64,000 nt of DNA from positions 416,001 to 480,000 of the forward strand of contig CAWBAT010000005.1 in assembly GCA_963786955.1 (NCBI GenBank). Reading direction: 5' to 3'. Shown here one piece after another: positions 1 through 64,000 of this stretch. The position numbers were made by a program, and so were the translations under genes. The stretch's first letter is position 1; each line of letters begins with the position of its first letter. The notes beneath the pieces are model-generated. The model did not search any database. It was not told where the DNA came from and saw only the letters and a program-made list of their open reading frames with translations. The DNA is from an uncultured Acidimicrobiia bacterium (GTDB lineage Bacteria; Acidobacteriota; Terriglobia; Versatilivoradales; Versatilivoraceae).

Positions 1-339
1 TTCCGCATCCGACGCCTGAATCGCCATAGCCCTCATTTATTAACACGCATGGTGCCCGAAAGTTGCGGAACTCAAGTGCCTTTCTGACCCTATTCCCAGA
101 TTGGCTCTTCAAATATTCTCTCTTATCGGAATTTTGCATTCAAGGTTCAATCTCGGGGCAATGCTCACATCTGCAATTCCTCGAATGCATGGGGAAAGAA
201 ATAAGGTGATGCTTTGGAAATGGATTTCCCTCTTTAGTCAATCTAACGAATGACCAATCTACCGCTTGATTTTAGCGGAGTCCAGCGGCTAAGGTGGCGG
301 CGAACCAGTAGAGACTTTCTTCCCAACGGTGAGACCTAA

Positions 340-2650
340 CTAAAACCTCATTTTTAATCCGATTTGAAGCATGAAAGGTGCGCCATTGTTGTCCACCGGA
401 GTGGCAGCAACCAGGAATTGGCGATTTAAAATGTTTTCAACAGAGGTGTAAAAGAGGACGGTACGATGAATGGGGCGCGAGAAATAGAGATCCACTACCG
501 AAAAGCTTCCTAACGGGTACTGGTTGAGATCATCATCGAATTGGTTTCCCACAAAACGATAAATTCCTAACAATTCAAAGGTTCGCGGATTTGAGTATCC
601 AAAGGAGGCCGTGACCCGATTCAAGGGAACCTGAGGGACGAACTTGGATTCCAAAGATGGATTCGGAGGAAAGTCACGAACTTTTGAATCGGTGTAGAGG
701 TAATAGACGCGGAAGGTCCAAAAGCGTTTGAAATAAGTCCGAAAGTCGGCTTCGGCCCCTTGGGCGCGAATCTCGCCCACATTTTGGCGCTGGCGGGTGA
801 TCAGGTTGGGTAGAGTCTGAATCGTAATGTTCGAGACAGCGTTATCGAGTTGATTCCAGAACCCCCCCACCCGAACGAAAGAATTGGCTGCAAGTCTCCA
901 ATTCAAGCTGCCTTCAAAACCTGTAAGCTTTTCTGGCCCCAAACCATCGTATGGGTTCGTGACGACATTCCCCACCCGAAATCCTCGATAGAGTTCATTG
1001 AGAGTAGGAGCGCGAAAGCTTTGATAAAAAGCCCCCTTCAGACTCAGTGATTCCTTGAGCTGATAGGAGACTCCCGCCCGTGGGACCACAGTGCCGCGCT
1101 GTTGGGATGCAAATGGAGTTTGGGTATGGAGACCGGTCTGAAAAGAAGTTGCCGTGCGCTCCGCATTGTAGTTTGTCCAGCCATCTAGCCGGGCACTAAG
1201 CTGAATCAGCAATCGACTACTCGGTGAGTACAAGTCCTGGAAAAAAAACCCACCCAGTTGTTGATTTCCGCCAGAAACCTGGAAACGGGTAGGATTATTC
1301 GCGAAGTAATTGACTTCTTCGCTGTTGCCGCGAACCAATAACCAGTCGACTCCGGCTGTGATCAGGTGGGTCGGCTTCAACAGCCCAGTCCATTGGACCG
1401 ATGTCCCGACACTTCGAGCCGGAACAACTTGATTCAAGGTGAGTGTTTCCTGCTGCCTGTCGGGCGAAATCGAGGTGAAGTTGCTTCGGAATGTTTCGAG
1501 CAACCCGTAAGCATGGACTTGTAATTCCTTATTATTTGAGGTTTCGTATCGATACCCCGCACGGGCAGAAGTAATCCAGGTGCGGTTTTTCTGCAATACG
1601 GTGCCATTATCACGGTACTCGGCAAATTGGGTAAAATTCAGTGAAACCGATTGGTGGACACTGGGATTATAGAATCCCCCGGCCCTCACAGCATAGTCGC
1701 ACCGAATTGGCGCGATCATCCACCGGTCCGCGGAATTCTTCAGGGACAATGTAATAGCCTTCGGTATTCAGAAAGCTGCCTGAAACATACCCGCTCCACG
1801 GTCCCTTGAGAAAACTTTCCTGGACGTTTGCGGCGGCCGTTCCTTGGGTGCCGCCCAGGATATCCAGACTCCAGCCGATTCTCCTCCGGCACCCGGGAGA
1901 AAATCTGAATCACTCCTCCCAAAGGAGAGCTTCCATATAGGCTTGATCCGCCCCCTGGAGCAACTTCAACCGTATCGAGAATATTCTTGTCCAATTGGCT
2001 CCAATAGATCCACCCGCCAAAAGGGTCATTGAGAGGGGTGCCATCCAATAAAACGAGGGTGCGGCTGACTCCGCTTGGCCCGATGCCGCGAAGGGAAACT
2101 CCCTGAGTCGTTGGATGCGCGACAAGGCTGCTGGATCGACGAAAAAGACTGAAGGAAGGAATTTGCCGTAACGTATCGTCCAGAGTGATCGCAGGCGAGC
2201 GTTGCAATGACGCGCTGTCCATCACTTCCACGTTAGAAGGGACCGACGCCAACGTCTGTTCGGTTCGCGTTGCCGTGACAGTCAGCGTTTCCTGAAGCGG
2301 GCGCGCATCTAAAGTGATCGAGATTTCAGCGAGCTGATCTTGCTTTCGATCACTAAGTTCCGATCCTTGTAGTCAGGATGTTTCACTAAGAGATGGATAG
2401 GTGCCTCAAGATTTGCCGGAATCAGGAATCCCCCATTCTCGCCTGTCTTTTCCCTAAGGAGGATTTTCCCGTTGGAGTCCGTGACCTGGACCGTGGCGCC
2501 TTCAATAGGATTTCCGATGATGTTCATCACGCTTCCTTCAATGGGGGTACGGAAGAAGGGATTTGGGCAACCGCCAAGACCGTGAAGCCGAACCCGTAAA
2601 TGCAAATCAAAATGAGAACGAATAGAGACGCAGGAAGTTTTGTGACAATT
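340..2650 (-). CDS. TonB-dependent receptor (frameshifted into about 4 ORF pieces)
   Basis: Signal-like hydrophobic stretch near 2560-2650, carboxypeptidase-reg-like N-domain (2309..2605), plug domain ([19 protein letters not shown], 1740..2252), beta-barrel ending in aromatic GLKMRF (340..1749). Start codon uncertain. Confidence 0.85.
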
Positions 2651-2651
2651 T

Positions 2652-2710
2652 CCCCCTCACCCCGAGTCCCTCTCCCCTGGGGAGAGGGTAGCCAAAGGCC
2701 GCGTGAGGGG
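2652..2710. repeat. CCCTCTCCC/GGGAGAGGG palindromic intergenic repeat
   Basis: CCCCTCAC...CCCTCTCCC CT GGGGAGAGGG...GTGAGGGG; a related copy lies at 15539-15605. Confidence 0.65.
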
Positions 2711-2797
2711 CAACGACTTGAGGGTGCCCCAAGGTGTAGCTTTACTTCCTGCGTTTGTAATGGTGCAAGACACTTGAGTCTTTCATGAAACTTTTCA

Positions 2798-3593
2798 TCA
2801 GCCCTCGGATAAGCTTCGATTTCCAAGCCTACCGGACAATGGTCAGAACCCATCACCTCCGGGGCGATCCATGCATTCTTGATTTTCGGAATCAGATCAT
2901 CGGTGGCGAAGAAATAATCGATTCTCCACCCCACATTGCGTTCTCGAGCACGGGTCATCATATCCCACCAGGTGTATTGATGCGGTTCGACATTAAAAGC
3001 CGAAAAGCGTCCACAAAACCCCTCCGAACAAGAGTATCGATCCATTCTCGTTCGATTTTCAAGAACCCTGAGATATTTTCATTTTCTTTTGGCCTGGCCA
3101 GATCAATCTCTTTGTGGGCGGTGTTGTAATCCCCGCAGATGAGCAATTTCTTACCCTTGTTTTCTCTGTTCTTCCCAATGGCTCAGGATCGTCTGATAGA
3201 AATCCATTTATAACTAAGTCTGACCTGGTCTCGTTTTCCGTTGGGGAAGTAGATGTTGTAGAGCGTGAAGGTTGGAAATTCCGTAACGAGAACCCTTCCT
3301 TCACAATCGAAATGCGGGACACCAAACCCATAACGGACGGAGAGAGGTTTTGTCCGGGTATAAGTGGCCACACCGCTATACCCTTTTCTCTCGGCAGAAA
3401 ACCAGTAACTCTGATAGTTGGGGATCTGCGTCAGTCGATCTTCCAGTTGCTCAAAATGCGCCTTCGTCTCCTGAAGGCATACAATATCGACGGACTGTTT
3501 CTCAAACCAATCGAGAAAACCCTTTTTCTGAATGGCACGAATCCCGTTTACGTTCCAAGAGAGGATTTTAATGGAAGGAGATTTTGTAGGCAT
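2798..3593 (-). CDS. xth: Exodeoxyribonuclease III (frameshifted; 3' end approximate)
   Basis: [37 protein letters not shown] and SDHCPV motifs spread over ORFs 3183..3593, 2958..3146 and 2527..3045. Confidence 0.92.
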
Positions 3594-3704
3594 AGTCTCC
3601 GTGTGCTCAAATAGACAGTCGTAATTGGGGATCGATCTTCAGCGAACAAGTCTTGGCTTCCTGCCCGCGGTGCCTGGTTCTAATAGGTATGAGATCACAA
3701 GCAA

Positions 3705-4662
3705 TTAAGATGAGGACCCGACGTCCACGCCAATCTTGTCTCCGAGTTCAAACAAGTAGACCCTTGCTTTGTCATATTCCTCGGCACTGGGCAGATGCTC
3801 CAGCATCAGCGGCGGGCGATGCGGCAAAGCCGCAAGCCGTTTCAAATAAGTGGGATAGTCAATCGATCCCATTCCGGGACGTACTTCCCGAAAATGGATA
3901 TTGTACTCCACTTCCCAGGAAAGATCTTTGGCATGACAACTGACAATCCAGGGACCGAGCTTGTCAAAGCATTCATTGAGAAGTTCCGTGTTCCGGTAGA
4001 AGCGCGTAGGACAATTTACGATATTACAAGGATCTAGATGCACACCGAACGCTTCCCGATCTACCGCTTTAAGTAATTTCAAAAAACTGTCAGGGGTGTC
4101 GGGAACTGTCCAGCCCATCATCTCGTAGCAGAATTTGGCCCGCTTCGGCTTTACCGCATCGATAATCTTTCGTGGCATTCTCAACCGCGGCATCGAAAAA
4201 GGGTTGCGACAAATTGTCCGGATGAGGCCCATACCAGACTTTTGTATTCAATGAACCTGCAATATCGACACAACACAAGGCCCCAACGCTCTCAGCGACC
4301 GCAAGCCCGTCGGTTACGAGTTCGAGGTTGGCTCGGCGTTTTTGGTGATCTGCGTCCATCAGATTGACCCACCTTCCTACTTCGGCGATCACAATTCCCT
4401 CTTTGACAAAAGCAGCCTCAATGTCGCGGAGACGTGCGGATTCGCTGGAGGAGACCTTAGGGCAATATGCGGCTCGATATCCAAGTTTCTTGTAGGCTCT
4501 GGCCAACTCTTCCGGATCCTCCGATTTAGAGAACAGGGGCCCTCCCAGCCGGATAGGATTTTCTGCGGACGGGGAAGCCAAAGTCCGTGCCATGCCGGCG
4601 TTTAGTCCGACGGAAATCGCTGCCCCCAGAGCAGTTTGACAAAATTCGCGCCGACGAATCAT
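3705..4662 (-). CDS. Sugar phosphate isomerase/epimerase (xylose-isomerase-like TIM barrel) with Tat signal; one frameshift
   Basis: MIRRREF Tat-like signal; YEMM, HLDPCN, SCHAKD and LMLEH motifs in ORFs 4090..4662 and 3705..4232. Confidence 0.8.
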
Positions 4663-4763
4663 GTTCCCTCCTAGAAATCATTAAACAAGGGAGGGATTCT
4701 AGCACAAGGGGGATGCGGGGGGCCTGAGGAGTCAATGAACGGTCAGGGGAATGGCCCTCAAGG

Positions 4764-4792
4764 TTTACTTTGAACAGCAATTTTGATATCGT
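4764..4792 (+). promoter_or_regulatory. Candidate sigma70 promoter of yebC-ruvC
   Basis: TTTACT-N17-TATCGT with an extended -10 TG; pattern match only. Confidence 0.3.
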
Positions 4793-4798
4793 GGAAAA

Positions 4799-4907
4799 CT
4801 AGCACTAAGTTGCACAAATCCGCGGTAATTGTTGTAGCCGGGGTCGTTGACCCCGGGCCATGAGCAGCGAGCCAACTACAACACGCGCTTCTACAACTTA
4901 GTACTAG
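4799..4907. mobile_element. MITE-like element with CTAG ends carrying a REP half-site
   Basis: Left end CTAGCACTAAGTTG and right end CAACTTAGTACTAG form a 14-bp inverted repeat with 1 mismatch. Internal TGTAGCCGGGGTCGTTGACCCCGG hairpin. The same left end recurs at 19664. Confidence 0.6.
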
Positions 4908-4926
4908 GCCAATAAGGAGACAGAGT

Positions 4927-5676
4927 ATGTCGGGACATTCAAAATGGCATAGTATTAAACACAAGAAAGGCGCGGCGGATGCCAAGCGCGGAAAGATATT
5001 TACCACCACCATCAAAGAGATCACGGTTGCGGCGCGAATAGGCGGGGGTGATCCAGATGGTAATCCTCGGCTGCGAACCGTCATTGATAAAGCTAAAGCC
5101 GTGAATATGCCTGCTGAAAACATCAAGAGGGCAATTCAGAAGGGAACCGGTGAGCTCCCCGGCCAAGCCTATGAAGATGCCACCTACGAGGGCTATGGAC
5201 CAAGCGGAGTCGCTGTTCTGGTTGAAGTCGTAACGGATAACAAGAATCGAACCGTGTCTGACATCCGCCATGTCTTTAGTAAACATGGTGGCAATTTAGG
5301 CCAAACGGGTTCTGTTTCCCATTTGTTTCAGAAAAAGGGCTTGATCGTTGTCGACAAGACCAAAGCAAGTGAAGAAGATCTCATGGCGGTTGTCTTGGAC
5401 GCAGGCGCCGAAGATCTTAAGGATGCAGGGGATTCCTTCGAAATTTTGACAGCCCCAAAGGATTTCGAGGCGGTGGCTGCCGCTTTGAAGGCAAATCACA
5501 CGGAAACGCTCTCGGCTGAACTCTCCATGATCCCCATCACTTCCATGCGGCTTGAAGGGAAAGCAGCTCAGCAAATATTAAAGCTCATGGAGGCATTGGA
5601 AGATCATGAAGATGTCCAGAAGGTCTTCGCCAACTTTGATATTGACGATGCAGAAATGGAAGCCGTCGCTTCCTGA
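4927..5676 (+). CDS. yebC: YebC/PmpR family protein
   Basis: [16 protein letters not shown]-terminus, [15 protein letters not shown]; adjacent to ruvC; AGGAG RBS. Confidence 0.97.
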
Positions 5677-5714
5677 ATTGAACAGTCCATCGGTATCTTT
5701 GCACTACTAAGAAA

Positions 5715-6252
5715 TTGGTGCATCCTTCCTCATTTACCAATCTTCGAGTACTCGGGATCGACTGCGGATCACAGACCACGGGCTATGGAATCGTGGAGAG
5801 TGACGGAGACAGGCATCAGCTTGTTTGCTCCGGTGTGATTCGGTTGCCGGCCAAGGAACCGTTCAGCAGGAAACTCCTCCGAATTCAGCAAGAAATAGAA
5901 AAATTGCTTGAGACCTACGGGCCGAGGTTCGCTCGCCGTCGAAGGCCAGTTCTACCTCACAAACTTCAAAAGTGTGTTGAAGCTGGGGCAAGTGAAAGGA
6001 GTCGTGCTCGTAACCGCGGCCAAAGGTGGAATACCGGTGTATGAATATAGTCCGCTCGAGATCAAGAACGCGGTGACGGGCTACGGCCGCGCAGATAAGA
6101 ACCAGGTGAGTCTCATGGTTAACCGGATTCTTCGCCTGGGAAACCTGTCCCAGCCTTTCGATGCATCAGATGCCTTGGCAGTTTCTATTTGTCATCTTCA
6201 TACCATAACCACTCGACAGAAAACGGAACTAGGGCGCTCCGTCAATGGTTAA
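5715..6252 (+). CDS. ruvC: Holliday junction resolvase RuvC (one frameshift near 5925)
   Basis: VLGIDCG...TGYG, AVE, KNAVTGYGRADKNQV, DASDALAV. Confidence 0.92.
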
Positions 6253-6964
6253 AAGACATTTCCACATTCAAACCCCTGCCTATCGAGCATGTCAGAGATC
6301 GCGTGTTCTCTCCTTTTTTCTAATCCTATTCTTTTCTTTATTTCACGGCATTTCGAAAAGTACTGCTGCGACCAATGAGGCCTTCCGCTGTTCTTGGAAG
6401 ATTGTTCAATCTAGAGGGGCTTATCCCTTTTCCAGTATCGAATTGGATCAATCAGGAAACGGCCAGTTCCGTTTTCAGAAACTGGAAAGTTCGGTCATCA
6501 CTGTGGACTTCCATTTAAACCGTCCAAAGGTAGTTTCGCTCTACAATCTCTTTATTGAGTCGAATTTCCTGAACGAGTCAAAGAATTTCACCAGCCCAAG
6601 AAAAGTCGCTGACTTGGGAATGAAGACAATTCGCTTTGAAACAGGCAAGCAAACGCGAGAAGTGACATTCAATTTTACAGAAGACAAAAATCTTAGGGAG
6701 ATCAACAACTTCTTCGAAAACTTGGATGAACAAGAAAAATTCTTGTTTGAGCTAGAACTGGCATTGAAGCACGACCGGCTAGGGATTCCCAAGAGATTGG
6801 ATTTCCTGGAACGAGAGTTCAAGGCCAACAGGATTGTCGCGCCGGAGAGGTTTAGGCCAATTCTTGAAAAGATTAGCGAAGATGATTCGTTGATTAACCT
6901 GGCCCGGAAGGAAGCGCGGAAACTACTCTACAAGTTATCGAAGTTACAACCTGATGATAGCTGA
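6245..6964 (+). CDS. Hypothetical exported protein
   Basis: 239-aa ORF overlapping the ruvC stop; N-terminal hydrophobic segment; no family recognised. Confidence 0.7.
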   Translation: MVKRHFHIQTPAYRACQRSRVLSFFLILFFSLFHGISKSTAATNEAFRCSWKIVQSRGAYPFSSIELDQSGNGQFRFQKLESSVITVDFHLNRPKVVSLYNLFIESNFLNESKNFTSPRKVADLGMKTIRFETGKQTREVTFNFTEDKNLREINNFFENLDEQEKFLFELELALKHDRLGIPKRLDFLEREFKANRIVAPERFRPILEKISEDDSLINLARKEARKLLYKLSKLQPDDS

Positions 6965-7080
6965 TTTTTCGATACCGAAAAGCATAATAAACCTCGCTTA
7001 ATCAAAGATTTATAAAATTTGTATTCTAAGAATCTTGGTCGAAAAACGGTCCTTTAGCCCGGTTTTCGCGCCACCAGCGC

Positions 7081-7133
7081 TGCATGAGGGAATGCGGCCT
7101 ACAACCGCTGTAGGCATGACGCATTCTCAATGC
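7081..7133. repeat. GTAG-type REP-like hairpin
   Basis: GAATGCG GCCTACA accgc TGTAGGC atga CGCATTC nested inverted repeat. Confidence 0.5.
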
Positions 7134-7341
7134 TTCATCCCAACCCGGCGAACTACATTCCTCAGAACATAGTGTGTCTGTTTTCCACCTGTGGCGAGAG
7201 ATTCGGGTTAGGCTGGAGTTTAGGCATCACGCCAACGAGGCGGTCGCGAACCCAATGGTTAAGGGGACAGCTGCAGGCGTCTGTTTCTCCATTCGGCCAA
7301 TGGTAGATCCTGGGTTATTGAAGTCAAATCACCCTTGCTCG

Positions 7342-7391
7342 GTCAATTAAAACTGGTAATTAATTGACATCCTATTCAGATGTTCTACCAT
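7342..7391 (+). promoter_or_regulatory. sigma70-like promoter overlapped by a 9-9-9 inverted repeat
   Basis: TTGACA (7364)-N16-TACCAT (7386); GTCAATTAA-N9-TTAATTGAC covers the -35. Confidence 0.5.
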
Positions 7392-7442
7392 CATTAATTA
7401 GTAGAGAAAATGTTAAGAATCCAGCCGGAAGGGGGTAAGACG

Positions 7443-9542
7443 ATGCACGCTAAGCTGCTTCCCGTAATCATTTTCTGTCTCCTCTTCGCCGGCGCGGCAG
7501 GCCTTGCTGAAGATCTTCCCCAAGCTCGAATTCTTCGTGCCAGTTTGGTCGAAGGAGACGTGACTTATCAACGCCCCGATCTCGATCGCTGGATCGACTT
7601 AAGTGTCAATACCCCCTTGCTTGAAGGGGACAAAGTCTGGGTAGGAAATAACGGGAGAACCGAAATTGAATTTGAAGATGGAACGTTCCTCCGCTTGAAC
7701 TCTGACAGCATTGTCGAATTATCCCACTGGGCTCCCGCAGTGGCTCGGAACAAATCGAGATGCAGTTCGTTCGCGGCATTGGTTCTTTTGAGATTCAGCC
7801 GTCAGGGATGATATTTGTCATTAACACCCCGCTGTTTTCCATGCGGGTCAAAGATGCCGCAAGCTTTCGCGTTGACCTCGAGGAAAACGGGACCGGACGC
7901 ATGGCGGTGTTCGATGGCAGCATCGAAGTAGCCGGGGATAAAGCGCACCTCTATGTCCGCAAAGGGGAAATCGTCCAATTCCAGAGTGAAGACCCGGACC
8001 GGTATTTTCTCTCTGCGGATTACCAGCAGGATGATTGGGATCGCTGGAACGAAGAACGGACTGCTTATATTGCGAAGCGACCGGATCGGTACCACGATGG
8101 TGACGTCGGATGGACAACGGCGGATATGGATGACGCAGGGAATTGGTACACCGATTCCGAATATGGAAGGGTCTGGAGTCCCGGTCTGGGTGCCGACTGG
8201 ACTCCTTACCGAAACGGACGCTGGGTTTGGTATGAAGATCTCGGCTGGACATGGGTTTCCTACGAATCTTGGGGGTGGATCCCTTACCACTATGGCCGCT
8301 GGACTTATTTAACATCCTATGGCTGGAGCTGGGTACCGGGGCAACCAAATGCTCCGTGGTGTCCGGGAGCCGTCAGTTGGATCGAAGGACCTAACTGGAT
8401 CGGCTGGGTGCCTTTGGCGCCTTCCGAACCCTGGTCCGCATATTCTTCAGGCAATGTCTTTATCTCGAAAAACTACCGGTATCGGCATGGGCGTACTTGC
8501 CTCCCGCGCGACTCCTTTTTAAATGGAACTCCTGTGGGGAATTTTGATCCTCCGGCAGATCCCTCCCACGCAGGAAGAGTCCTTTCAGGTCAACCCCGCT
8601 ATGCACCCACAACTGCTAGCAGACTGCCAGTGGTTACAGGCGCTTCGACTTCACCCTCACGGGTGTACAATAATGCAGACTTGGAGTCTCGGCGACTCAT
8701 GCGGGAACGGACTCTGAACCTTCAGGGTGCGACCTCCGGGGCTTCTGTCTCGTCAACTCCGACAAGAGGAGCTCCCGACTCCACTGCCGGCAATGCGGCA
8801 ACAACTCTCAGACAGGAACCTCGCCAAACTATTATCTTCAACCGCAAATTCCGGGGGCGGGACAATGTCTGTGCAAACCTCCGCCAATGGGGTTCGTACT
8901 TACATTATACGTGGAAGTTCTTCAGAAACGACGGCTCGAGAAGAGCAGGCACGGCAGAAACCCAAGATCGGCGAGACAATCCCTCAAACAGTTCCAACAC
9001 GTGATGCTGCGGCCGGACCGAGCCTCCCAAATAGTCGATTTGCCCAGACCCCTCAGGACGTTTCGACCCGTTCGCGCAATTCAGGTGCATCAACCAACGT
9101 CATAATTGTTGGCTCCGATCAACCTTCCGGGAGATCGAATGAAATGACGAACTCAGCTCAAGACCGATATCCTGCCCAGCCGAGAAGTCGTGAGGCAGCT
9201 TCCCCTCGCTATAATTTCTACACTCCTCCAGGGGCTCCAGCTCCTGCGGGTGCCCAAGCAGGGCCTTCCTATTCTGCGCCTCGAACGGAATCTGTGAGCC
9301 CAGCCCGTTCCCAGCCGGTTTCAAATTCCCCCTCGACATCCAGGCCACCCATTAATTCCACGGGCGGTACGGTTTATCGGTCTCCAACTGTTTCGACTCC
9401 AAGCCCACCCAGTTACCAAGCCACCTTCGAGTCAGCCAGCCACAAGCAGTAGTAATTCTCGTTCGGCTTCACCGGGGACGGCTCGACTGCTGCAGCGAAT
9501 GCGGATTCACGCGGAAGCAGCGGCACGAAATCAAGCCGATAA
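7443..9542 (+). CDS. Exported FecR-like / DUF6600-like (Trp-Gly-rich repeat) protein with a long Ser/Pro/Thr-rich tail; frameshifted
   Basis: Signal peptide; VNTPLLEGD...GRTEIEFEDGTFLRL FecR-like domain; WTPYRNGRWVW...WGWIPYHYGRW...WSWVPG repeats; ORF pieces 7410..7811, 7760..9004, 8727..9452. End inferred. Confidence 0.75.
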
Positions 9543-9609
9543 AAAAGATCGCCCCTTTGATCCATCCAAATTCTGTAGCCAAGCTCGATGTTGTACGCAG
9601 GATCGTCGT

Positions 9610-9664
9610 TGTGGCCGGCTTCGGTGAAGCCGGCCTCTGGCCGGGATCGGCGATCCCGGCTACA
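9610..9664 (+). repeat. REP-like double hairpin family A, variant GGATC/GATCC (left island boundary)
   Basis: TGTGGCCGGCTTC GGT GAAGCCGGC ctctg GCCGGGATC GGC GATCCCGGCTACA. Confidence 0.85.
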
Positions 9665-9701
9665 GCATTTCTCGGAGGTCCGCATTGTCGTTCTCTCCCA
9701 G

Positions 9702-11810
9702 TTACTTCAGCCCGAATTTAGCGCTACCCACCACTTCAGCTCCGATCTTTATGTCAACCCTGTACTTACCGGGACTCAATGAAGACGAACCCAGGTTGTA
9801 CACATATTGACAGCCATTGTTCCGGAAGTTGGAACCGGTATCCGCGGAACCTGTGTAGAGACTTTCATTGATCACACCCGGTGCTGCACCATCGGTGCGG
9901 GTCAACACCAGAGTAGCTGCCGGGAGCGAGCAGTTTGATACCCCACCAAAGGTCAAGGTGAACTTTAGTGGAATGACACCGCGATTAGCGTTGAACATGC
10001 TAGAACCATCAAGATTGACTGGTTGCTGAATCGTGCCGACATAGGCGGGTCGAGCCACCGCGAATGGCGAGAAGGATGTCACGCTGCCACAGATAATGTT
10101 GTTGACTGGGTCCTGTGAAACCGTAGTGTCCACCCAAGCATTTCCTTCATAATGGAACAGCTTCAGTCCGTTTTCGTCACTAAACTGGCTTCCATAATTT
10201 ATGCACACCGTCACTGGCCCTGTGAAGGTAGCTGTAGTAGATAGGTTGTAATAGACTTCAGGGATACCCACTTTAAATCCGACAGGAACGTCTCCCGGCC
10301 CAGTTGGAGGGGAAGAACTGGTGGTTAGGGTGACGCTACCGGGAGTTGTTACATTGTTGAAAGCTAATTGAACAGGACTTTCTCCCGATGCAGTGTCTAC
10401 AGGTTGTGCAACAACCCCAGGACCCACGGAGTTTTCCAGATTTAACATCCATAGTTCTCTGCCTACTCCGGTTCCATCGTCTGCGCTGAAATACAACACG
10501 GGATCAGCGTTCACAAATGTATTTGGGAACGAAGATAGCTGACCTAACGCGATATCTTTGACCATCCAAGTGCCTGCCTCCGTGCTATCACTTCTCCACA
10601 ACTCCTGGCCATGGACGCCATCGTCTGCATAAAAATAGAGCAGGTTGTTCGCTACGACTGCTTCTATTCCGCCTGTAATCCCACCTCCCATCGGATTGAT
10701 GGCCTTGACGACCACGGTCCCTGCATCGGTACCATCGGTTCTCCACAAAGCCCCATTGTTACCATTGCCTTCAATGAACAACAGTGTTCCGTTTACGACT
10801 GGAAACGTATTAGGTCGAATATTATCTTTGACTTTTAAAGTCCCTGCAGGAGTCCCGTCGCTCTTCCACAGACCCCACCCGTTGGCGAAGGCTGAAAAGA
10901 AAACTGTGTTATTTAGGGAACCCACCCATTCTATATAACCAAACTGGCCAAGGAGAGTGGTCCCGGAACCTGTACCATCGCTTTTCCACAACTGCGAGTA
11001 AGAACCCCAAATGTAAGCGTTCATATACAGGGTCCCATTCACATTCAGTAAATCAATGTAATTGTTATCTGGTGGTTGATGGATGTCTGTTATCATTTGG
11101 GTACCAGTGACAGTGCCATCACTTTTCCATACCTCTCGGCCTTCGGCTAGATAGGTATGGTTGGCATCAAAGGAAGAGGCGAAATAGAACGATGGTCCAA
11201 TGGATACAAACGAAGCCGCATCCCCCCACGGACCCCACCTTGCTGTTCCTTCGGGGGTACCATCGGTTCTCCACAGTTCGTCACCATGTATGTGATCGTT
11301 CGAGTTGAAATACATTTTCCCATCGAAAACAAACATATGAACCTCTTCACCCCCGGACTCCACGCCACTACTTAGTGAACCCTCAATCCCTATGTTGATA
11401 TCCGTGAACAAGACTGTTCCTGAAGAGGTGCCGTCGCTCTTCCATATCTCGTAACCATGAACTCCATCGTTTGCCACAAAAAATAATGTCCCATTCAGAT
11501 TGGAAAAATGCGTCGGATAAGAATTGCTTTCTCCTGGATAGATGTCTTTGACCAATATTGTCCCAGCGGGGGTGCCATCACTCTTCCATAGCTCTCTGCC
11601 GTGAATCCCATCGTACGCCGAGAAATAGACAATGTTCCCAATTTTCAGAAAAGGGTGTGGGTCCGAATTGCCATTATTCTCGATCGTGGGATTGATATCT
11701 TTCAAGAAAAGTGGAGTTTGTGCCTGGGTTTTGGTGAGGGACAGAAACAGAATCCCCAGAATCCAAACTACATACATGATTTCTTTTGCATCTTGCATTT
11801 TCTTCGTCAT
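9702..11810 (-). CDS. Secreted ELWxxDGT-repeat protein with C-terminal PxKF-like domain
   Basis: About 8 (E/L)WKSDGT / LWRTDGT repeats, signal peptide, C-terminal GVIPLKFTL; AGGAGA RBS before the ATG at 11810. Confidence 0.9.
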   Translation of the reverse strand: MTKKMQDAKEIMYVVWILGILFLSLTKTQAQTPLFLKDINPTIENNGNSDPHPFLKIGNIVYFSAYDGIHGRELWKSDGTPAGTILVKDIYPGESNSYPTHFSNLNGTLFFVANDGVHGYEIWKSDGTSSGTVLFTDINIGIEGSLSSGVESGGEEVHMFVFDGKMYFNSNDHIHGDELWRTDGTPEGTARWGPWGDAASFVSIGPSFYFASSFDANHTYLAEGREVWKSDGTVTGTQMITDIHQPPDNNYIDLLNVNGTLYMNAYIWGSYSQLWKSDGTGSGTTLLGQFGYIEWVGSLNNTVFFSAFANGWGLWKSDGTPAGTLKVKDNIRPNTFPVVNGTLLFIEGNGNNGALWRTDGTDAGTVVVKAINPMGGGITGGIEAVVANNLLYFYADDGVHGQELWRSDSTEAGTWMVKDIALGQLSSFPNTFVNADPVLYFSADDGTGVGRELWMLNLENSVGPGVVAQPVDTASGESPVQLAFNNVTTPGSVTLTTSSSPPTGPGDVPVGFKVGIPEVYYNLSTTATFTGPVTVCINYGSQFSDENGLKLFHYEGNAWVDTTVSQDPVNNIICGSVTSFSPFAVARPAYVGTIQQPVNLDGSSMFNANRGVIPLKFTLTFGGVSNCSLPAATLVLTRTDGAAPGVINESLYTGSADTGSNFRNNGCQYVYNLGSSSLSPGKYRVDIKIGAEVVGSAKFGLK

Positions 11811-11900
11811 CTTAGTTCTCCTAATAGGGTTGATGGCAATAAACAATTTTGAAGACTTTCTGTTGCCATGGTTCTACGAATCATCACGAGAGCGCAGCAT

Positions 11901-12593
11901 TTATGGATTCGTCACGTCTATGGCGAAAGAAAAATAGTAGCTTCCCATGTCGAACTCAGTAGTATTTTTTGGTGTGGTGACAACTTTGACGAGCCTGCCA
12001 ATATTCTTTCTCTCGCCATTAGCTTGGATAGCAGTGGACTCGAATTTCCACTGATTACACTGATTTGTAGCTGGGACAACGCCTTTACAGGTAATCGTGG
12101 CTGGATCGGTTCCCGGTGAGAAGTTTCGACCGTCCATATTAATTCGATAATGAAAGCCACCGTACTCAAAACTTGGAAATAGTGGGCAAGTAACACTTGT
12201 CCCCACACCAATCATGTTCCGTATGTCGACATCATATTGGGTGCATTTGCAAATGAACCTCATTACCATTTGCTTATATACAAACGGGGGATTTGAAGTA
12301 GTGCCTGGAACTGAGTCGCGAAAGTCAATCAGTACAGTCCTGGTAGAAGAACTTGAACTGTCGGTGGCTAATTCCCAATCCCCAGTGCCCTTCTGGAAGT
12401 GCGATACTTGCGTTCTGGAATTCTTGTATGGACCAAGTTGGTCGCTCTGGATGCGCAAGGTGGGAGTCGTATTAAGTCCAACGCCTTCTATAGTGGTTGT
12501 GACAGTTATCTCTTTATTATTTTGTGCTACCGCAGTTAAAACTAAGGCTGAAAGGAGGAATAAGGACGCGAACAGCATTTTTGTTCTCAACAT
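11901..12593 (-). CDS. Secreted Cys-containing hypothetical protein (paralog A)
   Basis: Signal peptide, AAGGAGA RBS; aligns end to end with 12805..13479 (PTLRIQSDQ, RFICKCTQ, CPLFPSF, DMGSYYFSF.IDVTNP). Confidence 0.88.
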   Translation of the reverse strand: MLRTKMLFASLFLLSALVLTAVAQNNKEITVTTTIEGVGLNTTPTLRIQSDQLGPYKNSRTQVSHFQKGTGDWELATDSSSSSTRTVLIDFRDSVPGTTSNPPFVYKQMVMRFICKCTQYDVDIRNMIGVGTSVTCPLFPSFEYGGFHYRINMDGRNFSPGTDPATITCKGVVPATNQCNQWKFESTAIQANGERKNIGRLVKVVTTPKNTTEFDMGSYYFSFAIDVTNP

Positions 12594-12644
12594 GTGAGAG
12601 TCTCCTTAATTAAAATTAAAAGCGAAGTGCAGAATCTGCACATG

Positions 12645-12695
12645 GATTCGAATTTGTGAATAACAACTTCGTAAAGCTAATCAAGCGATCATCTG
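12645..12695 (-). promoter_or_regulatory. Conserved 51-bp non-coding leader block (copy A)
   Basis: Identical at 48 of 51 nt to 13530-13580. Confidence 0.6.
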
Positions 12696-12759
12696 TATCC
12701 GGCCTTCCGCCGGCGGGCGGATGGCGAGCCCCTGACCGGGGTCAACGACCCCTGCTACA
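12694..12759 (+). repeat. REP-like family A, degenerate copy
   Basis: TGTATCCGG...TGACCGGGGTCAACGACCCCTGCTACA; first hairpin replaced by CCGCC-GGCG-GGCGG. Confidence 0.7.
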
Positions 12760-12804
12760 ACAGATGTTCGGGAACTTCTGCCACTTATCACTGGAGCGCG
12801 ATAA

Positions 12805-13479
12805 TTACGGGTTTGTCACGTCTATGGTAAAAGAGAAATAATAGCTGCCCATATCCGTCTCAACATGTTTTGGTTTACTGACCACTTTGAGCAGCCTGCC
12901 TACATTCTTAGTCTCACCACCATAATCGCGAGAAGGTTCGATCTTCCACTGGATACATTGGTTTGTCGATGAACTAGTACCTAGGCAGGTAACCTTGGCA
13001 CGGTCGGTTCCTATTGAGGAATTTACGCCATCCATATCAATTCGATATTGATCCCCATTGAACTGGAAACTTGGAAACAGTGGGCAATACCCAATCTCGT
13101 TCAAACTCATGTACCGCATGTCAAAGCCATTGTTTTGAGTACATTTGCAGATGAATCTGGCCTGGATTTGGCCATAAGTAAAGGGGGCCGTAGGAGTTGT
13201 CCCCTCCACAGGTTCGCGAAAATCAAAAAGAACTGTTCTTGTGGAGCCAGTGGTGACTAACTCCCAATCTCCGTACGACTGGAGGTGCGATACTACCGCA
13301 CCTGAGTTCTTGTACTGACCGGCCTGGTCGCTTTGTATGCGCAAGGTGGGCAATCTATCGACTCCAAAGCCTTCTATCATCGTTGCAACCGGCGTATCTT
13401 TATTCTTTTGTCCTAAGGCCGTCATAACCATGGCGGAGCAAAGGAATAGGGAAGCAAACAACATTTTTCTTATTAACAT
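12805..13479 (-). CDS. Secreted Cys-containing hypothetical protein (paralog B)
   Basis: Tandem paralog of 11901..12593; signal peptide; RBS. Confidence 0.88.
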   Translation of the reverse strand: MLIRKMLFASLFLCSAMVMTALGQKNKDTPVATMIEGFGVDRLPTLRIQSDQAGQYKNSGAVVSHLQSYGDWELVTTGSTRTVLFDFREPVEGTTPTAPFTYGQIQARFICKCTQNNGFDMRYMSLNEIGYCPLFPSFQFNGDQYRIDMDGVNSSIGTDRAKVTCLGTSSSTNQCIQWKIEPSRDYGGETKNVGRLLKVVSKPKHVETDMGSYYFSFTIDVTNP

Positions 13480-13529
13480 TGGGGATTCTCCTTAATTGAA
13501 AAAAAAGTGATCAGCTGAATCTGAGCTTC

Positions 13530-13580
13530 GATTCGAATTTGTGAACAACAACTGCGTGAAGCTAATCAAGCGATCATCTG
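13530..13580 (-). promoter_or_regulatory. Conserved 51-bp non-coding leader block (copy B)
   Basis: GATTCGAATTTGTGAAcAACAACTgCGTgAAGCTAATCAAGCGATCATCTG, matching 12645-12695. Confidence 0.6.
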
Positions 13581-13634
13581 CAGCCGGCATCGGTGAAGCC
13601 GGCCCCTTGACCGGGGTCAACGACCCCGGCTACA
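13579..13634 (+). repeat. REP-like family A copy
   Basis: TGCAGCCGGCATCGGTGAAGCCGGCCCCTTGACCGGGGTCAACGACCCCGGCTACA; extra half-sites near 13653 and 13727. Confidence 0.85.
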
Positions 13635-13782
13635 ACGCTTCAGGGGTTAGTCGATCCCGGCTACAACACTTCCAGGGTCTACGACCCCATGCCCGCATTG
13701 CCGGGGCCAATGAACCGAGGCGGTGCTGTAGCCGGGATCACTAATTCCACCCATGTGAAAGACGTTTTCATAACTCCCCCCA

Positions 13783-13832
13783 GGGACGGACCGCCGGACC
13801 GTCCGCGGCGCGCTCGGCGAGCACGCCCTACC
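13783..13832. repeat. Second REP-like double hairpin (GGTAG type)
   Basis: GGACGG accgccgga CCGTCC and GCGCGCTC ggc GAGCACGC CCTACC. Confidence 0.55.
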
Positions 13833-14014
13833 AGGTATCTTCCCAAAACCAACGCATTACACCTTACCAACGAGCGCGCTCAAGTCCGGTCCCGTCTTGG
13901 CAGGGGATAAATGAACCCACCCCTGCACCCCTCCATTGGAGGGGAGTTTTCAAAAAGACCTGTGATATGATTTAGTTCAATTTTTCATTCCTTCGAATGT
14001 CATGGTTCTGTCTA

Positions 14015-14043
14015 ATAAGAGTCGGGACAACTGATTTTGTGAC
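14015..14043 (-). promoter_or_regulatory. Candidate ECF sigma promoter driving the leftward secreted-protein genes
   Basis: Minus strand GTCACAAAAT-cagttgtccc-GACTCTTAT; identical boxes and 10-bp spacer length at 14590-14618 (+). Confidence 0.7.
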
Positions 14044-14088
14044 AGGCGCGCGAAAAATAATTGTATTGACCTGGAGAAACTCCGAAAA

Positions 14089-14605
14089 GTGGCTGTGGAC
14101 GAGACTCAGCTAATCGATGATTACGGCCCGCGAATCCTTTATATTGCGCTGCGCCGCCTTCGTGACCGGACCCTTGCCGAGGAAGTCGCTCAGGAAACCC
14201 TCACCTTAGTCATTCAAGCCCTCCGAGAAGATCGTGTGCGTGAGGAGGCTAAGTTGCCAGGGTATATTTTCACGGTGGCGAACAATCTCATTCTAAAGGG
14301 TCTTCGCGAGCGCTCACGGAAAGAGGAGCTGGATTCGAAACCAGGGCCTGAGGAGCAAGATGCGTGGGTCGATGATCATGATGCAGGGCTTCTCATAGAA
14401 GAAGCAGAGACAACAAGTCCGGCACGCTTTAGCTCAATTGGACTCCAGTGATTACGATCTTCTGAATGAGATATTCGTCCATGAGAAATCGCTTGAGGAG
14501 ATTTCCAAAGGATTGGGGGTTTCTTATGCCGCGTTGCGAAAAAGGAAGTCGAGAGCAATCGAGCGGCTGAAAAAATTATTTCTCGGAGAGTCACAAAATA
14601 GGTAG
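14089..14605 (+). CDS. ECF-type RNA polymerase sigma factor (frameshifted near 14400-14480)
   Basis: Region 2: LAEEVAQETL...GYIFTVANN. Region 4 in a shifted frame: SLEEISKGLGVSYAALRKRKSRAIERLKK...ESQNR*. Confidence 0.88.
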
Positions 14606-14618
14606 TAAAGACTCTTAT
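14590..14618 (+). promoter_or_regulatory. Candidate ECF promoter embedded in the sigma 3' end, upstream of the anti-sigma
   Basis: GTCACAAAAT-aggtagtaaa-GACTCTTAT, 25 nt before the anti-sigma ATG at 14644. Confidence 0.7.
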
Positions 14619-14643
14619 CAATGAAAAGCTTGGTGGAATTGAA

Positions 14644-15421
14644 ATGAACTGCCAACAAGTGGAAGAACAGGAAGTGATCGAACGATATCTGGCTGAGAAA
14701 CTCTCGGAACAAGAATCCGCCGCCTTTGAAGAGCACTTTTTGGGATGCAAGCAGTGCTTCGAGGAATTGCGGCTTCACCACGCTGCGGCTGCTGAAATGC
14801 GCCAGCGGGCTACTCCTAAAGCGCCAGATGCCGCTCACCCAGTGGAATCAGGCCTGGAAAGTGAGTTTGGCTGTGGCTGCGGTTCTCGTCTTGGGATTTG
14901 TCTCGGTAATGGTCCTCAATCGTGGTCGCATCCCAGAACCCCAGCAGTCCAGTGTGGTTCCGCCTGATCGCCATGAGGAATTATTCAAAGAACTGGCCGA
15001 GATCAAGACGCCCCCTTTATATGCCCCCTCGACGATCCGTGGCAGCAAGTCTGATCGAGCGCTCGAGAAGTTCAGGCAAGGCATGGAAGATTACCAGAAA
15101 GGAAATTACTTGCAGGCGGCTGGCGTCCTTCAAGAAGCCTCTGCGCTCGATCCCAGCCACCTGCCAAGCCGTTTTTATCTAGGGATCTCTCTGCTCATGG
15201 CAAATCAGACCGATGAAGCCATCGGGCAACTTTCCAAGCTGGCCGGTCCTGAGACGGACCCCTACCAGGATGAGTCGCATTGGTATCTCTCTAAAGCCTA
15301 TTTCCGAAAGAAGGATTTAGAAAATGCACGCAAGGAATTGGAGTTAGTAGCCGCTCTGAATCGGCAACATGCATCTGAAGCGCGACAAGTCTTGGAACGG
15401 TTGAAGTCATTGGGGAAATAG
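14644..15421 (+). CDS. Anti-sigma factor: zf-HC2 + TM helix + extracytoplasmic TPR domain (one frameshift near 14820)
   Basis: FEEHFLGCKQC (HxxxCxxC); SLAVAAVLVLGFVSVMVL TM helix; linker PSTIRGS; TPR helices (FYLGISLL, HWYLSKAY). Confidence 0.88.
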
Positions 15422-15453
15422 TTGTAGCGGTCTGTGCATTTGCCCAGGAGTTC

Positions 15454-15505
15454 GTAGTACCGCCTTCAGGTGGTAATGTTCCGGGCCGGCTATAGTCGGG
15501 ACTAC
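15454..15505. repeat. Degenerate GTAG REP-like pair
   Basis: GTAGTACCGCCTTCAGGTGGTA...CCGGCTATAGTCGGGACTAC. Confidence 0.45.
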
Positions 15506-15538
15506 AAACTTGATTCAGGCTAAATCATGTAGTGACGA

Positions 15539-15605
15539 CCCCGCTCTACCCCACCAGCCCCTCTCCCACACGGAGGAGAGCGGGTGGCCGAAGGCGAGGT
15601 GAGGG
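15539..15605. repeat. CCCTCTCCC palindromic repeat, second copy
   Basis: CCCCTCTCC...GGAGAG...GGCCGAAGGCGAGGTGAGGG, resembling 2652-2710. Confidence 0.55.
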
Positions 15606-15745
15606 AGGTGTTGACCATAAGTTGCTGGCAATTGGTCGTCTCTTTAAGACGTCTTGGCCTTGGTCCGGTGGCATTGAGAAAGCCCATAAAGATATTTATG
15701 ATCAGCGCCTGGCACAAAGGATCGCGGCTGAGATTACTTAATTGA

Positions 15746-18700
15746 ATGAGTTTGCCAGAAAACCAGCATTTCTCTTTCCCTTCATTCTTGGGTTTCTACT
15801 GTGTAACCCCACCAAGGCAGCTCCCATTGTCTATCCCCCCAGCCAATCGATTGTTTGAAAATGACACCTACCAATCGGCGATTCAGTCTCTACAACAGGG
15901 CGATAGGGTCACATTACAAAACCTTATCAACCGAGATCCCCTTATTGCCAGGAAAGTCCTGATTAAACTCCTGCGCCAGCCAGACAAACTTGAAGACGGC
16001 CCGGGTCTATGGCAGAACTTTTTCCATCGAGCTGTGACCTGGAATTGGAGAAGCCCTTCTTCGATTTTTTCATCAGCGACTGATTCCGATATCCGGAAGA
16101 AACTGCTCAATTCAGTCGAACTGATCACAGACGCAGAATATGCAATCCAACACGTTCAACGGATCGACGACTTTGAGAATCTTATCAAGGATCAGGGCCT
16201 CATCATCTTCGCCAGGCAGCAGTGGAATTCCACGCCATAGGTTTCATGGATGGGCAGGCCTATAGCCTCGCCCGATCGGCGATATACGGAGGAAGGTTTC
16301 CTTATATGGATTCCGGGCTGGAGACGATGGAAGAGGCGCGAGCTCTTTATGAGAAGTCGGAAAATCTGCGCGGCCAGGTCTTTTGCCTGGTGCAGTTGGC
16401 ACACCTAAATTATCAGCGCCTCGAAGAAAAGAGCAAGGCGGCCCAGCTTTATTTGCAGGCTTGTGAGAAGGGGAAAATCGAAGGGACCCCTATTCTCGGA
16501 TATTACCTCAGTCAATATAGCTGGATGACGGATAAGCCTCCCGTAGACTGGCTGAAAGAGTCCAGTGAGCTACGTGAAAATGAACCCGGACTGAGGAGCA
16601 CAAGGTATCAGATGCTTTTGAAGCAGGACACGCCCGTTGAGAAATACCTGGCGTTGTTGGAACAGGAGACCGACCCCGTTCTCAAGATTCGCGCTCATTG
16701 GAATTTGTTTCAGAACCTTTCGTATAACGACCGGCAAACTCAGGCCATGGAAGAGGCTGATGCTGCTATCACATTGGCGCGGCGACAAGCGTACGACATG
16801 TCAGCCTACGGAGGGTCGTTCCATCCGGCAGTGCCGTCCATGCTGATCGCACGGGCGCAATCAAAGATACAACTGGGGATGCTCCGCGAAGCCGAGAGCG
16901 ATTGTCTGGAAGCGATTGTCCTACTTGAATAGCAGGCCTCCCAGACTGATGCGAATTACATCGAACCGGTGAAGATTACTGCTCTCGATCGACTCAGCAA
17001 GATTTACGGAGCACTCGGAGAGTACCCTTCGGCAATCGAAAAAGCTCGTGAATCTTTAAAGCTATCCCAGCCAAGAAACGCAGGAGATTCGACCTACTAT
17101 TCGTATGAGTTCCTGGCTGAAGTGCATGGTGAGATGGGCCAATTGCGTCCGGCTGAGGACTACCTGGAAAAAGCCGCTAGCATGCCCTTCCCATACAATC
17201 CTGCTCCAATCCACATGGCTGAGTTACATCTCAATTTCCAACGTTACGAAGAAGCCCTAAGGGACCTGGACCGAGCGCAGCAGGGACTTGATGAGTTCTT
17301 TCAAGATCCGCCCTCAGGCCCGACCATTCCTCTGGGGGGTTACTCAACGACTTCGGCTCTTGACTGAAATTTGGCTTCAACTTGGCGAACCTGAAAAGGC
17401 GCTGGTAACGGCAAAGGAGACTGGAGGAGCGGAAACATCCGGTTGAGCAGGGAATGCTGGGAATGGCTCTGATGGCATTGGGGCGTTATCCCGAGGCGGA
17501 GAAATACTTTCAGGCTCGCTTGGACTCATTGAAGGGAGCAGCCTGGCCCCAGAAGGAAGTGGATGCGGTGCTGAACCTGGGAAAGATCTATCAGGCAGCT
17601 GAAGCGATCTGGAGAGGCCAGCCGTTACTTCCAGAGGGCATTGGAATTGTATCGCCAGATGGGGGACCGGCGCGGCGAGCTGGAGGTCCTGCTCGAGATC
17701 GCTCAGATGGCATACAAACTGAATGACCTTCGGACATCGGAACAGAGTTCCCTCCAAGCGCTAGGTCTGGCCAACGAACTCCAGGATTCACAGGGGGTAT
17801 GGTCGGCTCAATACCGCCTAGCCAAAATCGCTTTGTCCCAAGGGCAAAAACAAAAGGCTATCGAACATCTGGAAGCGTCGGTAGATGCAGTGGAAGACGG
17901 TTTCCGGAAAAATCAAGGTGGATGTTTACAAAACCGGTTTTCTCGAAGACAAGGTTCAGGTGTTCGACGAATTGATCGCTCTGCTCGGCCCCGCTGATCC
18001 GGCTAAGGCTTTTTATTACGCTGAAAAACGGCGGGCGCGGGCTTTTCTTGAATCCAGCCAAAGAGCCGGACTTCTCTACGACTGCCATTCCCGATGATCT
18101 CAGGCTTCGAAAAGAGGCGATGGAAGCTCGATTGGTCGGCAAGCAGAAAGCCTTGCTGGAGCAGTTTTCCAAGCCTGCCAGCCAAAGAAACTCGGCTTTG
18201 ATTCAGTCGTTTCAAAATGATTTAAAGCAAATTCGGGAAGAGCACACACAATTAATTAAGACCATCGAGCTGGATACATCCACTGGAACAGTTGCCCGAA
18301 AAGAGATCTTCCCTCTAACTGCCAGCCAGGTTCAGCAGACTGTGTTGAGGCCCGGGCAAGCCCTGTTGGAATACGTTCGTTCGAGACCGGGAAACCTATC
18401 TCTTTCTGGTCACCAGGCAGGCCTGCAAATTTTACCGCTTGCCCATAGCCCGGCAGGAACTCGCTCACCGTATTGAAAAACTGCAGTTGCCCTTCAGCCA
18501 GTTCCAGGAAGGAAGAATTGACTTGGCCCACCTCAGTTACGACGTTCAGCTAAGCCATGGGCTCTACCGGCTGCTTTTCCAGCCCATTGAGTCAGCGCTT
18601 CGGCCAGGGACTGAAATCATCGTCGTTCCGGATGACGTCTTAAATTATCTGCCCTTCGAAAGCCTGTCACGCACAGGAGAATTGAGGCCTGCCACGGCTG

Positions 18701-19521
18701 ATTTGCCGTTTGCGGAATATCGGGATGTTGACTGGCTGGTCAAACGCTTCAGCTTTGTTTATGCCCTCTCGGCAAGTTCGCTGCGTCTGCGCCTGGAGCA
18801 GCCTAGCTCCACTCAACGGCAGTTGCTGGCATTCGGTAATCCCTCGGTGGGGAGCTCTCAAGAAAGCGACATCCAACGAGTCGTCCTGCGTGGAAGTCTC
18901 AAGACTGGTGAGCATTTTCCCGAGTTCCCTTCCCTGCCGCAGGCAGCCAAAGAAAGTAGAAAGATCGGCGAGCTCATGTCGGGCAAGCTCAGGACCAAAG
19001 TCTTTTTGGGCGATCAGGCCACGGAGAGCCAGTTCTTCAAGGAGGCTCCCTCTGCAGACTACCTTCATTTTGCCGTACACTCCATGGTCAATCAGGAAGA
19101 ACCTTATTACTCTGCACTCGTGCTTGCCCCGGAGCAGCACTCAGACGGCTTGCTGCAGGCCTACGAAATCGTGAATACGCGGTTACAGTCACACCTCGTC
19201 ACTTTGAGCGGCTGCGAGACTGCCTTGGGTAAGCTGAAGAGGGGAGAGGGGATGCTCGGCTTGCAACGAGCCTTCCTGCAGGCTGGAGCGGAATCTGTGG
19301 TCGTCAGCTTATGGAGTGTTGAAGATTCTACAGCGGACTTCATGGAAGCGTTTTACAAGAACATCCGGGACGGTCAAAGCCTTTCAGTGGCGCTTCGAAA
19401 CGCTAAACTGAAATACCTGGAACGAGCGCTCGCGCTTGGCGGTGGCCAGCACTTCTCATTAAGTCACCCGTTTTTCTGGGCGCCTTTTGTGTTGACCACA
19501 ACCGCGCTTGACAGTCGATGA
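15746..19521 (+). CDS. TPR-CHAT domain (caspase-like, peptidase clan CD) protein; several frameshifts and one in-frame TAG
   Basis: TPR helices in ORFs across 16222..17997; AFYYAEKRRARAFLE; CHAT motifs IVVPDDVLNYLPFESL, LLAFGNP, HFAVHS (His), LSGCETALG (Cys), AFLQAGAESVVVSLWSV, HPFFWAPFVL. Confidence 0.88.
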
Positions 19522-19663
19522 ATTTAGGTAGTAGGTTAAGAATCATCGGAACATTTGCAGAAAGGGAGCCCGCCCCTCTTTTCAAAAGGCCCGAACTGAG
19601 AGTGGTTTTGAAGTCTCTCAGCTCATCTGCTACATGATAGACATGATATAGAGGAATACAGGG

Positions 19664-19862
19664 CTAGTACTAAGTTGCGGAAACCCGTGCTGTAGCCGGT
19701 TGTAGCCGGCCTCGTTGAGGCCGGCCCTTGACCGGGTTCAGCGACCCCGGCTACAAAGCGACTGTAGCGCAGACCTGATTTCTAGGTCTGCGGCATTGAA
19801 TCTTGAGTGGTGCATTATGCTACATTCAAAGCCGCAGAGGCAGAAAGCGCCTCTGCGCTACA
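19664..19862 (+). repeat. Repeat mosaic: MITE left end + family A (19701-19755) + family B REP pair (19763-19862)
   Basis: CTAGTACTAAGTTG; TGTAGCCGGCCTC...CCGGCTACA; TGTAGCGCAGACC...GGTCTGCG and CGCAGAGGC...GCCTCTGCGCTACA. Confidence 0.8.
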
Positions 19863-20006
19863 ACTACACCGCACAAAAACCTTTATGTCATCGCACCATT
19901 GACTGGAGTAACAGGACGAATTTGGAGTCTTTCCGGATGTGTCGGGGCCTGCGAGTTGACGGAAATCAGTCCGGAATCGGCGATCCTGGGGACAACAGGG
20001 CGTCGC

Positions 20007-20061
20007 TGTAGCCGCCCTCGGTGAGGCCGGCCCTTGACCGGGGTCAACGACCCCGGCTACA
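20007..20061 (+). repeat. REP-like family A copy abutting the TonB receptor RBS
   Basis: TGTAGCCGCCCTCGGTGAGGCCGGCCCTTGACCGGGGTCAACGACCCCGGCTACA followed by GAGGAGG and the ATG at 20078. Confidence 0.85.
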
Positions 20062-20077
20062 GCAGAGGAGGGAATCT

Positions 20078-23000
20078 ATGCCGCGTTTGTTTCTCGTCTT
20101 CGCGTTGTTCGCTGTCTCAACTTCCATTTTCTCTCAAACCCTCGATCGGGCCAGTGTTAGCGGCCGCGTGACTGATGAGTCAGGCGCTGTAGTCGCCGGA
20201 TGCATCGATCCTACTGGTTAACGAAGAAACAAATCATCGGCAGACAACAATTTCCGGTAAGACAGGAGATTTCGATTTCCCCTTTGTCACAACTGGACGT
20301 TATGTCTTAAGCGTACAGGCCAAAGACTTCCCCTTGCTAAAGATTGACGGGCTTCGGTTAGCCTCTAATCAAAATCTGAACCTCCCCATCACTCTTAAAG
20401 TCGGGCCGCTCGAGACAAATATCACCGTCACCTCGATACCCAATCACATTGATACCAGCAGCGCTACAGTGCAGCATGTGATTTCAGAAAATGAATTCAA
20501 AGACATGCCGATCTTTAGCAATGGCTATGTCCGAGGTGTCCTTTATACGCTCCCCTTGTTGGTGCCTGGCGCAAACATGGTCGGTACAAACAGCCCACAG
20601 GGGGGATTTGGTCACAACATCTATGGAAAAGGAGTCTCGATCAATGGCTCACCAGTGGCCGTCAGTTGGTTTTACCTTTGACGGCATTAGTAACAACCAG
20701 TTTGGTGATCTGGGACGGTGGTTCGGGAACAGTCGGTCCAAATCCGGATGCGCTGGGCGAATTCTCTGTCTTGACGAACACTTTTAAGGCTGAAAACGGG
20801 AACTACCCGGTCATCGTCAACCTTCAAACCAAATCTGGCACCAATACACTCCATGGCCAGGTGCGAGGGATTTATCAAGACCCAAAATTGAGCGCCCGCG
20901 ATTTCTTTGCGTTGGATGACAATCAAGGGCAAATCATAAGAACTTGGGGCGTCCAGCTTTCCGGCCCCGTGGTCATTCCCAAGTTGTACAATGGAAAAAA
21001 CAAAACTCTTTTCTTTGTAGACCTGGAAAGATCCTGGCGGCTGTAGCCATTTACGAGACATAGCAGCCGACAATCTCGCTGCCACAGCGATCCGGCGACT
21101 TTTCCCAGTTGCCACAAGGCCTATGGCCCAAAGATCCGCTGACCGGTGAAGTCTTCCCCGGCGGCCGCATCCCAGACAATCGGATTCTGCCGCAATCTCA
21201 GCACTACATCGACCAGTTCATGGCCAAGCCAAATCGAGAGAGCCAGTGGGTGGCAATGGGTCATCTAATCTGCAATGGGACTGTACTGACACTGCGCATC
21301 GACCAGCAGTTTTCAGCCAACGACACTTTAAGCGGGAGTCTCCTCTACAGCCACCAAAACAATGATGCTGTCTTCGGTCCAGTCATTGACACTACATATC
21401 ACGTCTTCAACCCGGGAAATAATCTCGCTCTGCATTACGCTCATCAGTTCTCTCCTCAGGCGGTCAATTCGATAACCTTTGGCCGAAGCCATTTCAATTC
21501 CAGTACATCCTGGTAAATGGCCAGTTTAATCAGGTGGATTTAACCCAGTATGGATTCAACATTCATCAAGACATGTCAGGTCCCACCGGTTTCCCACATA
21601 TACTCCTGCCCAGCACAAGAAACTATTTTAATCCCGGAGGAGAGCAAGAGGCAGGGAATGATGATGTATGGACATTAAGAGACGACTTTGCCTTCAGCCA
21701 TGGTCATCATGCGCTGAAGTTTGGCGCTGATTTTCGGTGGTGGCGGTCCGAAAAAGTGAACAGCCGGAATGGGTATGCCCACCTTCCTTTTCCTGGATCA
21801 AAATCCCTATGGCAGCGGGAATGATGTAGCGGACCTGCTCCTTGGAATTCCACTCGATTATTACCAGGGGGCGCCCTTCGCAGACCGCCCGCGCCGAAAT
21901 CTTTTCGCGGCCTATTTTCAAGACGATTTCAAACTACGCTCAGATTTGACCCTCAATATTGGATTGCGTTATGAGCTGAATGGAGTCTGGACTAGCGCGG
22001 ACGGGAAAAACGCTTTTTTCCGACCCGGTGTGCAAAGCAGGATGTTTCCAGAATGCGCCTCCTGGAATGTTATTTCCCGGTGATGTGGACCCCTCATCAG
22101 GCTCCAAACTAGGCTTTGCTGCCTATCCTACGGATTATAATAATTTCGCTCCGAGAATCGGGCTGGCTTATTTACCTTCTTCGGGCAATCCCTTTCTGAG
22201 AAAGCTGTTCGGCTCGATGGGCGATACTTCGATCCGCGTAGGATATGGCATTTACTACTTTCCCAGCCGTGGCGGGGCGGCCGATTTCTGGTTCAGTTCA
22301 ATTCCTCCCTGGTCGTTTTTCGTGAACCGCTACACGGACCAACTCCATAATTCGGGTGGGACCTTTGCCAATCCTTGGGGAAGCAACCCGGATCCCTTCG
22401 CATCTCCAATCTCTCATCGTGAATTCAGCCTTCCGATCCAAGGACTCACCGATCATGAAGCTAACCTCAGGGAGCCTTACCAGCAACAATGGACATTTTC
22501 CGTGCAACGGCAGTTGCCGCAGAACTTTATTCTCGATTTAGCTTACCTGGGAAATCACGCTGTTCATCTTCACCGAACTTATGAAGTGAACCCGGGACTT
22601 TTGACCGCCGATGCGAATCCTTTTAACGCAGATTCCAGACGCCAATATCAGGATTTTGCTCAAATTCCCGGTTACGCCAGCGACGGGATGTCCAGCTACA
22701 ATGCTTTCCAGGTTCGCCTGAATCGCCGCTTTACTTCCCATTTTATGCTCAATGCCCATTACGTTTGGTCCAAAACCATGGATAACGCGGAAGGGGGCCC
22801 ACCTCAGGTCTTTAGCTACGCGGATCGAGATGCGAATCCTTGGGCCCGGGCAAATGCCGACAGCCGGAACCAATTCGTATTGTATGGGGTCTGGGATCTT
22901 CCCCAAGTAAAATACAATAAGTTTCTCGACAAAGTGGCTTCAGGCTGGCAGGTCAGCGGGATTGTGCGAATGGCGTCTGGGATCCCTTATAATTTTCGTA

Positions 23001-23438
23001 ATGATTTTGATTCGACGCTGCGTGGCATTTCCCCGGGATCTCCAGACCTCATAGCCCCCTTTCGAAAACTTGACCCACGGCAGGTCCATACTTTTACATT
23101 GCCGAATGGTAGGACGGTGACCGGCAATTTCCTCTTTGATCCAACTGTTTTTCGAACCGTCTTCCCTAAGAGTGTTGAAGAGGCTCGGCTTGGAAATCTC
23201 GGCCGAAACGTTTTTACCGGGCCTGGAGTCAATAATGTCGATCTAAGCTTGCTCAAGGAGATTGTGTTGAAGGATCGTCAGCGTCTCGACTTCCGCGTAG
23301 ACTTGGTCAATGTGTTCAATCACGCTCAGTGTGACTTTCCACTACTATACCCAAGATATTGTCAGTTTCCAATTTGGATCCACTGCTAGTACCACGGGGC
23401 CCAGACAAATCCAGCTGTATCTCAGATATAGTTTTTGA
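20078..23438 (+). CDS. Acidobacteria-type TonB-dependent receptor (carboxypeptidase-reg-like N-domain); multiple frameshifts
   Basis: Signal peptide; SGRVTDESGAVV; TKSGTNTLHG; AAYFQDDFK..LTLNIGLRYE; NNFAPRIGLAY; GNLGRNVFTGPG; terminal PRQIQLYLRYSF*. Confidence 0.88.
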
Positions 23439-23488
23439 ATGTTGGCCTCTACGTGGGAGCGAAGTTGTGAAGAATTTACCGAAGCGGC

Positions 23489-23588
23489 TGTAGGGAACGC
23501 TCGCCGCAGCGTTCCCCTGCTGGCCGCGGGCATTGAAGTCAAATGGATTCGCCGCCCAATAAGGAACGGATCAGCGTCCGTTCCCTAC
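23489..23588. repeat. GTAG REP pair (family C)
   Basis: TGTAGGGAACGCT...AGCGTTCCC and GGAACGGA...TCCGTTCCCTAC. Confidence 0.65.
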
Positions 23589-23622
23589 GAAGCGAACGTA
23601 GCACAGAGACAGATTCCCTCAC

Positions 23623-23677
23623 TGTAGCCGGCCTCGGTGAGGCCGGCCCCTGACCGGGGTCAACGCCCCCGGCTACA
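23623..23677 (+). repeat. REP-like family A copy
   Basis: TGTAGCCGGCCTCGGTGAGGCCGGCCCCTGACCGGGGTCAACGCCCCCGGCTACA. Confidence 0.85.
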
Positions 23678-23789
23678 ACTTTTTAGAGCTTGCCGTATTT
23701 ATACGGACATAAGGTTTAGTTTTCCCAAATGGATGGAAATTATTTGGCAGCGAGGTCTTGGTTCATCGGTCTGCGGCTTTTCGGTGGGA

Positions 23790-23932
23790 GTAGCGCAAAC
23801 CCGAAGTCCCCCTTCGAAGGGGGGGCCGCTTTGCGGCGGGGGATGTAAAGGGTCTGCGGCATTGAATATTGAGGGTCACGTTCTGCTACGTTCAAAGCCG
23901 CAGAGGCAGAAAGCGCCTCTGCGCTACAACTA
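23790..23932 (+). repeat. Family B REP pair, with a CCCCCTT/AAGGGGG palindrome inserted in its first loop
   Basis: 23851-23932 is an 82-bp direct repeat of 19785-19866; insert at about 23807-23846. Confidence 0.8.
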
Positions 23933-23955
23933 TGCGGAAGGTTGGCCGGGATAGC

Positions 23956-24010
23956 TGTAGCTGGCCTCGGTGAGGCCGGCCCTGGGCCGGGATCAGCGAT
24001 CCCGGCTACA
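23956..24010 (+). repeat. REP-like family A, variant GGATC/GATCC (right island boundary)
   Basis: TGTAGCTGGCCTCGGTGAGGCCGGCCCTGGGCCGGGATCAGCGATCCCGGCTACA. Confidence 0.85.
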
Positions 24011-24022
24011 GACGCATTCCCT

Positions 24023-24835
24023 CTACTTCACCACAATCCCGGCATATCCCACAACCTCACCGCGATCTCCGCTGATATCTCCAGAGGTTGCGTACTTCAC
24101 CAGCTCAGGCTTTCGAGAAGGCAGGTCATCAAGGCTATTCAACATGGCGATGGCTGGGCCGTAACCGCACATGCTAATCGATTCGGATTTGACGACGTCA
24201 TAAAGCCCTTTGGGATCGAGTTCCAGGATCTTATTGATTGCCATGCGATCTTTGGCTCGGGTAATCACATCTGACTCATAATGATTCATGTCGCTGCTGG
24301 CAATCACAAGGATATCTTCCCCCAATTCCTTCCTTGTGGCTTCGATGGCTCTGCCCAGACGTTCCAGGCTCGCGTAGCCGCTAGTTCCTATGGCAATGGG
24401 GACAAACTTAAAGTCATTTCGGAGCGCATAAAGAAACGGAAGCTGCACTTCGAGAGAGTGTTCAGAACGATGCGCCTCCGAGTCTTCGCTCAAGAGGTGG
24501 CAATGGTGCCTGAGCCGTCTGGCCAGGTCGGTATCAATCTCAATTCTGCCCAGTGGAATTTCCCAGGACCCGCTCGACATGATGGCCAGCGAGGCTCCCA
24601 TCCCGGTGTGATTAGGGCACATGATAATGATGCGGGCAGGAACCTCGATCAAGGCATACACCGCGCCTGCTACATGACCGGAATACATGTACCCGGCATG
24701 GGGAACCAGAATTCCTTTGGCTTTGACATCTGCCTGCACAGTCCCGAGAAACCTGGAAACTTCCCCCCCCAGAGCCTCTTTCCCGGCAGGGTAAAATCGT
24801 CCAGCGACTGCTGGCTTTCGGATCATTTCCTTCAT
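24023..24835 (-). CDS. amrB: AmmeMemoRadiSam system protein B (MEMO1 family)
   Basis: IRKPAVAGRFYP, PHAGYMYSG, EHSLEVQLPFL, ASSDMNHY, SMCGYGP, VVGYAG. Confidence 0.93.
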   Translation of the reverse strand: MKEMIRKPAVAGRFYPAGKEALGGEVSRFLGTVQADVKAKGILVPHAGYMYSGHVAGAVYALIEVPARIIIMCPNHTGMGASLAIMSSGSWEIPLGRIEIDTDLARRLRHHCHLLSEDSEAHRSEHSLEVQLPFLYALRNDFKFVPIAIGTSGYASLERLGRAIEATRKELGEDILVIASSDMNHYESDVITRAKDRMAINKILELDPKGLYDVVKSESISMCGYGPAIAMLNSLDDLPSRKPELVKYATSGDISGDRGEVVGYAGIVVK

Positions 24836-26049
24836 CCTTTCGGTGCCTGATACCCCTCCTTGGCTCGGACCACCACGTTTTTTACCACCATCCCGTTTTC
24901 ATCAACGACTTCCACTTTAATTTTCCGAAATTTCCCATCCTTATTCGCGTTCGTGGACTGGTACGCCATACTGTACTGATTTCTCAACTCGATCCCCACC
25001 TGCTGCAATATGCCGGGATACTCTCCCTCAAAATGGGGAAACCAGGCTTTCCCTCCGGTCCTGCGCGCAAAAGTGTTGAGCTGATTTTCTCCTTGCAACC
25101 AGGTCAGCTCGGCTGGCCCACCCATCCTGCCAGTTGCAGACATCATGTCTTTAGCCATCTGTGCAATGCCAATGCAATAGACTACGGCATCCGTTGTATT
25201 GATTCTTTTGAGCATCGTATCAAATGTGATTTTGCTCATCGTGTCAACTCCGGTACTGAGCAATAATACCGCTTTCTTGCCGTCCACTTCCTCCAACCGA
25301 TCGAGCGTATCCTTCAAAGAATCAAATAGATTGGACTCCCTGAAGGCCGGAATCCGCAGACGGCGCAAAGCTCCATAGAGCTCTCTCTTATCTTGGGTGA
25401 AGTCACACAAAATCTCTGGCCGAAGGTCGTAGGCTATGATGGCTGCCCAATCTTCCGGGCGAAGCATGTTGATGAACGAGCCGGCAGGATAGACGACATC
25501 ATCGTAGAAAGCTGCAAAATTGTAAGCAAACTCAATGAGCAATACAACCGTCAGAGGGGCAGACGTCGGGCTAAAGTTCGTGACCTGCTGCTCTACTTTA
25601 TCCTCAAAGACCCGGAAATTTTTCTGGCTTAAGTTGGGAATAAAGTTTCCACGCTTGTCGCTGACAACCACATCCAGATTAACCAGCTCGATCTCTACTG
25701 TAAGAGTGAACTTTTCGTCGGGTTTTCCCGTCGACGCCCCAACCGGCTTCTGCGGAGTCGCCCTCTTTTTCACAGGGGGCGCCTTCTTGGTACCTACCGT
25801 CGTATCGGTCTCGGCAGCCTTAGGCCCTTTCTGTTCCCCGGCTTTATCTTCAGCCTTCTGGGTAGATGTCTTCTTGGTCCCTACGACTGTGTCGGTGTCA
25901 GTAGGATTAGGTCCTTTCTGGTCTTGAAACCTTTCCTGTGTCTTTTCCTGTTGGGGAGTTGCCCCGCGCAAACTAGGAATAAGAGAAGGCGGTGGGAATA
26001 TCAAAGACAGCAATATCAATGCAATCAGACTTAATTGTCTCATACTCAT
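24832..26049 (-). CDS. VWA domain protein (Acidobacteria VWFA-type), exported
   Basis: Signal peptide; LVNLDVVVSDKRGNFIPNL...FEDKVEQ; TGGKAWF; LRNQYSMAY...DGKFRKIKVEV. Start choice approximate. Confidence 0.88.
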   Translation of the reverse strand: MSMRQLSLIALILLSLIFPPPSLIPSLRGATPQQEKTQERFQDQKGPNPTDTDTVVGTKKTSTQKAEDKAGEQKGPKAAETDTTVGTKKAPPVKKRATPQKPVGASTGKPDEKFTLTVEIELVNLDVVVSDKRGNFIPNLSQKNFRVFEDKVEQQVTNFSPTSAPLTVVLLIEFAYNFAAFYDDVVYPAGSFINMLRPEDWAAIIAYDLRPEILCDFTQDKRELYGALRRLRIPAFRESNLFDSLKDTLDRLEEVDGKKAVLLLSTGVDTMSKITFDTMLKRINTTDAVVYCIGIAQMAKDMMSATGRMGGPAELTWLQGENQLNTFARRTGGKAWFPHFEGEYPGILQQVGIELRNQYSMAYQSTNANKDGKFRKIKVEVVDENGMVVKNVVVRAKEGYQAPKG

Positions 26050-26219
26050 TCTCCCCATCCGGCTATCGGTTGAGCTTATCAGAACCTCCACATTGACAGG
26101 CCTGATCTAGCTCTGCCGTGAAGCCTTTGTGTTACCAACCTGTCAAATACAGTCTGTCCAATTAGGGCCTGAATTCTCAGGAACCCATCCTCCGGCTAGT
26201 CTCAGTTTCTCCCAGATTC

Positions 26220-27239
26220 TCATTTCTCCGAAAAGCTAAACCGAACTTCCTTCAAACCTTTGAAGGCTTCTCTCATGTAATTTTTGATCTTATCAATGAG
26301 CTTCTTCTCCGAAACACGAATGGCCTCGCGGGTCACCCCAAAAAGATCCGCAATAGCCTGAAGAGTGAGGGGTTCTTCAGCAATTAAGCGCTTCTGAAGA
26401 ATCATCCGTTCCTTTTCAGAAAGGGTATCCGCAAATGTCTTGAATTTGCTTTCAATCAGATCCTTCAATTCGCCGGAAGCCAATTTTTCATCAATCAACT
26501 CCTCTGTCGAGGCCATCGTATCCAGGAAGCTGGCACCGGAGTCATCGGATATCTTTTGATCTAATGAAAGATCGTACGACTGAATGCTTGCTTCAACGGC
26601 AATCACATCCTCTTCACTCACATCTAATGCTTGGGCAAGCAGATGACTACTGGCTGCAATCCCCTGGGTTTCGAGGCGCTGTTTTTCTTTTCTCAGATTC
26701 AGCAGGACCTTCCGACGATCGTTGGTGGTTCCCACGCGAACCATCCGGAAGTTATCCAAGATGAACTTGATGATATAAGCTTTAATCCACCAAGAAGCAT
26801 AGGTTGGAAGCCGGGTCCCGCGGTCTGGATCAAATTTTTTCACGGCCTGGAGAAGCCCGATATTCCCTTCCTGAACCAGGTCCATTAAGTTCGCATAGAC
26901 TTTGTTATAGAGAAAGGCAAGTCGTACGACCAGTTTCAAATTCGACGTCACTAATTTGCGCCCCGCTTCCTTATCCTGGTGATCGCGAAACAATCGGGCC
27001 AGTTTCTGCTCTTCCTCTGAACTGAGCGGTTCGTACTTGCTGATTTCGAAAAGGTAGTGCCGCAGCGGATCATAGCGAATGAGCTGTGAATCCTCCTTGG
27101 AAGATTCTGGCTCGATGATTTCTTCCAGTTCTTCCTCTTCCTTTGGCACCAAATGCTGTTCGACGTAGCTTGCCTCATCCCTGAAATCTTCCCAGTCGGT
27201 GGCTGGTTCATTGCTTGGCGTTGTGTGATCTTGGTCCAT
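26220..27239 (-). CDS. RNA polymerase sigma factor, RpoH/sigma-32-like
   Basis: LVTSNLKLVV, DLVQEGNIGLLQAVKKFDPDRG, YASWWIKAYI, MVRVGTTNDRRKVLLNLRK (RpoH-box-like), LTLQAIADLFGVTREAIR. Confidence 0.88.
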   Translation of the reverse strand: MDQDHTTPSNEPATDWEDFRDEASYVEQHLVPKEEEELEEIIEPESSKEDSQLIRYDPLRHYLFEISKYEPLSSEEEQKLARLFRDHQDKEAGRKLVTSNLKLVVRLAFLYNKVYANLMDLVQEGNIGLLQAVKKFDPDRGTRLPTYASWWIKAYIIKFILDNFRMVRVGTTNDRRKVLLNLRKEKQRLETQGIAASSHLLAQALDVSEEDVIAVEASIQSYDLSLDQKISDDSGASFLDTMASTEELIDEKLASGELKDLIESKFKTFADTLSEKERMILQKRLIAEEPLTLQAIADLFGVTREAIRVSEKKLIDKIKNYMREAFKGLKEVRFSFSEK

Positions 27240-27253
27240 ACCCTTAATCTAGC

Positions 27254-27407
27254 AGAGGAATGCCCGGATGCAAATAGGATTGGGTGGCCCGGTCAAAGGA
27301 GTCTCCATCACCATGTAGCGGGATGCCGTGCTCATGTTCAGAAGACCCTTGACCCATTCGAGAAGCGACCGGATTGTGCCTCCGGCAGGCAACAGGAGAA
27401 TTCCTCT
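27254..27407 (-). ncRNA. Candidate structured RNA (6S-like rod with central bubble, or sigma-gene leader)
   Basis: Nested inverted segments AGAGGAAT/ATTCCTCT, CCGGATGCA/TGCCTCCGG, GGTCAA/TTGACC, GTCT/AGAC, CATGtAGC/GCTCATG. Strand guessed from G-U pairs and neighbouring genes. Confidence 0.35.
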
Positions 27408-27438
27408 CAGGACAATTGAAGAGACTCTGGACAGGCAA

Positions 27439-28350
27439 TCACTTCGCTGCGGATTTTTCTACCAATGGCGCAATCGCCTTGTCAATAGCAGCTTCATCTT
27501 TACCGATCTCTACATTTTTGAAGAGGGACCAGGTCTCAACATGTTCCGCAAACCCGTTCGGCTCCAGGCGCTCCATCGGCCCGAGGGTTTCGATCTCCAT
27601 GAACGCTTCGGCAGTATAAGTTTCAGTACTGCTGCCGTAGTCCGGGTAGGCAGCACCACCTTTGTATTCTGACCGCTTCATAAACAACGTTTTGTTTTTC
27701 AGATAACCCGCCCATCCTTGTTTATTGGCTATTCCGATTTTCTGGGGCTCGCGCATCCCAGCCTCAGGTTTCAAAAGAATGAACTTCTTGCCGATTTTGA
27801 AGCGGGGATCTCCGAGATCCGTGTAAGACCATAAGACCAGAGGACGTGCCGGCAATAAAGCCGTGTCGTGAGACTGATAGGGTTCCTGGGGAAGAATGGT
27901 GACTCCTTCACGAAAGATGGTGATCGCCCAGGGTGCCAGCTCGATTCCCCATAGATTCTTGTTTGTGATCCGGTGACGGATTCCCACTCTGCTTCCTTCC
28001 TGATCCAGGGAAACGGTCATTTCCTTTTGTAGGCCAGTTTTCGGTTCAATAGGCTGAATCAGCCGAATCGTATTCTCACCTTCCAAATTGAATTCGATCC
28101 GGCTACTATCTGGAGAATAAGTCCTTGGCATTGCCTCGGGAGCGGCCCATAAGCGGTGTCCTCCCCAAGGCTTCCATTCTCCCAGTTCCGTAATGATTTT
28201 CAAGTCGGGAAACTCGCCCAGGATATTATCCTGCCCGATGAACGCATAGCGTATGATCCGGGGTCCGACGTCGGTTGTCACCACAACTTCAACAGTTCCA
28301 TTGGAAAGCTTGTAGCAATTGGGGTGATCCAGATACGTCACTTTTTCCAT
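27439..28350 (-). CDS. Galactose-mutarotase-like / DUF4380-like hypothetical protein
   Basis: LSNGTVEVVVTTDVGPRII, WGGHRLWAAPE, YPDYGSSTETY, EIETLGP; GGAGG RBS before the ATG at 28350. Confidence 0.7.
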   Translation of the reverse strand: MEKVTYLDHPNCYKLSNGTVEVVVTTDVGPRIIRYAFIGQDNILGEFPDLKIITELGEWKPWGGHRLWAAPEAMPRTYSPDSSRIEFNLEGENTIRLIQPIEPKTGLQKEMTVSLDQEGSRVGIRHRITNKNLWGIELAPWAITIFREGVTILPQEPYQSHDTALLPARPLVLWSYTDLGDPRFKIGKKFILLKPEAGMREPQKIGIANKQGWAGYLKNKTLFMKRSEYKGGAAYPDYGSSTETYTAEAFMEIETLGPMERLEPNGFAEHVETWSLFKNVEIGKDEAAIDKAIAPLVEKSAAK

Positions 28351-28756
28351 TCTTACCTCCGCCCATCCACGGGATGTGGGCCATGATTCCCGACCCAAAG
28401 GATAAGGGTGTTGTAGCAGAAATAGTTTCTTTCTTGCAAGCATCGAAGAGGGTCCTTTCCATCTGCCGGTTTGACTTGCGATTCTATCACGGGCTTGTTC
28501 AAGATCAACCCGCGTTTCGGAAACTCCACAGAGTGGACTGCTGGATCAAAACGAAAACAGCGCCATCCGGCACCCAGAACACAAAGGCCTCTCACCAAAA
28601 TGTAAACGGAACATTGATAGGATGCTGACATCGCTTCTGGCTAGAAATGAGCGACGGTCAAACGCATAAGCATGCCGGCAAGGACAAACCAGGGTTTCTT
28701 GCTGGGCAACAGAAATTCTGTTATCATCAAGTGGATATCAAGGAGGAAATGGGATC

Positions 28757-29619
28757 ATGAAGAATATCTTAAGACATTTATCCTTCTGGCGGGACTGACG
28801 GCTCTTTTTCTATTTATTGGTCAGGCACTGGGGGGACGAAGTGGCTTTAAAATAGCCCTCTTCTTTGCGGTCATTATGAATTTTGTCAGTTACTGGTTTA
28901 GCGATAAGATTGCGCTCGCCATGAGCGGGGCACAACCAGTCTCAGAAAATGAAGCTCCTGCGCTTTATGGAATTATCCGGGAACTCTGTCAAAGAGCGGA
29001 ACTCCCCCTACCCCGGCTCTATGTCATCAACAGCCCGACACCCAATGCATTTGCTACAGGGAGAAACCTCAACATGCGGCCGTGGCGGTGACTTCGGGGA
29101 TCATGAGTATCTTGAGCCGGGATGAACTGGAAGGGGTTCTTGCCCATGAGTTGGCCCATGTCAAGAATCGGGATATTCTGATTTGCTCAGTCGCCGCAGT
29201 CATCGCCGGAGCCATCAGCCAGCTGGCCCATATGGCCCAGTGGGCGATGATTTTTGGCGGATATGGAAGAGACCGGGACAGTGATGAGAGAGGGGGCTTA
29301 CTGGGCAGTCTTGCCATGATCATCGTTGGGCCCATCGCCGCCATGCTTATTCAGATGGCCATTTCCAGGAGCCGTGAATATCAGGCGGACGCAACCGGCG
29401 CCAAAATTTGCGGACGACCACTTTCCCTTGCCAACGCTTTGCTGAAGCTTGAACAGGCAAATCGACGTCTTCCCATGGAAGTCAACCCCGCGCAGGCTCA
29501 GATGTACATTGTGAACCCTCTGAGTGCCGGGAGGCCTTCGTAACCTTTTCAGCACCCATCCTCCCATGGCAGAGAGAGTGAAGCGGCTTCAGGAAATGGC
29601 TTTGGGCGGGATCAATTAG
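28757..29619 (+). CDS. htpX: Zinc metalloprotease HtpX (frameshifted)
   Basis: [33 protein letters not shown] (HEXXH), [15 protein letters not shown] in a shifted frame. Confidence 0.93.
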
Positions 29620-30586
29620 CTAATGAATGCTCTTCTGGACAATCTTGTCGAATTCCTGCTGGATGGTCCGGCAGTGCTCTTCCTCTTCTTCGGCAAACCT
29701 CAGGAAGATTGCTTTCCCGCGCGTATCGTTGAACTTTTGAGCATACTCTGAAAAGAACCGGTAAGACTCGTGCTCCATCTCCATCGCCAAAGATGAGCGC
29801 TTGTTCTTCGTCCAGCTTTCCTTTCAACTTCTCTCGAATCTGATCACGCGTGGGAAAAATCTTTTTCAGAGACTCATAATCAAAGTGCAGGAATACCGGC
29901 GCTTCTAGAATGTTCTTATGTCGGGACACAAGCTCTTTCCATTCCTGCTCTAACTCTCTCAGGTGACGCTTCTCCTCTTCGGCGATCTTCAGGAAGATCT
30001 TTCTACCCGAAGGGTGTTTTAAGTATTCCGCCGCTGTCCGGTAGAAATTGATGCCACTCCTTTCCGCTTCCAACGCAATCTTGAGAGCATCTCTGGCAAA
30101 AACAAGGTCAGAATCATAGACATCTTGAGGGGATGGGCGTTTATGTTGACAATCCGGACACACTCCAAAAATTTGAAGTTGGTGCCGCATCGGCAGGAAT
30201 TGATACTTGGCCACTACCAGATCATGGATGGTCTCCAACTCCGGACTGACAAACTCGATGGCCCGGTTGCATTCGATGCAGACAATATGATGATGGTGGG
30301 GGCGATGATAAATATGTTCGAAGCGCACCCGCCCATCCTGGAGGTCCGTTTCCCGGGCTAACCCGCAGTCGGTCAGGGCCTTGAGGGTGCGGAAGACCGT
30401 CGTATAACCTACGGCCTTATCTTTCCTTCGAACTAATTGATATAACTCGTCCGTACTCACATGACCCAACGTCCGCAAAAAGCTTTGAACCACAATTTCA
30501 CGTTGACGGGTGATTTTCAAGCCGTTCTTCTTTAAATATCCGGAAAAGATCGCCATCTGTTCAGCAATTTCCTTCTCGGTGCTCAT
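29620..30586 (-). CDS. Fur-family regulator fused to a ferritin/rubrerythrin-like domain (frameshift near 29790)
   Basis: KITRQR, TTVFRTL, HHHHIVCIEC, CPDC; then ALEAERSGINFY...EEEKRH and, in a shifted frame, AMEMEHESY...EEEEEH. Confidence 0.82.
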
Positions 30587-31349
30587 CGGTGCATTTCCCC
30601 TTCGGGCAAACTCAGGATCATCGGGCCCTCCGCAGTAATGGCAACGCTATGTTCAAAATGGGCAGAGCACTTCCGATCCTTGGTGACCACCGTCCACCCA
30701 TCCTTAAGAACTTCGACTTTATCCATCCCTTGATTGACCATCGGTTCGATCGCCAGCACCAAGCCTGGCTTGAGGATAATGCCCCGTCCGTTGGAAACAT
30801 AATTTAAAACTACCGGCTCTTCGTGAAGACTTCTACCGACTCCATGCCCGGAGTATTCTTTGACCAAGGAAAACCCGCGCTGTCTCGGCGTGAGTCTGGA
30901 TGGCTGCGGAAATATCGGCTAAATGATTCCCCGGCAAAGCCTGCCCGATACCCAGCATCAGGCACTCCTCCGTGGTCTCAAGCAGGAATTTCAGGTCCTC
31001 GGTGATTGCGCCAACAGGTACCGTGATCGCGGCATCCCCATAATAGCCTCGAAAACAGATCCCATAATCGATGCTGACAATGTCCCCATCTCTCAGAATT
31101 CTTTTCGAAGGGATCCCATGGACAACCTCTTCGTTTACTGAGATGCATAATGTTGCGGGAAATCCATTGTATCCTTTGAATGCAGGCCGCCCTTTTTTCT
31201 TTCGGGTGAGATCCTCGGCGATTCTGTCGAGTTCTAGAGGTGGTTACTCCAGCCTGACAATTACCCTTCAGGGTATTCAGAATCTCATACACAATCAGAT
31301 TACATTCCCGTAAGATTTCAATCTCGCTCGGAGTCTTCAGATGAATCAC
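30583..31349 (-). CDS. map: Type I methionyl aminopeptidase (frameshifted)
   Basis: MIHLKTPSEIE; GHGVGRSLHEEP; LAIEPMVN; DGWTVVTKD; SAHFEHSVAIT. Confidence 0.93.
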
Positions 31350-31423
31350 TCTTCCCTCTCCTCAAATCCGGGAAGTTCCCCAGCACATGACCCCACTGCC
31401 CGCCATTAATTTTGTCCCATTCG

Positions 31424-32749
31424 TTATCTGGCGTTCAAACGTCGAATGGCCAGAGGCGGCTTCTGAGACCACCGACGAGTTGCTATCCTTCAACAGCGGT
31501 TTCAAGCTCTCGATCGTTGCGCTGTCCCCAATGAATCCGAGCACTAGGCACAATCGCTGCCGCACATCAGCACTCTTGTTACTTAAGTTCTTGACCAGTT
31601 CCGGAACAGCAGGCGATCCGATTTCCAGAAAGTACGCTTCGACTTGTTCGTGATAGTAGGTCTCATTCAGCCCGGAGATGAGTTTCTCAATATATTCCTT
31701 GCGCCCTAATTGATAGAGCGCATAACTCATCGCGAGTTGACAGCCATACTCTTTTTCCTTGATATAGGCGCGAGAAACGTCTTCGGTAGCGCTGGCATCG
31801 CCCACACGCGCAATTCCCTCCGCAGCGGCTATACGATATGGCTTATCGGGATCTTTCAGCTTTTGTCTAAATAAGTTCAGTGAACTTGCATCTCCGACCA
31901 TAGAAATCGCCTGGAATGCAACTAATCTAAGTTTCGTGTCTGGATTTTGATCGTAGATGCTCTGCATTTCAGGTAAAGCTTTCTTGCTTCTCAGAAGGCC
32001 TAAGGTCACCAATGTTTCCACTCGCACGTCTTTGTCCGCATCTTTGAGATAGGGCATTAACGCTTCATCGACCGACGGGTCTTTAATTTTAAAGAGAGAA
32101 CGAAGGATCGCGATCTTCAAATTCTCATCTCCCGTCTTCATCCCATCTAACATTTTGGGGATCGCAGGCTGGCCTCGCAAGACACCGAGAGCCCTGGCCG
32201 AATCCAAGCGAATATCGTGCTGGGATCGACTAAATGGGCAGCAATTCCATCGATGACCGATCGCGGCACTTTAATGTACGCTTCAATGACTGATGGGTCC
32301 TTGCCAATCTGGTCGCTGAACGGGTTCACCGTTTTGTATACCTTTTTGCTGACTTTCGTGACGATAAATTCTGCCTCGCGGTCAAGGTATAAACTGACCA
32401 ATGCAATGATCGACTGTTCTCGAACATTTTCAACGGGGTCCTGAAGTGTCGTCAGAAGCATGGTCACTGCCGCTGGTCTTTCAACAGGCCCAAGGACTTG
32501 ACGACATTCCTCACGAACACCAGGATCCGGATCCGCGGCCGCACTTAAAAGAGGGCGGTACGGCCTCAAGACTCTTCGTTTTCCCCAATTGAGTCGCAGC
32601 CTTCTTGCGGACCTTCGCATTCGGATCCTTCAGTTTAGCCTTGAGTTCGGCAATTGTCGGCTCGGACGCAAGGCAATCTTGAAGGGAACCGTCCCTGCAA
32701 AAAATAGGAAAATCAAAACAATAAAACAAATGAATTGGCGCTTCAGCAT
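31424..32749 (-). CDS. Exported HEAT-repeat protein (frameshifted)
   Basis: Repeated LKDP..VR..AA..LG units in ORFs 32511..32945, 32147..32620 and 31362..32207; signal-like start after GGAGGGG. Confidence 0.78.
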
Positions 32750-33315
32750 AACCTATTTCCCCTCCACGCAAGAATCGAACAGCCTCCAGTATATAACTCC
32801 TAAGATTAACACATATCAATATGTGAAACGAAAGCCATTGCACGACAATATTCGATTTTGAACAGTTATTTTCTTCCGCGGGAATAGAATTCAAGCTCCA
32901 ATGGAATTTTACGGCACGCCTCCAATCTGCGCCCCCTTGATCCATCGTACCTTCAAAAAAGAGCGGGTTCTCAGATGGTGTTTCCGGTTAACGGACAAAG
33001 TGGAACTCTACGTTGACCATGAACACACGGGTCTCATTGGAATTCCAATTCCCCCTGGCAGTGGGAATATTGCCTTGTCGAAATGATCTCGGACTTTGTA
33101 GAGTAAAGGGACTTGATTTATTGATGCGGAACACAATAAGATTCAGAGCTTAAAGGTCCCGGGTCAGATTCTTGTGCAAATTCTCCGGCAACGCCCGGCC
33201 TGAGAGCCGATCAACTTACCGCTGGTATTGATTCGCAGAAAATAAGGTGAGACTGATTCTCATTTTTCCCCTGTAGGGGGCAGTTATCCCAATCCTCATC
33301 ACAAGGACTTGAACT

Positions 33316-34636
33316 ATGAAAAACAAAAAATTCATTACAGCTTATATCCTTTTTTTGTTTCTCTCAATTAGCCCTGTCATGGGGAGAAAAGCTCTTTTTG
33401 CCGATCCCATTCGTGAGATCAATCAAGCCTCAATTATCGCTGGAAGCGAAGAGGTTGCAATCGTCGGTGTCAATTTGATTGATGGAAGAAGGGACGTTCC
33501 CCTGGAAGATGCCACCGTTCTGGTGAGCAACGGGCGAATTAAGGCGGCAGGGCCGCGCAGTGAGATTAAAGTCCCCCATGGCACAAAGGTGATTGAAGGG
33601 AAGGGACTCAGTTTGCTTCCCGGCATGATCGATTCGCATTTTCATCTCGTCAAATGATCTCGGACTCCCTTCCCTTTACCTGTCCCATGGGATCACTTCA
33701 GTTCGTGACCCGGGGGCGTGGATCGAAGACTACGATCCAGTCGTGCAAAGTTTGGCCCCCATCCCTCGGCTGTTCCTGGCCGGACCGCTCTTGGATTATC
33801 CCCCGCCTGCTTATCCCAAGGGAAGTTACCTCCTTCGCGATGCGGCTGAGGCGCGAGTAGGCGTCAATAGTCTGATCGATCGCGGCTGCTCTGCCGTTAA
33901 GGTCTACTTTCGCCTGCCCTTAGGCATCATTCAAGTCGTGGTGGAAACCGCGCATGCGCGAGGGATTCCCGTGACCGCCCATCTCGAGACCGTCAAAGCC
34001 GATGATGCGATACTTGCCGGAATTGATGGCATCGAACATGTCACCTCCCTAGGCACCGCATTGTTGCCCCCACGTGAAGCCGAAGCCTACCGGCAGAGTG
34101 TTATCGCGGACAATGCCGCGAGAGGCGAGGGGCGATACCGGATCTGGAGCCAGATCGACTTGAATTCACCCCGCGTCAAATCACTGCTGGATCTCATGGT
34201 TTGGCGTGGCATAATACTTTCTCCGACACTGGCGGTATTCGAGCTTCGCGCCGGTGATCCCAACGTAAAGGATTTCAATGTGCACGGTTACAGTCAGATG
34301 ATTCAGTTCACCGGTATGGCGAAAAGGGCCGGTGTGCGTGTCGTCGCGGGATCACATTCGGCCGTTTCTCACGCAGAAAGAGGCTGGGCTTATCAGAGGG
34401 AGATGGAATTGCTAGTGGAAAGCGGCCTCACGCCTATGGAGGCGATTCAAGCCGGGACGATCGAGAACGCCCGATTTTTCCGCATCGAAGACCGGCTCGG
34501 CAGCATTGAGTCTGGAAAAACAGCGGACTTGATTCTGGTGGAAGGAGATCCGTCCAAAAATATTTCGGCCTTGCGCCAAATCAAACAGGTGATGCTTGCT
34601 GGAAAATGGATCCCCACGGAAATTCCTCAGAAATAA
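33316..34636 (+). CDS. Amidohydrolase family protein (frameshifted)
   Basis: LLPGMIDSHFH; PVTAH; GIEH; AGSH; LGSIESGKTADLILVEGDP. Confidence 0.85.
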
Positions 34637-34763
34637 TCGAAATGTTGCAGTCGAAGCGGGAGCCAATTTGCTCTGCCGAGGATTCGAGAAGAATCCCGCA
34701 CACCATCATTCGTTGTTTGGGTAAGAGCCTTTTAAGTAGATTCTCTCCTGAGTCCCCAAAAAG

Positions 34764-35725
34764 ATGCTTTATCCAGGCCCGCCAACTTTTGAGGATGTAC
34801 TCAAGCTCGACGACGAATCCAACCCTACCTTCATGCCACACTGTTGCAGGACTACCCGTCACTGGCTAGGCTGATTAGCTGTGACATCTGGGTAAAGCAC
34901 GAGAACCATCTCCCCACCGGCGCTTTTAAGGTCAGAGGAGGAATCAATCTGATGAGCCAATTAAGCCCAGAGGAGCGTCAACGGGGCGTCATCGCCGCTT
35001 CTACCGGAAATCATGGCCAGTCTATCGCTTATGCCGCCAAGATTTACGGAGTCAAAGCTATTATTTGTGTCCCGCAGGCGCTAATCCGACAAAAGTAGAG
35101 TCCATGAGGGATTTTGGAGCCGAGGTCATCTCTCATGGCTGCGATTTTGACGAGGCTCGCGTGTATTGTGAGCAACTGGCAACGCAAAAAGATTACCGAT
35201 ACATTCATTCAGGAAATGAGCCCCTTTTGATTGCTGGAGTCGCGACTGCAACTGTCGAAATACTTGAAGAACAATCCTGCGTCGATATCTTGCTCGTACC
35301 TATCGGAGGAGGAAGCGGCGCTGCGGGCGCCTGTCTTGTAGCCAAAGGATTAAACTCCAAGATGGAAATTATCGGTGTTCAATCGGAAGCGGCCCCAGCC
35401 GCATTCCGATCCTGGAAGGAGCATCGATTGGTGGCAGACCACATGGCTACTTGGGCGGAAGGGTCTGGCCACCCGTACTGCCTTTGAACTGCCGCAACAA
35501 ATCTTATGGGAGCTTCTGGATGATTTTGTTTTGGTGACGGAAGATGAACTCCGCCGTGCCACGCGCCTCATGATCGAAAAGACACGCAATCTTGTCGAGG
35601 GTGCCGGCGCTGCCCCTCTCGCCGCTGCCCTCAAACTGCGGGATCGCCTGTTGGGCCGCAGAGTCGCCTTGATGTGTACAGGAGGAAATATCAGCCTCTC
35701 TCAACTGAGAGAAATTCTTAAATAA
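34764..35725 (+). CDS. PLP-dependent threonine/serine dehydratase (frameshifted)
   Basis: KHENHLPTGAFKVRG, ASTGNHGQ, VPIGGGSG, EGAGAA, CTGGN. Confidence 0.88.
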
Positions 35726-35894
35726 GAACTGTATTCAAAAATTCATGAATCCGGCGGCGGACATGGATGGGAACCGCAACTAAACCCGAACGTTTAAGTT
35801 GGAAGGCGTCCCCTTCCCTTTTTTACCTGATTTACCCGAAACTGCAACGGCCCCGATATAAGAAAGGAACAATACCGCATCACTCCGAGATCCC

Positions 35895-37178
35895 ATGAAT
35901 AATACCGATGCTAAACCCGAAAAGCGGTCCTGGCACTCATCTCCTTGGTTCGCTTCCATTTTGTTGAGTTTCATCGCTGCCCTCTTTTACTCAGACCGCA
36001 CCGCCTTCACCACACTCTTTCCCTTGCTGAGGAACGATCTCGGATTTAGCGATATGGGGCTAGCGGCAATCAACACCTTTTATCTTTGGAGCTTTGCGCT
36101 GGCCTCTCCACTGGCAGGATTTCTCGGGGACCGACTTCTCCCGGCGCCGTCTCATTCTTGCCAGCATTTTTTTCTGGAGCGTGATCACCATGGTCAGCAG
36201 CGTGGTCACCGAGTAGTACCCAGCTGCTTGCGCTCCGAATACTGCTTGGACTGACCGAGTGTCTTTTTGTTCCCAATGCAGTGGCCTTGTTGGGCGAGTA
36301 TCATCCCGTCCGATCCCGCGCATTGGCCATGGGCCTATTTGTTTCAGGAATTAATCTGGGCTTAGTGGCAGGAGGGACGATTGCTGGAGGTCTTGGCGAA
36401 TCTTACGGCTGGCGTTCCGCTATCCTGGCTCTAGGGTTCACAGGGCTGCCGGTTTTAGGTATTTCCTATGCACTCCTCAAGGGAAAACCTTCATCCTACG
36501 GAACAGAAACGATTACCCAATTCGCATGCGACTCCAATCTGGTCTAGCCTCGGTGAAGTGATGAAAATCCCCAGCTTCTGGGTCTTGACGTTGGGTGGTA
36601 TTTTCTTAAACTTTGGGTCATGGATATTTTTAAATTGGCTGCCGCTTTATTTCCAGGAAACGTACCGTATGGGACTGGCAGCTTCAGGTTTTTCCGCAAA
36701 TGCTTACACCACATTGGGAGCAGTTCTTGGCATGATGGTTGGTGGATACCTTTCAGACCGGGTCACGAAAAATGGGCTCCACCATCGACTCCTCCAGGAA
36801 TTCCTTTGGATCGGGGTTTGCTTCCCATTTCCTTTGTTCTTTGTTTTCTCCAGCCGTTTGTACTTAATTTTCCTGTCCATTTTTGCTTTCACGTTGTTCC
36901 GCTCAATGGGGGCAGCCAATGCAACTCCCCTTTATTGTGAAGTACTGGCCAGAAACACCTGGTCTTCAGCCTTTGGTTTCGTCAATATGGTCAACAGTAT
37001 CGCCGCGGGGATTGGGGTGGTCATGGCAGGTTATTTCAAGCAGTACTTTGGGCTCAATCTGATTTTTGCAGCGGTTTCCGGGATTATGTTGATGGCTGTT
37101 ATCGTGCTTTTTGTCGGGTATGTCACCTACATCAAATCAGACTTGGAACGTCAGGGGCACGTTATCCAATCCGTCTAG
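35895..37178 (+). CDS. MFS transporter (frameshifted)
   Basis: FYSDRT, GFLGDR and GGYLSDR motif-A copies; many TM segments. Confidence 0.85.
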
Positions 37179-37239
37179 ATTTCGTCATGGTTCCGCGGCC
37201 GCTTGATTTGGCGAAAAGACAATGAAGAAGGAGCGGTAG

Positions 37240-37900
37240 ATGCATCTCATTTCGGTAAATGTCTCGATGCCTAAACCTATTTCCTTCGAGGGAAGGAACG
37301 TCCTGACTGGCATTTTCAAGCAGCCTGTAGAAGGGCGATTACACGTCGAGTCGTTTGAAGCTCGAAGGAGATCAACAGGCCGATCTCTCGGTTCACGGGG
37401 GTCCTCACCAGGCCGTTTATGTTTATCCTTTCGAGCATTACACTTCATGGCAGCAGGAATTGGGGAGAGATGACTTTACTTTCGGTCAGTTTGGAGAAAA
37501 CTTCACGGTCTCTGGAATGCTTGAAAATCAGGTTTGCATTGGCGATGTGTTCCGCGTGGGTAGCGCCCTTTTTCAGGTCACTCAACCGAGGGTCCCATGT
37601 TTCAAGCTGGCGACCAAAATGGGTTCACCCGAGTTCCCCAAATTGTTCATGGCTTCAGCGAAGACAGGCTTCTATTTGCGAGTGATGGAAGAAGGAGACG
37701 TCGGAGCTGGAGACGTCATTCTTCAAGAGAGCCAAAACTCTTTGGGTATGACGGTGGAGAGCGTCTTTCGACTCGCCTATTTCGATCGGGCGAACGTAGG
37801 CAAACTCAAGGAGGCGCTGTGTATTGTCAGCCTCTCTCCCAACTGGCAACGCATGTTCGAAGAACGGCTAGAGGAACTGGGAGAAAAGAAGAATCTCTAA
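37240..37900 (+). CDS. MOSC domain protein with 3-alpha tail (YiiM-like; one frameshift)
   Basis: TGIFKQPV, GDQQADLSVHGG, FGENFT, QVTQPRVPCFKL, TGFYLRV. Confidence 0.9.
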
Positions 37901-37919
37901 CTCCAAATCTGCTTTCCCC

Positions 37920-37977
37920 GGTGGAACGCGCGCTCCGTCACGCGTTCACGAAGCGTGCGCGGAGCGCCCGCTCCACC
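37920..37977. repeat. GGTGG REP-like double hairpin
   Basis: GGTGGAACGCG...CGCGTTC acg AAGCG...CGCTCCACC. Confidence 0.55.
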
Positions 37978-37999
37978 CGACTTTCATCAACAGAGCTCC

Positions 38000-38049
38000 A
38001 ACAAAAACGCCGCAGACCGAATTTCCCGATCTGCGGCGTTTTTGTTTTT
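38000..38049. terminator. Bidirectional intrinsic terminator between convergent MOSC and fdhA genes
   Basis: AACAAAAACGCCGCAGA...TCTGCGGCGTTTTTGTT perfect 17-bp inverted repeat with A/T tails. Confidence 0.8.
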
Positions 38050-38067
38050 AACCGGAGCGATCCGTGA

Positions 38068-39255
38068 TTACTTGACCGATTTGTGCGGATCGATGACAAA
38101 CTTCTTGGCGGCGCCTTTGTCGAAATCCTTGTACCCTTGCGGCGCCTCATCCAGCGAAATCACCGTCACGTTTACCGCCTTGGCGATCTGAATCTTGTCG
38201 TAGAGAATCGCCGTCATCAACGCCCGGTTGTATTTCATCACCGGGCACTGTCCTGTCGTGAAGAAATGCGATTTCGCCCAGCCTAATCCGATCCGGATGC
38301 TCAACCGTCCCACCTTAGCGTTCTCATCCACTCCGCCCGGATCTCCCGTCACATACAACCCCGGAATGCCCAGCGCTCCGCCTGCCCGCGTAATCTCCAT
38401 CAACGAGTTCAAGACCGTCGCCGGCGCTTCTTTCCCCGAGTCCGATCCATGTCCCCGCGCTTCAAACCCTACGCAGTCCACCGCACAATCCACTTCCGGG
38501 ACTCCCACAATCTGCTCAATCTGCTCGGCAATCGTCGCCTTCTTCGACACATCCACCACTTCACACCCGAAACTCTTCGCCTGCGCCAACCGCTCCGGGA
38601 TCAAATCTCCCACAATCACACAGGCCGCTCCCAGTAACTGTGCCGAGGCCGCACTGGCCAACCCTACCGGCCCCGCCCCTGCGATATACACCACCGATCC
38701 CGGCCCGGTCCCCGCACTCACCGCCCCGTGATACCCCGTCGGAAAAATGTCCGACAAACACGTCAAATCCCGGATCTTCGTCATCGCCCGCGCCTTGTCG
38801 GGAAACTTCAACAGATTGAAGTCCGCATACGGTACCATCACATACTCCGCCTGCCCCCCAATCCATCCCCCCATGTCTACATACCCGTAAGCCGCTCCCG
38901 GCCGCGCCGGATTCACATTCAAACACACCCCCGTCGCCCGCTCCTTGCAGTTGCGACACCGCCCACAGGCAATGTTAAACGGCACCGACACCAGGTCCCC
39001 CACCTTGATAAACTCCACATCCCGACCCGCCTCAATCACTTCCCCCGTGATCTCGTGCCCTAACACCAGCCCCATCGGTGCCGTCGTCCGCCCTCGCACC
39101 ATGTGCTGGTCGCTGCCGCAGATGTTGGTCGCCACAGTCTTTAAAATCACCCCGTGTTCGCACTTCCGATTCCCGATCGCTAGCTTCGGGTAGTCGATGC
39201 TTTGCACCTCCACCACCCCCGGCTTGATATACGCTACTCCACGATTGCTTGCCAT
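38068..39255 (-). CDS. fdhA: Glutathione-independent formaldehyde dehydrogenase
   Basis: MASNRGVAY, NICGSDQHMVRGRT, GHEITGE, ACGRCRNC, GAAYGYVDMGGW, GIPGLYV, AAKKFVIDPH; AAGGAGG RBS. Confidence 0.93.
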   Translation of the reverse strand: MASNRGVAYIKPGVVEVQSIDYPKLAIGNRKCEHGVILKTVATNICGSDQHMVRGRTTAPMGLVLGHEITGEVIEAGRDVEFIKVGDLVSVPFNIACGRCRNCKERATGVCLNVNPARPGAAYGYVDMGGWIGGQAEYVMVPYADFNLLKFPDKARAMTKIRDLTCLSDIFPTGYHGAVSAGTGPGSVVYIAGAGPVGLASAASAQLLGAACVIVGDLIPERLAQAKSFGCEVVDVSKKATIAEQIEQIVGVPEVDCAVDCVGFEARGHGSDSGKEAPATVLNSLMEITRAGGALGIPGLYVTGDPGGVDENAKVGRLSIRIGLGWAKSHFFTTGQCPVMKYNRALMTAILYDKIQIAKAVNVTVISLDEAPQGYKDFDKGAAKKFVIDPHKSVK

Positions 39256-39427
39256 GGTGACTTCCTCCTTATCTAATTTAAATTGGAAAATGATTCGCAG
39301 CTGAAAGTATAGGGGAATTGAGCCTGGTGAGGAACAGGAAAGCATTCCTTCAATGAGCCCATTCGATTTAGCTCTTAACAGAGAAACAAAAGATTATTCC
39401 CGACCAGCAATTCAGAAAAAGTTGCGC

Positions 39428-41803
39428 CTACCTCGATGCCTTCTCAACTCCGACGACCTCGAACGGAACAGCAGCCGACGGATGTTCTGTGGTGATCAAG
39501 GCTTCAACGAGGCCGACCGCAAAGATATTTCGCTCTGTCGGTTTGACGTTGTGCCCGCACTCCAGAGTGAATGTGAGCTGGGTATCCTGTTCCGGAATCA
39601 TGATTCCATTTAAGCCCACATCGGTAACTCTCACCCCATAGGGAAGGTTCTGGATATTAAACTTAACGCGACCCTTGAAGCCATTAAATCGCTCCACGGC
39701 CACTGTCACCTTCGCTGTTCCGCCTGGAGAAAGTCGGATTCTTTCATTTCTGACGAAGACCTTAATGTCCGGCCCCGGCATGAATGAAACCAGTTTCAGA
39801 AGATCTCCACCATCCGCAACCCGTGTTACCCACTCTTCGCCGACATGCGCTTTTCCTTTGATCCGGTAACGGGACCACCCCTCGGGCAAATTCACTCCGG
39901 GTTCCGCTTTCAATAACAGCGTTACCGAATTCTCACCAACGGGTACGGTTCCAATGGTTCCACTCATTCCCTGTGGGAGCCCGTCGAATTCAACAGCAAT
40001 GGGTCCGGTAAAACCCTCGGTGCGCAATGCCGTTACCTCAACAGGAACCGCTGCGCCTTTTGGAAGGTTGGGATTCTTGGGGATTGCCGTCAACAAAAAG
40101 TCTGGATTAAGGCTTCTCAGGGTCAAACGATAAGAAAAATCATCACCCCCCTTAGACCTGACGTCAGCAATTCTGGCCAAATAGACGCCGTCAGCAGGGG
40201 CCGTAAACGTCAAGTGGGAATCCTTTCCATACCCCGGGCCTCCGTCGTCATTGCGGTAATAGAATTGAATCATGGGCATCCCGTTAGGAGGGAATTGGCT
40301 GCCTGGCGGATGGAGTTCAACCTTGTAGACCCATTCGTCCAACGCATGGGCTTCGGGCGTTGTCTCTTCTTCGGAAACACGCTGCCCGCCGAAGCTTCGG
40401 AAAGTCACATCTTCATCCGGCCCATCGACGAGCTTAACCACACGCATGAGTTCACTGCCACCCACCACATAATCATCGAGCTTCAAAGTCTGGGCACCGG
40501 CAATGCGCAAGCCCGGAGATTTTGAGTCGCGATCAAACAAGGTGATCTGGCTCTTCCAGACCGCGCGAGCCGTTACACGGGGAACCAGATTCCCCCTAGC
40601 ATCCAGGACCTCGATCACGGAATCCAGCGGCGAACCTAATCGGTTGGCGGCTGTTTCCAGGACAATCCCCTGTCCTTTTTTGGCGCTGAAGCGGTAGTAA
40701 TCGGGCAAAGCAACTCCTGCAGAGTTCCGTGTGATTCGGCCATTCACAGTAATGGGAACCTCAAGTTCCTGCGCTGACTCTAGTGTGTTATTGCGGCCGG
40801 ATTCTTCTAATTCGTCATAGCGCCCAATGGCGAGCGGAAGAACATTTACCGAATCCCCCTGAGACGTAGTGGCTCCGAGTGTCACGATGTCCATGATTCT
40901 TCCTGGCCCTAAGCCAAAAGGCTCTGGCGAAACCGCTCGCGTCTTCCCCAAGTTGTAACCGGACACATGGATTGCATCCGTCGTGCCTGCCTTGAGCCCC
41001 AAAGGATAAAGGCCTTTCAAAAAAGGAAACTGGCCTACGGTCAATCGATAAACATGCCGGAGACTTCCGCTTTTGAGGTAATCATTAATCCGAACCTGAT
41101 AATTGCCGTCTTCGGGAATCCTGCAACCTATTGCGGTCTTCCCTTTCTCTTCCAAGTTGGTAATCAGGATACGGCCTTCCGAGTCGAAGACTTCAATAAC
41201 TGGATCCAATGTAGATCCGATTCCGGCAGCGTTCACAAGGAAGACGATCTCCTGATTTTTCTTGGCCTCAAATGCAAATTCATCGAAATCTCCGGGCTTG
41301 AGGATGGTGCCGTTGATTGTGACTGGCAAAACGATGGACTGGGCTTGCTGGCGGGAATTATTGGGCTCGCGTTCTCCGATCTCCGGGAAAGCTGCAACAT
41401 CCATTCTACCTGGAGTCGAACTACCGTGCGGAGTGATGAAACGAAACAAGTGAGTTCCCATCGCCGTCCACTTTTCTGCCGAGACCTCCACAGTTGCCTC
41501 CATCCTGGCGGGTTCTTCGAAGTACGTTTTTACGCCAGTAGAAGGCTTTGAATCGGGAGCCCATTTTTCCTTAGGAATGGCGGTGACGGAAAGGACCCTG
41601 CCGCTCAGCCCCGGTTCGGAAAAAACAATGGCGCTGGCCCCTGTCAGGTCGGTCCCTTCTATAACTAGCGTGGTGGTCGTCCCTCGTTGGATTCCAGCAG
41701 GTGCAGTCAAGATGACCGTCGGAGGCGTGGTTTGCGCCCTAGCCATAAACACGAAAATGCAACAAACCAGCGGGAGAGAAATAATTAAACGTCGAGGTTT
41801 CAT
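39428..41803 (-). CDS. Exported PPC (pre-peptidase C-terminal)-repeat protein
   Basis: PAGIQRG, EREPNN, INGTI..GDFD, DDGGPGYGKDS..FTAPADG repeats typical of DUF1553-cluster partners. Confidence 0.8.
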   Translation of the reverse strand: MKPRRLIISLPLVCCIFVFMARAQTTPPTVILTAPAGIQRGTTTTLVIEGTDLTGASAIVFSEPGLSGRVLSVTAIPKEKWAPDSKPSTGVKTYFEEPARMEATVEVSAEKWTAMGTHLFRFITPHGSSTPGRMDVAAFPEIGEREPNNSRQQAQSIVLPVTINGTILKPGDFDEFAFEAKKNQEIVFLVNAAGIGSTLDPVIEVFDSEGRILITNLEEKGKTAIGCRIPEDGNYQVRINDYLKSGSLRHVYRLTVGQFPFLKGLYPLGLKAGTTDAIHVSGYNLGKTRAVSPEPFGLGPGRIMDIVTLGATTSQGDSVNVLPLAIGRYDELEESGRNNTLESAQELEVPITVNGRITRNSAGVALPDYYRFSAKKGQGIVLETAANRLGSPLDSVIEVLDARGNLVPRVTARAVWKSQITLFDRDSKSPGLRIAGAQTLKLDDYVVGGSELMRVVKLVDGPDEDVTFRSFGGQRVSEEETTPEAHALDEWVYKVELHPPGSQFPPNGMPMIQFYYRNDDGGPGYGKDSHLTFTAPADGVYLARIADVRSKGGDDFSYRLTLRSLNPDFLLTAIPKNPNLPKGAAVPVEVTALRTEGFTGPIAVEFDGLPQGMSGTIGTVPVGENSVTLLLKAEPGVNLPEGWSRYRIKGKAHVGEEWVTRVADGGDLLKLVSFMPGPDIKVFVRNERIRLSPGGTAKVTVAVERFNGFKGRVKFNIQNLPYGVRVTDVGLNGIMIPEQDTQLTFTLECGHNVKPTERNIFAVGLVEALITTEHPSAAVPFEVVGVEKASR

Positions 41804-41825
41804 TGGACTGATTTCATTTCCACGA

Positions 41826-44399
41826 TTAATGATTAAAGATAAATTCCTTGCTGGTCAGCATCGCCCAGGTAAAATCTTCCAATACTTGACGCTGCGCCTC
41901 AGGATCCTCGCTCTTCATGCTTTCCTTCATCGTCTTGAGAATTTCGATCTTCTCCGACTCACTCGGATACCGGCTGTAGGCGGCGAGATACAAATGCTCG
42001 ATAAAAGGGCCGATCGGAACATGATTCTTGATCGCATGATCCGTCATTCCGCCTTCAGCGGCCAGCTTCTTGTTCATCGTTTCGCCATTGATGACATGAA
42101 GGGCCTGACGAAGATTCGGCTGGGAGTCCCTCTCACATTCGCAGGTGGAAGCCCGCTGAGGTCTTCCAAAAACATCCAGGAAATAAGATGCGACCGAGGT
42201 GTCGGGAAGTTGGAGTGCCCGTGTTCCCAGCGGATAGCCCGTGAAATCGGTTGGTGAACCGGTCACCTGCGACACGGCATCCAGGATGACTTCAGCGGAA
42301 AGGCGCTTCGACAAATAATGGGAGCCGTAGCGATCATCATTTTGATTGCTGGGGTTTGTTTTCCAAGAGCGTTGATAGGTCGCTGAATTCATAATCGTCC
42401 CGGCCAGGGATCTGACGTCGTAGCCATGAGCCACGAAATCTTGGACTAACGCGTCCATCAAAGGTTCATTGGAAGCGGGATTGGTTGAGCGGATATCATC
42501 CACCGGGCTTGCAAGACCCCGCCCCATGAAATTGGCCCAGACCCGGTTCACAATAGTCCTGGCAAAGGCTGGATTGTCCGGCGACGTCAGCCACTTGGCC
42601 AGATGCTCCCGACGCTCATGGGACGAATCCAACGAGATTTCCTTTCCATCCAGCGGCGCGGGGGGTAGTGCCCGGTTCAGGCGAGGATGAATAATATCCC
42701 CGGAGATGTCGTCATAGACAATGATTTCTCCCGGCACATCCCCATTTTTCTGACGCACCCGGGCAAAGAGATTGGCCATCTTAAAATAATCGACCTGGGT
42801 CCATTTTTCCAAAGGGTGGTTGTGGCAGCGGGCACAGGTTAATCGTAGACCCATGAATGCCACCGTGGTGTTCTCAGTAAGGCTGATCGGGTCCTTATGG
42901 AGCTGATAGTAATTCAGGGCTCCGTCTTCCCGGCTGCTGCCCGTTGAAACTAGCAATTCCTGAACCATTTTGTCCCATGGCTTGTTCTGTTTGACACAAT
43001 CTCGGATCCATTCGTAGAACCAGCGAACAGCAGAAGGGTTGACTTTCTTGTTCCCGCCGATGGCCTTATTGTCTGACAAGACCAGAAGATCCGACCATTT
43101 GTACGCCCAATAGTCGGCATAAGCATCTGAATGAAGCAACTGGTCAATCAGTTTTTGGCGTTTGTCGACGTCCTGACTGGCCAAAAACGCTTGGACTTGA
43201 CTCACGGTGGGGAGTGTTCCTGTCGCATCTAATGAGGCCCGGCGAATGAATTCCCCGTCGGTTGACGGGCCAGAAGGTTCAAGGTTCAGGGATGCCAGCT
43301 TTAGAAGAACCCATTCGTCGATGTAGTTATTTTTCAAAGCCCGGCTGAATACAGAAGGGTCGATCGGGTTCGGGTACGGGACCATCAAAGTAGCGAGCGC
43401 CACTTTGCTTAAGAACATGGCGGTAATCGAGGCTTCCCCGTAACCCTTGAGCTCGACCAGTCCGCGTTCATCAACCACAGCCGTACTTGAATTCGTGGTC
43501 TCGAAGCGTGCCCATCGGGTCACGTCTTCGATAGTCCCATCGTTAAAATAAGCATTGACGATGAGTTGCTGCCTGGCCCCCAAACGCAGTTTCGCCAGCG
43601 AGGGTTGCATGCCGATCTTCTGGATACGGCGATCTCCGGGTTGGGGAGGACGCGTGCCTTCTGAAATCCACTGCGACAAAATCTGGTACTCGACAGAATC
43701 CGGTCCAAACCGTCTCCCTCCGCCGTGAGGAACGTTTAATGTCGCTTTCAAGAGGGCGAGGCTCCTCCCGGGCTCTTGCGTCGAAACGCGCCGCCCTTCC
43801 GACTCCCGGGTGAGTACCAGGTAGTCCATCTCGGGATCAAATCCACGCAGGGTCAGTTTGAATCCGTTTTTGCCGGCGGCCGCTCCATGACAGGCGCCCA
43901 TGTTACACCCTGATTTAGTCAAAACCGGCATCACGTGATTCCGGAAACTCCACTCCGGCGTATTCTCAATGTCTTTCGTCAAAACATCGGCCGCCGTTGT
44001 GAGTCCTTCAAATTCCGCATTCAACACGGCCGTCCCGCTGCCTACGGGCACAAGGATGTTGGAATCCACCCGGATAATGCCTGAGTGATCCGGTACGATT
44101 TTCGATTTTGAAGTGATGTCCTCAGAGTATCCGTCGGCATAATACGCTTGCACAACAATCTGTTGCCTCGCCCGCTGGCCTGAAAGAGAAATGGTTTCAG
44201 GGTAGATACGAATTTTCTCGGCTAAGGGCAGCTGGTTGACCGCTTTTGTTGCGGCAACAGTGACATCCCCCCAGGCCGCAAAAGTGAGCAGAAGAAAAAC
44301 CAGGAGGAATTGAACGCGGTTACCCTGTCGCACCCGGAACCTTGCAGCCATCTGCTCCCGCCCTCCAGCGCTCCATAAGATTAATTTCAAGGGTTTCAT
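41826..44399 (-). CDS. DUF1549/DUF1553 domain protein with Ig-like domains
   Basis: GCNMGACHG, FIRRASLD, CARCHNHP, VNRVWANFMGRG, FGRPQR...CECER, KEFIFNH. Confidence 0.9.
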   Translation of the reverse strand: MKPLKLILWSAGGREQMAARFRVRQGNRVQFLLVFLLLTFAAWGDVTVAATKAVNQLPLAEKIRIYPETISLSGQRARQQIVVQAYYADGYSEDITSKSKIVPDHSGIIRVDSNILVPVGSGTAVLNAEFEGLTTAADVLTKDIENTPEWSFRNHVMPVLTKSGCNMGACHGAAAGKNGFKLTLRGFDPEMDYLVLTRESEGRRVSTQEPGRSLALLKATLNVPHGGGRRFGPDSVEYQILSQWISEGTRPPQPGDRRIQKIGMQPSLAKLRLGARQQLIVNAYFNDGTIEDVTRWARFETTNSSTAVVDERGLVELKGYGEASITAMFLSKVALATLMVPYPNPIDPSVFSRALKNNYIDEWVLLKLASLNLEPSGPSTDGEFIRRASLDATGTLPTVSQVQAFLASQDVDKRQKLIDQLLHSDAYADYWAYKWSDLLVLSDNKAIGGNKKVNPSAVRWFYEWIRDCVKQNKPWDKMVQELLVSTGSSREDGALNYYQLHKDPISLTENTTVAFMGLRLTCARCHNHPLEKWTQVDYFKMANLFARVRQKNGDVPGEIIVYDDISGDIIHPRLNRALPPAPLDGKEISLDSSHERREHLAKWLTSPDNPAFARTIVNRVWANFMGRGLASPVDDIRSTNPASNEPLMDALVQDFVAHGYDVRSLAGTIMNSATYQRSWKTNPSNQNDDRYGSHYLSKRLSAEVILDAVSQVTGSPTDFTGYPLGTRALQLPDTSVASYFLDVFGRPQRASTCECERDSQPNLRQALHVINGETMNKKLAAEGGMTDHAIKNHVPIGPFIEHLYLAAYSRYPSESEKIEILKTMKESMKSEDPEAQRQVLEDFTWAMLTSKEFIFNH

Positions 44400-44583
44400 C
44401 CCTCACGCCTTTCCATTGACCAATCCTTCCGGGAACCACCCAGCCTTCGAATCTTGGACCAGAAGAGAAACTGCGTCTCGATTTTCAGCAGCCTCAGGTT
44501 CAGAAAGGCAGGTCTGCGCTCCGAGATTCTTGAAACTGTCGTCGGAATGGGGCCTCTCAAAAATGGTGTCGGGTGAATGGTTC

Positions 44584-45960
44584 TTACGCAAACAACTCTT
44601 TGATAGGTTTGGCGTTCCCATCGACAAGTGGAACGATCCGTCCTAGCTGAGCAGGAAGAAACGTTTCCAACTCCAATCCCATCATGGTGTAAATCGTCGC
44701 CGCAACTTCTGCGGGGCTTACGGGGCGATCCTTTGGAGTTCCACCGATCGCGTCAGAAGAACCGATGACCTGCCCGCCTTTGATCCCTCCCCCAGCAAAA
44801 ATCGCCGTCCAGCAGCCCGGCCAGTGGTCGCGGCCCCCTGCGGGGTTTACTTTAGGAGTTCGTCCAAACTCACCGGTTGCAATGATCAGAGTGGTATCCA
44901 GCAAACCCCGCTGCTCCAAATCCTCGATGAGCGATGTAAATGCAAAATCAAACATGGGGCCGATCAGGTCCCGATAGCAACTGATGGGACTGAATGGGCG
45001 CGACCCATGAATATCCCAGGTCGTTTCGTCAAACACCGTCTCAAACATATTGACGGTAACATACCGAACTCCCGCTTCTATAAGCCTCCGAGCCAACAAA
45101 CAGCTTTGGCCAAATCGGTTCCGCCCAAACCGGTCCCGGGTTTTATCCGATTCCTTGTCCAACTCAAAAGCTTCACGAGCCTTTTGGGAAGTCATCAATC
45201 CATAGGCTTGATTAAAGGTTGAATCATACAACCGGCCATCCGGAAGTGACTCCAGTCCACTAACCGACTGGTCCACCATTGCGCGCCAATTCTTTCTTCG
45301 ATCAGTCCTCAACGCAGTAATCGTGTCAGGCGGGAGCAGATCGGGAACTTTGAAATTGGGGTCTGATGGATCGGCATTCAGCACAAATGGATCATAAGTC
45401 TTGCCCAAGAAACCCGCATCTTGTCCATGTGGGAGTCCCCCGCCTGTGTTTCCGATCGGCCGGGGGAGCAACACGAAGGGAGGAACCGCGCCACGCCCTC
45501 CTTTCTTGTAGGCCATCACAGAACCAAAATTGGGCGAGGTTACCCCTCCTTGAAACAGGCGGCCGGTCTGCATGATCTGGTGGCCAATGTCATGGACTGC
45601 CGCATGGGGGTGGTACAGACTTCGGATTAAGGCATACTTATCCGCGATCTTCGCCATCTGCGGAAAGATTTCACAAATTTCTACGCCCGACACATTGGTC
45701 TTGATCGGTTTGTACGGTCCACGTATCTCTGACGGGGCCTCAGGCTTCATGTCCCACGTGTCCAACTGGCTGGGTCCGCCGACCAGAAAGAGCTGAATGA
45801 TGTTGAGCCCTTTGTCTTCTGGAACTGCGCCTTGCGCCTTCAGGGCAAACAGGTTCGTCAATCCAAACCCAAGCATCCCAAGAGACCCGGCATGAAGGAA
45901 GTCCCGTCTTCTGAAGCCATCACAAAATTGAACAGACTTGTCGGCATCCAGGCGAATCAT
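44584..45960 (-). CDS. DUF1501 domain protein (Tat signal)
   Basis: RRRDFLHAG, GGPSQLDTWDMKP, CLLARRLIEAGVR, WDIH, GEFGRTP, GRDHW. Confidence 0.92.
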   Translation of the reverse strand: MIRLDADKSVQFCDGFRRRDFLHAGSLGMLGFGLTNLFALKAQGAVPEDKGLNIIQLFLVGGPSQLDTWDMKPEAPSEIRGPYKPIKTNVSGVEICEIFPQMAKIADKYALIRSLYHPHAAVHDIGHQIMQTGRLFQGGVTSPNFGSVMAYKKGGRGAVPPFVLLPRPIGNTGGGLPHGQDAGFLGKTYDPFVLNADPSDPNFKVPDLLPPDTITALRTDRRKNWRAMVDQSVSGLESLPDGRLYDSTFNQAYGLMTSQKAREAFELDKESDKTRDRFGRNRFGQSCLLARRLIEAGVRYVTVNMFETVFDETTWDIHGSRPFSPISCYRDLIGPMFDFAFTSLIEDLEQRGLLDTTLIIATGEFGRTPKVNPAGGRDHWPGCWTAIFAGGGIKGGQVIGSSDAIGGTPKDRPVSPAEVAATIYTMMGLELETFLPAQLGRIVPLVDGNAKPIKELFA

Positions 45961-46132
45961 TCTCTACCCTCCCTCAAATTCCGGGACAGTGTACAAATCT
46001 CTCTGAGGTTTTATTCCAATCTCTATTATAAGACCTTCGGCAAGCAGGCGGCTAATCGTTTTTGTAACGTCGTGCATAAAGAGGAGGGGCATTCCCGCGG
46101 CATTACGCACGGGTAGGGCTCGTCGGACTATG

Positions 46133-47092
46133 TTAGCCGTGCACTTTTTTGATATTCAGTGGATGCTCTGCAATGAAACGAACCGCCTCACCAAATTCAA
46201 AGACACCTGCCGTGCATCCCAGGGAGCGCGTACAAGAGGCACCGACTGCGCTCGCAAATTGAAGTGTCTTCTCTACCGGCCATCCCTCCAGCAGTCCCGT
46301 GATAAATCCGGCGTCAAAAGCATCCCCGGCCCCAGAACCATCAACGGAATTCATGAGGTAGATCCCGGATTGAATCACCTCATCTTTGTGTCTGACCAGC
46401 GCGCCCCTGGATCCCTGTGTGATCACTATCGTGCAATCCGGATTCATCGAACTCAACCGGGCGGCTTGCTCAAACGCATCTTTCTGGCCCGTCAAGGCAA
46501 AGGCTTCGTCGTCATTCGGCAAAAAGAGGTCGGTATACCGGAGCATCTTTTTCACATCATCCTGTGAGACCGCAACTCCAGAGGGCACCACCACATCGAG
46601 CACAGTCAGCATCGACCTTTTCTTGGCTTCCTGGAAAAGTTTCAGCAGATCTTCGATGCCAAACTGTGGCATCAATAAGTATCCACCCAGATAGACGATC
46701 CGCCCGCCATCCAGGGCTGCACAATCAATATCTGCGAACGAGAAGTCGGCATTCGCGCCAAAGTAATGGATATACCGGCGATCCTGGCCCTTTACATTAA
46801 GAATAAATGTGCCAGAAGTGGGATGGTGAGCGGAACGCGACAATCCGGAACTGTCGACGCCGAATCGTTGGAGGTCCCGGGCAATGAAATCGCCAAAGAG
46901 GTCGTCCCCAACCTTGCCCAAGACCTTCACTTTTTTTCCGAGCCGCGACAAATCGACTGCAGTGTTGGCGGCACATCCTCCTACATTCAGCAGAAACCGG
47001 TCCGTCAGTTTGACTTGCCCTGCTGCCGGGATGGCATCGACTGGGCTGGCAATGATGTCCGCAACGAGAATTCCCACACAGACCACGTCCAT
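46133..47092 (-). CDS. PfkB-family carbohydrate kinase
   Basis: GGCAANTA, GKVGDDLFG, PNDDEA, DGSGAGDAFDAG. Confidence 0.92.
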   Translation of the reverse strand: MDVVCVGILVADIIASPVDAIPAAGQVKLTDRFLLNVGGCAANTAVDLSRLGKKVKVLGKVGDDLFGDFIARDLQRFGVDSSGLSRSAHHPTSGTFILNVKGQDRRYIHYFGANADFSFADIDCAALDGGRIVYLGGYLLMPQFGIEDLLKLFQEAKKRSMLTVLDVVVPSGVAVSQDDVKKMLRYTDLFLPNDDEAFALTGQKDAFEQAARLSSMNPDCTIVITQGSRGALVRHKDEVIQSGIYLMNSVDGSGAGDAFDAGFITGLLEGWPVEKTLQFASAVGASCTRSLGCTAGVFEFGEAVRFIAEHPLNIKKVHG

Positions 47093-47114
47093 TCAGTCAA
47101 CTCTCCATGCTTCA

Positions 47115-47983
47115 ATCAGCGTGTATCCACGTTCATCCGCAGCTTTCCAATTTCATACTCCCACAGATAACACAGATTATCGCTGATTCCCTTTCAGCTG
47201 TTATCAAAGTCTACCCTCTTCAATTCAGGGTTTGGGCCAAAAATTCATCAGCAAAGCTATTTTTAAACTTGTGGCTCGGAGTTTTTTCTTGATCTGTGCA
47301 TCATGCATCGAATTCAACACCTTCGAAGCCCTCACTTCTAAGATGACTGCAGTTCTCCATAACCAAATCAGCCTTGTTGCCTATCCAGGTTCCCAACCAA
47401 ACCAGATCGGTTATCTATCAATAATCTAATCCGCGTATATCGGCGTTCATCCGCGGCCCTCAATTTAAAATTTGCCATACATCAACGCAGATTGAGCTTT
47501 CGGCTATTATCGAAAACGAGCCTCTTAAATTGGGCTTGCGGACCGAAGTTCAGTAATAACCCGATTTCGATTGATGTCGCCCGAAGATAGTTGAGTAGCT
47601 GTGCTTCATGAGTTCCATCAAGAGCTCTGGCCGCTTTTATTTCCACGATGACAACCCGTTCAACAACGATGTCTGCCCGGTAATCACCGACCTGTGTTTT
47701 TCGGAACCAGACAGGAACAGGCACCTGCCTTTCTATCTTGACTCCTGCCGCTGTTAATGCGATCGACAAGGCATTTTCATACACAGCTTCCAGAAATCCA
47801 CAACCCAATTCATTATAGACTTCATAGAAAGCTCCAAGAATCTTCTCGGTCAACTCTCCATGCTTCAATCCGCTTTGATTGGCATTCATCCGCAGCCGTT
47901 TTCACTGAGCCGCAGATTCGCACGGATTATCACCGATGACCTATGAGATTCTCTATCCGCGTGTGTCCGTGTTTATCCGTGGC
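47115..47983. repeat. 29-bp (3x10-bp subunit) repeats around the GxxExxY gene
   Basis: Consensus ATCnGCGnnnATCnGYGTTCATCCGYRGC. Forward copies 47115-47143, 47429-47457, 47868-47896, 47955-47983; reverse copies 47161-47187, 47909-47937; partial copy at 47481. Confidence 0.8.
47482..47889 (-). CDS. GxxExxY protein (PD-(D/E)XK nuclease-like)
   Basis: LGCGFLEAVYENAL (GxxExxY); RADIVVE..VIVEIK; HEAQLLNYL; GLLLNFG. Confidence 0.93.
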   Translation of the reverse strand: MNANQSGLKHGELTEKILGAFYEVYNELGCGFLEAVYENALSIALTAAGVKIERQVPVPVWFRKTQVGDYRADIVVERVVIVEIKAARALDGTHEAQLLNYLRATSIEIGLLLNFGPQAQFKRLVFDNSRKLNLR

Positions 47984-47994
47984 TGAATAGTCTT

Positions 47995-49053
47995 TTACGA
48001 AGCGATTTGCTTCACCGTTTCAATAATTCGCTCCACCGACGGGATGTAATAGTTCTCCATCACCGGCGCAAACGGCACAGGCGTGTCAGGAGCCGCTACC
48101 CGCTTAATAGGCCCCTGCAAAAAGCCAATGCAGGAATCAGCGACTCTGGCGGCTACTTCAGCGCCCCATCCCCCCGTCAAATTATCTTCTTCGACAATCA
48201 CTAGCCGGCCCGTCTTGCCAACTGAATCAAAAAGCGTCTGCCAATCAAAAGGGACCAGAGTGCGGACGTCGATGACTTCAGCTTCAATCCCCGCTTCTCC
48301 CAAAGACTTCGCTGCCAACAGAGACTTATGCACCATGAGAAGGTTTGCCACGATGGTGACATCGGCCCCCTCTCTTAAGATTTTGGCCTGTCCAAAAGGA
48401 ATCAGATATTCTTCTTCAGGGACAACGCCCAGCACATCAATGCCGCCGGACTCTTTCCGGGATCCTTTGCTGCCGTAAAGCAGTTTATGCTCAAAGAAGA
48501 TCACCGGATCCTCCATGCGAATCGCCGTTTTCAGCAGGCCCTTGGCGTCGTATGGAGTTGAAGGGCAGGCCACCTTGAGTCCCGGCACATGCGTGAAGAA
48601 TGCTTCCAATGACTGCCCATGTTGCGCGCCACGCGTCGTGGCTCCCACGGGGGCTCGCATGACCATCGGAACGGTCAGTTTACCTCCCGACATATAACGA
48701 AACTTGGCGGCGTGGTTCGCGAGTTGATCCATAGCCAAATACAAGAAATCGGCATATTGAACGTCTGCAACGGGGCGTAACCCACCAAGAGCGGCTCCCG
48801 TAGCAATTCCCGCGATCGCAGCCTCCGAGATAGGAGTATCCAAGACGCGGTGGGATCCAAATTCGTCTGACAATCCCAAGGTTACGGTAAATGCTCCTCC
48901 GAATCCCCCTTTGATCCCGATATCCTCTCCTAACAAGATGACCCGTTCGTCACGCCGCATTTCTTCGCGCAATGCCTCGCGGAGGGCTTCAACAATCGTG
49001 AGTCGGCGGGTTTGCTGCTCAACCCCTGAAGGGACCTTATTCAACGTAGACAT
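47995..49053 (-). CDS. 2-oxoacid/acetoin dehydrogenase E1 beta subunit
   Basis: LLGEDIG, DTPISEAAIAG, AQHGQS, DAKGLLKTAI, EVIDVRTLVPFD. Confidence 0.92.
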   Translation of the reverse strand: MSTLNKVPSGVEQQTRRLTIVEALREALREEMRRDERVILLGEDIGIKGGFGGAFTVTLGLSDEFGSHRVLDTPISEAAIAGIATGAALGGLRPVADVQYADFLYLAMDQLANHAAKFRYMSGGKLTVPMVMRAPVGATTRGAQHGQSLEAFFTHVPGLKVACPSTPYDAKGLLKTAIRMEDPVIFFEHKLLYGSKGSRKESGGIDVLGVVPEEEYLIPFGQAKILREGADVTIVANLLMVHKSLLAAKSLGEAGIEAEVIDVRTLVPFDWQTLFDSVGKTGRLVIVEEDNLTGGWGAEVAARVADSCIGFLQGPIKRVAAPDTPVPFAPVMENYYIPSVERIIETVKQIAS

Positions 49054-50008
49054 CGGTAAGACAATCCTCCGGTTGTGGACTTGGACTGGATTCTGAATAC
49101 GTGACTGCTTCGTCTAGCTCTCGATCAACCGCCGACCGAACTTCCTGGATCGTGGCGGGCGTCAACAGCCCTGTGGCAAGGTATTTCGTCTCAAAGAGGA
49201 GGATCGGATCCCGCTTTCTCCATTCCTCAAGTTCATTTTTGGCCCGATAATTTCCCGGATCACTGCGGGAATGCCCGGAGAACCGGTAGGTTTCCAACTC
49301 CAGCAACGTCGGCCCTAAACCAGACCGCGCCCGTTGGGCCGCCGCGCGAGTTGCGGCATAAACGACTTCAATATCGTTTCCGTCGATGGTTTCCCCCGGA
49401 ATTCCATAGGCCGCTGCACGTTGGCTTACTTTCGGGACACGCATGACCTGGCTGATGGGAGTCGAAGCGCCATATTTATTGTTTTCACAAACGAAAAGGA
49501 CCGGCAGATCCCAAATAGCCGCGCAGTTGATGCCTTCATGAAATGCTCCCTCATTGGCGGCGCCATCTCCAAAGAAACAGGCAACTACATTGGCTTTCTT
49601 GAGATATTTAAACGAAAGGGCATACCCCGTAGCTACGGGGATCCCTCCACCCACAATCGCAATTGCCGGGAGCATGCCATAGTCGGCATCCCCCATATGC
49701 ATGGACCCTCCCTTGCCCGCGCAGCATCCCGTTGACTTGGCGAACAATTCGGCCATCAAAGAGTTTACTGGAATCCCCCGTGCCACGGCGTGCTCATGGG
49801 GTCTGTGGGTACTGGTCAACATGTCGCCGGGTTCGAGCGCTTCACAAACTCCAACGGCACAGGCTTCCTGCCCCACAGCCTGATGGATCGTTCCTGGCAT
49901 CCTGCCTTGCAGAAAAAGGGAGTTGACCCGCTCTTCAAACCGGCGGCACAACACCATCTTCCGGTAAATCACAAGCTTCTGTTGGTCTGTCAAAACGCCT
50001 TTGTTCAT
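49037..50008 (-). CDS. 2-oxoacid/acetoin dehydrogenase E1 alpha subunit
   Basis: GQEACAVG, GKGGSMH, TPP motif FGDGAANEG...CENN, YRFSGHSRSD. Confidence 0.92.
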   Translation of the reverse strand: MNKGVLTDQQKLVIYRKMVLCRRFEERVNSLFLQGRMPGTIHQAVGQEACAVGVCEALEPGDMLTSTHRPHEHAVARGIPVNSLMAELFAKSTGCCAGKGGSMHMGDADYGMLPAIAIVGGGIPVATGYALSFKYLKKANVVACFFGDGAANEGAFHEGINCAAIWDLPVLFVCENNKYGASTPISQVMRVPKVSQRAAAYGIPGETIDGNDIEVVYAATRAAAQRARSGLGPTLLELETYRFSGHSRSDPGNYRAKNELEEWRKRDPILLFETKYLATGLLTPATIQEVRSAVDRELDEAVTYSESSPSPQPEDCLTDVYVE

Positions 50009-51159
50009 AATGAGTTTAAGTGCACCTGAATCCTTTCCAGAAATTTTGCAGCAGCAATCCCATCCGCGACCCGGTGGTCAACCGAGAGGGTCAAACTGCA
50101 AATCTTGGCCACCTCGGGACGCCCTTCCTTAAGTATCACTTGATCACGGACTGAACCAATAGCCAAAACAGCTGTACACCCCGGAGGAATAATAGCAGCA
50201 AATTCTTTGACACGGTACATCCCGAGATTGGAAATGGCCAGCAAAGGCGCTGGTCCACCTTGGCCGGCGATTTTTCCGGCCCGCGCGGAATCGAGAACGA
50301 TTCGCATCTCGCGCAAAAATTTTTCCCAAGTAGAGCGAGAAGGATCCGGGACGGGAACGAGATTCAACTTTCCTTCGGTTGAAACCACCAGCAGCACATC
50401 CCCGGAAGACCGTTGATCGTACTTCCCTTCTTTCAAGGAAATATTGATCTGCGGGCTTTCAGAAAACGCCCTAGAGGCCGCTCGAACAAAGAGATCGTTA
50501 AATGAGGCTCGAAGGTTGGGATGGGCGCTATTCCACTGCTGACGCCAGGTTATAGCCGCTCCCACATCGACTTCGACCGTAACGTAGAAATGAGGAATGG
50601 TAGCCTTACTCCTTGCCGTGAGGGCCGCCATCGCGGACAGTGCCGCTGTCTCAAGTGAAAGGGTCTTCGGGACGCTTTGGGGGAACTCGGGTCCTCCCGC
50701 GTACCCTTGCACGTCTTTCACCGTGATCAATCCATTGGGGCCTGACCCGTTGACCTGCTTGAGGTCAACCCCTAATTCTTTTGCCAGTGTTCGGGCCGCC
50801 GGTACGGCAGCCAATGCTGCACCGGCCTTCACCGGAACAGCCTTCTCGGCTTTGAGGGGCTGGGCTCCCTTGAGTAGAGTTTCTGGTGCCGCAACTGGGA
50901 TTTCCTCGAAAGCCTCCCCTGCAGTATCCGTGAGCACGGCGATGGGGTCCTTCGCGGTTGCCATCTGCCCTTCCTCGACCAGAGTGGCACGAAGATAGCC
51001 TCCCACATAGGCCTCCACATCCATGGTTGCCTTATCCGTCTCCACCTCGACCAGCGGTTCCCCGGCGGAAACAAGGTCCCCTGGTTTCTTGTGCCATTTC
51101 AGGATCTTGGCCTCGCTGGTCGTTTGACCCAAATCCGGCAGGATGATGATATGTTTCAT
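50005..51159 (-). CDS. Dihydrolipoamide acyltransferase (E2)
   Basis: Lipoyl motif VETDKA, E3-binding GSGPNGLIT..DV, catalytic DHRVADG. Confidence 0.9.
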   Translation of the reverse strand: MKHIIILPDLGQTTSEAKILKWHKKPGDLVSAGEPLVEVETDKATMDVEAYVGGYLRATLVEEGQMATAKDPIAVLTDTAGEAFEEIPVAAPETLLKGAQPLKAEKAVPVKAGAALAAVPAARTLAKELGVDLKQVNGSGPNGLITVKDVQGYAGGPEFPQSVPKTLSLETAALSAMAALTARSKATIPHFYVTVEVDVGAAITWRQQWNSAHPNLRASFNDLFVRAASRAFSESPQINISLKEGKYDQRSSGDVLLVVSTEGKLNLVPVPDPSRSTWEKFLREMRIVLDSARAGKIAGQGGPAPLLAISNLGMYRVKEFAAIIPPGCTAVLAIGSVRDQVILKEGRPEVAKICSLTLSVDHRVADGIAAAKFLERIQVHLNSL

Positions 51160-51230
51160 GGATTTTGTTCAGTAATTTCCAATCACAAGCCCTATTCGAC
51201 GTGGTTCAATTCTAATCGGATCATGTCCGT

Positions 51231-51369
51231 TCATCATTGTTCATCGTTCATTTTCCATTTTTCATTTTCGACTGATTTTCAGCATGTGTTCTTTTGCCAT
51301 AATGTGTCGTCGTGATTTGGTCATCCAAATGACCAATGAGAAATGACAATTGGACAATGATAAATGAAA
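51231..51369. repeat. Inverted arrays of 7-bp tandem repeats (TCATnnn ... AATGAnn)
   Basis: Left arm TCATcgt TCATttt CCATttt TCATttt; right arm AATGAcc AATGAga AATGAca ATTGGac AATGAta AATGAaa. Confidence 0.65.
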
Positions 51370-51399
51370 GGTATTTCCGTGCCCACCGTGGTATTGGCA

Positions 51400-52104
51400 C
51401 TAATCCTTTTTTCCTGTAAACCGCATCTGCGGCAAGAGCGGCTTTTTTGACTTCTGATCCACTAGTTCATGGTAATGGAGGAGCGTCGCGATGTCCTTGC
51501 CTCGACGAATCTCCTGGTAGATAGCCTTTTCAACTTTTAAGAGCCGTTGGGCCGTCTCCAAAACGTCTGCCAATAAATGAGTCGGCACGACCACGACCCC
51601 GTCCTCATCTCCGACGACCCAATCGCCAGGTTGAACAACCACCCCTCCGCACGTTATCGGGACATTGATTTCACCCGCATACTCGGCGCCCCCCGCATTG
51701 GGCACAACGCTGCGAGCGAAAACCGGCAGCGCCTCTTTTCTTATTTCGACAAGATCGCGAATCGCTCCATTAATCACTACTCCTGCCAACCCCTTTAGCC
51801 CCGCAGCAATCGTTGTCGCACCACCCCACAGGGCTGTATTCAACTCGCCCTGTCCATCGATCACCAGAACTTTGCCCTTGGGACAGCTAGAAAGAGCGAT
51901 GCCCACCATCAAAATATCTGCCGGGTGGACACTTGCGGTGAAAGCCATCCCCGCCATACGGCTTTGTCGAGACCAGCAACGCATGTCATGATCCATGGCC
52001 CCAGTTTTTCCCATGGCATCGGACAGAATCGCGGTGCCTGCCCTCACCAATTTTTGTCGGACTTGCGATAGGTTCAATAGACTGAAAATATTTTTTTGAA
52101 CCAT
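51400..52104 (-). CDS. RraA / HMG-CHA aldolase family protein
   Basis: TAILSDAM, ALWGG, GVVINGAIRD, CGGVVVQPGDWVVGDEDGVVVVP. Confidence 0.88.
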   Translation of the reverse strand: MVQKNIFSLLNLSQVRQKLVRAGTAILSDAMGKTGAMDHDMRCWSRQSRMAGMAFTASVHPADILMVGIALSSCPKGKVLVIDGQGELNTALWGGATTIAAGLKGLAGVVINGAIRDLVEIRKEALPVFARSVVPNAGGAEYAGEINVPITCGGVVVQPGDWVVGDEDGVVVVPTHLLADVLETAQRLLKVEKAIYQEIRRGKDIATLLHYHELVDQKSKKPLLPQMRFTGKKD

Positions 52105-52185
52105 AGAACGTAGGACCGTATCGATACTTTAGTTAACACCGTGCTTCAGCACGGTGATTGGACTCCAGGCTCGAATTTAAGCGCT

Positions 52186-53277
52186 TCAACTTGAAATCAC
52201 CACCTGGGCTGGATTAATGGCCTTGTACTTTCCCTTCTGACTGGTAATGTCGAAGGCTTCGGGAACTTTTTCGATTCCCTTCAAAACATGAGTGATCACA
52301 GGTTTCAAGCGGACCCGGCCCGTAGCCACCAAGCCAACAGTGTACTCCAAATGGGCCACGGTACTGATATCGGGAAATAGGTAACGAAGGCTCCGCTCTC
52401 GCATCAAGTCAATATCCACCTGCAAGGGAGATCCAAACCAGGAGACACCAATGATTTTACCGCCCGAGCGCACCGAATCGATTGCTTGAAGCAAGGTCTG
52501 CAGCCCGGACAAGCCTTGTTGCGGACTGCCTCCGGCACATTCGAAAACCACGTCAACCCCGTTCCCCTCCGTCATATCCTGAATGACTTCCACCGGATTG
52601 CAGGTCGATGCGTTGATCGAGATATCGGCCCCCAGTTCTTTAGAAACCTGGCAAGCCTCGTCTCTTACATCCACGGTAAAGATTTTGCCCGCCCCGGAAT
52701 TACGGACTACTTGCATACACTCCAGCCCCATACTCCCCTGCCCAAAGATAGCAACTGAATCCCCCATTTGAATGCCGGCAGTCTCGACGGCGGCCACACT
52801 ATCACTGAGCGATTGCAGACACGCCGCTTCACTATCTGAGATTCGGTCATCGACCCTGACCAGGGCAATCTCCGGAAGCAGCGCCAATTCCGAAAAACAG
52901 CCGGGGAGCTGGAATCCAATGATCGGCCCTTTTCGGCACAGGTGACTTCGTTCCGTCATGCAAAGAGGGCAATTCCCGCAGGGGAGTTTGGCCCGCGCGG
53001 CAACTCGCTCTCCCACTCGAAACCGGGACACGCCTTCACCGACTTCCACGATTCTCACACAAAACTCATGGCCAAAGAGCTGGACAGGCGCTTCCGTCTC
53101 CAGCCTTCGTTTGATTTTTTCAAAGGCCAGTGTCCGTATTCCTCGTGCTAGCTGGGCTTCCGTGACACTGGGCTGGACACAGAGTACTTGTGCAACGACG
53201 TGGCCGGGCTTACAAAGGGGTACCGGAATGTCATCCAGTCGCATGTCGTTGAATCCATAAAATCGCCAGGCTTTCAT
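52186..53277 (-). CDS. Zinc-binding (MDR) alcohol/polyol dehydrogenase
   Basis: GHEF, CGNCPLC...C, FGQGSMG, GVDVVFECAG. Confidence 0.88.
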   Translation of the reverse strand: MKAWRFYGFNDMRLDDIPVPLCKPGHVVAQVLCVQPSVTEAQLARGIRTLAFEKIKRRLETEAPVQLFGHEFCVRIVEVGEGVSRFRVGERVAARAKLPCGNCPLCMTERSHLCRKGPIIGFQLPGCFSELALLPEIALVRVDDRISDSEAACLQSLSDSVAAVETAGIQMGDSVAIFGQGSMGLECMQVVRNSGAGKIFTVDVRDEACQVSKELGADISINASTCNPVEVIQDMTEGNGVDVVFECAGGSPQQGLSGLQTLLQAIDSVRSGGKIIGVSWFGSPLQVDIDLMRERSLRYLFPDISTVAHLEYTVGLVATGRVRLKPVITHVLKGIEKVPEAFDITSQKGKYKAINPAQVVISS

Positions 53278-53278
53278 A

Positions 53279-55951
53279 TCATCTCTTTTCCGGCGATGTC
53301 AGTTGCAGCTTGAATGTCTTGATTTCGAATGGATGCAAGTCAAACTGCAGGGTATTATTCTGCACAGCTAAACTTCGGCCAGTCTCTTCAATGAGATTGG
53401 ATTCCTGGGCCGAAGTCACTCCGGTTTGGAGCTTGACCTGAATCCCCGAGGTACTCTTGCCGCCCGCCTCGTACACGCGGAGGATGACACTTCCGTTGGG
53501 ACCCGGTTTCAGCGCGGAAACAACCACATTGGGTTGAGAAACCTCGAGAAGCCCCCAGCGTTTGGGTAACGACCCGGCATGGGAAGTGCTTTTCCGACTC
53601 ATCAAAGGGTGATTAAATTCCCATCCGGCTCGATAGACACCTGCAGACTTCCAATCTCCGGCATGCGGCACCAGCGCGTATTGCAGAGTCAACGTCTTTC
53701 CCAATTCCAACCCGGTGTCTGAAGACATCGCAGGATCGAATCCGGCAACAGGTTGCGAGGCGTATGCTCCAATGGTGGCTGATCGTAACAAGGAAAGCAT
53801 CATCGTCCCATCGGCCATATTATTCCCGGGGAGACCCCGATTGAGCAAGGCCAGCCCTTTTCTTGCGTCTCCATAGTCCATCCAGTTTTGGGCAGGAAAT
53901 TCAATACCAGCCGGTCTGTCAATGGCTCCAAAGGGAATTTCTGCAACATACTGCCCATTCTCGATGGTCGTTGGGAACAGCGCCCGGTAGCGGACAAACT
54001 TTTCATTGTTCAAAATCCGAGTCGTGATATCGATGCGTGGAATCCCCTGATAAAGCCGCACGGACGTGCCATAGTGGCCGGTCCCGAAGGCATGGTTGAC
54101 GCTATATTCCGAATACACCGGGCCGTGCAGGATTCCGCCGCTGCCACCCACTTGTTGATTGCTGAAGGATGCCATACCAGGTTTAGGAGGGAAATGTTGG
54201 GTTTTCATGGCAATATTTCTGCCTCCGTTGAGCCCTCCATATAGTTCCCAGAAATCGCCGCCATCATATTCACGTGCGACCACGTTCCCCGGGCCGGCAA
54301 GGAATTCCGAATTGTCGGACTTCAATTGCAGCCCTGTCATGGCACCCGTCCATAGATTAAAACTAACCCGATAAAACTCATTTTCCATCGAGTCACTATC
54401 TTTCATGGCGGCAGAACTTGTCCAGCGCCGGGTCTCTCGATCCGGCCCATGGAGCTCCGATGTTTCAGCCGACCGGGCAGGAAGATTCGCAACGGCGTGA
54501 TAAACCGCGTACCCCAGGGCAGGGACATCCTTGGCAATGAAAGCTAACTTGACCTGTTTGAGACTGCCGTCCCCACTGCGAACCATGTCGAGAGATTGGA
54601 CAGGAACGTCCTTGCCATCCGGGTCGAACAGTCTAATCGTACGAACCCCGGAATCCGAAAAGAACAAATCGGTCTCCGTAATGTCGGTTCGAGGCCAACC
54701 CAGCGAATTGAAAACGATGATCGGGATGCCGTCCCCTCGGGTATCGATTCTAGAGACAAGCGTTTCAAAACCAGTGTCCACCATCTCGTTTCCCAGCGCC
54801 TGAGAGAATTCAAAGCCCCGGATGGAGTCTTCATAGACTCTGTCGGACATGACCCCCGATGCCAAATCATGAGTCTGATTGAAGATCGTCGGTTCCCAGG
54901 CACGCCACAACATCGCATTGTCAGTCATCGTTCCCAGCCAATTTGAAAGGGCTCCTAACTTTTCTGCCGTGGTCAGGATTCGGGTCAGATTCCTGGTCCA
55001 CTGTTTGACTTCAATTCGGCTGCTGTATATCCCTTGAAAGATCGGATTGAGTTCACCTTTGATAGTGGGCAGGTCATTCCGTTTGGCGACGACAGCCTCA
55101 AAGTCAGAAGGGACTGCCAACTTGACAATAAAAGGGGCATCCTTTTTCTTATTGAATTCCTCGACGAAAGCAGGAATATGCTCCTCAGGCACAGAAACAT
55201 CCGCTCCGGCCAAACCAACCCGGTTGGGACCTCGTGAGAAAGGGGTAAGTAAAGCAAAACGACTCTTCAGAAAATCTGAAAACTCAGGAAATGTCCCCGG
55301 CGATCCGTAGAAAAGGCCATAGCCCGCAGGAAGCCAAAAAGAGGAGATCTTCGTACCGTCCAGTCCTTCCCAGAAAAACTCGGAAGGGACATCGAGGCTC
55401 GATACGCCCCGGAAAAACCAGAAGGAATTGAATCCAGCCAGTTTCAACAGTTGCGGCATTTGTGCGTTATGCCCAAAGGTATCCAGCAACCAGGATGTCG
55501 TGATGTCGACCCCCAGTTTGTCATGACAATATCCCTTGCCATAAAGCATGTTGCGGACAAACAGTTCGCCAGGCGGCATGTTATCGTCCGGCATGTTATC
55601 CATCCCGCCGACCAGTTGCAGCCTGCCTTCAGCAATGAATTTTCGGAATGAAGCTTCTTCTTCCGGGTATCGCTCCAGAAAAGGTTTGAAGTAGGCCACC
55701 TGGTCCAGAGTGAACTTGTAGTTGGGGTAAGTCTTCAGCATATTGAGGGCACGAGCAATATTCACGAGTCCCGACTGGAGGTAGTCCTCGCGCGTAATAA
55801 AGACGGCACCCTCCCAATGCGTGTGCGGGACAAAGTAAAGGGTGTCCTTTGGAGCGGACGCTTGCGGGAAAGCAACCTGGAATTCACCGGCGGACAAAAA
55901 AAACAAAATCATGATCAGACCGATCAAAATTATCGAACGCTTTTCGATCAT
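53279..55951 (-). CDS. Exported glycoside hydrolase family 38 (alpha-mannosidase-like)
   Basis: FVPHTHWE, WLLDTFGHNAQMPQ, SEFFWEGLDGT, NQTHD, LSLLRS, PFEIKT. Confidence 0.9.
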   Translation of the reverse strand: MIEKRSIILIGLIMILFFLSAGEFQVAFPQASAPKDTLYFVPHTHWEGAVFITREDYLQSGLVNIARALNMLKTYPNYKFTLDQVAYFKPFLERYPEEEASFRKFIAEGRLQLVGGMDNMPDDNMPPGELFVRNMLYGKGYCHDKLGVDITTSWLLDTFGHNAQMPQLLKLAGFNSFWFFRGVSSLDVPSEFFWEGLDGTKISSFWLPAGYGLFYGSPGTFPEFSDFLKSRFALLTPFSRGPNRVGLAGADVSVPEEHIPAFVEEFNKKKDAPFIVKLAVPSDFEAVVAKRNDLPTIKGELNPIFQGIYSSRIEVKQWTRNLTRILTTAEKLGALSNWLGTMTDNAMLWRAWEPTIFNQTHDLASGVMSDRVYEDSIRGFEFSQALGNEMVDTGFETLVSRIDTRGDGIPIIVFNSLGWPRTDITETDLFFSDSGVRTIRLFDPDGKDVPVQSLDMVRSGDGSLKQVKLAFIAKDVPALGYAVYHAVANLPARSAETSELHGPDRETRRWTSSAAMKDSDSMENEFYRVSFNLWTGAMTGLQLKSDNSEFLAGPGNVVAREYDGGDFWELYGGLNGGRNIAMKTQHFPPKPGMASFSNQQVGGSGGILHGPVYSEYSVNHAFGTGHYGTSVRLYQGIPRIDITTRILNNEKFVRYRALFPTTIENGQYVAEIPFGAIDRPAGIEFPAQNWMDYGDARKGLALLNRGLPGNNMADGTMMLSLLRSATIGAYASQPVAGFDPAMSSDTGLELGKTLTLQYALVPHAGDWKSAGVYRAGWEFNHPLMSRKSTSHAGSLPKRWGLLEVSQPNVVVSALKPGPNGSVILRVYEAGGKSTSGIQVKLQTGVTSAQESNLIEETGRSLAVQNNTLQFDLHPFEIKTFKLQLTSPEKR

Positions 55952-56188
55952 TGTACCCTCTCTCTTTCGTGATCAGACGGTCACGACATAAAATGGCCTC
56001 AGAGTTCTTACGCTTTAGAATTTTCTCTGCAAGGCCCTACGACCATTGATTTGATTAATGACTCGATGCCAACGCTGATTTCCTCAGCGGGATAGCGGGG
56101 CAGCAAACCACCCTCTTTACACCTGAGAGAAACCAGGGGTGAAGTCAAGCGGCTACGAACGGCCTGCCATTTCATTCAACACAAAACA

Positions 56189-56737
56189 CTAATTCTCCGC
56201 TATAACTGGCAGTCGCTGAATTCTAGGGTCTGTGAAGTAATCGGCTTCGTCGGTGCTGCGTGTTGAGAATTCCGAGATCACGGCTCCTTCTGCCCCTGCC
56301 TGGAACCAATGAAGTGTATCCGGCATGAGCGTGTATTGATCCCCGGGTTTCAGGCAAATCTCTTTCCACACGGTGTAATGGGCTTCTGAACCCTGGGGTG
56401 GACGACAGGCCGGGTTTCCGGCGGGCTTCCCCGAAACGTAGAGGTAGACGGTGCCCCACCGGCAACGAAAGGTTTCTTCTTTGCCCAAGGCTTTTCCGAC
56501 CGTGGGATGCCGGTGTTCGGGACAAGTTTGGTAGGGGGTCATGACGAGCTCTTTAGCACAGCAGCGATCGGTATTGATATAGGTCAGGATTTGCAGACCT
56601 GTCTTGTTCAGTTCCTGGAGCCCAAAATCTGCAACTTCCAACCGCCCGCGCTCTTCCTCCGTAATGACAATTCCGGCTTGCTTGAGCATCCTGGCCGTCG
56701 TCTCGACAGCTTGCTGGTATTGTTCCGCCGTAATCAT
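56189..56737 (-). CDS. D-lyxose/D-mannose family sugar isomerase (cupin)
   Basis: ADFGL, QTCPEHRHP, GKEETFRCRWG, HWFQAG, SEFST; GGAGG RBS. Confidence 0.9.
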   Translation of the reverse strand: MITAEQYQQAVETTARMLKQAGIVITEEERGRLEVADFGLQELNKTGLQILTYINTDRCCAKELVMTPYQTCPEHRHPTVGKALGKEETFRCRWGTVYLYVSGKPAGNPACRPPQGSEAHYTVWKEICLKPGDQYTLMPDTLHWFQAGAEGAVISEFSTRSTDEADYFTDPRIQRLPVIAEN

Positions 56738-56791
56738 GATGGTGCCTCCCATTGGGGTTATTTGATCAGAGCAGTCCAAGAAACGCCTGCA

Positions 56792-57688
56792 TTAGGTTCT
56801 TACCGATTTGCCCGCGTACCCGTACTGGAGTATGAGCTCTTTGGCCTTACTCTTAACTGCTTCGCGTCCAGCCACCAGGATATCTTCTTCACCTCCCATT
56901 CCCAAAAAGAAATGGGGGTTCATGGGCATCTTGTAAGTAGATAGACTCTTTGCAATGGCAGCCAGGTAAGCTTGCTTGAGGGCTGTTCCAAAATTGAACT
57001 TAGCGACTCCCAGGCCGATGACCTCACTGGCCGACTCCGCCGGAAATCCTGTACCCCCGTGGATTACCAGGGGTACTTTGACTTCGGCCTGGATCCGCTG
57101 CAAGGCTTCAATGTTTACCGGAGATTTCCCCTTCGTCAGGATATGGACGTTCCCAATCGAAACCGAAAGCGCATCCACGCCTGTCTCGTCGACAAAGGAA
57201 CGGGCTAGCCGCGGATCCGTCAAGATACCTTCTTCGTAAGGACCTTCCCAACCATTCGGGAGTTCCCCAATTTGTCCTTCCACGAAAACCCCACGAGCAT
57301 GAGCCAGGGCAACCACTTTTCTGACGAGTGCCCGGTAATCTTCATAGCTCAAATAATGACTCTCCACCATGACCGCATTGAAGCCTAGCTCGATCCCCTT
57401 CTGAATCTGATCATAGTCATCCGATTCATTGAGCAGGAACGAAACCGGTACGGTAGATTCCCCAATGGCCAACCCCATGCCGGCGTAAAAGGCCAGCGTC
57501 TCCGGCTTGGAGCGCGATTCATGCATCAGAAATCCCCCGTTAAAGCCAACAATAATCGGGGATTTCAGCTCTTCAGCCGCTTCCAAGACCGCTTGGAAAG
57601 ACTCTAAATTCCATGACTCACAATAACAAACCGCATAGCCTCCACGCTTTGCGTCGGCCAGCATCTGGCTCATGGGTACAAGTGCCAT
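56792..57688 (-). CDS. Class II ketose-bisphosphate aldolase
   Basis: AKRGGYAV, VEGQIG, TGVDALSVSIGNVH, PLVIHGGTG, GVAKFNFGT; the usual HLDH is replaced by LLNE. Confidence 0.88.
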   Translation of the reverse strand: MALVPMSQMLADAKRGGYAVCYCESWNLESFQAVLEAAEELKSPIIVGFNGGFLMHESRSKPETLAFYAGMGLAIGESTVPVSFLLNESDDYDQIQKGIELGFNAVMVESHYLSYEDYRALVRKVVALAHARGVFVEGQIGELPNGWEGPYEEGILTDPRLARSFVDETGVDALSVSIGNVHILTKGKSPVNIEALQRIQAEVKVPLVIHGGTGFPAESASEVIGLGVAKFNFGTALKQAYLAAIAKSLSTYKMPMNPHFFLGMGGEEDILVAGREAVKSKAKELILQYGYAGKSVRT

Positions 57689-57783
57689 CCTGCCTCCACC
57701 CTTCTTTATGCAAACGAAGTCCCGCAGTCTTGCCTTCTCTGGCCTCGCTCACACACTAATTGGTATTGCCGATTTCGTTGAAC

Positions 57784-57862
57784 TGAACTAATTTCAAATT
57801 CGTTACTAGGAAAGTGAATTTTAGTCAACTTCATTTTGAGCGAGCACTGCCAGCCCTGTCAA
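57784..57862 (-). promoter_or_regulatory. Operon promoter (TTGACA-N18-CAAAAT) with two TGA-N7-TCA boxes, candidate RpiR operators
   Basis: TGAACTAATTTCA at 57784-57796 and TGAATTTTAGTCA at 57815-57827, downstream of the -10. Confidence 0.45.
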
Positions 57863-57889
57863 CACCTTTTTCGACACACCTTTTTCGAC
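57862..57889. repeat. 14-bp tandem duplication
   Basis: ACACCTTTTTCGAC x2, immediately upstream of the -35. Confidence 0.7.
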
Positions 57890-57915
57890 TCCTCTTAACC
57901 CGCGGCAGTTCCCAT

Positions 57916-59589
57916 TCAATCGGGTTCTTCCACAACCAGAAATTGATCTGATTTCAGCTTCACTCTCTTTTCAACTTTTCCTGAAGGCCATCGTATCTCA
58001 AGCTCATTGACAAGGCTTGCTCCTCCCAATCCAAAATGCACCCTCAAGTCGCTGGTCGAGGCATAGCTCTGGCCCGCCTGGATTTCCCGGGTTTGCTGCA
58101 GGGTTCCGATTCTGGCGATCAGACGGGTGCCGAGGGCCAAACGATTGCTGGTTCGGCCGATGCAATGCACCATCAGCCAGTGATTGCGATTCCCACCGTC
58201 ATTGCGAAGTAATATGGGAGGACCATCTTGGTTATTGATCAGCAGATCCAGGTCACCATCATGATCAATATCTCCGTATGCTAATCCACGGCTATTCGCC
58301 GGTTGGTTCACGGCCGACCCCCAGTCCGCGCTGGACTCCTTAAACATTCTACCTTGGAGGTTCATAAAAATCAGTGGGTGTTGCCGATATTTGAGCCCCA
58401 TATCAAATCGGTCTGCCTCTGGATACAAGTGACCATTCACAACAAAGATATCTTCCCAACCATCGTTATCCAAGTCGGCAAAGACATTTCCCCAACCCAC
58501 GTAGAGCCAGGTGGACTCTCCGTGTCCCAACTCGTAGCTTTTGAGAGAAAAAGTTCCGTTCTTGTTGTTCACGCACAACTGATTGGTTTCGTAAGAAGAA
58601 TTGGTGTAGTAAAGATCCGGCCAGCCGTCATTGTTGAAATCCCCGAAACTACCGCCCATTGTACCTTCTTCTACCCCGTTTTCATCAAAGGCGATGCCAG
58701 CCGACACCCCCACCTCTTCAAACTTGCCCTTCCCCAGGTTATGATAAAGAAGGTTAGGCGTGAGGTCATTCGCGACAAAGATGTCCGGCCAGCCGTCATT
58801 GTCGTAATCGGCGATGGCCGTTCCCATCCCGTAGAGCGATTCCGGATCGATGTTTCGTTCGGCCGAAACATCCTTGAAATGTCCTTTCCCGTCATTAATG
58901 TATAGGGCATCCCGCGAACCGGGCAGTCCGCGGGGACCACAAAAGACGTCGAATCCGCGATAGCTACAGGGTGCCGATCGTTGCGGTAAGTTTTCTAGAT
59001 CGTAAACAAGATAGTTGGCGACGTAGAGGTCGAGGTCGCCGTCATGATCCACGTCTGCGAAGGACGCCCCCACGCTCCAACGGGGATCTTCCAGGCCAGC
59101 GTTGCGCGCGATTTCTTCAAATTTACCATCCCCCATGTTATGGAAAAGCTTATTGGGTCCGTAGCAGGTAATATAAATGTCCTCCCTTCCGTCATTATCG
59201 ATGTCGCCTACGGCCACCCCCATTCCCCAGCCCCGGGCCGTAATCCCAGCGGCAGCTGTTACTTCCTGAAAATGACCGTGGCCGTCACCTCGATACAGGG
59301 CACAGACTACGTCCCCACCACCATGCATAAAGTGTTCCACGGTTGATCCCCGGACCAATAACAGGTCGAGATTCCCATCGTTGTCATAATCTAGGAATGC
59401 GGCTCCGCCCCCCATGGTTTCGATGATGTGCTTCTTGGTGATTCCTCCCTGTACGTTCTTGAAGCCGGCAATTCCCGATTCTCGTGTGATATCCACCAGT
59501 ACAGGCTTTTTCGATTGAGCCAAAGGGTTGATGAAGATCAAGCAGAAAAGTGACAAAACACAGGCAGTTTGAAACTTAAGGAATTTCAT
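57916..59589 (-). CDS. CRTAC1-family protein (FG-GAP repeats + ASPIC/UnbV)
   Basis: ETMGGGAAFLDYDNDG, repeated DxDNDG..D motifs, C-terminal HFGLG..EIRWPSG. Confidence 0.9.
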   Translation of the reverse strand: MKFLKFQTACVLSLFCLIFINPLAQSKKPVLVDITRESGIAGFKNVQGGITKKHIIETMGGGAAFLDYDNDGNLDLLLVRGSTVEHFMHGGGDVVCALYRGDGHGHFQEVTAAAGITARGWGMGVAVGDIDNDGREDIYITCYGPNKLFHNMGDGKFEEIARNAGLEDPRWSVGASFADVDHDGDLDLYVANYLVYDLENLPQRSAPCSYRGFDVFCGPRGLPGSRDALYINDGKGHFKDVSAERNIDPESLYGMGTAIADYDNDGWPDIFVANDLTPNLLYHNLGKGKFEEVGVSAGIAFDENGVEEGTMGGSFGDFNNDGWPDLYYTNSSYETNQLCVNNKNGTFSLKSYELGHGESTWLYVGWGNVFADLDNDGWEDIFVVNGHLYPEADRFDMGLKYRQHPLIFMNLQGRMFKESSADWGSAVNQPANSRGLAYGDIDHDGDLDLLINNQDGPPILLRNDGGNRNHWLMVHCIGRTSNRLALGTRLIARIGTLQQTREIQAGQSYASTSDLRVHFGLGGASLVNELEIRWPSGKVEKRVKLKSDQFLVVEEPD

Positions 59590-59770
59590 TTTACATTCAG
59601 CAAGTGCTTCTAGCCTTCGCGGAAACAGTCCGGCCAGCCGGAAAGAAGGATTCACAGCCTCTGTGCAAGGGATTGTCCAGGAGCGGGCTTCGCCAGCGTA
59701 AAGTTGCCTTGTTCTGTGAGTGGTAAAATGTTAGCCTCAAAGTTCGAGTCGCATATCCGAGGTCCGTTCC

Positions 59771-60691
59771 GTGAGATTCAATCAAGGTTCTCATGATTTC
59801 AAAGGTGAGTCTAGCCCGATCCAACTTCAACACGATTCCCATCAACGTCCCCTGCTCGTTTACATTCAGGCAACTCTCCCTTCGCTAAAACCAACAGAGC
59901 GGCAAATCGGCGAATACATCCTGCAAGACCCGGAACGGGTCCTTTCCTCTTCCATCTCCGAAATCAGGAGAGGATGCGGCGCCAGCGTCGGATCCATCGT
60001 GGGGTTTTGTAGAACCCTCGGCGTGAAAGGCTTTGCGGAATTCAAGATTACCCTGGCCCGAGAACTCGCTCAAGGGGGATTCTCCGCCCCGCCGAAAACG
60101 CTGGACGGCCAAGCCGGCCCTTCTCTATTTGAAAGCGTCTTTCAATTTCACGACCAAAGCCTGAAAGATACCTTTCAGTTGAATAGCGCGGAGACCCTGC
60201 AGAAAGCTTCCCGGATGCTGGAGCTTGCACGGCGGATTGAATTTTTTTCAATCGGAATGTCTTATCCCGTTGCCTATACGGCGTGTCATAAACTGCGCTT
60301 GATCGGCCTGCCGGCCTCTACTCAGTCTGACTCCCATCTGCAGTTATTAGCAGCCACCCAGCTTCAGAAAGGAGATGTGGCCTTTGCGATCTCCTGCTCT
60401 GGGAACACCAAGGAAACCGTCGATTGCCTGCAAACCGCGCGGCATCATAAAGCGGCCACGCTCTGCCTCACGAACTGCATGAAATCCCCCATTACCGCCC
60501 ACGCCGATGTCGTGCTCTATGCCGCGCCGAGCGAGGTGAAATACTTTCAAGCGCCCCTGGCCTCCCGCGTCACTCAATTGGCTCTGGTCGACGCGCTTTT
60601 TGTATCCATTGCCCTTCGGAGAAAGAACAAGACCACCCTGTATCTACAGAAGGCAGGCGAAAAACTGCTGCAGCATAAATTCCGAAAATAG
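59771..60691 (+). CDS. MurR/RpiR family transcriptional regulator
   Basis: LKPTERQIGEYIL...FCRTLGVKGFAEFK HTH; SIS domain ISCSGNT. Confidence 0.92.
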   Translation: MRFNQGSHDFKGESSPIQLQHDSHQRPLLVYIQATLPSLKPTERQIGEYILQDPERVLSSSISEIRRGCGASVGSIVGFCRTLGVKGFAEFKITLARELAQGGFSAPPKTLDGQAGPSLFESVFQFHDQSLKDTFQLNSAETLQKASRMLELARRIEFFSIGMSYPVAYTACHKLRLIGLPASTQSDSHLQLLAATQLQKGDVAFAISCSGNTKETVDCLQTARHHKAATLCLTNCMKSPITAHADVVLYAAPSEVKYFQAPLASRVTQLALVDALFVSIALRRKNKTTLYLQKAGEKLLQHKFRK

Positions 60692-60693
60692 CT

Positions 60694-60828
60694 CTTAGTA
60701 CTGCCTTTCATAAATACGGTGACGTTAACGCCGGGTCGGTGACCCGGCCTACAAAGTTGTAGGCCGCGTGACCCCACGCGGCGCCTATCCTAAGATACGT
60801 CACCGCAATTACGAATAGCAGTACTAAG
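60694..60828. mobile_element. MITE-like element with about 32-bp terminal inverted repeats and an internal REP pair
   Basis: Left CTTAGTACTGCCTTTCATAAATACGGTGACGT vs right end (reverse complement) CTTAGTACTGCTATTCGTAATTGCGGTGACGT; internal CCGGCCTACA aagt TGTAGGCCG. Confidence 0.7.
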
Positions 60829-60988
60829 CAAGGAGTAGGACGAGGCCTCTTAACCTATCGAGTTGGAGGGCGGAGCTCCGCAATGGGGGATTCCTCTTTA
60901 TAGGCCTGGCTTTTGCTGCACACCGGATCATCCGAGGGAACTGGCAACGAGTGGGAGATTCTCAACGATGAACAGAACGGCGAATGGC

Positions 60989-62734
60989 TTAGTGTTCGCT
61001 TCTGAATTGCCGGTCATTCGAAGGAATGATTCCGTTCCCTTCCTGAATTGTGAGGATCTGATTGGCAGGAACATCCTTTAACACATCAGTCTTTCCTGAA
61101 GGCCAATGAATTTCAACCTTTTCGGCTTGCTTCATCCGCCCTAAACCGAAATGAATCCTGGGATCTGACGCAGACAAATAGCTCATCCCCCCTTTAACTT
61201 GATCGAACTCGGTCTCCTCTCCAGCCGTCAATTCGATTCGTGCCCCGACTCCATCCCGGTTACTGGCCACACCAATCAATCGGAATGCCAGCCAGTTGTT
61301 GTAGTTTCCTCCATCGTTGCGGATGAGTTCCCCATGTTGTCCATTGTTGCTGACCAACAAGTCTAAATCGCCGTCGTTGTCATAGTCCCCGAGAGCCAGC
61401 CCCCGACCGACACGCGCATTCGTGAACGCGGGCCCAGCCGCCGCGCTGACATTCATGAATCGTCCGTGGTCGTTCCGGTAAAGAATTCTCTTTTCGGCAT
61501 GAAAGACATCACGCCTGAAGAGATTCACATTATCCATGACGTGCCCGTTGACAATGACCAGGTCTTGCCGGCCATCGTTATCGAAGTCAAGAAAACGCGT
61601 GCCAAATCCGCTATTGAGAACGGCGGTCCGCGCTAATCCGGAACTCATCGTATAATCGGAAAAACGCATCCCGCCGTGATTCAGATAAAGACGATTGAGT
61701 TCAAAATCGAGGTGAGTCACGTAAATATCGAGTCGTCCATCCCCGTTGAAATCAGCGGCGTCAACCCCCATTCCCGCTTCCGGAATCCCATCCTCGCTGT
61801 AGCCGGTGCCGGAAGGTAAAGTCACGTCCTCAAAGGTGCCATCGTGACGATTCCGATAGAGCAGATTGCGCACAGAATCGTTGGAGATGAAAAGGTCCAC
61901 CCAGCCGTCATTATCGAAGTCTGCAGCCACCACGCCGAGTCCCTTACAGCTTGTTGCTTGAAGCCCGGCTTGTTTGGTGACGTCGGTAAACTTGCCGTCG
62001 TGCTCATTGCGATAGAGAGCCGGGTAGACGGCATCGTAATACCTTGGGTGACAATACATTCTCTGGTCGGGCTCTCCGCAGTACTTGTTTCGAGCGTAAT
62101 CAAAATCCAGATAATTGATCACCAACAGGTCCAGAAACCCATCATTGTCATAATCCAACCAAGCGGCGCTGACTCCCCATCCTTTTGAGTTTTCGACTCC
62201 TGCCTTTTGCGTGACATCTTTGAAGGAACCCCGCTTATCGTTGTGGTATAGGGTCGACGAGGGAAACCCGGTTACGTAAAGATCCGGGAAACCGTCGTTG
62301 TCGAAGTCTCCCACGGCCGCGCCCATTCCGAAGCCAGGGTTCGTTCCCACTCCCGACTCTGAAGTCACATCCACGAAGCGTCCATTCCCCGCCGAGTGAT
62401 AGAGTGCATTTCTCAAAGGCCGAACGGGCTGATAGGCGGGTGTGGGTCCTCCATTCACAAAGAAAACATCCAGGTATCCATCCCGATCATAGTCGAGGAA
62501 AGCGCATCCAGAGCCCATGGTTTCGACTAGATATTTTTCCTTTGAAGCGGCATTGTCGTGCAGGAACTGAATTCCGGATTCCACTGTCACATCGACAAAA
62601 GTCACCCTCGGAGTTGCCTCTCGGACCTGGTCCTCCGGTTGAGCGAAAGCCCAATGTCGAATCGAGAAGAGGAAAACACTGAATAGGATAATGACTAAGA
62701 ACAGGGAATGAAAGGCCACTCGCCTTTTGTGCAT
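60989..62734 (-). CDS. CRTAC1-family protein (FG-GAP repeats + ASPIC/UnbV)
   Basis: ETMGSGCAFLDYDRDG, DxDNDG repeats, HFGLG..EIHWPSG. Confidence 0.9.
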   Translation of the reverse strand: MHKRRVAFHSLFLVIILFSVFLFSIRHWAFAQPEDQVREATPRVTFVDVTVESGIQFLHDNAASKEKYLVETMGSGCAFLDYDRDGYLDVFFVNGGPTPAYQPVRPLRNALYHSAGNGRFVDVTSESGVGTNPGFGMGAAVGDFDNDGFPDLYVTGFPSSTLYHNDKRGSFKDVTQKAGVENSKGWGVSAAWLDYDNDGFLDLLVINYLDFDYARNKYCGEPDQRMYCHPRYYDAVYPALYRNEHDGKFTDVTKQAGLQATSCKGLGVVAADFDNDGWVDLFISNDSVRNLLYRNRHDGTFEDVTLPSGTGYSEDGIPEAGMGVDAADFNGDGRLDIYVTHLDFELNRLYLNHGGMRFSDYTMSSGLARTAVLNSGFGTRFLDFDNDGRQDLVIVNGHVMDNVNLFRRDVFHAEKRILYRNDHGRFMNVSAAAGPAFTNARVGRGLALGDYDNDGDLDLLVSNNGQHGELIRNDGGNYNNWLAFRLIGVASNRDGVGARIELTAGEETEFDQVKGGMSYLSASDPRIHFGLGRMKQAEKVEIHWPSGKTDVLKDVPANQILTIQEGNGIIPSNDRQFRSEH

Positions 62735-62811
62735 GGGAATCTGAAAAGATTCAATCTAAAGGCTCAAATTAAGGACAGAAGGCGCAGGTTGTTAAGGCAG
62801 GGTCATGATGC

Positions 62812-63834
62812 CTATGCTAGGTGCGGCTGGGTGATCTTAAGATCGTCCTCCAGTGTACGATGCGACTGGATCCCCAACTTCTGCAAACCACCGTGATAGG
62901 CTTTGACGGCTTCCTCAGGCTGGAGTTCCCCATCGGCAATCAATCGCAAGAACCGGACGAACGTCAGTTGGTGTTCCGCATTGTTGATCTTTCGCCCAAA
63001 TAAGGCTGCCCGCGCTCCATATTTCTTAGCCTCGGCCAATAACTTGAAAGCATCGTGAGTCGTTCCCGAAGAGCCACCCAGAATTCCGGGGACGAGTGAA
63101 GGATCATATTGGACCAGGTCTTCCATGGAGCGGGGGCCATGGTAGGCAATCTTGAGGAAGACGGGGCGCCCCCGACGCGGTACTCCGGCCAACATGCGCG
63201 CAATGTGATCGTTGATGAAATGTCCAAGGAACTGGGGCTCTACAGCTCCCGGAATGACTGGATCGAATACTTCCAGAAAATGCCGCAGCCCTTTCTGTTC
63301 GGCTTCGATCCGGAAATCCCTATAAGCTTCGAGGGTCCGGTGGTCGGAATCCACCTCATTATTGAATGTTACAGAGTAGAGTGCCAGGTTGGGTCCCCGA
63401 TTCCGTTCTTCTTCTGTGCACTGGATTTTTCCGGACTGAATTTGTTCGATGGTGACCGATCGAAAGGGTCTGGAAGGGGACTGGCTGTAGCACCCACCGC
63501 GAATTACGTGAATGTCGGTCGTGTCATTGGCGCGGACTGCCACGGTCACGGGCGAATCGTCGAAGACCCTCTCCTCCAGGGCTAATATCTCGCTGCTGCT
63601 GGCCGACATCAACATAATATCGACCAAGCCTTGACGGACAATTTCACGCATTTGATCGCGAAACTCTGCCAAGCTCCTAACTCTGTCTTCTCCATCTCCT
63701 CTCCCTACAGACTTCCCCGGAGAAGCCAATCCAAAAGCCAGGTCGGCATCTTTGGCATCTGCCAAAATGAAGTCATTGGAAGCGGATGGATCTTGATTGA
63801 TATTCTTCAGTTTGAGATCAAGACTCTTTTGCAT
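62812..63834 (-). CDS. Conserved hypothetical protein, probable aldolase-like TIM barrel
   Basis: FILADAKDAD, HFLEVF, FLKIAY, GILGGSSG, GARAALFGRKI. Fold is an inference. Confidence 0.65.
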   Translation of the reverse strand: MQKSLDLKLKNINQDPSASNDFILADAKDADLAFGLASPGKSVGRGDGEDRVRSLAEFRDQMREIVRQGLVDIMLMSASSSEILALEERVFDDSPVTVAVRANDTTDIHVIRGGCYSQSPSRPFRSVTIEQIQSGKIQCTEEERNRGPNLALYSVTFNNEVDSDHRTLEAYRDFRIEAEQKGLRHFLEVFDPVIPGAVEPQFLGHFINDHIARMLAGVPRRGRPVFLKIAYHGPRSMEDLVQYDPSLVPGILGGSSGTTHDAFKLLAEAKKYGARAALFGRKINNAEHQLTFVRFLRLIADGELQPEEAVKAYHGGLQKLGIQSHRTLEDDLKITQPHLA

Positions 63835-63854
63835 TTTTTTGCGATTCACCTCAA

Positions 63855-63925
63855 GTAGGGGCGAAGCATTCGTCGGTATAAAAGAGGATATTCTTGATAG
63901 GCGAAATTGAATGCTTCGCCCCTAC
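63855..63925. repeat. GTAG REP pair (17-bp perfect inverted repeat)
   Basis: GTAGGGGCGAAGCATTC ... GAATGCTTCGCCCCTAC. Confidence 0.75.
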
Positions 63926-64000
63926 AGCAAAAAACCTTCGCAATCTCCGCCGGCAGTTTTCTGCAAACCTACGTGGCTGTCAAGCAGATTTCTCTGCGCC

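What the first reader, a model, noticed from the sequence alone, without database searches (positions are those of the whole stretch)
14089..19521. ECF sigma / Zn-finger-TM-TPR anti-sigma / TPR-CHAT protease three-component system
Seen: consecutive same-strand genes, with the CHAT His (HFAVHS) and Cys (LSGCET) retained, followed by a TonB receptor. Established: CHAT domains are caspase/separase-like clan CD proteases, and in type III-E CRISPR the TPR-CHAT Csx29 cleaves Csx30 to release a sigma factor. Inference: a CRISPR-independent, probably extracytoplasmic cascade in which ligand-activated CHAT clips the anti-sigma. Similar gene triads occur in other bacteria, so novelty must be checked. 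Intactness depends on read correction (in-frame TAG at 16930-16932).
Basis: partly seen in the sequence, partly recalled or inferred. Interest (0 to 1): 0.8.

Follow-up and report, generated by a model that had tools for sequence, protein, structure and literature searches.

The report
Sigma factor, anti-sigma, exported caspase-like protease
A sigma factor, its membrane-bound inhibitor and a secreted caspase-like protease sit together here and in many soil bacteria, and the protease probably frees the sigma factor by cutting the inhibitor, although this copy is full of single-base errors.

Summary
Window 14089-19521 encodes, on one strand, an ECF sigma factor, a zinc-finger/one-TM/TPR anti-sigma and a 1255-residue signal-peptide TPR-CHAT protein with its His/Cys dyad. 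A CarboxypepD_reg/beta-barrel TonB-receptor-like gene follows.

This copy is more damaged than reported: 13 frameshifts and one TAG in the three genes. Twelve of the 13 are single extra bases. An intact 1256-aa ortholog aligns end to end (88% identity), and an essential tRNA synthetase elsewhere in the assembly is broken too. I read most lesions as long-read assembly errors (about 0.7).

The module is conserved. A CHAT gene lies within 3.5 kb of the anti-sigma in 16 of 20 phylum-sampled loci, and downstream on the same strand in 38 of 62 pattern-found loci (Acidobacteriota, Gemmatimonadota). The CHAT proteins I inspected carry signal peptides or lipoboxes.

A complex prediction passed (0.62; best control 0.00). 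It places the anti-sigma's conserved juxtamembrane motif (invariant Arg, then Gly) against the catalytic His and the residue next to the Cys.

Best reading: a two-protein form of Myxococcus DdvA, with CHAT as site-1 protease. Cleavage is inferred, not shown. I found no description in six literature searches. New variant of a known kind.

The parts
13580..13740 (.). REP-like palindromic repeats upstream of the sigma gene. Further copies lie at 19701-19755 and 20007-20061, between the CHAT and receptor-like genes.
   Evidence: the repeat finder families D1/D2 and inverted pairs I2/I3.
14089..14605 (+). ECF-type sigma factor gene. GTG start at 14089 or 14095. Region 2 and region 4 lie in two frames because of one extra base near 14404.
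   Evidence: Pfam Sigma70_r2 5.3e-11 and Sigma70_r4 2.1e-07. Frameshift-aware alignment to the intact paralog sigma: 83 of 189 residues identical, one extra base.
14644..15421 (+). Anti-sigma factor gene, about 259 aa when read through. Cys3 plus H-x3-C-x2-C (14734-14757), TM helix (14861-14917), conserved periplasmic motif PPLYAPSTIRG (15011-15043), then a TPR domain. One extra base at about 14824-14851.
   Evidence: Pfam zf-HC2 and TPR_19/TPR_16/TPR_2. Family alignments A1/A4 with invariant Cys, His, Cys, Cys and Arg. Frameshift-aware alignment to P0011: 138 of 264 identical. Coordinates.
15742..19521 (+). Exported TPR-CHAT protease gene, 1255 aa when read through. TTG start. Signal peptide about 15742-15816. 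TAG at 16930-16932. Family-invariant strand LPFSQFQEGRIDLAHLSYD at 18487-18543. Catalytic His codon 19078-19080 and Cys codon 19213-19215. Eleven frameshifts.
   Evidence: Pfam CHAT 6.1e-63 plus TPR hits. Alignment to the intact ortholog P0053 (1256 aa): 1110 of 1255 identical, with the events listed. N-terminus matches P0053's signal peptide. AlphaFold2 model of 18349-19521, pLDDT 91.6, matching Csx29, DdvA and separase.
20078..23389 (+). TonB-dependent-receptor-like outer-membrane protein gene (signal peptide, CarboxypepD_reg, 838-position beta-barrel), in seven frame pieces.
   Evidence: Pfam CarboxypepD_reg 9.3e-10 and OMP_b-brl_4 pieces covering model positions 2-64, 81-232, 237-328, 332-411 and 414-814. 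Start.

Best explanation
This is a three-protein regulated-proteolysis switch for an ECF sigma factor, with a frequently linked outer-membrane receptor-like gene.

Proposed mechanism:
1. The sigma factor is held at the inner membrane by a zinc-binding (Cys/His/Cys/Cys) anti-sigma domain.
2. The anti-sigma crosses the membrane once. In the periplasm it exposes a short conserved motif (P-P-x-Y-x4-[IL]-R-G) followed by a small TPR domain.
3. The next gene encodes a Sec-exported, roughly 1250-residue TPR-CHAT (caspase/separase-like) cysteine protease.
4. This protease docks on the anti-sigma TPR domain and takes the conserved motif into its His/Cys active site.
5. On an unknown periplasmic or outer-membrane signal it cuts the anti-sigma there, probably after the invariant Arg. 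It thus acts as the site-1 protease.
6. An RseP-type M50 protease then removes the membrane stub, and the sigma factor is released.

It is a two-gene (split) counterpart of the fused anti-sigma DdvA of Myxococcus.

Shown here: domain content, retained catalytic and zinc residues, export signals, conserved neighbourhood, and a control-passing predicted interface at the active site.

Inferred: cleavage, its site, its direction of control, the signal, and the role of the receptor-like protein.

The many frameshifts of this copy are most likely assembly errors (about 0.7).
For: Parts. Pfam hits. The intact paralogous cluster in the same genome has the same order sigma/anti-sigma/TPR-CHAT/receptor-like.

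Family features.
- In 45 aligned anti-sigmas, Cys3, His31, Cys35, Cys38 and Arg132 are invariant. Pro124 and Gly133 are at least 90% conserved.
- The CHAT His and Cys are kept in 39 of 40 neighbourhood-linked CHAT domains and are invariant in 115 aligned sequences.

Export. Signal peptides or lipoboxes are seen on the window copy, on P0053, P0054, P0055, P0057 and P0060, and on most locus CHATs.

Neighbourhood.
- CHAT lies downstream on the same strand in 38 of 62 pattern-found loci that have at least 4.5 kb of downstream sequence.
- In an independent phylum sample, the CHAT domain lies within 3.5 kb of the anti-sigma in 16 of 20 loci, in same-strand, divergent or convergent arrangement.
- By contrast there are only 3 CHAT loci in the 5.65-Mb own genome.

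Contact. Complex prediction on P0054[470-1285] with P0011[92-267] scored 0.61/0.62/0.63 (median 0.62), with a best control of 0.00 over 3 controls. That mark was reached by 116 of 157 solved complexes and 2 of 215 mismatched pairs. The runs agree in at least 81% of contacts, and the partner pLDDT is 81. The interface includes CHAT 1139-1140 (catalytic His1139), 1183 (next to Cys1184) and the invariant strand 947-958. On the anti-sigma it includes 124-127 and 129-136, which is the conserved motif with Arg132-Gly133.

Fold and relatives.
- The window's CHAT domain model has pLDDT 91.6. Top Foldseek hits are Csx29 (E 3.7e-16), DdvA 8rot_A (5.9e-14) and separase (1.7e-10).
- By sequence profile, the only CHAT chain among the 60 PDB hits shown is 8rot_B/8rw5 (4.4e-07).

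Site-2 step. The own genome has an M50 protease gene with a 462-aa open frame (1.1e-62).

Lesions are probably artefacts.
- 12 of 13 frameshifts are single extra bases.
- Identity to an intact ortholog is 88% end to end, with no large deletion.
- A class-I aminoacyl-tRNA synthetase gene at G000:C8:391967-393615 is also broken, while rpoB is intact.
- Short-read contigs of a related population carry 1, 1, 2 and 0 gaps over intervals that hold 1, 1, 2 and 0 of the window's frameshifts.
Against: - No cleavage, binding or reporter data exist for any member.
- The complex score is the model's own confidence. My own unpaired alignments were used, and chain 1 was cut to its C-terminal 816 residues.
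- P0054 and P0011 are only inferred to share a contig. Both are listed with a longest contig of 44,004 bases.
- The invariant Arg-Gly is specific to the TPR-type anti-sigmas and to the 5 Gemmatimonadaceae sequences. In the larger Acidobacteriaceae/Bryobacteraceae type the corresponding position is Arg or Lys in only about half of 27 sequences, by my reading of the alignment.
- A motif seated in the active site fits a pseudosubstrate inhibitor as well as a substrate.
- No shared ECF-type promoter motif was found.
- The locus lies in the lowest 5% of the genome's 10-kb windows for cover by long ORFs: 0.333, against a genome median of 0.707. Local true decay is therefore not excluded, and the TAG at 16930 may be real.
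- Signal peptides were judged by hydrophobicity and by eye. No dedicated predictor was on hand.
Confidence: 0.55

Rival explanations
1. Securin-like arrangement. The anti-sigma's conserved motif is a pseudosubstrate that anchors the exported CHAT protease at the inner membrane and keeps it inactive. A signal releases CHAT to cut other periplasmic or outer-membrane targets. The anti-sigma itself is degraded by other proteases (DegS/Prc-type, then M50).
For: The predicted interface places the motif at the catalytic His/Cys. That fits an inhibitor as well as a substrate. Separase is held by securin bound in its active site (entries 5u1t and 7nj1 among the fold hits; the mechanism is recalled). 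The TPR domain of the anti-sigma also makes many contacts (residues 172-174, 206-207 and 240-241), which suggests stable docking rather than transient substrate binding.
Against: An invariant Arg-Gly in an otherwise variable linker next to the membrane is where site-1 cuts are made in known anti-sigma pathways. No second conserved candidate substrate is encoded across all three locus types.
Confidence: 0.2
2. Output only. The CHAT protease and the receptor-like protein are simply regulon members of the sigma factor, for example an envelope-stress or nutrient-acquisition response, and play no part in its control.
For: ECF sigma factors commonly transcribe neighbouring genes (established knowledge). 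The genes downstream of CHAT vary: CN_hydrolase, Kelch, S41 peptidase, unknown.
Against: The link persists when CHAT is transcribed divergently or convergently (8 divergent and 3 convergent among the 16 nearby cases). The complex prediction passed with controls at 0.00. Family-invariant residues on both proteins form the predicted interface.
Confidence: 0.12
3. Dead copy. The lesions are real and this cluster is a decaying pseudogene array in this organism. The paralogous cluster on another contig would then be the working one.
For: There are 13 frameshifts and one TAG in 5.4 kb, and the locus is in the lowest 5% of genome windows for long-ORF cover. rpoB and several long neighbouring genes are intact. 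A paralogous cluster exists.
Against: There are 12 extra bases against 1 missing base, whereas natural bacterial decay is biased to deletions (recalled: Mira, Ochman and Moran 2001). Only one nonsense codon accompanies 13 frameshifts. Identity to an intact ortholog is 88% in all segments, with every catalytic, zinc-binding and motif residue kept. An essential tRNA synthetase gene is broken in the same way. The paralogous cluster's own CHAT and receptor genes carry frame breaks as well.
Confidence: 0.3
4. Defence regulator. As in Myxococcus DdvA-DdvS, the module senses phage attack in the periplasm and switches on an anti-phage island.
For: The closest characterised system controls a CBASS/CRISPR island (PMC11506125, abstract and passages). 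CHAT proteases recur in defence systems (Craspase and SAVED-CHAT among the fold hits).
Against: PADLOC gave no defence-system hit for the six proteins scanned, apart from a generic TPR model. The recurrent partner here is a TonB-receptor-like outer-membrane protein, and the flanking genes scanned are Memo-like or lack any Pfam hit. I did not scan the whole window for defence systems.
Confidence: 0.1

Closest known systems
DdvS/DdvA of Myxococcus xanthus (ECF sigma with a transmembrane anti-sigma bearing a periplasmic TPR-CHAT domain; PMC11506125, PMC6061681)
   Same: An ECF sigma is bound by an N-terminal Cys/His/Cys/Cys zinc anti-sigma domain, followed by one TM helix. A TPR-CHAT module with the His/Cys dyad sits in the periplasm. 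The proposed mechanism is the same: CHAT acts as site-1 protease on the juxtamembrane linker, followed by RseP. By sequence profile, DdvA is the only CHAT chain among the 60 PDB hits shown (8rot_B, 4.4e-07). It is a strong fold match (8rot_A, 5.9e-14).
   Different: There, everything is one 991-residue polypeptide acting in trans within a dimer. Here the anti-sigma (about 260 aa, with its own small TPR domain) and the protease (about 1250 aa, with its own signal peptide) are separate genes. DdvA controls a CBASS/CRISPR island. Here the recurrent neighbour is a TonB-receptor-like gene. The DdvA authors report DdvA-like fused forms only in Myxococcota and one Comamonas (passage seen). This split form is found in Acidobacteriota and Gemmatimonadota.
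Type III-E Craspase: Csx29 (TPR-CHAT) cutting Csx30, which inhibits the ECF-like CASP-sigma (PMC10028731)
   Same: A TPR-CHAT protease is proposed to relieve the inhibition of an ECF-type sigma factor by cutting its inhibitor (passages seen). Csx29 structures are the best fold matches (E 3.7e-16, TM 0.65 normalised by the query).
   Different: That system is cytoplasmic, bound to Cas7-11 and activated by target RNA. Csx30 is not a ZAS/TM protein. The Csx29 NCBIfam model scores 18.5 bits against a cut-off of 300. Here the protease is exported and no Cas protein is involved.
ECF54 neighbourhoods of Actinobacteria (Huang et al. 2015; Casas-Pastor et al. 2021, PMC7826278 supplement; PMC8999054)
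   Same: ECF sigma genes are conserved next to TPR-CHAT proteins and to proteins with carboxypeptidase-regulatory-like domains, and proteolytic control has been proposed (supplement passages; review passage).
   Different: ECF54 lacks a recognisable anti-sigma, includes subtilases, and is confined to Actinobacteria. Here there is a ZAS-TM-TPR anti-sigma, and the CarboxypepD_reg domain heads an outer-membrane barrel. Whether the sigma factors are related could not be tested, because no ECF-group models were on hand.
RseA/DegS/RseP and FecI/FecR/FecA with Prc (regulated intramembrane proteolysis; cell-surface signalling)
   Same: The logic is the same: membrane anti-sigma, periplasmic site-1 cut, M50 site-2 cut. 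As in FecIRA, an outer-membrane receptor gene lies in the cluster.
   Different: The site-1 enzyme would be a clan CD cysteine protease encoded in the operon, not a serine protease encoded elsewhere. The anti-sigma is not FecR-like, and the receptor-like protein shows no STN signalling domain.

Membership tests
ECF (group IV) sigma-70 factors | Only regions 2 and 4, about 170-200 residues | tested here: met
   Window pieces hit Sigma70_r2 and Sigma70_r4/r4_2. The intact paralog (189-aa open frame) hits TIGR02937 sigma70-ECF at 84.3 bits against a cut-off of 42.9.
ECF (group IV) sigma-70 factors | Uninterrupted reading frame in this copy | tested here: not met
   One extra base near 14404 splits regions 2 and 4. 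Probably an assembly error.
Zinc-binding anti-sigma factors (ZAS, Pfam zf-HC2) | H-x3-C-x2-C motif with a further upstream ligand, encoded next to the sigma gene | tested here: met
   zf-HC2 scores 22.3 bits against a cut-off of 22.2. HFLGCKQC lies at 14734-14757 and Cys3 in MNC. These four residues are invariant in 45 relatives. The gene starts 38 bases after the sigma stop.
Single-pass membrane anti-sigma factors | One transmembrane helix between the cytoplasmic and periplasmic parts | tested here: inconclusive
   A 19-residue hydrophobic stretch, VSLAVAAVLVLGFVSVMVL (14861-14917), lies at an aligned position in all relatives. No topology predictor was on hand.
CHAT domain proteases (PF12770, clan CD) | Match to the family model | tested here: met
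   E 6.1e-63, 213.4 bits against a cut-off of 24, model positions 4-286 of 289.
CHAT domain proteases (PF12770, clan CD) | Catalytic His and Cys | tested here: met
   His in HFAVHS and Cys in LSGCET. The columns are invariant in 115 aligned sequences (H244, C289) and kept in 39 of 40 neighbourhood-linked domains.
CHAT domain proteases (PF12770, clan CD) | Caspase/separase-like fold | tested here: met
   AlphaFold2 model with pLDDT 91.6 and pTM 0.91. Foldseek gives Csx29 3.7e-16, DdvA 5.9e-14, separase 1.7e-10 and gingipain R 4.7e-05.
CHAT domain proteases (PF12770, clan CD) | Proteolytic activity | not testable with these tools
   Needs an enzyme assay.
DdvA-type TPR-CHAT anti-sigma factors | ZAS domain, TM helix and periplasmic TPR-CHAT in one polypeptide | tested here: not met
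   There are two genes, with a stop at 15419-15421, a 320-base gap and a separate signal peptide. The same split is seen in the intact relatives.
DdvA-type TPR-CHAT anti-sigma factors | CHAT active site that lacks the three-helix motif and is completed by a dimer partner | not tested
   I did not compare the model with 8rot at that level.
Type III-E Craspase (Csx29) | Membership of the Csx29 family and association with Cas7-11 | tested here: not met
   NF041237 scores 18.5 bits against a cut-off of 300. The protein has a signal peptide. None of the proteins scanned around the locus hit a Cas family.
FecIRA-type cell-surface signalling | FecR-type anti-sigma, and a TonB-dependent transducer with an N-terminal signalling (STN) domain | tested here: not met
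   No FecR hit on the anti-sigma pieces. The receptor-like pieces hit only CarboxypepD_reg, OMP_b-brl_4 and a sub-threshold TonB_dep_Rec_b-barrel.
ECF54 group | Sigma factor sequence belongs to group ECF54 | not testable with these tools
   No ECF-group profile library was on hand. ECF54 is described as 100% Actinobacteria and without an anti-sigma.

The most novel reading that the evidence does not exclude
A widespread, undescribed trans-envelope signalling pathway of Acidobacteriota and Gemmatimonadota. A dedicated, secreted caspase-like (CHAT) protease is the site-1 protease of a zinc-finger anti-sigma factor and cuts after an invariant Arg in a juxtamembrane P-P-x-Y-x4-[IL]-R-G motif. In one branch it is wired to a TonB-receptor-like outer-membrane protein, as a caspase-driven analogue of FecIRA signalling. 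Because protease and substrate are separate proteins, this form would allow a direct in-trans test of the self-cleavage model that remains unproven for DdvA.
Probability: 0.4. Interest if true: 0.75.

Novelty: new variant of a known kind. Interest (0 to 1): 0.62.

Why it matters
ECF sigma factors are a major signalling device of bacteria. How each anti-sigma is switched off is the key unknown for most groups.

The only studied anti-sigma with a caspase-like domain, DdvA, left one question open: does the CHAT domain really act as the site-1 protease? It is fused to its presumed substrate and its signal is unknown.

The family found here separates protease and substrate into two proteins. It offers a conserved candidate cut site, and it occurs in cultured soil bacteria (loci titled Paracidobacterium acidisoli 4G-K13 and Acidobacterium sp. 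S8). The question therefore becomes testable with ordinary biochemistry. The family also adds a clan CD cysteine protease to the short list of site-1 proteases.

For this particular window the practical lesson is about quality. The locus needs polishing before any gene call is trusted.

Tried and rejected
1. Promoter search. A bipartite k-mer search on 11 upstream regions of sigma genes found nothing above shuffles (best 3 of 11; shuffles reached 3-4). A word shared by the window and its paralog upstream of the sigma gene (TTTGTGACAG) is no more frequent than chance in the window (4 found, 4.01 expected). In the paralog locus it is only mildly enriched (4 found, 1.07 expected). The sigma-70 consensus scan found 2 sites where shuffles gave 3.5. 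One of them (15674-15702) lies 40 bases before the CHAT start, but this is no evidence of function.

2. Single-sequence PDB search with the paralog CHAT protein found nothing at E up to 0.01. A family profile was needed. The anti-sigma hit the DdvA N-terminal domain (8rlz_A) only at E 0.14, which is too weak to use.

3. PADLOC gave no defence-system family for 6 proteins, only a generic TPR model. NCBIfam gave only generic names.

4. Public reads. Only one run held the stretch, at a 0.05 share of words. It is a sediment metagenome kept as contigs of relatives 85-95% alike. It cannot tell whether the frameshifts exist in this organism, and the parts without cover say nothing. The places of the gaps inside the four useful contigs were not listed, only their number.

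5. I considered that an Arg-Gly cut site might be universal to all CHAT-linked anti-sigmas. I rejected this. It holds for the TPR type (45 of 45 Arg) and for 5 of 5 Gemmatimonadaceae sequences, but not for the 27 Acidobacteriaceae/Bryobacteraceae-type sequences.

6. The third CHAT gene of the genome (contig C6) has no sigma or anti-sigma of this kind beside it. Not every TPR-CHAT protein belongs to such a module.

A 12-sequence alignment worked.

9. The stored supplement of Casas-Pastor et al. is marked as cut. A later mention of CHAT there cannot be excluded, although the text seen runs at least to group ECF280.

Full report
**What is in the window**

On the + strand between 14089 and 23389 lie four co-oriented genes, all broken into frame pieces. 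Pfam scans of the pieces identify them.

1. An ECF-type sigma factor: Sigma70_r2 5.3e-11, Sigma70_r4 2.1e-07.
2. An anti-sigma with a zf-HC2 zinc finger (22.3 bits against a cut-off of 22.2), a 19-residue hydrophobic helix and a TPR domain (TPR_19 7.2e-10).
3. A long TPR protein ending in a CHAT domain (6.1e-63).
4. A protein with a signal peptide, a CarboxypepD_reg domain and an OMP_b-brl_4 barrel covered from model position 2 to 814 of 838.

REP-like palindromes flank the first three genes.

**How broken it is, and why**

The genome is a 5.65-Mb assembly in 9 contigs without N. A database search with the 390-residue CHAT piece found 401 longer proteins at E up to 1e-30. Among them is an intact 1256-residue ortholog, P0053, that is 93% identical over the domain.

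A frameshift-aware alignment of P0053 to 15742-19518 covers the gene end to end, with 1110 of 1255 residues identical. It needs ten single extra bases, one missing base, one missing codon and the TAG. The first 35 codons, from a TTG at 15742, are in a frame the ORF list does not join to the rest. They encode a signal peptide that matches P0053's. The first break is an extra C in a C run.

The sigma gene and the anti-sigma gene each need one extra base removed. The TAG sits at a variable column, which is Gln in 4 of 26 relatives.

Four observations favour assembly error.
- 12 of the 13 frameshifts are insertions. Natural decay is biased to deletions (recalled knowledge).
- Only one nonsense codon accompanies them, and there is no large deletion.
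- A class-I aminoacyl-tRNA synthetase gene on contig C8 is broken by frame changes and stops, although rpoB is whole.
- Short-read contigs of a related population show 1, 1, 2 and 0 gaps over intervals that hold 1, 1, 2 and 0 of the window's frameshifts.

Against this, the locus is in the lowest 5% of the genome's 10-kb windows for cover by ORFs of 250 aa or more: 0.333, against a median of 0.707. I put artefact at about 0.7.

**The module is conserved**

The same genome holds a paralogous cluster on contig C8 with the same order. It has sigma (189-aa frame) and anti-sigma (271 aa, with an ATGA start/stop overlap). It also has TPR-CHAT (a 1330-aa open frame with one break near the end) and a receptor-like gene in pieces.

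The anti-sigma family found with the paralog has 52 database clusters at E up to 1e-3 among 8000 scored candidates. In an alignment of 45 members, Cys3, His31, Cys35, Cys38 and Arg132 are invariant. Pro124 and Gly133 are at least 90% conserved (30-member version). Arg132 and Gly133 end a periplasmic motif, P-P-x-Y-x4-[IL]-R-G. It lies between a variable linker and the TPR domain. In the window it reads PPLYAPSTIRG (15011-15043).

A pattern scan of one genome per species, using two N-terminal anti-sigma motifs, matched 206 stretches. Of these, 128 encode relatives, and the best 80 were kept. Of the 62 kept loci with at least 4.5 kb downstream, 38 have a CHAT domain downstream on the same strand. 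They come from Acidobacteriaceae, Bryobacteraceae, Solibacteraceae, Vicinamibacteria, Gemmatimonadaceae and others. By contrast, 0 of 13 Aminicenantes/Saccharicenans loci have one.

Three layouts appear.
- Type A, as in the window: a TPR-bearing anti-sigma.
- Type B: the anti-sigma has a beta-rich periplasmic domain. An extra gene of about 280 aa follows, then a lipoprotein CHAT of about 900 aa.
- The Gemmatimonadaceae type.

A second, independent sample used the anti-sigma profile on 301 genomes of the phylum. It found matches in 17 of them (12 of 186 genera; own genome included; E up to 1e-25). I fetched 20 of the 21 matches outside the window's own genome. In 16 of those 20 loci a CHAT domain lies within 3.5 kb of the anti-sigma. 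Five are same-strand downstream, eight divergent and three convergent. A 17th lies 7.6 kb away. One of the three loci without CHAT is cut short by its contig end. In two divergent loci that I inspected, sigma-sized ORFs (183 and 184 aa) precede the anti-sigma. These were not Pfam-checked. The own genome has only three CHAT loci in 5.65 Mb, so this linkage is far beyond chance.

The receptor-like gene follows CHAT in the window and in the paralog. It lies between anti-sigma and CHAT in L023, L028, L029 and L031. The link is recurrent in type A but not universal.

**Where the protease works, and whether it is active**

The window copy has a TTG start, an Arg-Lys n-region, a hydrophobic core and an A-x-A-like end. 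Its relatives P0053, P0054, P0055, P0057 and P0060 have Sec-type signal peptides. Most type B CHATs have lipoboxes. These were judged by eye and by hydrophobicity only.

His and Cys are kept in 39 of 40 linked CHAT domains. The one exception looks like a frame problem. Both residues are invariant in 115 aligned sequences.

An AlphaFold2 model of the window's own 390-residue piece is confident (pLDDT 91.6, pTM 0.91). It matches Csx29 of Craspase (E 3.7e-16), DdvA (8rot_A, 5.9e-14), separases (from 1.7e-10) and gingipain R (4.7e-05).

A sequence profile of 26 full-length relatives hits TPR proteins. Among CHAT chains in the 60 hits shown, it hits only 8rot_B/8rw5 (4.4e-07). The fold library titles entries 8rot and 8rw5 as the anti-sigma DdvA.

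**Do protease and anti-sigma touch?**

I folded residues 470-1285 of P0054 (79% identical to the window's CHAT domain) with the periplasmic part (92-267) of P0011. That anti-sigma is listed with the same longest-contig length, so it is probably encoded beside P0054. Each chain had my own alignment.

The result supports binding but does not show it. The scores were 0.61, 0.62 and 0.63, and the best of 3 controls was 0.00. That mark was reached by 116 of 157 solved complexes and 2 of 215 mismatched pairs. The runs agree in at least 81% of contacts, and the partner pLDDT is 81.

The confident interface has two sides.
- On the protease: His1139-Ser1140 (catalytic His), Gly1183 (next to Cys1184), and the family-invariant stretch 947-958.
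- On the anti-sigma: 124-127 and 129-136. These are the conserved motif, including Arg132-Gly133. TPR residues 172-174, 206-207 and 240-241 also contribute.

No solved complex resembles this pair by sequence. Separase-securin and Csx29-Csx30 complexes do exist, so some learned likeness cannot be ruled out.

**Mechanism proposed**

The sigma factor is held by the zinc domain. The exported TPR-CHAT docks on the anti-sigma's TPR domain with the motif in its active site. A signal, perhaps passed on by the receptor-like outer-membrane protein or sensed by the long TPR array, licenses a cut after the invariant Arg.

An M50 protease then clears the stub and the sigma factor is freed. One such gene, with a 462-aa frame, is in the genome.

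Only the parts, their conservation, their export signals and the predicted contact are shown. The cut, its site, the signal and the direction of control are inferred.

The main rival is a securin-like pseudosubstrate arrangement, which the same interface would fit.

**Comparison with what is known**

DdvA of Myxococcus xanthus is one 991-residue protein: zinc domain, TM helix, TPR-CHAT. Its authors propose self-cleavage of the linker in trans, followed by RseP. They could not trigger it. [quoted passage not shown] I read the abstract and passages (PMC11506125), and one passage of PMC6061681.

In type III-E CRISPR systems, Csx29 cuts Csx30, which inhibits an ECF-like sigma factor (PMC10028731, passages).

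ECF54 sigma genes of Actinobacteria sit near TPR-CHAT, subtilase and CarboxypepD_reg proteins and have no anti-sigma. I saw supplement passages of PMC7826278 and one passage of PMC8999054.

Six full-text searches found no description of a separate exported CHAT protease paired with a ZAS anti-sigma in Acidobacteriota or Gemmatimonadota. In the ECF re-classification supplement, the word CHAT occurs only under ECF54 in the stored text. That text is marked as cut, but it runs at least to ECF280.

**Verdict**

It is a new variant of a known kind. It is moderately to highly interesting as a family, because it makes the open DdvA question testable in trans. As a locus it is poor, because this copy needs sequence correction first.

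Noticed in passing
window 13580-13740, 19701-19755, 20007-20061: REP-like palindromic repeats (core TGTAGCCGG...CCGGCTACA) bracket the sigma/anti-sigma/CHAT genes and sit between the CHAT and receptor-like genes. The copies are 67-100% alike. I did not count their genome-wide number or look at their role.
   Followed up: no
G000:C8:391967-393615 (own genome, outside the window): A class-I aminoacyl-tRNA synthetase gene is split over frames with internal stops, while rpoB has a 1439-aa open frame. This is evidence of patchy indel errors in the assembly.
   Followed up: partly
L017 = G000:C8:570000-589999, genes at 6335-15724: A paralogous sigma/anti-sigma/TPR-CHAT/receptor-like cluster in the same genome, 38-56% identical at protein level. 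Its sigma stop and anti-sigma start overlap (ATGA). Its CHAT frame breaks near the C-terminus, and its receptor-like gene is in pieces.
   Followed up: partly
L108 = G000:C6:543000-560000, ORFs 7579-10122 and 10171-11442: The third TPR-CHAT gene of the genome lies in two same-frame ORFs (848 and 424 aa). It has no sigma or anti-sigma of this kind nearby.
   Followed up: partly
L041:7740-8642, L099:7635-8540 and like positions in about 25 type B loci: In the Acidobacteriaceae/Bryobacteraceae layout, an extra gene of 250-300 aa sits between the anti-sigma and the lipoprotein CHAT. It has no Pfam hit and a weak NCBIfam 'choice-of-anchor P' hit (30.9 bits against a cut-off of 27). It could be a fourth component or the substrate there.
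   Followed up: partly
window 9702-13479, minus strand: Three ORFs divergent from the sigma gene (714, 230 and 224 aa) have no Pfam hit at E up to 0.001.
   Followed up: no
window 47997-51168, minus strand: Three consecutive overlapping ORFs of 372, 346 and 387 aa look like another long gene split by frameshifts. I did not examine them.
   Followed up: no
L023, L028, L029, L031 (Vicinamibacteria-like loci): The same four components occur in another order: sigma, anti-sigma, receptor-like barrel, then TPR-CHAT. This argues that the receptor-like protein belongs to the type A system.
   Followed up: partly
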